A stretch of 52,778 nt of DNA, filler included, from Sphacelaria rigidula (lineage: Eukaryota): the NCBI GenBank assembly GCA_964200075.2. It is 4 parts of 4 records of this genome, joined end to end, with 100 filler letters (N's around TTAATTAATTAA, not from the genome) between each part and the next. Parts side by side here need not be neighbours in the genome. Positions count along the whole stretch, not along the records: positions 13,222 to 26,341 come from CAXNAA020003137.1; 3 more parts are not named here. One strand, 5' to 3'. Of this stretch, positions 1 through 52,778 are shown piece after piece. Numbering within the stretch: the first letter of the stretch is position 1; every line of letters starts with the position of its first letter. The notes beneath the pieces were generated by a model. It searched no databases. It saw only the letters and a program-made list of their open reading frames with translations, and was not told the DNA's origin. The position numbers and the translations under genes are program-made.

Positions 1-224
1 GGGGGGGGAGAACTAAAAGAAAAAGTCGAGACAAGACTCGTACTCCCTCCACTATATACATATGAAAAGAGAAAGAAAAACCGGAGACAACAGGATGTAG
101 ACGGCACACTCTTAAGGTACTGTGCTGAAGGGTTGCAACTTCTACGTTTTGTCCCGTCTAGTGCCTTTTCCTTTTTTTCCTTTTTTTTGTTTTTATTATT
201 TTTCTTCTCCAACTGCGTCGCTTC

Positions 225-680
225 CTAGTTCGTTACTGGCGGTGTTGCCGTCTCGCTCGACTGCGTTAGCTGTTGGAGTTCTCTCCATGACAACTCTTCC
301 CAGTCCCCGTCGTCGTATCGCACTCTCCAGAAACGCTTGCCGTAGTCGAACACTTTACCTCTCTGCTTGGCCCCGCCGAAGGTCTTCCAGAACGTATAAC
401 CTATGGGGAACAAGTTCAGGGCGTCACTGCGTGACAGGGAGTCTAGCGGATGCTCGGGCGAGATGGCGTACTTGGTGTCTTAGGGGGGTGGTAAAGACAC
501 CACAGTACGTGGAAGCCATCCAGTTGCAGGGGTGTGAAGCTTTCCAGGACTTTGCTCTCCGGAAGCCAGTCTGACGTCGCCCCCTCCTGCGTCCTTCCTT
601 GATACTCCCAACCTGCACCTCTCCCCGATTTGCACTCGCGGCGGTTCACTAGGGTGAGGAGGTGGGGTGTGGGGTTTTCA
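225..680 (-). mobile_element. Decayed C-terminal coding remnant, probably of an LTR (Ty3/gypsy-like) retroelement: chromodomain-like segment followed by a Tudor-like domain, separated by a frameshift/stop
   Basis: ORF 443..649 gives GWEYQGRTQEGATSDWLPESKV (chromo-like WEY...xWLPE). In a shifted frame, DSLSRSDALNLFPIGYTFWKTFGGAKQRGKVFDYGKRFWRVRYDDGDWEELSWREL (Tudor-like GxV..Y....W.V.YDDGD.EEL) stops at 225. No RT or integrase core is recognisable, so the element class is inferred. Confidence 0.55.
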
Positions 681-2277
681 AGGTTGGCGTCGCCCCGAGG
701 TCTGGTGTTTAACCAAACTAGGCGGACCCGTCAGCGGTTGAATATCTCAGGTGGGGCAGGTAACGGTGTGTGGTTCGACCTATGGCGGACTATCTTGCGC
801 GTACGTATTTTGTGTCCTTGCATCACCACCTCCAGACCGCGTGCCGTCATTAGTCCTTGCCAACTTTCCATGTACCGTGTACTAGTGCTGCAATTTCCTG
901 CCGTGGCCATCCCGACATTGAGATCTCACCTTCCGGATCCACCACCAGTTTTACCTCGCATAGGTGCTATTCGCGCTGTTCTACGAGAGGGTCCAGTCCT
1001 GCACTCGGTTCTGCTTTGTGAAGGTCAGCTTAGATATATGTGTGTTTTTGCGTCGACACGGCAACTCGGGGAAGGGAGCAGCGTGTCAAGCACTGTGCGT
1101 TTGGTTCGAGGGGCCAATGAGACGTGTTCCCACCTGACTTGCAAAGCTCTGACAACATATCCAGCCATATATTCTGTCACAGAGATCTAACGCCGAATCT
1201 GGAATAACCTGAGACAACGACCGATTTGAAAATTGGAATAATAGCGTGCGGGGGCAAAATTCAGTCTTAATTCGTTGCGAATAGGTCATCTACGAAGGGG
1301 CCGGTATCAAGAACGACTTTCAGAGTGATGCCGCGATAGCCCCTACCCAGACCAGCTCCACAACCGCCACGATGAAAATGGCCACACAGTACATGATAGC
1401 TAGTTTCAGACAGCATGGAATGCTTTATATAAGCGACATTAAATAATGTTTCCATGAGATTGAGAGTAGAGGATACGATCGAGAGTGAGAAGCGGCCAAT
1501 CAATGAATGAATCGTTGCAGTGTCGAATGCCCCTCCACGAGGACCGATGTGCTTTCTAGAGTAGCTTGCCACTGAAGCCCTTGATATCTCTGAGTAGGAT
1601 ATCGACGTGTAGCTGTAGGCACACGCCAGTGATCCAGGCAAAAATAAGCTGACAAGAACTGAAAAATTGGCCAAGTTGAAGTGAATGATAGAATCCACGC
1701 TCAATCAGCGCTCTACCCTCAAAATCATGAAAACGTTTGGCGGTAATAATCCCAACGTGGAAGTCGCTAGGTGCTCAGTGCGCTCAGCTTGATTCGAATG
1801 CAATTTTTGCCTCTTCAAACCAACCACCCATTTTTCTGGGAGGGGTTATCCCGTCATTCACTCTCGAAGTATATGGTTCCAGCGAAGCAATGTCACCCCA
1901 CCAACAACATGCATATATATGAGTCGGCGGACCCCACCTTCCCAATTTTTCCTCCGAACAAGGCGTCACCATACAAGCCGTCAACAACGAAACGAACGAA
2001 CATGAGTATTGTACGAAATCTGGACCCGTGCGAAATACAGAGATACGTCGAATCAGCGCCATGCTCTGTGTCAGCCGGTTGAAGGCGCGTGTACGGAAAT
2101 CCTTGTTAAGCTATCTCTCTCGCGGGCATGATAAACGCACGACCACGTAACTGGCGATCCTGGAAAATGGGAACGGGATTCTTGTATGGGAACTAAATAG
2201 GTCGACATTGAAAGTGACAATGAACCTCGTACCTGTTAAACGTTGCCTTGAACTTTTGATGGATACAAGGTTCAATA

Positions 2278-4802
2278 TCATACACGATTTTGATCTTTGC
2301 TCGTTTTCATAGTACAATGTTTTCCCCATTTTTCAGGATCGCCGGTTACGTAACAAGAGGGAGCAGACACACCCAATTCTATCTTCACGTTGGCGTCCTC
2401 CCCTCTGGGCATCACTCCATCCGCGGTAGCCACATCGAATATCGATCCCACCGACGGCGCCCTACGTGAGCGCTTTGAGTTTCGCCTCCCACTGGTGGTG
2501 TTGCTACGAGAGCTCTTGTCTCTGGTGCTGCTGGAGATGTCATTTCCTATGCTGCCGCAATCGCTGGACCGCGCACCAACGAGGTCAAAGCTTGTTTCCG
2601 TCCATCCAGCAGTACAAGCAGGCGGACACATCATCTCCGTTTCCACCTTCATACAAGTCTTTCCCCCGTTAACAAAACTCTGATCTGCCACCGCTGCGCT
2701 GGCGAGCTGTCCCGAGATAGCAAGCGACGTGGTCTCAGAACTCGCACCACCTGCCCGAGCACGACGGGCACGCGAGCTCCTGTGAGAACCAACGTTGCCA
2801 CTACCATCGCTTGTGCCGGGACCGGTACCCGATGGATATTCAGGTTTTCGACAACGATCATCGATGCTGCCACTATTTCCCCCGGCCGAGTCGTCGTCCA
2901 GGCGGTCCCCTTCTTGGATATGCTCTGCTGCATCATATGCCATCACCAGGTCATGTGCAGCATGTTGGCAGCAGAAATTCCCGTGCCCCTGTACTCGGTT
3001 GGAACAGCGCTGGAAGGCGCATTTCTCGCTTCCCATAGAGATCATCTCTGCCCGGGCGCGCGCGGTACAGGAACCCATCTTCCAGCTACCGGCTGCACCG
3101 AAACATGGGTGTGTGGAGCAGCCCTCCGCGCCGCAGCGGGTGCTTCTCATGTTGACCATACTTTCACAGGTGTGAGTGGTGCAGAATTTCGCCTCCTTGC
3201 TACTGGCTGCGCCGAAGGATACTTGTTTGGAGCATCCCTCCTCGCCGGACACCTTGCTTCTTACATTGACCATACCCCCACTTGGGTGAGTGGCGCAGAA
3301 ATCCGTCTTCCTGTCACCGACTACACCGAGCGACGGCCTTGTGGAACAGCCCTCCTCCCCGCATACCTTGCTTCTCACACTGACTATACCTACTCGGGTG
3401 TGAGTGGCGCAGAATTTTGCCTTCCTGCTTCCGATTGCACCGAGACATAGATGCTTGGAGCAGCCTTCCTCGCCGCACATCTCGATTTTCACATTGACCA
3501 TGCTGGCACGTGCGTGTGTGGCGCAGAACTCCGTCTCCCTACTACCGGCTACACCGAACGACGACGTTTTGGAGCAACCCTCCTCGCTGCACACCTTCTC
3601 TCTCACATGGACAACACCCGCTCGGGCGTGAGTGGTGCAGAACTCCGCTTCCCTGCTACCGGCTACACCGAATGACGACCTTGTGGAGCAACCCTCCTCG
3701 CCGCACACCCCGCTCCTCACATTGAGCATGCCTGTTGGGGCGTGTGTGCTGCAGAACTCCGCCCTCCTGCTACTGGCCGCACTGAGCGATGAGCGTCTAG
3801 AACAACCCTCCTCGCTGCACACCTCGCTTCTCACATTGACCATGCCGGCACGTGCGTGCGTGGCGCAGAACTCCGTCTCCCCGCTACCAGCTGCACCGAA
3901 CGATGATTTTCTAAAGCAGCCATCCTCGCCGCATAGCTTGTCTCTCACATTGACCATGCCGGCACGTGCGTGTGTGGCGCAGAACTCCGCCTTCCTATTC
4001 TCAACTGCACCGAACGATGCTTCTGTGGAGCAGCCCTCCTCGCTGCACACGTTGCTCCACACATTGACCATACCCGTTCGGGCGTGAGTGGCGCAGAACT
4101 CCGCCTTCCTGCTACCGGCCACACCTAGCGATGCTTGTATGGAACAGCCCTCCTCGTCGCATAACTTGTTTCTCACATTTACCATGCCCGTTGGGGCGTG
4201 TGTGCTGCAGAACTCCGCCTTCCTGCTGCCGGCTACACCGAACGATGGGCGTCTAGAACAGCCCTCCTCGCTGCACACCTCGCTTCTCACATTGACCATG
4301 CCGGCACGTGCGTGCGTGGCGCAGAACTCCCCCTTCTTGCCACCGGCCACACCGAACGCCACTTTTTTGGAGCAGCCACCCTCGCCGCATAGCTTGCCCT
4401 TCACGTTGACCATGCCGGCACGTGCGTGTGTGGCGCAGAACTCCGCCTTCCTACTCCCACCTGCACCGAACGATGCTTCTGTGGAGCAGCCCTCCTCGCT
4501 GCACACGTTGCTCCGCACATTGACCATACCGGCACGGGCGTGCGTGGCGCAGCACTCCGCCTTCCCACTACCGGCCACACCGAACGATGCTTGTAGGGAA
4601 CAGCCCTCCTCGTCGCATACCTTGTTTCTCACATTTACCAAGCCCCTTGGGGCGTGTGTGCCGCAGAACTCCGCCTTCCTGCCACCGGCTACGCCGAACG
4701 ATGGGTGTTTGAAACAGCCCTTCTCTCTGCACACGTTGCTCCTCCAATTCATCATGCCGGCACGCGCGTGCGTGGCGCAGAACTTTGTCTCCCTGCTACC
4801 AG
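2278..4802 (-). CDS. EsV-1-7 (Cys/His-rich zinc-finger-like) repeat protein; large exon with 15 tandem 38-aa repeats and a disordered tail; 5' exon(s) not resolved
   Basis: ORF 2278..4755 (825 aa) carries the repeated motif CxExGCSxxxSFGxAGxRKAEFCATHARAGMVNV at a 114-bp period, followed by a short CxxxxC..FCxxH finger. The frame continues upstream of the Met as a half repeat (AGSRETKFCATHARAG) that begins at a pyrimidine-rich ...gatgcAG acceptor (exon start 4802), with an in-frame stop about 40 nt further upstream. Confidence 0.9.
3022..4731 (-). repeat. Coding tandem array, 15 x 114 bp (EsV-1-7 units)
   Basis: Recurring plus-strand strings such as gcagaactccgccttcct, cagccctcctcg and cacattgaccat at 114-bp spacing. 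Confidence 0.95.
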
Positions 4803-6474
4803 CTGCATCAATGACCGAGTAGGAGAAATCGGGACAATGAAGCTATGAGTTAATCTCTTACCAGAAACGATTACTTTGCCACTGCTGCCGGAATGTACAG
4901 AGCAGCGCTCGTATCTACAACGACACAATGGCGGCGATATGCATTGATGGTAGAAGGTTACTGCTCTGAGAGAAAGCGGCACTAAGCATATCTCCCGAGA
5001 TCCTAACGCCTTTCCTTGTACCCGTCTAGCGCAACGCTATCGCTTTCAAGATGCTCCTCTAGCGCGCAGGGGCATTTGCAATGGTCTAAGGCGGCTGTAC
5101 TGTTTAAATGTGCCATACTAGCGTCGCAAGGGTATCGAGGTGAAGTTGGGGAGGTGTACTCGATCATTGTTGTACGGTTGGACACGACACTCTTATTTTT
5201 CCCCTGATGTCACGAAGTCTTGGTACTTCAAGTGTAGTTGGATACAGGGCAGTTCGACTGCAGTAAAACGCTTTCTTTGAGGCGTTTGCTTCACTCCTCA
5301 CCTTGGCATCGTTTCGCTTTTCTTGCTTCGATTGGTCTCTAGCCATGGCTGACCGTCACGGGCACGTGCTACGCGTCCGCTAGATTTGCTAGTTGGAACA
5401 TCGAAATTTACTATCGCACGCACTTCCTTCGCAAGCTTGCGTGCAATAAACAAACGCTGGCTGGTACCTTTTCCCTGCTTCGCTGGCCTGCTTGCTTTGC
5501 CATGGTTCGGGTTTGGCACGACTATCTTTTGGATTACCCTGCTTTTTGCAATCCTCAACGCTAACTCCCTTGTGCCACCCGCCCTCTTTTCCGCTACCAC
5601 GCAGCAAAAATAAGAAGGATAGCCTCATTCATGTCGACAGTTTGGACTGCACCGTCCGATCAGTCAAGAAGACCAAGGCCGGCGAGTTCCCCCGTTGCAA
5701 GGGCACCACGCTCCCGAGTGTCAATATCGAGTTTATCATATCAGGCGCCTTTGGATCTTCATCCGGAATTTGCTTGATTTAGGGTCAAATCGATCCCCGG
5801 TATGCGGGAGGCACCTTTGCGGAACGCACCGTACGCAACGCGCCTTTGCTTAACGATGCGCCTGGGCCCCGATAACAACAAACACGACGCTTACTTAGTC
5901 TGCGTATCCATATATCCCTGGCTCTGCTCTAGGGTTCACGGTCTGCCTTCTTGGAGGTTAGGGATAGGGATAGAGTTAGCGTTAGGGTGTGGTTGGATTA
6001 CCCCGTATGAAGACCCAAGAGGCGGCTGAGATGACAAAAAACTCTATATGTTGTATGTGCACTTGCACATATATGTCTCATGTGTACATCCTGTATCACA
6101 CGCCGTCCGTATTGGCATCGGCTATGTCCGCTAGCAATCATCTCCCACACACCGTTTCGGTCGTTAGTAGGCAACGGTTACTCAAGGTTAAAGTGCATAA
6201 GAAAACGAGAAAATAGTACCGACGCAACACTGTTCACCCACTTATGTTGCGCAGCACGTGAATGATGACGTTGCAGAGGGAGATTCGCCTGAATATACCA
6301 AGATTGAAATCTCATCGACAACAATTTTGAGTCGAAAGATTTCGATGAAATCACTTGAACTGTAGGAAGGCCTGAAGCTCAGCGACAAAGACTAAAATGT
6401 TTTTTTTTTAATTTAGTAGTCAGCATCATGAGTTTTCAGAATTCGTAGTTGTTGTACTATTCTTCATTAGTACT

Positions 6475-6965
6475 TAAAAGTGCTAGTGCCGGTAGCCTTA
6501 GGGGGAAAGCGTAGGCCGCGCTCAAACTGCAGTGCCTAAGTTGGTGTTTTGGGGCAATACGGACTAGATACCCCGTTCATCAGGGGGTTGTTATTGGCCG
6601 TTTTTGGTCCATTACAAATAACTAGCTTTCCGGCTCTTCCGCAGCGAAACGGTAAATATTCAGATGGATCAATACTTTTAAAATTCTTCACAGTAACGAT
6701 CGAGATCGTGTTGCCCTTTTATACTGCACAGATCTCAGTCTAGCATTTTCTGCGGATTGCCTCTTTTCGTTTTTTTTCGCATGACATTTTCCATGAGCAC
6801 TCGAAAGTGCTAGCGTCGATAGTTTTGGCAAAATAAGCAGACCGCGCTCAAATCGCGATGCCCAAGTTGGTGTTGTGGGGGCGATACGGACCAGATACCC
6901 CGTTTATCAGGAGGGTGTTATTGACCGTGAATGGTCCAACAAACATAGTTTTCCGGCTTCAGCGT
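6475..6965. repeat. Two diverged direct copies (~6475-6640 and ~6803-6965) of a dispersed repeat; third copy at ~12130-12260
   Basis: Shared aaagtgctag...ccgcgctcaaa...aagttggtgtt...atacggac.agataccccgtt.atcagg...ttattg.ccgt. Confidence 0.7.
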
Positions 6966-7714
6966 AGTGAATGAGTGAAATTAAAAAATAAACATTTTTG
7001 AGTCTCCACTTATATGATCGGGATCGAGTCGGTCCACCGAAAACACAGAAAAGGTAGAGCCTGGGGTTGCACTTCCGCAGGACCCACGAAGATCGGTCAA
7101 GCCCGTAGGTCACTCATATTGATCGCAGATATATATATATATTTTCAAATTTTTTCAACAGGTTTGAATTATCTCCAGATGCCCATTTTTTGGCATATCC
7201 GACAGTCACTGTGATGAGCGGTGGCAAGCGAAACAAATTTGGAAAATCTTTGGGAAACGAAGAAGTTACGAATTCTGCATACTTCTGACGCTGACTACTG
7301 TATATTTTTTGCAGTCAGCGAACTTCAATTTTTTGCTTGCGTGCCACCGCTCACCCCCGTGAACGTTCGATCCCAAAATTCTGGGATCAGGACACACTAG
7401 GCACCCGCTCCACATTCTGAAACAAAAGTCATACCCGCGCTCAATATCGAACAACTTACGGACTACAAAAACAGGGGGTGTCATCGACTGTTTATGGTCC
7501 GTAACATATTTCTTTCGGCCCTAGCGCAATGAATATTTCATGATAGAAGGAAAGCGTCTATGAAATAGATTTCTCTGCGTGGCATAGCGCTTCCAATTTC
7601 TTTTTTTTTTCTTTTTTCGTTTTCGTTTACCTTTGTTATGATGTGAAAGGAACATAATGAGCAATCATGCGCCGTTCTAATCTAGCAAGCTAGGGTGAGA
7701 AACAAGTGATACCG

Positions 7715-8520
7715 ATACACTCACACATTCCGCAGCCACCGTTCAAGTCATTGTAGGGTGCAATCGGCCTGGTAGCGCAGGAGAAAGACGCCTGCTACAC
7801 AGAGGGCCAAAAATATTCATCTATCTGCACTGGACTGAACTTGAACACAGCTTTTGTAAAAAAACGCGACCTAGGCAAGTTGGACATAAGCTATGTTGTC
7901 TGGAGGAATGGGAGCACGTAGTCATGTGCTGCTGCACAGTACCAAAAAATGCAGCCAACCGACTGGAGGTAGACATGAGCTATGTCCATGTCGCGAGCAC
8001 CTCCAGGGGTTGGAAAAACTTGTCCGCTCTCGTCACATGTGCCTTGCATCGACACCACAGCAGCTGCAATACACTTACACATTTCGTACCCATCGTTCAA
8101 GCCATCGCACGGTGCAAACGGCCTCGTAGCGGTCGAGAAACGCGCCTGCTGCACAGTACGAAAGAATACCGCCAACCGACTGGAGGTGGACATGAGCTAT
8201 GTCCAAGTCGCAAGTTGGACATAGCTTATGTCCACCTCCAGGGATTGGAATGCCTGTCCGCGCTCATCCCATGTGCCTTGCATCGACACCACAGCAGCTG
8301 CGATACACTCACACATTCCGTAGCCACCGTTCAAGCCATCGTGGGGTGCAAACGGCCTGATAGCGCAGGAGAAACGCGCCTGCTACTCACAGGGCCAAAA
8401 AATACATTCATCTGCACCGGACTGGACTTGGACATAGCTCTTGTCAAAAGCGCGACTTCAGCAAGTTGGACATAAGCTCTGTTGTCTGCAGGCATGGGAG
8501 CACGTAGTCATGTGCTTGCG
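7715..8520. repeat. Complex local tandem duplication (~590-bp period with internal partial copies)
   Basis: acactcacacattccg.agccaccgttcaag...gcaagttggacataagct...atgggagcacgtagtcatgtgct occurs at ~7718-7930 and ~8305-8517. Partial units (ccaaccgactggaggt.gacatgagctatgtcc; atgtgccttgcatcgacaccacagcagctgc) recur at ~7955-8070 and ~8172-8300. Confidence 0.8.
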
Positions 8521-8862
8521 ATTGATAGCGGTCGCGTTGCAGACAAGAACGCCAACAGGTGATTGCCGCTGGTACGTTTTACCCGCAGTGTTCCGCGATG
8601 CACTGAGGGTTTGGACAGCATGAATAGCATGTATCCATTGTACAGACAGTTATGGGTGCGCCTGATCCCCCAAAATGAGCCCAAAAAGACCAAAAGCACG
8701 AACAGACCGGAGATGACGTTCATCCTCTGAATATACACGCCGCAAAATCCTTCAAAGTACTTGTGATTCGAGTAGGGTTTCCATTCCACGCTTTATAAGT
8801 TTTCTTGTTCCGGAGGACGAACCACGGCGTGTCTCGGCTACTCCTCGGCGTGTATTTGTCCT

Positions 8863-9006
8863 AGCTACAATTGTACCCGTCCGTTTTATCTAAGATGTTA
8901 CGGTGATCGAGAAAATCGCAAAAAAAAAAATGTTTTTTTCACATAATTCGTCATAAAACTCGCATCCTGATGAAATAAAAAAAAATCAACCGGTATAATT
9001 GTAGCT
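8863..9006. mobile_element. Small MITE-like element with 15-bp terminal inverted repeats
   Basis: agctacaattgtacc (8863) versus ggtataattgtagct (ending 9006), 14/15 match; A/T-rich interior. Confidence 0.5.
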
Positions 9007-10799
9007 GTCGTCTTGGCGCAGATGATGCAAGAAGTCGCATCCCAATCGACGGCCGTGGCGATGCGTCATCTCCTAGACAGATTGGGCTGTGATAGTAAAC
9101 ACGCACCCCCAACCCTCGCCGGTCTCAACAAAACGCGAAACCCTCACCCCTTTGTAACGGCCTCGGAATAGATGACACCCATGAATGGCTCGTGATAGTG
9201 CAGCTTGTTGATACCTCGGATATGTGGAATGTTGCAGGATTTGAACCTTCGACCGAGTCTCCAGAAGCAAGAATCATCTTCGCGACCTCGCAGCAGCGGA
9301 AAGAACAAATTATAACACTGGCCCTAATGAAGGCATACTGAGAACCATCGGGCAAGGCGGGTGCAACGTGTTTCGTAGGCGAAGGGTGCGTTGCCAGACC
9401 TCGAATCGGCGCCGTAGGCGCCGATTTAGACAAGGACGCGTTCGAGGACGCTAGTAGAATGCTGGGAGCTCAGCCCCCATGAAAGATCCGGATTTCGATT
9501 TTCACACCAAGATCAAGATTGACCGACTCACGCTTCCGAATGGGAAAGCATACTGCGCCAAGACGACACAAAGTCGTCGGCCCACTTTCGCTGAAGCCAC
9601 ATGGCACCGAAGCCCCAATCATGTCTTTCAGTGGACCCACCCATCCTAAGACATGCATCTGTTGTATCGGCAATGGTGGGTGACGGACGACCGTTTGTTT
9701 TCTTTCTCTCTTGCAAAACAACATCTTTGGAGTCAGATGAACCCCCCTAGACCGCGAGGGTAGTCCATCTGGACCATACATATTTTTTCCAAGTGAAAAA
9801 TGATGCCGATTCAGAATGTGACCAAACCGTCGCGGTCAAAGAGCTAATTAATATCATATTCATCAAATGAAAAGCCATGCCTACGGAACAATAAATACAC
9901 TTCGAGACGCGAGTCATTCGTCCGACAAAAGTTGTGGAATCATCGCAGGCGATAAATCAAGCTCCTCAAACCATGACGAGGTGGTGGACCAACACCCGCC
10001 CAGCCCACATTACACACCTGGTGACTATTTGTACTCCACTCGTCTGTGTAGGGCCGTCCTCGTTGAAGTTCACCAGTACATCTGACTTTGTCGCATGTTG
10101 AGCACATCATGTCGACCCAACTTCGATCCGCCCAAAAATGGTTCAGCTTCCTGGTTTCACTTACCGGCGTTGGGCTACAAATGTTCATGATTGATATTAC
10201 TTGATTTGAGTGCGTACAACGAGAATCGGAATTCTAGCAGGGCTGACGGTCCCGTGTGCTCCTCGGGTACGCACAACGCGTTTTCGTTGAAATCTGCGCC
10301 ACAGAAGCCGATCTGAGGTCTACCAAGGCCTCACTTTCTTCAGAGAATGTATGTACCGCCCTTGCCCGAGTGTTCTCGGCGTGCGTTGGTTTGGTTCAAC
10401 CCAATCAGTCTCCTTGCATGCCAGGGTATCGCAAGCGTGGACGAAAGGTGACGCAGTGACATGTAATATATGAGGAACAACGGAAATAACGATAGGGTTC
10501 TGGTTTAGACGGCAGTTCACTTTTTTTCAATATGAATTCTGGATCTATGCCGTTCTCTTCCGATGACATGAGGCGCATTTTACTCCACGAGCCTGGAAAA
10601 GCCCCAGAAGTCGGTCTGTTCGTGTCTGTTCGTGCTTTTGGTCGGTGACACTTTTTTTGGCCATTCTGGGGAGTCAGGCGCGCCCATAACAGTGTTCAAT
10701 AAACTAGAAATGTGCTGCGATTAGCACGTCTCATGTGCCGTGCATCGACATCCGACAAGAAAAAGCAATAGCAGCAGTATCAGCAGCATATAACATAAC

Positions 10800-10855
10800 G
10801 TGCCAGGTGCATGAGTATTGTCGCACGACGGAACGCGGACCGCCTTCCGCACGAG

Positions 10856-10890
<35 letters not shown>

Positions 10891-12015
10891 TTAACAGCAT
10901 ATTTATTGCCAGTAAATGTATGCGGTTAGGGGTTTGTCTGAATCAGCCGGTGCCGATGCTGCTGGTGCTGCTCTTGATCGTAGACGGTCCGCGTTTCGAC
11001 CGTGCGACAACACCCACGCATCTCGCGAGTGATAGCCACCGTGTTGGACAGCGCTGGGTACGTACTACCCGCCGATGGGTCCATGCTTGCTTACTCGGCG
11101 AAGTTCTTGGAGATGTAGCTGTGTGCATCTCTCTGTGGGAGCTCTGCACGTCGAGTGTACTTCCCACGCGTGGCTACTGCTAGTGATGGCATTGTTTGGT
11201 TTCTGTAAAAAACAATAGGGACATGCACGAGTATCCTTCATCCCCGAGTGGCGGAGGGCGAGTTCGTAAATTACATTATGCTGATTTGTGAAAACCGTTC
11301 CAGCGGAGAAGTCGCCCGGCGTGACCCGCCATCGGACTGCGGACTTTCTCTTTCACCTGATAAATACCCCTCTGTGAACAGCCACTGGAAATGATACCAG
11401 CAGCGAAACAGATTTGAACCACGAGCAGTATTGTACCGCCTCTACTGTCCATGAGCGCGTATGCAATTCGATCGCCCACCCCAACACGCAGCTCAGTCGG
11501 TGGACCCTGCCACAAACTGGATGCCCAAGTTTTCGCCAGCAGGAAGAAACGCCAAAAGTGTGGTGGTGTCGGTTCAGGCACACGTTTCACTGCAGTAACG
11601 TTGATGTGTGGCGGCCACGACTGCTGCAGTTCGTGTTCTTGTGTTGTTATGTTCGCAATAACGGTAAACGTGGGGTGACACCTCGAGGGCGTGTGCTTCC
11701 GTAGTAGTACAGCAGCAGCTGGGCACTATTACTTTTGCAACAAGAGAAAGCAGCTGATGCATACTGTATACAGTACGTGTTCAGGTTTTAAAAAACACTG
11801 CAGAATTGCTGTGTTGTGTTCAGTGTAGTACTCTGTACTACATATAATGGGGTCACGTTTTGGGCAGCTTTTCGAAAAAGTCTGCTGGTTTTTTTTTAAG
11901 TTCTGATTGGTTCTGAAAATATATTCTGAAAAAAAAAAGACAGTTTTCTGTCACAGAAATCCAATGCCGAACCTAAAATGGCCTGAGACAACAACCAATT
12001 TGAAAATTGAAATTT
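10800..12015 (+). repeat. Copy 1 of a ~1.2-kb non-coding interspersed element, including a (GCA)n tract
   Basis: Colinear similarity with 14270-15510: aacgcgg.ccg..ttccgcacgag, att(t)a.tgccagta.atgt, atca.ccggtgccgat, gtagtagtacagcag, agctgatgcatactgtatacagt, ataatggggtcacgttttgggcag, tcacagaaa.caatgccgaa. Confidence 0.75.
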
Positions 12016-12979
12016 TTCTCGAGGGCGTTCGGGATTGGTTCACCTCGCACTGTGCTATGCAGAGCTCGGTTGGGCAATTTTCGTAGTTGGGTGTTTTCCT
12101 TAATTTTCTCCTTCAGTGTTCCTCCTCAACACTCGAAAGTCCTGACGTCGATAGATGTTGGGAAAAGAAGCAGGTCGTGCCCAGAACACCATCCTGAGTC
12201 GGTGTAGTCGGGGTGATACGAAGTTCGTACCTCGTTCATCAGGGGGAATTATCGACCATCCCTTGTCCAAAAAACACGATTTGCGCCTTCAGCGCCATCA
12301 ATAAAAATAAATTCCAACAAGCATTCCACGTTTGCAAGAACGACCGAAATTGCTTCAGTCGAGCAAAAGTACTCAATCGAGCAAAAATACCCAAGGGTCA
12401 GAACCTGGGCCTGCGTAGTCACGGAACCCCCCAAACCCGATCAGCTCGTGCGTCGTTTACTATTGAGCGCAGCAATGATTCTGTTTTGGATTATGAAGCA
12501 GACTTCTAGGGTCTCGCAATCCTCAATCTTGAGGATCAAATGCTCACTGGGATGAGCAGCGGTAGACAAAAACACTACTTGAAATCTTCGACTGCAAAAA
12601 AGTCACAAAAAAACCATTTCAGCTGAAAACTACCGTAAGTCTTGCCCAAGAAGGAGCCCAAGCATTCTTCGATCTCATCTTGAAGCACGTACACCTTGTG
12701 CTCAGTTCACCATCGGGGTGTAAACCTATTCCACTGGGTGGATCTTTGTCCGTTCTCTGGGCTTCTCGTACTTGTCCACCAATGGAGTATCGCGATGTGC
12801 ATGTTGGATTGGTGTGTGTACGGCTGGTGTGTGCCAAGAGTGACGGTGTCAATAGGCGGATGTGGTCGGTTATATGATTGACTAGTGTGACAATCGGGTT
12901 GACCAAAGCGTGCACTATTCTCATTGGTCCACTCTACTGATTGTCGCAGCAATACCTGTCGCCGTCATTTGTTGACGTG

Positions 12980-13121
12980 TACGTATGTTCTCGATACCAT
13001 ACAATTCTGTAATATCGTTCGGCCTCCTTTGTGCCACTCGTCGAAAGGACGATGAAGAAGATCGACAGAATTACCTCTGTGGCAAAGCAATAGAGGGCAG
13101 AAGTCATATAGTGACAGAATG
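12980..13121 (+). mobile_element. Fragment of LINE ORF2 C-terminal Cys/His region, cut by the contig end
   Basis: Encodes RRKDDEEDRQNYLCGKAIEGRSHIVTE, matching 45220-45303 (RRVEEEVDEQNCLCGKGIESRGPIVAEC). Confidence 0.65.
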
Positions 13122-13221
13122 NNNNNNNNNNNNNNNNNNNNNNNNNNNNNNNNNNNNNNNNNNNNTTAATTAATTAANNNNNNNNNNNNNNNNNNNNNNN
13201 NNNNNNNNNNNNNNNNNNNNN
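13122..13221. other. Artificial 100-nt contig spacer (N44-TTAATTAATTAA-N44)
   Basis: N run with a central six-frame stop linker. Confidence 0.99.
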
Positions 13222-14269
13222 GCTGTTTGCTGCTATGTGTTCGACACTGCGTGCCAACCGCGTCTTTACGCCTTCGGTGGTACTACCTGCTCACTGCACA
13301 GCGGCAGCGTGCAGGGTGACAAAGGACATCACAGAACGCCACATCCTCAGTCTATCCCTGTCCTGCATTAATTTCGCGCTGTCCTATGCCGTTCGCCACA
13401 TCATGCGCTCAACCGCTTGTGTTGCGGTCAACGTGCACGCGGGATATCATTTCGTAACGCTCTTTTTCGTGTTGTAGCTACAGCGTGCGTTTGCCCCTGG
13501 TTGCGCACGCAGGAGTTGAAAGCCACCTCTGCTGCTCTCATGGTTACCTGTATCTTGGGCGAAGCTGTATGGTAGCACAGCCGCTATGGCGCGAAAGCCG
13601 CCTGTAGCATTCGATACCCTGGAGATTTTTGCGCACTGCTGTTGTCTCGAAGTGTAGCATTGCAGTTACCGACTTGAGGTACCAGGACTACACAAATTAT
13701 AGTCGGTAATATATTATATACTGTGTGCAGTACACTTCTGACACAGTGCTCGTACCGACTGTAGAATCTTCGTCCAGGGTCTGGGACATGTCAACATGAT
13801 GCAGGAATCTGATACATTTTGACATATAATCTGGCGCGGTGAGATGGTGGAAATCTCCACTACATCTGGGCGAACTGCAGGTGAGGCAATCGCCAAAATA
13901 TTCACCTGTGAACTCTGCAATAGTGCACTGTAAGTTGATATTGGTAGAAGGACATCACCATAACGTATACTTGTAACCTCGACCTTGTTTGGTTTTGAAA
14001 AACGTCGATCCTGAGGTGTTTCGAACTACGATGCGGACCTAAAAAGGCCGTGTTTCAACGAAACAGCGGGAATGATGAACATTTCGTGATGGTGGTGGTG
14101 AAGTGACAGTTCACAACTTTAATATCACGAGAAATCACACGCCGTTCTAATCGAGTATGCTAGGGTGGGAAACAAGTGATACAGAAACCAGGGGAATACA
14201 GCACGCGAACAGACCAGCGACTTGAAGGAGGGCAGTAGTCACGCGCAAGGGGGTATGGGTATTATTGTC

Positions 14270-15510
14270 GCAGGTCGAAACGCGGCCCGCGTTCCGCACG
14301 AGAGGGAGAAGAAGCAACAGCAGCAGTGTCAGCAGCATCTTTACTGCCAGTAGATGTGCGCGGCTGAGGGTGGGTTAAATCAACCGGTGCCGATACTGTT
14401 GCTGCTGCTGCTGCTGCTGCAGTTTTTCCTCATGGGAGAAACGAACCGCGTTTCGATCGTGCTACAACGCACACGCACCTTGCGCACGGGACCGCCTTTG
14501 ATCCAATACTGGACGGGTTTCCGTCAAACAAAGGCTGTCTTGTGTGGATGATGAGCTAGCGCTTGAACAATGCGCGTGAGTTATGGGTGTCTATGCGTCG
14601 CAGAAATCCAGTGCATCACAGAAATCCAATGCCGAATCTGGAATAGCCTGAGACAACAACCAATAAAAAAATTGGAATGACCGATGCTGCGTCGTCTTGT
14701 TTCATCTGAGCCCACGCAGAAGATTTGAACGTCACGACTTACGCAGAAATGGGGGGAAGGACTGTTACATGGGACATCAAGGCAGACAGCTCCTGTCATC
14801 AAACGTTTGGGATAGAGCAACTCCGTGCTGGCTCAGTGTGTTCGCCCCAACGTGCACGCGTCCGCCTTGCGTGTCTTCTGCGATCCCAGGACCCGACTAT
14901 AGCTGAAGTACGGTACGGACGGAGACGCAACAGACAGCTGCGCGGTCGTCACGTGATCGTTTTATCGTTTCACCTTTGTGTACAGACAGTAGCTAGTATA
15001 CAGCACTTTGATCTCACCCGACTTCTTCTGTGCTTACCGGAACACCGCATGCAGCACTACAACTGTTCAGGCACTCTACAGCGCACATCACACCAAGTTC
15101 GTCGTAGAGTCTTCAAATGCACAACAGCACAGCGACAACTACAGCATAGAAATGATTGGTATGGAAACGCCTTGTTCTTTTGACTCCATGTTGTAAAAAA
15201 CAATTGTTGTTCGTAGTAGTAGTACAGCAGTAGCGGTTGGACACGACTGATTTTGCACCAAGAAAAGCTGATGCATACTGTATACAGTCCGTCTTCAGGT
15301 TCTAAAACTGAAGAACACAGCAGAACAGCCGTGTCTTGTGTTCAGTGTAAACCTCTGTGCTCCAGATAATGGGGTCACGTTTTGGGCAGTACTTGAAAAG
15401 TTGTGCTTGTTTTTCAAGTTCTCGAAAAGTTTTGATCGTTTTTCCGTCACAGAAAATCAATGCCGAATCTCGAATAGCCCGAGACAAAAACCAGTTTGAA
15501 ATTTGAAGTG
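14270..15510 (+). repeat. Copy 2 of the ~1.2-kb interspersed element (see 10800-12015)
   Basis: Same ordered motif blocks. The tcacagaaatccaatgccgaatct module is present twice (~14617 and ~15447) and also at ~1165. Confidence 0.75.
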
Positions 15511-17711
15511 CTGCGTTCAACGAACCGTCCTGTTTTGCGTAGTAGAAAGTCTCCGTGTTAGATGGCCAAAAAGTGCCGGCGTACACTTGTCTTCGTTTGC
15601 CGTTAGCTCCGTAGATGATGTGGCTCTTCTACCGATCCACAGGACCATGAAATTCAATATTGCAAGGGTCGGACAAATGATGATTCGTCTGGAAATTACT
15701 TGGTCTTAGTATAATGAGTCGACTCGTGACGAAGAAATCCCTAGGCATTATTACAGCGTTGCAACCCAGGTACACGCAGCCCCGACACGTGGAATGGCAC
15801 AAAAGTTGCGCGGATACCCTTGGACTAGCGATCAACTTATTTCCCCCTTTCGGGCAACCAGGCCGAAAAAATTGTGGATTTGGTTATTTTGAGTCGTGAC
15901 GATTCGTCCCAACCGTGTACGATTGTGCATGAGGTGGGACTGGAATTTACGGGTGTACGTTATGGTTCATGTGTTGAATACCCCCAGCAGCATTCCCCGT
16001 GTTTCCTTCGGTCGGTAGTACGCGTATGCTGTAATACGAAGTACTTTCGATGAGCGACAAAATTCTTCCCCGGATACCTCAGAGTACTCGGTGCCACACT
16101 ATGGGAATCCACGGTACCCTGCCCTAGACCCGTCAATCGGGAACTCGTGAATTCATGCGGTCCATCACCATGCGAACGTTCTTCCTGCCCACCAACAATG
16201 CACGGACAGTCATTTTTATATTCAAGAACCAGAGCTGAAACCAAGATTCATATGTTGCGTCTGGCCGTCAATACCTCCGGTGCCCAAAATGATCGAGAGT
16301 TCACCTCCTGCAACTGTACGCTACATTCCCGTTCATTTTACTGTACATCACAAAACATACCACGCAAGACATGTATTTTGTTCCTCTCGAAGCACACGTC
16401 AGATAAGATACAACAAGCGCCATTAATCAGATGAATAAAATGTGTAAAAAGACAACGGGGAACAAATAAATGGATGGATAGTATGGATGATCTTGGAATA
16501 GGATCCACGTCACGAGGCATCGCCCTACTACGGGAGCTACTGTACCGCCGACCCAACACAACTGTGCAAATATCATCTACAACTTCGGTATATCCTCATC
16601 AGCGTGTACGTTTCGAGTACGCCTTGGAGATCCTACGGAACAAAATAAACATGACACACGCCCCTTCCCCACCCCCCCAGCCCGCGCAGCCAACAACTTC
16701 CGTTGTAGTCGAAATATCCATCATGACAAGTGTTCACCTTTCCCCGTTTTTCTCGTGGCGTAGCCAACGAACTGATAAAAAGTAGGGGGCTCTCGGCGTG
16801 TAGCACGCACAGCAACAACCGTTCATCTGCAACAAGTTTACATTTACCATACACTTGGTTCTTCCACTGTTGGTTTACATTGCAGACAACATGCCCTGGA
16901 CAAGCCAAATACGAATGTGGCGATGGTGCTACAGAGAAATAACTGCAGACTGCCGACGATGATGCCTGTTAGGGCGCATGGCTCACGACTTCCTCGCTCA
17001 TGCCCTCCCTAGACAAAATGTACTGAACAGAATAACGCTGCCGTGTGGTATAAGGTCAAGCAGATAATATTCTTCCGCTCAGAAACTATTTTAGCCAAAA
17101 TACAAGCCGCACTTCCTTCTCATGTTACCGTCGCTCAACATTTTCCTCCACACCGAAGTGTTATTTACGGTGGGAACCAAACCAGTGCACCTACCCAATC
17201 AATCGTTCATTCTCCCACGTTCCTCAGGTCATCAAAATTTATTCTACAACATATCAAAAACTTACTCTACGGCACATCGAAGCATTTTTAGCGCCCCCGT
17301 CCATCCTTTTTTTCCAACTCCCCGCCCAGCTGTCCCCCAATAATGCCCGACACATCTCCAGTATGTGGCAAACAAGTACGGAAGAGGGGAAGGTCCAGAT
17401 ACCGACAGGGACCACGCCCGACACAATCCTCCACATTCCGCAATATTGCAGGTGACAAGACGTCATGATCCAACAGTAACCACCTCCCTCTCGCTCTTCG
17501 ACTCCATTGCTGCGCTGGGTGTGGTCCCACCTATGTGTTACTGTATACGCTCCCATTAAACAAAAAAACGACTGTGACACTTCCTCGCCACTCCTCCCTC
17601 CGTGCGTCCAATTCCCTCCCCCCTTACCATCCCACTCGTCGCAGGCAATCGATCAGAAACAACAAAACCATCATCATGGTATAAATATATGAATATATAT
17701 ATATATGTATT

Positions 17712-20700
17712 TTACGCTGCAGTGCCGGTGTTGTCGGAGGTGGGCGGTGTTGTCGCATCAGCTCCTTCTACTGCTGCGGCTTGCTTACCACGGCTGTATT
17801 CAGCCTTCATGGTAGAAAAGTGCATCAATTTGCCCTGAAGTCTGCCACCGTCGACAATCTCGAGAGCCTCGTAAACAACGTCGCCAGTTACCACCGCGCT
17901 TTTCCCGATCATGAGGGTTTTTGACGCCACCACGGTGGCCTTCATGGTACCCCCGATGCGTCCGTCCGCGCATTCTACCTCGCCCTCCATTTGTCCCCCT
18001 GCATAATCGAACATCGTTGATACATTGTTTGGTTTTGATTGTTTGTCGTACACCAGCTGATTCACAAGGGATCCAACCGTGGGCACAAGACAAGCCAAAG
18101 GTACACGCAACACTCACTCAAGGAAAAATTGTGACAGAGAGGAGACGAAGGAAAATGCGAAACAGACTGAACGACAAGGGGAGACGAACAAAACAGAAAA
18201 CAACCACCAGCCAAGACAAGTACACGAAAAAAGGGAACAGCATCGAACGCAGCATGTCTCAAATTATGGAAGACGACACCTTTAACCCTTCGATAGCGCA
18301 TCGGAACAGCTCCACAGGCGATATTCCGGAGACATGCGGGGGTTTCCAGTGGCCGGGTGTGTGGATTGTTAGGGGGGGGGGGGGGTTCCGTTCGCATAGG
18401 AGCCGAAAAGCTCACCAAGTCAACCATGTGTGTTCGGAAGTTTCCCGCGGAAAACTAGTAGCGGTGCACCAAGCCCGAGAGGCGCGGGATGCCCATTTTG
18501 ACATATCAAGGTCGTGAAAATGAGCACGTTCTTCCGGTTCGGGTGGACTACATCGGACTGATTCACTGTCTACCCCCACGACTCATTTTGGTCATGGAAA
18601 ATCAACCATAGATTAAATGGGTACACATGACTTGTATTCTGCTCGTGGTCTACGCCGCCGGCCTGACCCCTCATGTGCTGCCAGCATAGCTTCACTCTAC
18701 AGTGTTTTGAGCACTATAATAGGCAGAGGCGTCAGCAGCGTGCAGTAACCTGTGTTATAAGTGGAGAGCGATGGCACACTTATACTTTCTCTTGCCGCTG
18801 TATCCAGTGAAGACATGCAGCGCACATACAAACCGATCCTGCACGCAATTGACTGCAGGGTCAAAACTGGCCAGGGGTTCTCCGGGACTACCTTCTATAT
18901 ACGAAGTAGATGACAAATGTCTACCTGTTCATGAAGAGGGCGTTTTGTATAGCGAGAGACCACAAGTGTTGAACCCCAAATATGGCATAGTTCCTCTCAG
19001 TCCACCTGCGGCGGGGTCGCTGTCTAAGGGTTCAAGGCTCACTTACGCCCGGCTCGCGCAGTATATCGAGTGAACTTCAGAGGGTCATGATGTCAGCCAT
19101 GTATTCACGCCTTGAACTATTTTTCACATGTGTAATCTTCGTAGCCAGCGGTTTGTTCATGTAGTCATTCATGTATTTTGCATGTATACATCAAATGGTG
19201 CAGAACCGTTCACACATTACATGCTGAAGATGGATCATAACTGATGTAATGGTATGCTGAAAAAACATATGTTGATTTCGCATCACATGACACTACATAA
19301 CTGGAGATGAAGTATGCCTGCTTATACTAATTCGTCACGATAAAAAACGAATGTTTCGTGGACAAGGATGGGCGTGCAGTCATCAATGACATGATATCTA
19401 GTCCTGTGGCGTTGCAGACCATGTCCCACACATCACAAACACTGCTCTCAGCGTGCACCGAACGGGAAGTCTTCCTGTCCGGTACATATAAAATACACTG
19501 TGCAGCAAAGGAAATTTCTCTTTTGGTCCACGAACAGATATCAACACATTTCTAGATGAGAAAATGAGTCACAGCATTGACCAACGCCGATGGACGTACG
19601 TGGACGTACAAAATGGATCCACAGTACGAGTACCTCCGACGTGTCAAACGTCATTAGTTTCATTCACGGTGTTCCGAGATTCACAACTCATGACAGGAAA
19701 TATCTTGATGCACGTGGACAGGGGAGAGAACAAGCCTTGTGGAACACCACCTCATTGAGCTCAGAGGAGCGGTATTCTCGATGAGGATCCACCATGACTT
19801 TCACCTTCTCCTCTACGAGACTATGATTGAAACCCTGATTCGCTTCTCTGCTCTTGGACGTACCCCCAATCCGCATAAGGGATTCACACTGGAATTTGCG
19901 GACACGTCCATGCACCAAAGGCACTTTCTCGTGTTTCCCCCGTCTTCTCGTCACCCCTCACCCGCAACATTCATTCCCCATATTCCAACACAGGAGCAGG
20001 TCGGCTTATTTCGCAACTGTAATGTCATCGGTACACATCAGCGGTGGTGCTTCTTGCGCGTGCGGGTTGGTCATCACCGGCACCGCTGGCCGCTGTTCAG
20101 GGTATGTGTTTGTTCAAAAGCAGTTAGTTCAACATGTCACCCGCACTGGGTTACGTCATCATGACAAGGTGAGCGATGGCAACGCAGTTTTGGTCCTCAT
20201 ATTTCCCCCTCTGCGCTCTGCGGACGTACGCGCATCCATGTGGGGTGTGTGGAGGTTTTGGTTGGGGCTGCCGTTTGGGCTCGCGTCGGGCGCGCATCAC
20301 ATATTACACGAACGAGAGCGGCAGGTTTGAACGACGCCGTTGAGCGAATTTAAATTTTGATCAAAAAACAACGACCACGTCGGAGAAACGAGTGACGACA
20401 AACTCGAGTGTAACAAGAGGCCTTGCGCCCAGGATCGAATACGGTAAACCACGGACGACGGACGAAACGTGTCCACACACACTTGGAACACACAGCGCGG
20501 AGATCACGAATCATTCTCCAACAAAGGCATATCTCAACACACGCACGCGCGCACGCACGTATGAACACACGAACACACACTACACGCATTTTCCTTCTCC
20601 TTTTTTCCCCTTTACCTTCTGCCAGGACGAAGATACCCGTAGTGATCGTACCCTTGAACAACCCCTCCACGATGACCTTGTCGCACGACGTCACCGTAGC

Positions 20701-21454
20701 CTCCAGAGTGACCCCCTTTCCGACAACCAACACCCGAGGCTCATGGGTCGCCTCGAGGGTAGAAGTGGGTCGAGCGGCAGGCATTGCGTCAGCGTACCTG
20801 CCCTTCGTGCTGTAAGTACTTCTCCCCTCAGCGAGGTCGTAAAGCTCCCGATCGTACGACGGGGGTGGACTGGCGTCGCTGGTCACGCTGTTGTCGCAAG
20901 ACTCGGTGTCGAATTTCCTCAACCCTGACCTGCTACCGCTGTCGCGTGTTCCTGGTGGAGCGTGCAATAGACCGTTGTAGGATATTTTCCGTTCCCTGCC
21001 CCCGCTGCTAACCGTGTTACCGGTGTTGACCGAGCTGCTTCCCACCGGTTTGCTGGGGGTGTTGGACCTCGAGGTGTGGTTACTGCTGTTGGTGGCGATG
21101 GTGTGTGCGCAAGAGCACAGTTGTGGGGGTAGGAATTCGTGGGAAAGGAAGGGAAGTAGACCGAGTTCACAAGTTTTCTGATGGGGATGAGGGTATGCCG
21201 GTTGAGGTTCACATGCAGGGGAGGGCGAAGTACACATCCCACGGTCAGATTATCTCAACCAATGCGCGGTGCTTGACAACTCACGTGGTGAACACATGCA
21301 TACACTGCTTATGCGAGATGTGTTGTAGGTACGACGCTACTGCAGTGGAGTGAGTGCGGTTGTGCCGGCGTGAACAACCTCCTTCATTCCCCGCCTCACC
21401 ACCCCAAGGGTCCACGCTCTGCTCGAGATATTCGACGTTTGACTGATTCTCCAT
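17712..21454 (-). CDS. Bactofilin-family (PF04519-like, polymer-forming beta-helix) protein, spliced; predicted 308 aa
   Basis: Exons (-): 21454-21285 (caaccATGG start, AC|GTGAGT donor; tentative), 21085-20616 (caacAG acceptor, GAAG|GTAAAG donor) and 17998-17712 (tatgcAG acceptor, TAA stop). The total is 927 nt and phases match. Joined domain: RVLVVGKGVTLEATVTSCDKVIVEGLFKGTITTGIFVLAEG-GQMEGEVECADGRIGGTMKATVVASKTLMIGKSAVVTGDVVYEALEIVDGGRLQGKLMH, the alternating hydrophobic/Gly pattern of the bactofilin beta-helix. Confidence 0.88.
18330..19000 (+). repeat. Interspersed repeat within the bactofilin intron; other copies at ~24600-25510 and ~25915-26180
   Basis: Shared gttcgcat..agccg.aaagctca.caag.c..catgtgtgtt.ggaagttt.c..cggaaaa, ctgctc.tggtct..gccgcc.gcctgac and ttgactgc.gg.tcaaaac..gcca.gggttctccgggac. 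Confidence 0.75.
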
Positions 21455-21859
21455 GGTTGAAAAATATTCATGTGTAACTTCCGCGCAATAGCAACACGAA
21501 CCACCATGTACAACTAATCAGACGTTCGGATGGTCTTCGCACCACATTCCTCACCAGTGGAGGTCCTGACTCTGAGTGACAAGTTCAAGACGTGCACCTT
21601 TCCTTCAAGACTTGTGAAATTTCAAAAATTCCTGCCCGCTCTGCGCGACATCGTGTCTTGGCTGTCACTGTCGAAATCCCACGACTTGGGTGTCGAAAAA
21701 AGTATTGTTGTCTCTGCTTCGCGTTCAGCAACGCCGACACCACACTTTATTTACTACCACCGAGCCCGCAGCCAGTAATGATTTTGGTGACAAGCCGTCC
21801 TCCATGCACCGCCAGCGGGCCTTCCGGGGGGGAGGGACCTACGCATGCAAGCATTTCCA

Positions 21860-23570
21860 GGATTCACGGTGCCTGGGAAGTGAAACTACCTTTCGCTGCT
21901 TTTTCCGTAGCGGCATATCTTGCCGGCGTTGTGGTTTCGGTCGGCCGCTCACCGGCCAACGCTTGCAGTAACACAGAAACAACCACAAGTCAGGGTTCAT
22001 AACATGTTCGAGGTAAATACCCTCGGGTTCTACTTGCCGCCTGGCAACAGACGGCCGTACAGCCGTGCCGGACACAACAGTGTCTTCTGCCAAGGACCAT
22101 CATGAAGCTGTTCAGGAATAAGGGGGCAACATCCCCTCATAGTAGTACCAGACTTCGCGAGTCGGAGACCACGACAGGCTGACGATGACGACGACGAGGG
22201 TGGCGGTTGCTGTTGTCTTTACTTCATTCAGAATCACCCTGCAATTCTTGTAAAGGACACTCCCACGTGAAGATCTTCAGCTTTTCCCCGACAGCTGCGT
22301 GATCGCCCTTATACGGAGCTTTCACCATTTGATTTGATTTCCAACTAGGACAGAATGCAAGTTGCAACTTCCACGGATGGATCGCGGATATTCTAGCCTT
22401 GCCGAGGCGTGGTTCACATCGTACCGTCAGTACAATATTCGTTCCACTGCCGGCTTCAAGCACACAGTGTCAACTTAGATATTTCTGAGCCGCGACAGAA
22501 TTCGTGTGAACAAACGTCCCCTCCCTCCGCAGTGATATGCATCTCTTGTCCTTCGGACGAGTCAGCCTGTAAGGTTGTCTAAAGAGCCACCTTGCGGTAC
22601 TGATGTAGACCCGCATCTTCCAAGGATGCCTGCTCCTTGACTGTCAGAATATTTCATGCCTTGGAGCATGACAATCTCCAATGAACCTCGCGGATTGAAT
22701 CATGAATTCAGTAAAATGCCTTCATGTGATGGAATAAGGAATGACATTGTAGGGCCTCCCGTCTTGTCAAGACAAAAAATAAGAATGGACATGGTGAGAA
22801 TGATCATGATGATGACAAACAGCCCACATGTGGCAACCATTTCACGTTCCCTGTCGCTGCATCTTCATCACCAAAATGTATCCTCAAGCGTGTCTTACCA
22901 AATCTTCTTCGATCGAAAACGTACGGCGAAAAATAAATAGTTCGTATCTGGTGCGTTCACGTCAGTTATTCCTAAGATGTGTAACAACATGCCGTGGACG
23001 AATCAGATAGGAACAACTTCTTTTCCGCCGCACATTTTCACACTCTGGATAATGAAATAACAACAGCCATATTCTGGAACCAAGTGAAAGCTCTGCACAA
23101 GGGCGATTACGCGCCTGCCAGAGAAAGGTACATATCTTCACGTGGGAGCATACCACCGAAGAATATCCGGTTGAGTTTGGTAGGAGAAACTACGGCAACT
23201 GCCCCCGTCATGTTCAGACCGTCGTGGTAACCGCCACGCCAAGTCTGGCACTGTGAGAGGGGAGACGTTGCCACCTGCCCGGACAGGTCCGCAGTGGTCC
23301 TCAACAGAAGACACTCCTCTCTTTAGCTGCGTTGTGCGGCAGCGTCTTGCTCGGCACGACGTATAAAACTCAAGGGCATCTGCCTCTCACACATGAGAAC
23401 CTCAACTGGTGGTTCTTTCCCACCTTGGTACCAGCCTCGACCAACACGGGGCCGATGTGAACAAAAGGATGACAAGATCTATTCCTGCCTCCGCGCGGAT
23501 TTCATATCGTTACCCTCTATAGTTGTCATTGAAAAGTATTCTTGTTTTCGGAATCACCGTAGCATCGTGC
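21860..23570. repeat. Degenerate long inverted repeat (fold-back) with an insertion in the left arm
   Basis: The reverse complement of ~21860-22330 aligns with ~23082-23570 (e.g. gtgaaagct....aagggcgat.acgc, atcttcacgtgggag, tggtcct..cagaagacact). Inner arms are 22915-22962 and 22995-23040. Confidence 0.75.
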
Positions 23571-24800
23571 TTAATCATCCTTTCAACCACCCACTTGCGG
23601 GTCGCCGAAACTGCTGCGTCGACACCTACCTGCGGCTCCAGTTCACACATACGTCGACTGTCAGTATCATCAAACGCCAGGTGTCTTGTGTTGGGGCGCC
23701 CAATCTCCAAACATACTGCCTCCATATTATTGAAAAGGGGTATATCGATAAATATTGCCGGCCATAATAAACGGAGAAACATGTCGCTCGACAACCATTA
23801 CCGACGACCATATTATAGGGTTGGGGACTGGACCGGTATCTACTGATAGTATTCCTGTACTAGCAGTTTTCCTGTACTGCGTCAGAGGCTGCTAGTACAG
23901 CCAGTACATACCCATCTTTCGTACGTCCTATATTATGCCTCCTGAACCACATAAAAACCCAACAAAACTACGCCGCATAAGAGGCAGGAGAGGAGAGAGG
24001 TTGAGAACAGGGCACCCACACACTAGAGGGAGACCACAAAATTGATGGACCAATGTCACTAGCAGCAGCAGCCCCCCCGCTTCAGACCCGAGTCCAGGGC
24101 CTCAGATCCCTTAACCCGCCGCGGCCTCCAGCGAATCACGATTGTTGAAGTTTTTCTTTGGATATACGAAAAACTATTTCGAAAAAAGAAAAATCCACAT
24201 CCGGGCAGACATGATCGAAGTTGCCCAAAATCACCCAAAAAATATCTTTTAGTGAAGCAAAATCGCGTAAAAACACGCCTCCGGCGGGGCCCCCTCACCA
24301 GCCTAGGGGGGGGGAAAGCGGAGGTCGGGGCTTTGCCGCGACATCAATGTACTGATGGGACCAAGTAAACTGGCTGCTCTTCGCAGCCAGTTCACCTGGT
24401 ACTGGCGCGTAGCGCCAGTCCCCAACCTCACCATATTGTCATTCACTTACTGCAGCAGATTCTTCTGCTGTTGCCAAAAATAAACGCATCTTGTCCACGG
24501 TGTGCACGTTTTCGATCCAAGAAAATTCCGAAGAGAGACGCCTTAGAAAGCGAACGTGGCTTTGGAACAGTTTCACTGGCTCACAGTCCAGGGACAGGCG
24601 GGGGTTTCCTGGTTGTGAGGCCGTGGTTTTCGACAGCGGGGTAGGGGTTTGTTCGCATAACAGCCGGAAAGCTCATCAAGCCATTCATGTGTGTTTGGAA
24701 GTTTTCCACGGAAAATTACAAGCCCGGAACGAGACCCGAGAAGACCGTCGTGACGATTTTGACCAGTCACGACCATCAAAATGGTCGATTTGTTCTGCTA

Positions 24801-25236
24801 GACCACCTTGTATGGCAACCAATCCGTATCTGTACAAATATGAGGATTCCAGCCCGTTTGAATCCGATTTTCTCCCGTGGATTGATTTTTCGGAACCCGG
24901 TCCGTTGGACAATGTTTTTCGAATAGCTCTGAGGAAACCAGATCAATCCTGCGATTCTCTGGGCGCTGACTTTTGTTTTCATCACCTTTCTGCTCAGATC
25001 GGGACTCTCCCGCATCTCCCCCGATGTGGGCCCCAGATTCGGGGGAGATGCGGGAGTCTCCCGATCTCAGCAGCGCCCAGAGAATCGCAGAATTGATCTG
25101 GTTTCCTCAGAGCTATGCGAAAAACATTGTCCGACAGACGGGTCCGAAAATTCCATCCACGAGAGAAGATCGGATTCAAACGGGCTGGAATCCTTATATT
25201 TGTAAATATAAGGATTGGTTGTTATACAAGGTGGTC
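24801..25236. mobile_element. Palindromic MITE (436 bp), possibly PIF/Harbinger (Tourist)-type
   Basis: Ends gaccaccttgtat...atacaaggtggtc, with arms complementary over almost the whole length. Flanked by cta / tta, an imperfect 3-bp TWA-like TSD. Confidence 0.85.
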
Positions 25237-25554
25237 TTACAGATGGATACAGATAGACTGTTTAATATATACATCGCTCTTCAGAGGTCATCCTCCCTTT
25301 GGTCTTGGCAATTCAACCAGAGATGACATGGGCACAAACAACATGTCTTCTACTCTGCTCCTGGTCTCTGCCGCCTGCCTGACAGCTTTTGTATTGCCAG
25401 ATTGACTGCGGGATCAAAACCAGCCACGGGTTCTCCGGGACGAGTTTCCGTATAGATGCCCAACGTCCACACGTTCACGGGAAAAGGCGTTTTGTGCAGG
25501 GAAGAAACAGCTGATCTTGACTTCTTTGACCGCGAGGGTAGTTAATCTTGATCA

Positions 25555-25700
25555 TGCATACGAGCTGAGCCAGCCTAGACACGGATTTAAGCTCTCAAGG
25601 CAATATCTCGTCGACACGGACGAGTTGGGCCATGATCCGCATACTGCATGAAACGTCCAACCAAGGGGAAGGTGCCCATCTGCTCAAGATTTTGGGCTCA
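25555..25700 (+). repeat. Dispersed repeat segment, homologous to ~35530-35672
   Basis: acgagctg.gc.agcct.ga.acggattta.gctctcaa.gcaata..tc.tcgaca.ggac...ttgggcc.tgatccgcata...gtgcccatct.ctcaa is present in both places. Confidence 0.75.
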
Positions 25701-26341
25701 TATTCTCTCGATGATTAACCTTTAGATGACGAGCGTCGCCTTGGAACAGTTGTACAGGCTGACAGTCCGGAGAAAGCCGGGGGGTTCCAGGGCTCGGGGG
25801 GGGGGGGGGGGGGGAGATTAAGGGGGGGGGGGGGGGCGGCCGGAGGGCGGGGGGGGAGGTCAGGNNNNNNNNNNCAGATTGGCGGCGAGCGCAGAGGGGG
25901 ACGAGAGGCGGAGGCCGGCACTCTTCAGGGGTGAGGGGTGTCTGCACGCAGAGCACCGGAGAAGCTCACGGAGTCAACCATGTGTGTTCGGGAGTTTCCC
26001 GCGGAAAATTATGAGCCGTGCACGAGGCTCGAGAGACGCGGGATGATCATTCTAACCAATCACGGTTGTCAAAATGAGCACTATTGTTACGGAAGAGGCA
26101 AACACATGGTGGACACATTCGCTTAGCCTCATAACCCATTTTGATCATTCCCAATCAACCATAAATTATGTAACCGACACGCAGGTGTTTGAGCATCTTC
26201 GGTACACTGTTCTGTCCGTCTGTTCAGTACTGCATTGGCGTTGTACTAGCTCCACACCTCCATCTGGTATCAAACGTCATGGCGCAACACGCGAGCGGCG
26301 GCCACGAGTACCCGACGCACGTAGATGTAGACAAGTACTTG

Positions 26342-26441
26342 NNNNNNNNNNNNNNNNNNNNNNNNNNNNNNNNNNNNNNNNNNNNTTAATTAATTAANNN
26401 NNNNNNNNNNNNNNNNNNNNNNNNNNNNNNNNNNNNNNNNN
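26342..26441. other. Artificial 100-nt contig spacer
   Basis: N run with a TTAATTAATTAA linker. Confidence 0.99.
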
Positions 26442-27465
26442 CTTTCCTAGGCAAAAAACGAGAAGGTATACCTTTTCTAGGCCATTGCCCATTTTATACC
26501 ATCTTGCCTCGCAGGACCGCGGGTGGGAACAATAATGTGCTGGTACATGTGAAGGGTAGAAAACAAAAACAAGGATGAAAACTGAGCTGTGCACTTTTGT
26601 GCAAACTCAAGGAGTCGAGGGTGCTGCACACTGTACTTATGGCAGACAAGCAAGGGTGGCTATGGTGAGCCATCGACTATAAATCATATAATGTACGATT
26701 TCAATTCTCTGCTGGGTAGAGACGTCTAGATGCTTCTAGTATTGTTGTCTACTGTAGCCGGCAACTTCGTATGCGGTGTCGTAGCACCCCCCTAGTGTGA
26801 TGAACTATCCATATTCAACCTCGAGTTTCGATCTCTTCCAAATGAACGAAGGTGGCTTCACTAGAAAGCCGTGCTGTATATTGTGGAAAGATCCCCGTGG
26901 GTGTCTTCAACCTGTGCTGCTTGATGGTAGTGAACGTGCCCAGATACCCGAGCCAATCAAGTCTGTCACCGAGGGGTGTTATACAAGTACATCGACATGG
27001 ACAGCAGAAAACAGCACAGGATGGTGCCGATTTGTGCAACAGTCCGTGCAGAATCGTAGCGTAGAACAGAGTCAGCAAGCACAGGAAGGCACAACACTAT
27101 AGACAGTAGAGTAGTTTGGTGACAAGCACCCAACGCGTTGCCTTGAAGTGCAGTGTCCTCTGGTGCACAGCTTGGTATAGTTTTACCTCTCCTGTCCGTA
27201 GCCGACGTTGGCACATTGAATTGCAAACTTCAAACTTCAATCGCAGCATTTTGAAATGCGGTATAAGTCCGTCGGCGCAACACGTGTTGTTCCCTCTTTG
27301 CCGAGCTGGTACTGTTGTCTGTACTGTCTGTCTGTCAGTAGTACAAAGTATGTACAGCAGTACAACTCTACAGGCACCAGGTACCGCTCTAATAGTGCTA
27401 CTCTGCTGTGTAACCCGTACTGCATGTAACCCTGCGTCCATTCCTCGTTGCCGGTGCTGCCTCAG

Positions 27466-30400
27466 GCACCACAGCGTGGCCGTCTGCCGCCGACCTCGCT
27501 TGGTTGTGAGTCTGTGCTTCGCAGTGACTTTGGCGTGCTCGTTGGGCCTGTTCAGAGTGAGCATCATCACCAACCCGGACCTTATTTGGGTGAGAAAGCA
27601 ATATGAAAGCACCGGAGGTACGGTTAGATTCGTCTTCCTTGTGCTTTGTACCATTCGTTTGCAAGTATGATGCAAAGAGCTGGTGTACAATACGTTGACT
27701 GTATCGCGAGTGTGGCACACCACCACATTACCTGACGAAGCACACGGGCGGGTACATGGACGATAGTACAACCGACACAAAATCATGGCGAAATTGAAGA
27801 AGTATTCAAGAGGTGAGCCGAGAATGCTGTGGGGGGTAGACTTTGATCCCCTGTACTGTATTATTTGTTCCATGTTTTTCAGGAGGTTTCAATGTCGCAT
27901 GTTGCTGCTCTCTTGTGTTGCCGACGACGTAGTTTGTGTTGGCGTGTGATGACATTCTGCGTTCTTACAGGTACCTCCCAACAGCCGGGCAAACAGGCAG
28001 AAGGAGTTCTTTGACTCCGCTTTCTCTCCGTTTTTCAGAGTGAATCAGGTGAGAAACGCCTCGTTTGTTTATAGCGTCATCGCCTGTAGGATAAAACGAT
28101 ATTTCGAGCGCGTCATAGTCGACAATTCCTTTCTGGATCGTGGTCGCGATGACAGTAGACACGTGCTAATCGGTCTTGTGATAACGCGACACGCACGTCG
28201 GTGAAAAAGCCTGGAAGATTTCGAAGGCGGCGCGCCCTTGCTGTCCTGGTCCAATCCTTCGCTTTCATATTCGCCTGGGATCGTGCTCCAACGCATCCCA
28301 TTTGTGAGATCATAATGGACTGCTTTGAACCTGTCGGTGGCATTTGCATGTGGTGCGGGGGATTTTCAGTCATTGTAGCCGAGCCTTCTGACCTTCTCGC
28401 AACGCGTAACGGACAGCTGAACCAACGAACTAAGATCGCCTCTTACGTGGAAGCAATACATGGCCAGTCTCCTTCCACGCCCTACTGTAGCTCGTTTTCT
28501 ATTATTTAGTTTATCGTGCTCTGTCCTACTTTGTTTTCGTGTATCGGCCTTCTGGCCCGAAGCATTCGGCAGGAAACTGCCCACTTTCCTTTATTTTTAT
28601 CGTCTTCTTCACTTCACTGTACTATGTCGGGTTATTTTCGTTGATTTCCCCTCCTTCTCGAGTTTCCTCAGCGAGCAACTGTTCCGTTCGTCGACCTTGA
28701 ATAAATCTATATTGCGACCGCCGTGGGATGTCAAGCTCATCACATCACCTGTTGAGAGGTAATCAATCGATGACATTTCCCTCACTTCTCAACAAATCCA
28801 TGATCGCTTTTCATGTTGTCTTTCTCCCTTGGTCGGTCATCGCACACCAGGTTTATTTTGTGGCAAGCGAAATGGAGGATAGTGTAGACAAGCCCGACAT
28901 GATCAACACGCAGTATCTCCAGCGGGTGATGAGCGTTCAAAGGGCGATCGAGACTGCCAATTTTACAAGCGCCATGGACGGCCAGGTCAGTGCCGGAAAA
29001 GGACCCCGAGATGGTGTGGTGTCCTCATGCTATGCCAGCGTATTTTCCGTTCTTGACGCAAATAAAAAAATACCCCCGTTTAGCTACCGTAGTGCAAAAA
29101 TGATCAGAGCTGTTGATTCGCCTGCACGTATTTTCTAGTCTTCGCTTATGTCCAGGGCTGACCAAACTGAACCCTTAGTGCATATTCGTACCTGCGTGGT
29201 GCTGTTTGGGGTGCAGACTTGAATCTATGAGAGCGGAGGGGGGCGGGGACGGGGGTTGAAATACCACCGAATGGTTGATTTCCGCGTATTGAATTTCCCT
29301 CCACCTGCGGGGGAAAGATGTGGCGGAGGTCACGAGAAAGTGTCCAATAGAGGACTATTCCGTGGATTCGTCTTTTCTCCTCGAGTTTTTGTTCAGCCGG
29401 TGTTTCCGTTTTATTTATTCTGAGTATAGGTCATTTAATAGTGGCTGAATTCCCAACGGACCACTTATTCAATGCCTCCATTCATCCATGGAAATCAATC
29501 TAATGGATGGAAGACGAACTAATCATATGCTGGTTCGGCACTACAGTACGGTACATCTTGTACGGAGCGTACTCGCGACCAAAGGAGGCGAGCGTTCGTT
29601 ACCCAAGCCATAAATCCATCATAAAAAATAATGGGCCACTAGCGGTGGGTCATTTATCTCACACCCTAAGCCAACTCATGAAGGCGACGTCAACGAAAGT
29701 GAAATCGAGAACCCTCGGGTACAGGCAGCCCCTCGGACCGGGTCCCCTCTGTGTGCGCTAGGAGGGCGCACCAACGAGTGTGGTATTGGCGAAGATATTC
29801 TAAAATTCCGAATGTGCGACATCCGCTCTAAAACTACCTGGTCAAGATATTTCCGGCGACGGGGTCGGAGAAAGCCCCCACTCAATCAGAGTATGTCAGA
29901 GGACAGCAGTTCGGCTACAGTACACTTGTTTGTCGCATTAGTTTTCGCGTGCAGTACGGCCGTAGATGTCGTAGATCCCCACCACATGATATATCCGCAT
30001 GCATGCCTACCGGCCGGTCGTGGTTCGTTTGCAGTCCACCAACTTCGCGTCGCTGTGCTTCAAGCCCATCGACGGGGAAGGCTGTCTGGTGGAGTCCCCG
30101 TCCCAGTACTGGCTCAAGGATCCCGTGCTGTTGGGCGAGGATCCAAGCCCTAGCCTCACGGCATCTTGTCAGACCACGGAGCCCTTTCTGGCGTCTCGTA
30201 GCCCCTGCATGGACAAGGTGTGCCCGTTTTCGTGTTCCTCCGCGTCGTACGTTTGGCTCCTAACATTCCCCGGGAAGTGTTTGTAGTGTTGGAGGATTAA
30301 GCCACCTCTTGCCCTGTGCTCCCCTCGCACTCGGGGGCATAGAGCACGGGATGTTGACCCTTACCGCAGCCCGTTGATTTATATGGAGTTCGTTTCGTTT

Positions 30401-33400
30401 TTTCAATTTATGTTTTCACGTTTGTGGAGATGTCCGCAACCGGACAAAGGTACTGTACTTTCGGGAATCAAGGGCATGTAATCCACCCAGACTGGTGAGG
30501 ACACGTCAATTTGACCGACGGGACGCGACCGGATGGGGTATTCTAACGACACGAGCGCGTGACCCATATTCGCTCTTCAGGAAAAATACGTTCAAGCCAG
30601 ACGCGTGACCTCCCCTTCCCCCTTGTCGTTTTTTGCAGATTGGAACTCCAGTTATGCGACAGGTGGTGTTTGGGGATCTTGGCACGAACGCCGATGTTAT
30701 CAGTCCAGATCCTTGCGGGGGCGGCGTACCTGCAGCTGGAGCTCTGGTGCTCACGTTCCTGTTGAATAATTACCAAGATTCAAACTTCCAGCGCCTGGCG
30801 GAGCAATGGGAGAAGGAGGTAGGGGGGTTTTCTTGTTTGGCGGTTTAGTCTCATTTACCTGTTTTTGTGGCAGATGCTGTTATTTTCGCTGGCCGCTGTT
30901 GTTTGCTGTGTTTGCTGTTGCGGAGTTGTTGTTGATTCTGTAGTTGATCATTCTGATTCTTGTGTGTGTTCATGTCTGAAGGTATTGCTGTATGTGCTTG
31001 TAGTGGTAAATATCGCTTTTGTCAGGTTGGTGTGTGGGGGGGGGGGGTTCTGGCCCAAGTTTTTGGTCGGGCTACTTGTATGGTTTTGCGTTGGGCGTGG
31101 GCTTTGTAAAAGCGCGTGTACCGATTCGTTTTCAGTGTTGAAAAAAGATACCAGTGTGATCTGCAGCCATCACTTGTTGAGAGTTTACAATTTCTGACAG
31201 GGGCACGATAAGGTGTTCATATGTTGTTGTTACTTGCACTGTTAGGCCTTCTTCAAGGTGGAAAATAAATCAATATTGGGTGCACTTACGTGGCAGGTTT
31301 TTCTTGCTATCGTGGAGGAGGCGCGAGATGTACTGGGGAACGACGTGCAGGTCCCGATGAAGGTGATGATCATACCAAAGAGATTCTGGGGTTACATGCC
31401 CATGAGTTTTGCCAAATTCCCACACACATTCAACACTTTTGGCCCCCGTGTCGTGGAAATCGGGATGAAGAGATTTATCCGCGGGGTAGTTTTCGCCAGG
31501 TGGTCTCGATAACAGACTCAAACTTGTCGTTTTCTCTCCGCATGGGGTTCTTTTAGGGCTTGACTATAGTGGCTATGGCAAACAGTTTGTTGTTGAGAAG
31601 TCGGCACAACGCGGGTTTTCCTTTGCCATATCACTTCACCGCCTAGGGCATTGGATTGCTGTGGCAATCTAGTCTACATATAAAGGTCAAAGTGTTGAAA
31701 CATAAGGTGTAGTATTCTCACGCTTGACTTTTTTATTGTTCCCTGGCATTTTGGACTCCTCCCTTACGTGGTGACTTGGCAGTCAGTCTGAGGGAATCAA
31801 CTTCATCTCTTCCCCAGGTACATGACCGTCACTTTCATGATGTGAGACGGAAAACATTGAGTCAAGAACGTGTGTGTCGCGTATCCCGTGGTTTGTTATT
31901 GGGATTGCATCAAGGTCTGCTGATTTTTTAATCTACACCCCTCCCTCAAGAAGGTCTGGATCCAGCATCGGTTCGGACCCTGATGACTCAAAACCACAGG
32001 CGCAATCGAAACCTCAGAGTGGTGGGAACACGCGACCATCAATCGCCATGTTGACGGGACTCGAAATACGAGAAGTTGATCTAGATAAAACAAGCCCTCG
32101 TCACAGTACACGAACCGCAACGGTAGGACGAAGCTAGCCCCGAATGGAAGATGGAGGATAGCCTGCCCATTGTTTCCGGCGTCGGTGGCGGTGGTGGCAA
32201 TGGCAGTGCTGGTAACAATTCACACGTGCGCTCCTTGGTTTGGCTGGCCAGGTGTCATACATGGCGCAGAGATCTGTGGAGGATAGCCTCTCTGTGGAGG
32301 CCGGCGAAAACGCATGGGTTCTGATAGTGTCGTACCTCCTTATGTTCTTGTACGTGGCGCTTGTGCTCGGAAAACCCTGTCATCCCATCAGGTATGTTTC
32401 TATATGTACTCCACCCCAATTATTTTGTAAACCAGGATTGACAAAAGTCCCGGAGGTTCGGTCTGAGCCATTATAGCGCAGACGAGAGCAGGAGGAGGGT
32501 TGCGGCCACCCGCAGGGGGCTCCATGGGCAAAAAATGTAGGATTTCCACATCAAGCTACATAGAATGGGGAGTCCCCAAGTGTCTTTTGTCGCTTACCGA
32601 GGAAAAGATCCCCGCGAAACACTATTTTTATGCGGCGAGCTGCATATTGCTCTCCCCCAAAACTGCGTTGCGCGCGATTTAGGCAACAAATTTGCGCTTG
32701 CGCAGATGCGCAGACGACTTTTTCAGCCGTGGTCTACACTGAGCACGGCCCGTCTTGAGTCTCCATGTATTTCGTCCCGTAAATATACACCCTACGGAAT
32801 GCCCGCCGCGCCCCGCCGGTCTAGCTCGTACAGCAACACAATATACCAATATAGTGGAGCCAGGTGGGGCGAGAGATGGTTGTTCCGAATCCCAGCAGAG
32901 TCGATTTTTTTTAAGCGAAATCTCGTTGCTGTTGTTCAAAATGTGACGACGGGAGCATTTTTTTTTTCTTTCACGAGAGTCGAGGCGATGCGGATTGCTG
33001 ATGATGATCCAATTTACGATACCGGAATGCCAGGCAGGTATCAAGGCAGAGATGGAATGATTGATTTTCTTGAGGCCACGCCACGGACACGTCGTATCGT
33101 CAAAGTGGAGGGGTCGGAAGTATGATGAGAAGAAAAAGGAGACGAGAAACAAGGGAGTAAAGCGCATATTAGGTACTCATCCCGTCCCACATATCATGTT
33201 TCCATGCCGTCATGCCATCCCTTCCGCCAGATGGGTGCTTGTTGTTCACATGCAGGTGACGAATACCAGCCATACCTTGTGTTGACCTTCTCCACCGACC
33301 GCGTTGCTTGAAATATGTTGTGGATTGAACAGTCAACCAAATGAACCCTCGTCCGCTTGACAGTTGTTTTTGCGTACGCATGGCCTGTATCGACGTTTTT

Positions 33401-33527
33401 CGCGTACCAGGTCGAGGTATTCGTTGGCTTTGAGTGGCATTACCATTGTTGTGGCCAGCCTCGGCACGGCGATCGGTTTGCTGTCCGTATTCGGGGTGGG
33501 CACTACGCTGATCGTGTGGGAGGTGAG

Positions 33528-33575
<48 letters not shown>

Positions 33576-36500
33576 CGCTCACCACGATACGACTATGGCT
33601 ATATACGGCTTGACGAATGACCTTGCCAAGCATGCCGTTCCGACATGCACGTGCATCCACTTGGACAGAAGGGACAGTAACATTGTTGTTTTGCAGTGTA
33701 TCTTCCGTCGGTAGCCGTGGCCTAACTCGTCTATCATGCCAGGAATGCCTCGTCGCGGACATCTCTCGACTGTCCACTTCTTAATGGCTGCACCATAGCC
33801 ACCGCGCGTCGATGGTCAAAGTGGAACAGTACGTCATCATGTATTTTTACGTGGAGTGATGGGTTGAAATCCCGACCAGGTTGCTGTTGTTGTTGGTATC
33901 GGTTCCCACCGTGAAAAGCGTGATAATGCGACTTCACCATACGAGCTGGGCCAGCGTAAAAGCGAATTTGGAGTTTGCAGGTCAATCCGCAATTTTCTAC
34001 TTGGGTTCGGGCACTGAAAATTGTTATGGACAATCAACAGGGCATGAAAAGTATATACATATGCGTGGTCCCAAAGATTTCTTTTTATTTTTGGTGATTT
34101 ATAACGCATTATTGCCCTCAACTCATGAAAAAACAATCGTTGGGACCACGCATATATACATATATATATATATACACAAATTTTCATGCCCTGTTGATTG
34201 TCCAATTTGCCTTTTTCAAACCCGGGCCGGTGGAAATTTGGAACAATATTTTGCAGGCCGTTTACCGGCCCACGTTTGGTGTTTGTGTATTGAAACTTTG
34301 TGCGGGACCTCACTAGGTCATGATACACCAAGAATAATGAACCAGGTGGGCTTTTTCTTTTTTTACTGTTTTAAAGCGTGGTAGTATGGTAACGACCATA
34401 TTTTCACGAGAACGCCCGAACCTCCCCCCCCCCAAAATAAATAAAAATTAAGGCCCCCCTTTTTTTTATTCAGCATACCTCTGTGGTTCTCCGTGCTAAG
34501 TTTCAAATCACAATTGTAAGCTGAAAAATTGAGTCAAGGCCTGAGAGCAATGTTCATTTCTCCTCAGAACTCCCCTAAAAACAGGAAAAAACATGAAAAA
34601 CGAAAAACGAAAAAAGGTTAAGAGCTATGTTATTTTAATATGCACTAGCGGTTCTTCACACGAAATTTCATAGCACAACTCTCAACAACTGAGACGCGAT
34701 ATCCAGATTTAAGGCATCTAGTGCCTCTGCTCGTAATATATTGATTTTATTATAGAACCTCATGTGCACCATATAGCATCTCCAGATTAATTACGAATTA
34801 GGTGAAGGTGAGGGTATCTATCGTCTCCGCTCCAGGGAAGGTCCACACCGAAAATCGTCATCATCTGCTGAATGTATCGTTCGGGCTTTTGTATAGGGTT
34901 ACCGTTATTTCAAGAATGTGTCAATCATCAATGTCATGGCCCCGAACTGAGACAAACTCGCCGCATGTCGAGTGTCAAGTGCCAGTGCCAGTAGCGAATC
35001 TCACTGAATGCTTTTGGTATCATCACACCATACGCATTCAAAGTGCTCAGCCACGGTTTCAGTGACATAAAAGTGGACGGCGAGCGTGTGAGGTCGCGTA
35101 GCAGCCTACCAACCCTCTGGTTTCGTGCAATCAACCGCCTCCTCCCCCAGCGCCTATCGTAGAACCACTCCAAGCTGCGAGCCGGGCATATACAGCGAGA
35201 GCGCCGCAAGGTGTACTATCAATAAGTCAGCTTCTCGACTCTCTTTCCTGCGGAGAAGAAGTGCAAGCTCAGCGCAGTTCGTAATTGCCGTCGATTTCTG
35301 ATCCCGAAGAGTCCCAACCATGGGGATGCGGCCATCCCAACGACACGAAATCCAGCATACTGCTGGTGCACTCTGGACTTTCATACAGAGGATCCTATTT
35401 TATGTGTCGGTCAGCCATACTCTTTCTCGAGACGGGCCACCAATCTCGAAGGGTCAACGCATCTTTTCCCCAGTACATGTCTGACAACGAATTGTCGGCC
35501 ATTGGGTGAGCACGGTCGACTTCGTAGAAACTACGAGCTGGGCTAGCCTGGAAACGGATTTATGCTCTCAAAGCAATACCTCATCGACATGGACAACTTG
35601 GGCCGTGATCCGCATATCGTATTAATCGTCCAATCAAGGGAAGGGTGCCCATCTACTCAAAAGCCTAGGCCAATATTTTTGCGTTGATTAAACCCCATGT
35701 GTAGCAATGTCTATACCATACGGAGATGGTGTCTATACTAAAATGTAACCCTAACCCTATCCAAAGTGGTGTTTGAACTCCGATACCGTCCAAAAAGCAC
35801 GCGGTCCTCCAACGCATTATAGATGAAATGGCTCCGAATTGGGGCACCCTCTGCTGCTTGGCACTTGACACTTGACAGTGACATCAGTGACTCTTCCATG
35901 TAAGAGCAAGAAATAACTGGTTTGAAGACAAGAAATCCCAACGCTTTCTCCCCTTCCCTGTCGTAGGACAACTCTACGTGTTTGATTTTTATGGTGCCCT
36001 TTTCGCTGCATCACGCGTTCCTGCTGTACTGGCAGGTGGTGCCATTTTTAACTCTTGCAATCGGGGTGGACAACATGGTTATCCTGTCCAGGGAGTTCGA
36101 CAGGTGGGAGACATCCGAGGAGTTGTGAAGAGCTCAACTCGCTGATACTATTCTTTTATAAGAGTTGAGAGCTGATCCACGGAGAAAAATGCTGCCATTT
36201 TTTATCTGTGTTGCGCTTTCTTGCTTGCACACGAGTACTCCTCCCTCCCAGCTGCTCCGTCTCGAAAGGGACGCGTGGCCAATGGTCATACGACTAAGGC
36301 AAGCAACAAAAGAGTACCCCCGCCCCTTCCCCCCCCCTTCTTCCGCCTGATCCAGCGAAAACCCGGCGTGCTCCGTCATGACTTTGTAGATATGCGAGGT
36401 CAATGGTCTTATGACTATGTGACTACGGCATGCAAGATCATGAGTACACCGTTCCCCTCTCAGCCGCCATCCGCCGGTCGCATTATGTGTCGATGTTTGA

Positions 36501-39228
36501 TGGATATATTTCCACGCCATGCTTTTATTCGTTGGACAGTTTTTGCGCTTGTCAGACCTTAATACTTATCGTCGTTACAATCGCTTGCCGGGATCCCAGT
36601 AGCATCCGGTCAGTATCGCATTTCAGCTGTCGTATTGTATGTACGAGTACAACATTTTGAGCTTTTTACCGCCCAGCTCGTTAGTTTGCAAGTAATCGGA
36701 CGAGCTTTCGGAGGAATCCGAAATGGTTGTGTGATATGGTGCAGTGAAGACACACACTTAGATATAGGGAGATATGGCGTCAAAAAGTCGTTCCACGCAG
36801 ATTGGTGGGGTGCCTACCCTACAGCTGGGGTTGTTCGCGACGACCCCATTTTAAAATAGTTTCCCCCCGTGCCGAGTTAGTTTTCTTCCACAAGTATTTT
36901 AGATAGTGTCAATCATGTCCCCCTCCGGAACATCGATCCATATTCTCACTTTGCATCAGAATAGCCGGGCTCGCTCAAAAGTATCAACATGCAAACTTTG
37001 TTTTCGACACATACTGCAATTATCGTCAGGAACGACGAAGAATCAAGCATGGTTTGTCGAGCGGTGTGCGCTGACGGCCCCTTTGTGGAGAGTTCGACCC
37101 GGTGCAATGTTGATGACCTCAAGAATGCGGTCTTGACGTTGGCTTAAGATGAAAAAAGAAATACTAGACTTTAGGGACATTTTGATGGCTTGCACCATCA
37201 CAATGAGTGGAAGAAAATTCTACCGTGTCAAATCCTTGATCAGACATCTGGGCATGGGCAGGTGTTCGTTGTCGGCACCTGGGTCGTCCTTTTTTTTCCG
37301 CCACATTTCCCATCCCTTCCATTCCTCGTGAGGAGTCCGTGGTCTCAAGGGATCAACTCTCTCCCCCTCGCACGCGTTGCATTTTGGGCACGCAGATTGG
37401 ATCAGCACTCCCGCGCCGCGTCAACTCTCGTCAATCAAACTCAGTAAATAGTTCTTTATCTTCACCTCTTCGCGCTTACAACGATGGTAACCAGATTTTT
37501 GAAGGGAAGCCCAATCGCATCTAGCAAAGATCGAACCCGCGTTCTCTGAACCCTGGTTTTATTATTTGAACCATTAGACTACGGGCGCCCTGCACGGGAC
37601 AGAAAACTGCGAAGAGATGTCCGCTGTGCAAGCTATTGATCATTTCGAGTCATTTACGTCCTGAACACATGTACGAGATCCGAGCTTTGGTCGTTGGCAC
37701 AGGGAAAAGCAAAAGAAACATGACCCTCGCGAACCGTAACATTCACGCAATAACATCGGGCCAAGACACCGCCACCGGACAGTCCCTTTACGAAACACGC
37801 AGGTTAGCTTTATTAGCTTGAATATTTGTTGATAGTCACTCCTGTAGACACCCACGCGCCTCTAACTGACTTTCATCTACGCTAACATAGTATGTCATTA
37901 TCCAGTATCAAGGAGTTTGCAAACGGGACCGTCAGCTCCCATATCCTCGGAACAATCTGTGTCGGGTGGGCAAACCGTTGATGATGGCTGTTTCATATGC
38001 CCTAGGTTTATCATTATTTTTTTCTTGGCGCTCTACTTACCGCGATGTTGTCATGTATATTATACACTGTGCAGGCTAGCAGCGGCGCCGGAATTCGAGG
38101 CTAGCGCGTCGGCTGTACATACACATAGTCCCTTGAGGCACCGTGACAGCGATACGGATATCTTCACCGCTTCTCATGAAGCAACATGTTCCGGACCGAC
38201 GTATGCATGGGCAAGAGATGTACTGGTGGGGAGGGGAGATTCACGATTTTCGTCTACACATTTGGAGGAACGAATGGGTGCGGCGGTTTCCAAGGTGTGA
38301 TTTCGGGTTTCGGCAATTCTCTTCCCTTCAAGGGTAGGTCGAGTAGAGTATACTCAATTGCGGGGTATCTTGAATTCGTACTTGGAGTACACAAATTGGA
38401 TGTAGGGTTTCAGGAATCGCTCCCCAGCTATTTTTACAGTACGACCCCCAGCACTCTACCCTTACTTGAGTACCCCGAGTACGTCTTTCAAAATACCCCG
38501 CATTTGAGTATACTCTACTCGACCTGCCCTTGCTTCCCTTGTTTGTTGTTGTTGTTGTTGTTGTGTGGTCGCGGGTGGTGATTCTGGTCACATCGACTCT
38601 CGTTATCTGAATAGTCAAATTTACTGACTTCTTGCCCTAACGGCCGACGTCCTTTCACTGTACTCCGTGGTGATGTCGTAGATGATATAGTGGGTCTGCT
38701 GATTGTTCTAGCTATACTTTCAAAGTTGATATTTCACGAGATCTCGTGGGCTGAATACGATGCATTATTTCACATGTCATAAAGGGAGGGGGGAGGAGGT
38801 TGGACACGTTAAACCCGAAAATGTTCTTAAGACGGTGAGGTTTCCAGCCGACCCAGACAATCTGTCCCCTCCGTTCTGTGGCGGCAGTGACGGCTCGTCA
38901 TTGCTCTCAGCCTTATGTTTACGAGACGTTTCTTGTTTTCTCCCAGCAATGGATGTTATTAGCTTTTTTCCGGCGTGTCGATAATTCCCTTTTTACCCTC
39001 AGTACTTGTCACGAACTCATCACTGTATTGTTCGGCATTTCCACAAGTCTGCTCACGTAGCATCGGCTGCTGCCTGCGTGATCCCCTGTGCAGGTGGCCC
39101 CGTCTATCCTGGGTGCTGCCGTATGCGAGGCCGGGGCTTTTTATGTGGGCGCTCTGACCGACATCCCTGCTTTAAGGCAGTTTTGTCTTGTGGCAGCCAC
39201 AGCGGTCGTCGTAGGCTTTGTTCTGCAG
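27466..39228 (+). CDS. NPC1: Niemann-Pick C1-like (Patched/RND family) sterol transporter, partial: TM2, middle luminal domain and sterol-sensing domain (~480 aa); both ends lie outside the recognised exons
   Basis: 11 GT-AG exons with consistent phases: 27466-27589, 27971-28048, 28851-28985, 30035-30217, 30639-30818, 31297-31362, 32252-32391, 33411-33522, 36036-36103, 38075-38294, 39094-39228. Motifs: ITNPDLIW-VPPNSRANRQKEFFDSAFSPFFRVNQ, LCFKPIDGEGCLVESPSQYW, ALVLTFLLNN...AEQWEKEVFL, SYMAQRSVEDSL...VSYLLMFLYV, TLIVWEVVPFLTLAIGVDNMVIL, VAPSIL...GALTDIPALRQFCLVAATAVVVGFVLQ. Confidence 0.93.
33529..33573 (+). repeat. (GAT)n microsatellite directly after a splice donor
   Basis: About 15 GAT units starting a few nt after GTGAGG at 33523. 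Confidence 0.95.
36250..36380 (+). mobile_element. LINE-tail/SINE fragment in an NPC1 intron
   Basis: ccgtctcgaaagggacgcgtggccaatggtcatacgactaaggcaagcaacaaaagagtac matches the LINE 3' end at 45553-45620. It is followed by gcctgatccagcgaaaacccggcgtgctccgtc. Confidence 0.75.
37320..37590 (-). mobile_element. tRNA-derived SINE-like element
   Basis: The minus strand starts gggcgcccgTAGTCTAATGGtt (A-box-like) and has GGGTTCGATC (B-box) about 50 nt downstream, with no intact cloverleaf. The body (37322-37435) is repeated at ~40942-41065. Confidence 0.65.
38331..38530. mobile_element. MITE (~200 bp) with long TIRs, in an NPC1 intron
   Basis: agggtaggtcgagtagagtatactcaattgcggggtat...ataccccgcatttgagtatactctactcgacctgccct; second copy at 40626-40826. 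Confidence 0.85.
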
Positions 39229-39379
39229 GTACGCGATGTGCCCGTCGTGGTATACTCGTAACCGTACAGCGTTTCATCTTGGTGCCTATGCTCTTCCTAC
39301 AAAAGTACGTAGAATTTCTCGATGTCGGACAACACGCGACGACACTAAATATCTACCGTGTCCGGTATGACGTCTTTTG

Positions 39380-39560
39380 TTGGGGGCGTACTCATTTATT
39401 GCTTGCCTTGGTCGTTTGACCATTGACCTCGCATCCCTTTCGAGACGGAGCTTTGGTTGGGGGTGTAGTCATGATCATGCATGTCATTGTCATAAGACGA
39501 TTGACCTCGCATCCCTACAAAGCCGGGACGGAGCACGCCGGGTTTTCGCCGGATCAGGCT
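39380..39560 (-). mobile_element. LINE-tail/SINE fragments in reverse orientation
   Basis: gggggcgtactcatttattgcttgccttggtcgtttgaccattgacctcgcatccctttcgagacggagc and gacggagcacgccgggttttcgccggatcaggc are reverse complements of the 36250-36380 motifs. Confidence 0.75.
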
Positions 39561-39660
39561 NNNNNNNNNNNNNNNNNNNNNNNNNNNNNNNNNNNNNNNN
39601 NNNNTTAATTAATTAANNNNNNNNNNNNNNNNNNNNNNNNNNNNNNNNNNNNNNNNNNNN
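39561..39660. other. Artificial 100-nt contig spacer
   Basis: N run with a TTAATTAATTAA linker. Confidence 0.99.
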
Positions 39661-40625
39661 GTCAACTTTTTTCTCCCTTTTGGGCAATCACGCCGAAGAA
39701 ATCGTGGATCTGGTGATTCGTAGTCCGGATGATTCGTTCTAACCGTGTATACTTTGTAGCATGTATGTTACGTGATATTACATTGACACGTGTATGCATC
39801 GGCATATACGAACTGTACACGGAAATAGTTCATCGAAGTATCGGTATAACAAGAAACAGAAGTGAACATTTTCATGTTCAGTCACCACGCGTGCCAAATA
39901 CGGAGTATAACGTAGTTACCGTAATCTGCGAGACCAATATGGTTGAGATTAACGTTGTCAAACGGCATTTTAGCGAAGGATATAAAGGACGTGTTGTGCA
40001 TGTGCGCATGCAACATCCGACAAAGCTTTGTTTGATATTTTCGAATCATCATCAAGCACGCGCACGTGTGTGCTTGTGCATGTGTGCATAAAAACGCACG
40101 GCAGAACAGTGCAGAGCATCAGACAATGGAAAACAGAAAAATTAGATGATGAAAATATGGCAGAAGCGTTTGTTCACGTCGGCATACCTGCCCGTCTTGA
40201 GATCCGGCACAATATGCACCTGCCAGATTCGGCCCGGATATCTATGCTGGACACTGGTGCTTCGCTTACGTCGGGCCGCTGCGTACATCATTGTGATAAA
40301 CACAAGACACCCCTGTCCGTCCAGGGTCCGAATGGGAAAGCATTAGAGCCGGTCTGGAGTTCAGAACGTTGGCAAATATATGCCAGTTGATGTTTTTTTT
40401 CAAGGGTTGCGTTCCGTAGGGGGGATACCAGCTGAAACTCGGGTATTTACAAGAGTACAAAAGAGGTGTCTCGTCGAGGAAAGTCCTTCCAGTCCATATT
40501 GGAGTGTTCGGGACATGGCTCGATGCATTGCAGAACCATGCCGGAATGTGCGGCATACAGCCCGGTATGGTTCAGAGTGCCAACCGAAATTCACACTCCT
40601 CCGCGTAAACAATACCAACATACCA

Positions 40626-40826
40626 AGAGCAGGTTGAGAAGAGAGTACTCAATTGCGGGGTATTTTGAAAGACGTACTTGAGGTACTCAAATTAGGGTGG
40701 AGTGTTAGGAGTCGTACCCAAAAAATAACGGGAAAGCGATCCCTAGAACCCTACCCCGCATTTGTGTACTTCAAGTACGAGTTTCAAAATACCCCTCAAT
40801 TGAGTATACTCTACTCGACCTGCCCT
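40626..40826. mobile_element. MITE, second copy of the 38331-38530 family, in opposite orientation
   Basis: Same TIR (gagtactcaattgcggggtattttgaaa ... tgagtatactctactcgacctgccct); the interior is the reverse complement of the first copy. Confidence 0.8.
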
Positions 40827-41384
40827 CGCAAAATACCCTACAGAGCACAATCTCGACTCCTTTCTCCAACGTTGTGAGGATACCCGTTGATCCAAAATGT
40901 GGCATGCTTGTTTCATTTGGCACACTGTTCAACCCCGGGTCTTCCTGAGGACGAGTCCGTGGTCTCAGGGGATGAACTTGCCTGACCCCTGGTACACACA
41001 CGCCTTCCTTTACATTTTGGTATCGCGGGTCGGATCAGTACTCCCTCACCGCGTGTACTCTCGCTGTATGCGGTCTTCCGCCACTCACGTCCTTGACGGA
41101 GGAAAACCCAAATGCATCTGGGGAAATCGAAAATCGAAAACCCCAATATTCCTTTTCATCGTCTTGTATTTTATTTTGTTTGCTCTGTACTTTCCTCTTC
41201 TTTTCCTTTTTCTTTGTTTTAGGTTGGCCATTTCTTTCTGTGCTTTGCTTGTGTTGACCTTTTTTTATTACTTTTGTTTTTTTCACGACTTAGTCTGCTA
41301 TGTCGTTATGTTCTACCTTTTCTTTTTTTTTTCCTTTCTGTTCCTTTTTTTCTTCAGAGCGTGTTTCAGTGTTGTTTTTCTTGG

Positions 41385-41462
41385 GTACGTCTATCATAAG
41401 ACCACGGCTGGACCCCTGGGGGGTCAGTTAAAGTGCGACAATCGATCAATCGATCAATCCGG
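41385..41462. repeat. Short dispersed repeat ending in a (CAAT/CGAT)-like tail; second copy at ~42510-42600
   Basis: tacgtctatcat...gaccacgg.tgga...gggggtcagt.aa.gtgcgacaat is present in both, and each copy is preceded by a long T-rich tract. Confidence 0.65.
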
Positions 41463-41756
41463 CCGAATGGTTCGAGTTGTAACATAAGACAAGCGAGGCA
41501 CGGTCTCCCAGTAGAAACATGTGTAACGGGCACAATTTGGACTCTGTTCTGTCGTTCGTGCGGCCTCTGCTCTGCCGCACGTGTGCGTACTTCGCTCTCG
41601 AAACGTAATCCCTGGCCACCAAAAACGCATTGTACACAGCACGGCGAGGATACAGGCCATCAATGACTCAGTCCTTTTCGTCATATGCGGTAACGGAGGG
41701 AGAGGGTGCCGACTTTTTTTTTGCCTCTCCTTGTTTGATTTGCCCGTGTTTTTCAG

Positions 41757-42042
41757 AAACCCGTCGTCGGCAGGACTCTGCTGGACCCGCATAAGGACAA
41801 CAAGTGGAAAAGAGGGAGGACTCGTCAGGCGCTGCACTTCGGCGCACACGTTCGCGGGGGAAAGGCCATTGGCGTGGAGGTCGGTTGGTCTGTGGTTGAA
41901 CGTTTGCTGGGCTTGCGGCCGGGTGGTGTTCCTCGTTGTTCTCCTGTACATGCTCTACTACGTCCTTTGGTTCCATCGCGTTTTTCTTCCTGCCACCTTT
42001 CCTCCCTTTTCCCCTCCCACCTCTCCTCCCTCCTTCCCCTCT

Positions 42043-42083
<41 letters not shown>

Positions 42084-45000
42084 TCTCTCTCTCCTAGCCC
42101 AGTGTTATTCAATGGCCGTGTTTGTGCCTTGCTTTCATTGGGCTCGTGGGCGACAGCTCCTGCCCAAGCAGTGTGTTTCCGAAATAGCTGGTTCACATTC
42201 TGCTTCCACGGCCCTGTGCTTTGTTTTGTCTATGGGTGTACCTGCACTCGGCCTTTTTTCACCGGAAGTCATGCTTCAGGGGCCGACCATTTTTTAAACT
42301 TTTATTTCACCGTTTTTTCATCAGGACCGTTTTTTTTCCGCTCATTCTCCCGTTCTTCTCCTTTCATTTTTTCTTCTTTTCTGCTTTGTTTTTTGTTTGG
42401 TTAGGCTTTGTTCTACCTTATGTTATTTTATTTTTTTGTTTACCCTTGTCTGTCCCACTTTTTTCTGTCGTTTTCTCTTTTGGCGATTTTTTCCGAGTTT
42501 TTTCACCTTGGATACGTCTATCATGTTGATAATGACCACGGATGGATCATGACTCGTACGTAGGGGGTCAGTGAATGTGCGACAATTCGTCGAGCAATCA
42601 CAGAGTGGCACCGTGTTGAATGTCATCCCTGACTGATGCCTCGATAGCCGCCCCCCAGGAAAGTGCCTGGTTTGAGGGGGCATAACCTACATGTCAATCA
42701 ATATGAGCAAGACCGAGCATATTAATCAGCTGGGAATTCCCACACTTGGGATCGTTCTCACCGATGTCGACCATGTGAGACAGTCTGAAGCCAGCAATCG
42801 TGCGCTTTATGACCACTTTTTGCGTTACAGTTTTGGGGCTGGCTTTTTTTTTTGTTGGGGGGGGGGGGTATCGCGGCACCATCCTCCTTTGTCGGTTTTT
42901 GTCTCCATCTCCATCTCGTTGTCTGTCTCTGACTCTGCTTCTTGCTCTGTCTCCATGTTCCCCTCTTTCTCTCTGTACTCGTCTCTTACTCCATTTGTCT
43001 GCCCATCTCTGTCTGTGTCTATTATCGTTCGCTTTTTTTTCTTCCCCTGTCTCGCGCACACAGGTAGAAGACATCCCCCGATGCCTCACAGAAGTAATGC
43101 AAGTACTCGATGATTCAGAGCTACCCACGCGCAAGAGAGAACACCGGTCACGATCACCGTCATCGCAGTCACCAGCATCATCATCACCAACACAGTCACC
43201 ACAACCTCCGCCGACACCAGAGCAGCAGCAGCAGCAGCAGCAACGACATGAGGCACGCGTGAGAGCTGTAACCGTAGATTTTTTCCGACGTGGAAGCTAC
43301 ACGCCCGCCATCCCGGCAACTGCCCCCTTGGCACCCCCGACAACGAACGCCAAGTATCCGACCGCATTTGGCGGTGCTCTGCCCGACACGGAGAGCGAGG
43401 TGTACATGCTGTGGCTACAGGTGAGATGCCCGGCCATCAGCCGCTTATTTATTTATTTTGGAGCCCGGGAAAGTTAATCTTGAGTGCCTCTCCTTCAATC
43501 TTGGATGGTAATGAGAGAGGTTTTCATCTTTTTTGATGCGAGAACTTTTGCTACGTACATTTTCAATTCTTCGAGCGACGGGCCTCGTGTCGGGTACAAT
43601 ATTTCGGCTGACGGTCCGTCGGGATATCCGCGTATCATGTTATGATACATGGTCTGAAGGTTGAAACGTGCAATACACACAGTGTCGTACTGTTTTGCAC
43701 AGGATGTAAATGACGTTTTACACACAGTGAGTAGTACAGCAGCCCGCCTACAACAGATATACTGGTACCGCGGTGCATGAGGCGGTGCAGAGGAAATGAT
43801 GGGTGATTTTGACCCCACAGCCGCCGGATAGAGGCCATTACTTGCTTGTGTTTTCACTCGGGCGATGTGTTCTGCGATGAAGCCCCGACGGTGAACCACT
43901 GAGGGGTCGCCTTTGGAGAATACAGGAGAAGACACCGCTCATGTGTGCTCCGTCAAGGCTCGTGTTTACTTGAAGTTGCACTCTTGACTGTCCTCGAGCA
44001 CCCGCACAGAAGCCCGCGGCTACACTGCCATCAGCCAGGGAAAGATAGAAAAATGTGATTTTGGATGTACGGTACGATCCTGTGGTCGATTCGAGCTTCA
44101 CCACCGAGGTTGTGATAATGCCGTATTCGAATAGCAAAATAGCCTGTCCGACCGTTGGCACTAGGTGAGGACAACTTACAACAGGGTAGTCCTGAGTTGA
44201 TGTTATTCTGACTCTGTTCACTTCTTTCTCGTTTTTTTTTGTCGAAAGTAAGGTTGCTTCTGAGTCGAGGACGAATCAATCAAAAACCGGGGACAAAATG
44301 TTTCGGAGCTACAGACACAAAACACCCTTACTCTACGCTTCCGTCACGATGTTTTTGTTAGGGCTTGCGGCGGCAGATCTTCCTGACTTAGTTATCATTT
44401 CCCCCCCCCAATAGTGTCGCTCTTCTGTGTCTCATGAGCACTGGACACTTACTGTACCACATGAAAACACATCGAACCAAAACGATCTTTTGAGTCTGGA
44501 ATGCACGGATTTGGACGTGTTGAGTAACCTTTCGATGCCTTTGAAGAACGCGGGGTTCTCTCTGCCTCTCTCTCCTTCACTCGACTGTTTTTTTAACCCG
44601 AAAATACTGCGTACTCAAGGCATCCCCCCCTACAAGATAGTGGGGAAGGGTGGGGGGGGACTTAATTTTCGCCCTAAAGGTGACCTCTTCGGGTGCGTTT
44701 CCCTGTACAGATGGTAGCAGCTAAGAAAATACTTGGATGCTCAAAAACGACGAGTAATACAGTTTGGAGAGTAGAGTTGAGAATGTCTTTAATTCAAACA
44801 AACAGAGACATATGGAAATTGCGATGACAACATTGCGTAAAGAACATGCAGAGAAAGAGATCGCCAGCTACAGCTGATAGAGCTTCATGGAAGAAAATTA
44901 CGAAAGGGAATGCTGGAATAAGGTGGGATAAAGAAGTCGAGAAAATGTGGACGGAGATAGGCGGAAACCAAGACGAAATCCTGTCCATAGATGAAAACGC

Positions 45001-48000
45001 GGGGTACAAGGCAAAGTAAGAGATATGATGGAATAAGGGAAAAATAAGCACTCAGACGCAAAGAAGACGAGGAAGAACACCTGGAGATATACGGGTGGGT
45101 GAGAGAGGGGATAGGGATGAAAGCATATTTGCATAGCCCAATGGATGCTGCGAAAAATATGAAACTGCGATTTCGGGTGGGGGACATTCATCTGCCAGAA
45201 AGAAAAGAGATATACCAGTCGTCGTGTGGAGGAGGAAGTGGATGAACAGAACTGCCTCTGTGGCAAAGGAATAGAGAGCAGAGGTCCCATAGTGGCAGAA
45301 TGTGACCTATACAAGGAGGAATGGGACGTGCTAGAGAGGGAAATGCGGGACGTCAACGACGATATCATGAAATCGTTTAATGCATCAGACAGTAGGGAGA
45401 AAACGATGGCTATACTAGGAGATAGATGGTGACCACCGACGGCGAAACAGGACGGGAATAATATGTGTTACAGGTTTTTATGTAATGTATGGAAGAAATG
45501 TGATGAGCGCCGGAATGTTGAAGGTGTCTCTATTAGGAGTAGGAACGGTGCCCCGTCTCGAAAGGGATGCGTGGTCGATGGTCTAACGACTAAGGCAAAC
45601 AAAAAATGAGTACGCCCCTCGCCCCCGTTTCCCTTCCGTGAGGTGTGTAACTCCTGGCTGTCTCTGGAAGTGGCGATACGAGAAGCTGAAGTAACTTATT
45701 GTAGGCTGCCGAAACGGCAACATTATATCCTTGCTTTTCCCGACACAGGCGAAACGAAGCCGACATAACACACATCAGCAACTAATCGATGAAAGCACCG
45801 GAGCTCAGAATGAAGACATCAGTATTTTAGGCGGTGTGTTTGTTGATACATTTTTATTTCGGGCTTCCACATCGCTTACGAAGTACGAGTAGCAAGAGTG
45901 ATTCCGTGTTTGGGCTCGCAATCAATACAACAGCTTACTCACACGCCACGAATAGAGGTTTTGTTGCCAAGCCCGAACCCACCGTGTTTCCAGCTTCGCG
46001 TTTGTTTTTAAAATAGAAGGGTTGGGTTCATTTCGGGTTAGTAAACCAATACTAGGGAGAGCCCTAGACTTGATACAAAATATACTGCCGATGTTAAAAT
46101 GTCCCAGACAGTGCTTCGGTAAACACGCGCTGCTCCCTGGAAGATCCCTAAAACCCTTCGCCGTTTTGTATACGGTTCACCTTATGTGAGTCACGGCCTA
46201 TCATCACGTGCCCGAGTGACGGGAGATATTTTACGATAACGATATTGAAACAAATTCTCTGTACAAAAACACGGCCCCCGTGCACTGCTGACGAAGATAT
46301 TTAGGTGACTGAAACGTCTCTCGATATTTCCCGAACAAACCTCATGGTTGGAACCTTGGAGTACCACCGTTTTTTGAACAAGGACGATGTGAAACACTTG
46401 GTATCAGAAGGAGGGTGGTATGCTCCGTCCCTGTGCCGTAGCTGGCTCAAGTCGCTTTGTTCGGCTGATGCAACAGGCGGATGCTGAGATGGTGGTGGGA
46501 ACCGCACGAGAATTGGCCCAATGCGGAACCCAGGGCGTGTTCCCCCCAGGAGCACCTGATAGGACGGCCAAGAGCGAAGGGGAGGGGGAGTTCTATGGTA
46601 TGGACAGGGTTGTCGCCCCCAGAGGGTCGGCTATTCGGTGGGACGCCAGCAGAGCGAACGGTACGTGAGTAGGCAGTGCTTTTGAAAGAAACGCGTATGC
46701 TATGATATAGGGTAAAAATCCACCCCGTTGGTTGAAGCGATGTATGGTCTACTGTGACTTGGAAGCTTGATGCGAAAGTTTTGGTTGTTGATTTTTTGGG
46801 GGGAGGATTTTTGCGTTTTCAGAGGGGGCGGGGGGGGAGGGGTGGAGTCGGGTGTTTGATTATTGTTTGGTTTTGGTTTAGTGTTGAAGAGAGACGGGAT
46901 CATAGTTTGCTTGTTTTTTTACCGCACGGAGGGTGATAGGCAGTGAAGTGGCGAACTACGAATACTTCAAAAAATGACTTCGTAATACTGATTTGAAATT
47001 TGCGGTAGATATTTTCGATATTGACCATAAACCCGAGTTTTATATTGCGCCCCCTAATGTCAATCTAGCAAACTTGACTTCTGAAGAACCAAGCGTCTGA
47101 AACACTACCGGAGAAAGTAAGGTCTATAGATCGATATATGTCGACGAACTCTGGTTAATGACAGAACTGTCCAATAGTCATGAGCATCGCCGCTAACCCG
47201 AAAATCGAGTTTGAGTCATGTTACGATAGGGGGGGGCAAGGGGGGGGTTCGCCGTTTTATTCCGCGAAATTCTAGTTGCAATCGTCGTCGATGGCAGCAA
47301 CGGTAGTTCGACCGCGCTCGCTTCCGATTTACAACGTTTATTCATACTGTTTTACATCGCTTTTACCCAAATACAAGCGCACCGCGAGTGTGTTGGGTCA
47401 TCTGACGCACCCATAGGCCCATTTTTTCGTGGAATCGAACACCTCCCCCCCCCCCCGCGCGCGCGCTCTATCATAGCATGACTCAGTTTAAGAAATTTGG
47501 TAATAAGGAGTGTCCTTAACCTCGCTCTTTACGGTATGAGGGTTCCGGGCACGGATTCGATCGATGTCCTTAACCCGAAGTACCATCGGCCACGTTTTCT
47601 CTCAATTGTTATTTTCCAAATGTCAGGTTCAGGGTGTGCGAACCATGTGTCATCGTTCATACCTGTTACTTGATTTCGCCCCCTCCCGGTCTCTATTTCT
47701 TCTGGAAGCTTCTTGCCCTCTGCATTTCAGGGAAAGTATACCTCTCGGTCCCCGTACGAAATCACGGACCCTGAAGTGTCGGGTAACGTGTAAGTATCGT
47801 CGATTCTTGTCATATTATCGTCTAGGTGGTCCGTCCCGAAAGGGGTGCTTGGATAATTGTCAAACGACTGAGGCGGGCAACAAATGAGTACGCCCCCCCC
47901 TCCCAGTCCCTATTTCTTCTGGGAGTTTCTCGCACTTTGCACTTTAGGGAAGAGAAGTATACCTCTCGGTTCCTCTATGAAATCACGGATCCAGAAGTGT

Positions 48001-50908
48001 CGGGCAACGGGTAAGTATCGCCTATTCTGCACCAGGTTTCAATGAGAATCTAGCTGACTGAGGGCCCCGGTGACTCGAGTGGTTCATCTTCAGTTGGGTG
48101 GGGCTAAAGGTTGAGGGTTCAGATTTTAGAAAAAGTGCATCTTTTATCGAAACGCAATTAATTTTCCTCGGTGGGAAATGTGACTACGTGAGTGGCAAAT
48201 AGTTTGTACTTGGCGAATGTCGACGTGATGCGGCAGTGCTGTCCCAATTCGTGATTCTAAAATAGTATTTTGAGCAAGGTGCTGTACCGTGGGGAAAAGA
48301 TGTCTTGATTCCTTTGACATTATGGACTCGTCCCGAGGAAAAAGAAGGGAGGTGAAAGAAGGACGGAAGTACAAGGAGAAGGAAATAAACCGCTTTTGCA
48401 TAACGGCTGTTTACAACAAACGAAATACATGTGGGGTGCTTTCATCCTGCGGGAACCCATGTCCTCCAACACGGGTGAAGATGAACCACTCCGCGGCACC
48501 GGCGCACCAAAAAAAAAACAAGCTCATGCCTAAACGGAAGTTTCTCATGTGCACTCGAAAAAGCCTCGGTACGGGCAAACCTCGACTGAACTGTCGAGCT
48601 GCGGCTTTCCAGCCCCACGTACGTACGTAGTTCCACTCAGGAGCGGCGAACTTCGTTGCCTTTGATTCATGTGCCGATACAGCACTGCGCCGCGGAAGGA
48701 AATGCATCGAGTGTGGAGTGTTTCCGAGTTCCGCCGAGAAAGCTAATCCAGTTGCTGTGCATTCTTTTTATCCGGATGCAACTGTAACGACAACTGCAAC
48801 TGCAACTGCAACTGCAACTGCAACTGCAACTGCAACTGCAACTGCAACCATGTCTGCAACCATATTTGCAACCATATCTGCAACCATATCTGCAGCACTG
48901 CACATGACCCTTCTTGTTGCGAATTTTCTGTTTTGTGCGGTCTGTGTCATCCTTTTGACTTGCAAGCATCAAGCCTCCCGCCGCTTCCCGCCGCCGCTCT
49001 GCTCCCCCGCGTCCCATGCCCCAACACAAAACCGAAAATGGCAATACAGGGATGCAAGTTGCCGTGCCAACATGTGGCAGGGACTGCATCCTGGTGACGT
49101 TTCAGACGCTGACGCTTGAGGCCAGCACGAGAGTGCTGGCAAACAGCGAGAGACGGGCGGAGGAACGGCTGAAGTGGAACAACGCGCGGAAGGCTGAAAG
49201 GGAAGCAAAGGAGGCTAAGGGCAAGGTGAGCTGCTGCCGTCGTCGTTCCGTTGTTGTTGTTACCGTTGTTGTTGTTACCGTTGTTGTTGTTACCGTTGTT
49301 GTTGTTACCGTTGTTGTTATCGTTGTACAATTTCGGCATGTTTCGCGAATATGTCCATCACGTGTACAGATGTCGAAACCGAGGGCATGGATACTCTTTG
49401 GCGTAAACAGAATCAATCGAGCATCGGAATCGAAAGTACATGAGGCGACGTGATTGACGTCCCGCCCTGAACCGCAACAATGAACGTGCTCTTGATTTTC
49501 CGAGCCCTAGGGGAGATCCCAAGCCTCATCTGCAATCGAAATGATGAACAGTTTTACCCAGAAAGTGGCGTACCAAGGTTACACGGCGTCAGGAAGTCCG
49601 CACACTCGGAGGTTCCAATGTGTGCCCGACATGTCGGGGCATGAAGCATCGTGTATAGACACCCGCCAACTCATCCACGTGGCCTGACTCTGCTATAATA
49701 AGGTGTGCTTTGATGAAGTACGGTTGGTTCCATGTTGGGCGAGCGTCAACAAGATACGGAAAGATGTGTGTAGTGTTGAGGATTGACACCCTTTTGGTTG
49801 TTGCTGTGCGGTCCCGCAAAAAATAGTTGCATCGTCCCTTTTCTGTTCGACGACTCAAGGCCGAAACAAGCATATCGCATGTGGTTGAGCAAGAGCTGCG
49901 ACCGGGACGGCTATCAAGCACTGTTTGGGGTGCAGTGCGAGTCTCTTGGATTGCGTTGGAATCACTCGGGTGTAAATGTGGTTCGTAAGCTGTATGTTGT
50001 TTCGGGCCCCAACCTCATGCATGTGGGTTGCATTTGAGTTGCGGGTGACGTATTCGGAGGTCGCATCGAAGTCGACAATCGAGTTGTATCTGTATTTGCT
50101 TTTGTATTGGTATCGGTATATGTGTTTGTGTTTGTGTTTGTATTTGTATTTCTACTTCTGTCTTTTCCCCCACCATACGCCCTATCACAAGGCGACAACG
50201 GTGCATACAAGAACGTTGTGGTAAAATCCCGTTCAAGTAATATATGTGCTGCAGCTAGTGTTTCCTCGTTTTTGTAACCGGGTAGTTTGTTGTGTGTCAG
50301 CGTGGTATTCTGTTGTCTGTGTTCTCCCCTCCTTCGATTATTGTATTTTGCGATACCTCTCGCACGTTTGCAAAAAAAAAAGTTGTGTTTGTTTTTACTA
50401 GCGGGGATGTTTTCGTTTTTTGTTTGGGGTAGCACGCGCATTCAAGTTCAATAACGCATGAGTGTAACGGTGACGAAAATGCGGAGGGGGGGGGGCAAGG
50501 GAAAACCTGTCCCACACTTGCGATACGTAAATATCTGCAGTATCGAGGTTTCGATATTTCATGTCAATCACGCAGGAGATGATGGAGGTGCAATGTCGTC
50601 GTTGGGGGATTTCATGCCGGAACACGCGTAGCGTTCCTGGCAAGCCGAAGAGGGCAAGCAGAAAGCTTCGTCGTCTTGAGTTTTGTCGCGCCGTGCAGCT
50701 CGTCGCCGGATCGAATTCTCCTTGACAACCAAACCTTGTTCGTTGTCGGATGAATGTTCCATCAGGGTCCCATACCCGGCACCCCCGTGGCGCAGAGCGA
50801 TCTTGCGGCAGGCGAGCAGTGCAGCACTGGCACGGACGGTGGTGGGAAAACGCCTTCCATCGAAAAGGAGCACGTGCACGCGGTGTATGACACTATCGCG
50901 CCTCACTG
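41757..50908 (+). CDS. Partial gene: degenerate AlkB-family (ALKBH5/ALKBH9/10-like) 2OG-Fe(II) dioxygenase fold fused to the N-terminus of a Trm9/ALKBH8-type SAM-dependent tRNA methyltransferase domain
   Basis: Five GT-AG exons with junction phases 0/0/1/0/2: 41757-41879 (KPVVGRTLLDPHKDNKWKRGRTRQALHFGAHVRGGKAIGVE), 43064-43420 (VEDIPRCLTEVMQVL...VRAVTVDFFRRGSYTPAIPA...VYMLWLQ), 46477-46660 (ADAEMVVG...GEGEFYGMDRVVAPRGSAIRWDASRAN), 49050-49225 (GMQVAVPTCGRDCILVTFQTL...EAKGK), 50766-50908 (...KTPSIEKEHVHAVYDTIAPHW). The last motif matches the Trm9/ALKBH8 E.E.VH.VY..IA.HF signature. Confidence 0.8.
44720..45625 (+). mobile_element. 5'-truncated, decayed LINE retrotransposon (ORF2 C-terminus and 3' tail) in an intron
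   Basis: Frameshifted peptides: GIRWDKEVEKMWTEIGGNQDEILS, EHLEIYGWVREGIGMKAYLHSPMDAAKNMKLRFRVGD, CLCGKGIESRGPIVAECDLYKEE...AILGDRW*P, VSIRSRNGAPSRKGCVVDG. The 3' tail recurs at 36250, 39380 and 47828. Confidence 0.8.
47212..47485. mobile_element. MITE-like element with ~18-bp TIRs followed by G/C tracts
   Basis: tgagtcatgttacgatag-ggggg ... ccccc-gcgcgctctatcatagcatgactca; the TIRs have 2 mismatches. Confidence 0.65.
47678..48020 (+). repeat. Direct repeat pair (~120 bp) separated by a LINE-tail fragment (47828-47900)
   Basis: ccctccc.gtc.ctatttcttctgg...aagtatacctctcggt...gaaatcacgga.cc.gaagtgtcggg.aacg.gtaagtatcg at ~47680-47800 and ~47898-48020. Confidence 0.75.
48776..48895 (+). repeat. 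(GCAACT)n hexamer microsatellite grading into a 12-bp GCAACCATATCT unit
   Basis: Direct reading of the sequence. Confidence 0.9.
49248..49326 (+). repeat. (CCGTTGTTGTTGTTA)n 15-bp minisatellite just after a splice donor
   Basis: About 5 units downstream of the 49226 GT donor. Confidence 0.9.
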
Positions 50909-51258
50909 GTGAGTGATTTCTGGGATAGACCCCGCCCATAAGAGTGGCTGGTGTGACGAGGTAAAAGTTACATATGAATCAAAATCATGAGAGCCGAGCA
51001 CGCCGAGCAGCTGAGAACTCCAACGCTTGGGATCTATTTCGCCAGTATCGCCCGTAAGAGGCGCTTCATGCAGTGTGAAACCGGCGACCTTGCGGTGTAC
51101 AGCCATTTTCTTCATGGCAGTATTGAGGCAGTTTTTATTTTTTTATTTTTTGGAGGGGGAGTCATCGCGGCATCACCCTGGTGAGACATGGTGCATTTTG
51201 CCGCAATGCACTATTCGTGTTTTTTTTCGCTCGTCACGATCTATTTTTGTTGTCGTTG

Positions 51259-51294
<36 letters not shown>

Positions 51295-52778
51295 CCCCCA
51301 AAGAACGCTTGGCAGCCTGCCATCTTGAACCTAAAGGCGCACGAACACCTTAGCCCGCCGTGGTTCATGGTAGACGGTTGTGTAGAGGTTCTGTACCCCA
51401 TTTGTTTGCCGCACGATGGAGCGCAGGCTAATAATTTGGCCAAGATAAGAAGCAAACATGGAACAGTTTTTTTATTTGTCGCCACATGCGAACAAATGAT
51501 CCATGGCTACGAGGTGACCCCCAGTCCGACCAGAGACCCGTGGTCATCAGAAGGTGGCCGCAACCCTGCTGTGCTGTATCTCTGAGTCCGTTGTCTCGAC
51601 GGAGATGACGGTGACCATGGCGATGGTACACCCGGTCGTGATAGATCTTCTCATGAGTGGTGCAGATTCTGTGTTGTATATGATGTTCTTCGGCTGAGGT
51701 TCAGGAGAGAAGAGTGCGTGTTCATCGTGTTACGTCGCCAGTTTGGCCAACGTCGCCGAGTTGTTGTGTGGTCTGCACCCCCCCTGGGTGATGACCATGG
51801 ACGACGTTGTCGAAAAAGTGTACTGCGTACACTATCGACTATTGCGTATATTGCCATACGAGCTGGGCCAGTCGTGAAATGTACAAACGCACGCACATCA
51901 CACGACAACTTCTCAACTTTCCCGAATCAGTCCGATTTCGGCGTATCGCTGTAGACTGCAGATCAACCTGGTCGTTCACGCTCTGCCGATGAAAAAACAA
52001 CCGAAAAACAAATGCACGGCATAATATACGACCGTAACGACGGAATAAAAAAAAAATGGATCTGTCAGGATTCGAGCTCGATGATGTCCATCACTGTAGT
52101 CGTCTGTATCACTTGGCTTACAGGTGCACAGCGGTGTCACCCAAAAAGTGCCAGGCTGCGCCCAATTCTTCGGGAATTTTTGGCCGAATGTTTTCCAGGA
52201 TCTCCTACACGCAAGTATGTTCGTACAACATTTCTGAAAATGCCGCCGTTTTTCGTTTATTCATGGAGTTTCTGACGTTCTCCCAGTTTTTGCTGAAATT
52301 TCAAATCGCTCCATTTTCTGCTTTTTTTTTTCCCTGGCATCCCGAAAAATTCCTGTCGTGTCGATGATGAAATTATCAAGTCAAAATTTCAGCGCCTAGC
52401 CCCTACTCAAAGGTAGACCCGCCGGATGCGAAAACATTCAAGAATCAGTGTCAGCTGGCCCAGCTCGTAGACAATAAATTCCGTACTGTACGCAGTACAC
52501 CTCTTGACAATGTAATTGATTGTCCAGGGTGTGGTTTTATGCTGACTATACAGCGTGGACGGTCCTACTATGATGCGGTTAGGGCCGGGATGGCAACGAA
52601 GCCGTTGCAGAAAATGCCCGAATTCGTCGCACGAACCATACAGCGTCTCCGTCCCCCTGCCGCGCGCCCTCTTTGCCCCCCACGCCGATGATTCCACGGT
52701 TATGACAAATCATCACAACTCAAAATCACCAAATTCACGATTTTTTCGGCCTGATTGCCCAAAAGAGAGAAAAAAGTT

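Follow-up and report, generated by a model that had tools for sequence, protein, structure and literature searches.

The locus considered here raises the question of whether an intron-containing gene of the brown alga Sphacelaria rigidula encodes a bactofilin and, if so, how the gene is built and what its product might do. To our knowledge, the bactofilins are the one widespread bacterial cytoskeletal family that is almost without eukaryotic counterparts, so that a spliced and conserved copy in a multicellular organism is a natural place to ask about the role of the filaments. The window (the whole stretch of DNA analyzed, 52,778 nucleotides) consists of four linker-joined pieces of ~13.1 kb each, and the gene lies on the minus strand of the piece at 13222-26341. 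We consider it probable (about 0.85) that this nuclear, spliced brown-algal gene is a bactofilin gene, whose orthologue in Ectocarpus siliculosus is annotated as a "polymer-forming cytoskeletal protein". The gene is real, ordinary for its lineage and of a kind already known.

The first-pass annotation had supposed a little-studied system in brown algae, a description that has to be given up: according to the accessible part of 10.1101/617639, stramenopile bactofilins, an Ectocarpus one among them, have been in print since 2019. The same part of that source reports bactofilins in Stramenopiles and Ascomycetes, proposes horizontal transfer and raises the question of a filament role for stramenopiles, Ectocarpus included; these stramenopile and ascomycete results are restated in the accessible part of PMC11459167. 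What the window contributes is evidence of splicing in a further brown alga, together with a conserved intron that lies within the beta-helix. The 5' gene model is amended as well, the start codon being outside the window; this is useful for cloning and leaves the picture unchanged.

Exons, splicing and the bactofilin domain

The last coding exon (exon 3, 17998-17712, minus strand) was identified by its translation, a PF04519 match and cover by RNA-like contigs. It contains bases 2 and 3 of a split Gly codon, the C-terminal part (~60%) of a beta-helix, a tail of ~35 aa and the stop codon TAA at 17714-17712. Upstream of it lies an internal coding exon of 470 nt (exon 2, 21085-20616, minus strand), whose 3' end supplies base 1 of that Gly codon and which encodes a Ser/Thr/Pro-rich extension of ~116 residues followed by the beta-helix's initial ~40 residues. 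This exon was recognized by its translation, its open frame, its relatives and the contigs of runs X1, X2 and X5, which start or stop at its borders. The translations, with the split Gly codon and the TAA, bear out the minus-strand frames that had earlier been described for both exons. Ser, Thr and Pro make up 37% of the 116 residues of the extension; its coding frame contains 0 stops, the two other frames contain 7 and 3, and an open frame was found in 12 of 5000 shuffles. Together, the two exons (21085-20616 and 17998-17712) encode a visible product of at least 251 residues, laid out as a disordered Ser/Thr/Pro-rich extension, a six-turn beta-helix of ~100 residues and a short acidic/Pro-rich tail. 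The shown part of the 3' UTR (17400-17711, minus strand) is covered by X1 and X2 contigs. One X2 contig covers 17400-17997 and carries 1,647 more letters, an X1 contig has 1,646 letters below 17400, and the UTR probably extends to about 15754, near a TGTAA at 15755-15751.

The beta-helix is split by a phase-1 GT-AG intron of 2,617 nt (17999-20615, minus strand; donor GAAG/GTAAAG, acceptor TTATGCAG/GG). Runs X1 and X2, which belong to one study and, like all of X1-X6, are labelled RNA by guess only, each hold one contig with the joint 17997->20615 (17998/9-20614/5), skipping 2617 nt and reading CT..AC on the plus strand. The joint was not found in the contigs of the DNA-like run X7. The contigs thus join 20616 to 17998, so that both the intron and its RNA junction stand as the first-pass annotation had predicted them. 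The run contigs are silent on the level of expression, on strand and on where transcripts end. Word depth in X1 and X2 was ~820-1,830 in exon bins versus ~3-6 in intron bins, with X7 flat at ~67-73. High-copy host repeats, also claimed earlier, were found within the intron at 18282-19163, where X7 bins reach a word depth of 6,941-34,754 versus ~67-73 in the flanking DNA; the intron repeats stand at about 270-500 times single-copy depth. Diverged copies with 71-74% identity occur at 24564-24763, 25401-25495 and 25928-26168. The repeat at 18282-19163 had no Pfam or Rfam match, and Rfam gave no match on 13222-26341 as a whole. Additionally, between 18996 and 21800 the window is matched colinearly by a contig of the DNA-like run X7.

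Exon 3 alone matches PF04519 with 41.2 bits (cut-off 27.9) over profile positions 41-97 of 98. The joined product of exons 2 and 3 was scored on our own HMM of 54 non-algal bactofilins, Pfam having been run on exon 3 and on the orthologue P0004 (60.2 bits, profile positions 2-97 of 98). Here it gave a single domain of 118.5 bits (residues 112-243) that spans the junction residue 157. With the same HMM, the score was 86.0 bits for exon 3 alone, compared with 18.2 for exon 2 by itself and 17.8 for exon 2 extended into the intron; the 54 rows were chosen by their likeness to exon 3, and only the exon 2 part of the score is independent. A bactofilin beta-helix across the junction, as first proposed, is thus recovered. 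No second bactofilin was found by Pfam on 187 of the 193 window ORFs of at least 85 aa, the other six being three with X and three overlapping the exons of the gene.

The evidence for the fold comes from P0004 (165 aa), a spliced relative that is contiguous across the junction and is 78% (exon 2 tail, P0004 residues 9-71) and 61% (exon 3) identical to the window product. P0004 matches Caulobacter BacA (2n3d) with an E value of 2.7e-11 (phmmer), and its AlphaFold2 model is all beta, with a pLDDT of 97-98 over residues 31-130. The best three Foldseek PDB matches of this model are the bactofilins 6rib_A, 2n3d and 6ria, with target-normalised TM scores of 0.88, 0.74 and 0.89 and rmsd values of 1.6, 4.2 and 1.4 A, respectively, at E values of 2.1e-3 to 6.7e-3, short of the 0.001 mark of the tool.

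The nearest named relative is P0077 ("conserved unknown protein [Ectocarpus siliculosus]", "Polymer-forming cytoskeletal protein"), located on a 9.29-Mb Ectocarpus contig. Exon 3 is 71% identical to its residues 137-201, and exon 2 shows 49% identity to the Ectocarpus protein over 84 aa, nearly all in the domain part. Exon 2 is also 84% identical over 146 aa to a close relative, P0080, with one in-frame gap of 5 residues. Another piece of the window encodes a protein of 854 aa with 15 EsV-1-7 cysteine-rich motifs; this protein and the Ectocarpus relative agree with the earlier assignment to an algal nuclear genome. P0076, P0080, P0081 and P0082 are genomic ORFs running from ...FVL(A/S)EG into unrelated letters, and P0005, P0006, P0008 and P0010 begin at a Met two residues past the junction. 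Relatives at 45-98% identity thus break at the same intron position, which suggests that even relatives with only about 45% identity retain this position. Spliced contigs, an Ectocarpus orthologue and relatives in this range of identity fit a stramenopile nuclear bactofilin. A search for exon 3 homologues restricted to longer proteins gave no match. P0009 (2,197 aa) and P0013 (2,580 aa) were rejected as bactofilins, being lectin/Ig/Rib and RHS-repeat proteins, and a first alignment that contained pieces was left unused, the two helix halves having been misaligned onto each other.

Possible filament formation and membrane anchoring

The beta-helix would most likely stack end to end, head-to-head as well as tail-to-tail, as in TtBac and PiBac. 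Stacked helices would form non-polar filaments without nucleotides, and the filaments would scaffold other proteins at a membrane. In the accessible part of 10.1101/617639, filament assembly in stramenopiles is described only for PiBac: filaments are shown for this Phytophthora infestans protein, the only one successfully expressed among the stramenopile candidates, and the Ectocarpus D7G0L1 is named as a candidate whose cloning, but not expression, succeeded.

Rather than filaments, the kept fold might give a monomeric or capped beta-helical adaptor, with the long disordered extension doing the work, a reading that we regard as unlikely. It would agree with the length of the extension, which at more than 116 residues far exceeds that of bacterial tails, and with the Leu of ...DGGRLQG..., hydrophobic and not Phe, that falls at the BacA F130 column in the phmmer alignment to 2n3d_A. 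The TtBac variant F105R is polymerization-impaired, and the equivalent BacA variant is F130R (10.1101/617639, accessible part); the same part of that source describes no brown-algal bactofilin shown to polymerize. However, both helix ends are conserved among the algal relatives, the core model (P0004) superposes on TtBac filament subunits with an rmsd of 1.4-1.6 A, and the stramenopile homologue PiBac polymerizes (10.1101/617639, accessible part). A complex prediction for two P0004 copies (residues 28-136), run without alignment or folded controls, gave scores of 0.00 and 0.00 and no verdict on a dimer.

In the algal protein, a long eukaryotic N-terminal extension would replace the bacterial membrane peptide of the MFSKKKK type. 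The Ectocarpus orthologue, a single sequence, begins with MGNAAC and not with MFSKK. This start presumably matches the pattern for N-myristoylation, and the Cys close by could be palmitoylated. From such sequence features it might be proposed, with considerable doubt, that N-terminal lipidation of the eukaryotic kind, rather than the bacterial peptide, anchors brown-algal bactofilins to the membrane. A Met located 8-18 residues before the first strand is kept in 6 of 7 algal sequences, and may mark where the ancestral bacterial protein began or, alternatively, provide a second start for a short isoform that lacks the extension. Were lipidation true, a multicellular eukaryote would have turned an acquired bacterial filament into a cortical scaffold anchored by lipid. 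Such a scaffold might act as flagellated cells form, as hinted by the expression of PiBac around sporulation (10.1101/617639, accessible part).

The 5' end and the origin of the gene

Exon 2 is preceded by the 3' part of a further intron (21086-21800, minus strand), with the acceptor AG at 21087-21086 and a loose contig end at 21087. The exon 2 contigs of X1 and X2 continue upstream of 21087 in letters unlike the window: these letters are absent from it at up to 2 mismatches and share no word of at least 11 with it on either strand, and the X2 contig carries 365 more of them. The true 5' exon and N-terminus therefore lie beyond the window. The acceptor before 21085 is real and its donor exon is elsewhere. 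At least one 5' exon beyond the window must carry the start codon, the candidate locations being upstream of 26341 or a 10-N gap at 25865-25874. Low-depth contigs at 21555-21800 look like those of the 2,617-nt intron, and the blank in X1 and X2 contig cover at 21222-21515 carries no evidential weight.

These observations bear on exon 1 of the first-pass annotation (21454-21286, minus strand), which is plausible in silico but is not in the transcript seen. That model, with a start near 21500, exon 1 joined to 21085 by a junction 21285/21085 and a product of 308 aa, now seems improbable even as an alternative isoform. In its favour are the ATG at 21454, the GTGAGT at 21284-21279, which makes a good donor, and the agreement of the frames (170+470+287 nt, or 309 codons); the informative runs, moreover, are only three, from two studies with life stages unstated. 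Nevertheless, the exon 2 contigs of X1 and X2 lack the end of exon 1 and carry the other upstream letters instead, 365 further ones in X2. The 56-aa peptide has no Pfam match or relative and bears no relation to the N-terminus of the Ectocarpus orthologue. Since the contigs holding exon 2 carry other upstream letters, the 308-aa product as such and its first 56 residues are left unsupported. Of the Ser/Thr/Pro-rich N-terminus of ~165 aa that had been described, the 116 residues in exon 2 stand and the first 56 do not.

It is very improbable that the gene, though transcribed, is functionless and decaying, a relic left by an old transfer. This idea draws on the fact that no function is known and on the fast-evolving N-terminal extension, the 49% identity to Ectocarpus over 84 aa lying nearly all in the domain part. 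Against it, the frame is intact over 251 codons, relatives share 61-78% identity in the core, the P0080 indel is in frame, and the intron is kept in position and correctly spliced. Bacterial contamination or a misassembled bacterial fragment, which would be in keeping with an overwhelmingly bacterial family and with the 61 of 72 matches (E <=0.001, representative library) that are ~30-45% identical single-domain proteins outside the algal set, has a negligible chance and, as the first-pass annotation had argued, is refuted by two spliceosomal-type introns, one of them removed in RNA-like contigs, by the high-copy host repeats within the intron and by the colinear DNA-like contig (18996 to 21800), with the location of the orthologue on a 9.29-Mb Ectocarpus contig also speaking against it.

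As to the origin of this nuclear bactofilin, the gene may have passed from bacteria into the stramenopile lineage long ago, and the introns would have been acquired after the transfer, one of them at a position kept among relatives. A tree of 72 rows (the window product, 11 algal-like proteins and 60 others), built with a quick method only, gave no supported algal clade and no donor, 40 of its 69 inner branches being open. In this tree, which left out 14 proteins (pieces, giants and long odd rows) and did not include the PiBac sequence, the 11 algal-like rows fall in a weak group (68) together with 12 other rows, and P0014 falls elsewhere. A bactofilin has also been reported in Imitevirales (PMC12192438, accessible part); nothing here ties a giant-virus route to the window gene.

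Comparison with known bactofilins

The closest known system is the Ectocarpus protein P0077 (217 aa), which is probably the D7G0L1 named in the accessible part of 10.1101/617639. Both proteins have a variable N-terminal extension, one PF04519 beta-helix and a short tail. They are 71% identical in the exon 3 stretch and about 70% identical where exon 2 encodes the helix, and they share ...SEGGQMEGEV... at the junction. The extensions, however, are unrelated (95 residues in Ectocarpus versus more than 116 visible in the window gene), and the Ectocarpus model starts with MGNAAC..., whereas the start of the window gene lies outside the window.

PiBac (PITG_07992, D0N980) of the oomycete Phytophthora infestans is likewise an expressed stramenopile nuclear bactofilin; it is thought to have been acquired horizontally from bacteria and forms bactofilin-like filaments in vitro (10.1101/617639, accessible part). 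Polymerization is shown for PiBac alone, and the comparison with the window gene is one of published descriptions.

The bacterial TtBac (Thermus thermophilus, 6rib/6ria) and BacA (Caulobacter crescentus, 2n3d) share PF04519 with the algal gene; the predicted fold of the orthologue P0004 superposes on TtBac with an rmsd of 1.4-1.6 A, and its sequence matches BacA with an E value of 2.7e-11. In contrast, identity to the P0004 model in the structural alignments is about 20%, the algal gene has spliceosomal introns, and Leu replaces the Phe of BacA at the F130 column. Moreover, the algal protein has a long Ser/Thr/Pro-rich extension, whereas the bacterial proteins have a short tail with a membrane peptide of the MFSKKKK type, a membrane-targeting consensus that is common but not universal at the N-terminus of bacterial bactofilins (PMC12448750).

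Splicing of the large intron and the reading frame

Contigs from four public sequencing runs were compared with positions 17400-21800 of the window. In each of the two RNA-like runs X1 and X2, which come from one study and whose kind was guessed ("RNA?"), one contig joins 17997 to 20615, skipping 2,617 bases that end in CT..AC on the plus strand, that is, GT..AG on the strand of the gene. Word depth in these two runs is ~820-1,830 in the exon bins and only ~3-6 in the intron bins, whereas in the DNA-like run X7 it is flat at ~67-73 across exons and introns. The 17997-20615 joint was not found in the X7 contigs over 17400-21800, and a single X7 contig follows the window without a break between 18996 and 21800. 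In the RNA-like run X5, from a second study and labelled as another organism, the ends of two contigs coincide with the exon-2 borders (20615 and 21084). Although such contigs give no expression level, strand or transcript ends, their pattern is that expected for spliced mRNA plus trace pre-mRNA, and the DNA-like run lacks the joined form. The phase-1 intron at 17999-20615 and its junction 20616/17998, as proposed in the first-pass annotation, are thus arithmetically correct, and the intron is skipped in the X1 and X2 contigs but not in those of X7.

The two exons are open minus-strand stretches with compatible ends. Exon 2 (21085-20616, 470 nt) is open in a single frame, with 0 stops in 156 codons as against 7 and 3 in the other two frames, and an open frame was obtained in just 12 of 5000 mononucleotide shuffles. 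Its last base, before the donor GAAG/GTAAAG, is codon position 1; exon 3 (17998-17712), which follows the acceptor TTATGCAG, supplies the remaining two bases of the split Gly codon and closes with a TAA stop at 17714-17712.

The host repeats that had been noticed within the intron were also found here. The X7 bins at 18282-19163 stand at 6,941-34,754 against ~70, roughly 100-500 times the single-copy depth (270-500 times in the five bins at 18282-19016), and diverged copies (71-74% identity) are located at 24564-24763, 25401-25495 and 25928-26168. Bacterial contamination is ruled out by these intron repeats together with the splicing. Near the repeat copies and upstream of the gene, a long hairpin-like element at 24794-25243 consists of nested inverted repeats around 25030, whose arms measure 104, 72 and 35 nt and are 88%, 93% and 91% complementary, respectively. 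Long poly-G tracts are present at 18352-18385, within the big intron at the repeat edge, and at 25776-25874, adjoining a 10-N gap.

The two ends of the gene

The first-pass annotation had also placed a first exon at 21454-21286 on the minus strand, with a 21285/21085 junction and a product of 308 aa. The acceptor before 21085 was confirmed, but the donor, the ATG and the first 56 residues were not, because the X1 and X2 contigs with exon 2 carry other letters and do not enter that exon. From 21087 on, both contigs share the same non-window letters, 28 to the contig end in X1, and the X2 contig has 365 letters upstream of exon 2. Even with 2 mismatches allowed, these letters match nowhere in the window, and they share no word of at least 11 letters with it on either strand. 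They are open in the frame of exon 2, and the coding region therefore probably extends further in the upstream direction.

Interrupted by three N44-TTAATTAATTAA-N44 blocks, at 13122-13221, 26342-26441 and 39561-39660 (spacing 13,220), the window falls into four pieces, each ~13.12 kb long. The blocks resemble linkers that carry stops in every frame, and therefore only 13222-26341 can be assumed to be contiguous with the gene, and no neighbourhood is drawn across the blocks. Given the linkers at the ends of this piece and its 10-N gap at 25865-25874, the true first exon or exons therefore lie beyond 26341 or inside the gap; the exon at 21454-21286 could be an alternative first exon used in an unsampled stage. 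Another piece carries, at 2281-4842 on the minus strand, an 854-aa ORF in which the EsV-1-7 cysteine-rich motif occurs 15 times (PF19114, 594 bits); this family is a hallmark of brown algae and phaeoviruses. In the third piece, an exon-like plus-strand ORF at 33361-33711 aligns with the beginning of the sterol-sensing domain (PF12349, 24.8 bits, E 2.3e-5) and probably belongs to a multi-exon NPC1/Patched-type gene.

At the 3' end, the X2 contig spanning both exons continues below 17400 for another 1,647 letters, and one X1 contig for 1,646. If colinear with the window, these remainders would stop at TGTAA (15755-15751, minus strand), a putative algal poly(A) signal, and this would suggest a 3' UTR of ~1.96 kb ending near 15754.

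The bactofilin core and its algal relatives

Exon 3 alone scores 41.2 bits on the Pfam Bactofilin profile PF04519 (cut-off 27.9), covering positions 41-97 of 98; the missing first 40 positions should come from the end of exon 2, although this 48-aa end alone reaches only 16 bits. We also used an HMM built from the 54 non-algal rows of an alignment of bactofilins (A2). The joined product of exons 2 and 3 gives one domain of 118.5 bits over residues 112-243, spanning junction residue 157, against 86.0 bits for exon 3 alone, 18.2 for exon 2 alone and 17.8 for exon 2 read into the intron. As the A2 rows were chosen by likeness to exon 3, only the gain from exon 2 is independent. A bactofilin domain split across the intron had been claimed earlier, and these scores bear it out.

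When exon 3 was searched against 1.84 billion representatives, 72 matches had E <= 0.001. The best match, P0004 (165 aa), is unbroken across the junction (...FVLAEGGQMEGEV...), sharing 78% identity with the tail of exon 2 and 61% with exon 3; it covers positions 2-97 of 98 of PF04519 (60.2 bits) and matches Caulobacter BacA (2n3d) with E 2.7e-11. Its AlphaFold2 model, based on A2 (55 rows), is all beta at residues 31-130 with pLDDT 97-98. The top three Foldseek matches of this model are the bactofilin entries 6rib_A, 2n3d and 6ria, with TM by target of 0.88, 0.74 and 0.89 and rmsd of 1.6, 4.2 and 1.4 A, respectively; their E-values of 2.1e-3 to 6.7e-3 are above the 0.001 mark, and the next matches have E 0.5. 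The gene is thus shown to be spliced, with a conserved bactofilin domain as its core.

Among the relatives, P0077 is the Ectocarpus siliculosus orthologue, a protein of 217 aa encoded on a 9.29-Mb contig. It bears the names "conserved unknown protein [Ectocarpus siliculosus]" and "Polymer-forming cytoskeletal protein", and its identity across exon 3 is 71%. P0079 (98% identity over 66 tree columns) and P0080 (84% over 146 aa of exon 2) belong to a very close relative. The likeness of P0080, with one in-frame 5-residue gap, therefore indicates that the reading frame of the Ser/Thr/Pro-rich extension is conserved. The ORFs P0076, P0080, P0081 and P0082 pass from ...FVL(A/S)EG into unrelated letters; P0005, P0006, P0008 and P0010 begin at a Met two residues past the junction, and P0007 and P0012 have unrelated letters ahead of this Met. 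The simplest reading of these protein models would be that relatives with as little as ~45% identity have the phase-1 intron at this same Gly.

Comparison with known bactofilins

Ectocarpus P0077 begins with MGNAAC (residues 1-6 of the model), which resembles the N-myristoylation pattern, with a nearby Cys as a candidate for palmitoylation. If real, this lipidation signal would be a eukaryotic replacement for the bacterial membrane peptide. Bacterial homologues are usually membrane-bound via an N-terminal peptide with consensus MFSKKKK (PMC12448750). A word search of PMC12448750 and 10.1101/617639 found no occurrence of "myristoyl".

The 2019 preprint (10.1101/617639) describes eukaryotic PF04519 matches that form two clusters, one in Stramenopiles and one in Ascomycetes, and a stramenopile tree with positive subclades, proposes horizontal transfer, and includes Ectocarpus D7G0L1 among three proteins picked for expression; its main text does not mention introns. 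The same distribution and transfer hypothesis are found in PMC11459167. Our gene is a further orthologue of this published kind. The earlier interpretation of the gene is partly supported; of the underlying observation, the domain, big intron and repeats held and the first exon did not. Judging by their listings, none of the papers found for bactofilins in eukaryotes, stramenopiles, algae and brown algae, or under the names of the family, deals with what a bactofilin does in brown algae.

As a working model, the algal core would polymerise as bacterial and Phytophthora bactofilins do, and the long disordered extension would take over targeting or regulation. Of the proteins picked for expression, the authors report success for the Phytophthora protein only (10.1101/617639). 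Shared polymerisation would be argued against by the fact that filaments are on record for no brown-algal protein, and by the Leu that the algal protein has at the column of BacA F130.

In six of the seven algal sequences covering that part (the window, P0004, P0076, P0077, P0080 and P0082; absent in P0081), a Met followed by Pro/Leu precedes the first beta-strand by 8-18 residues. In our gene it is Met 101 of the exon-2 peptide (20783-20785, minus strand), corresponding to M14 of P0004 and M82 of P0077. Bacterial bactofilins start about where this Met stands, and it may represent either the ancestral start or a second one from which a short isoform is made.
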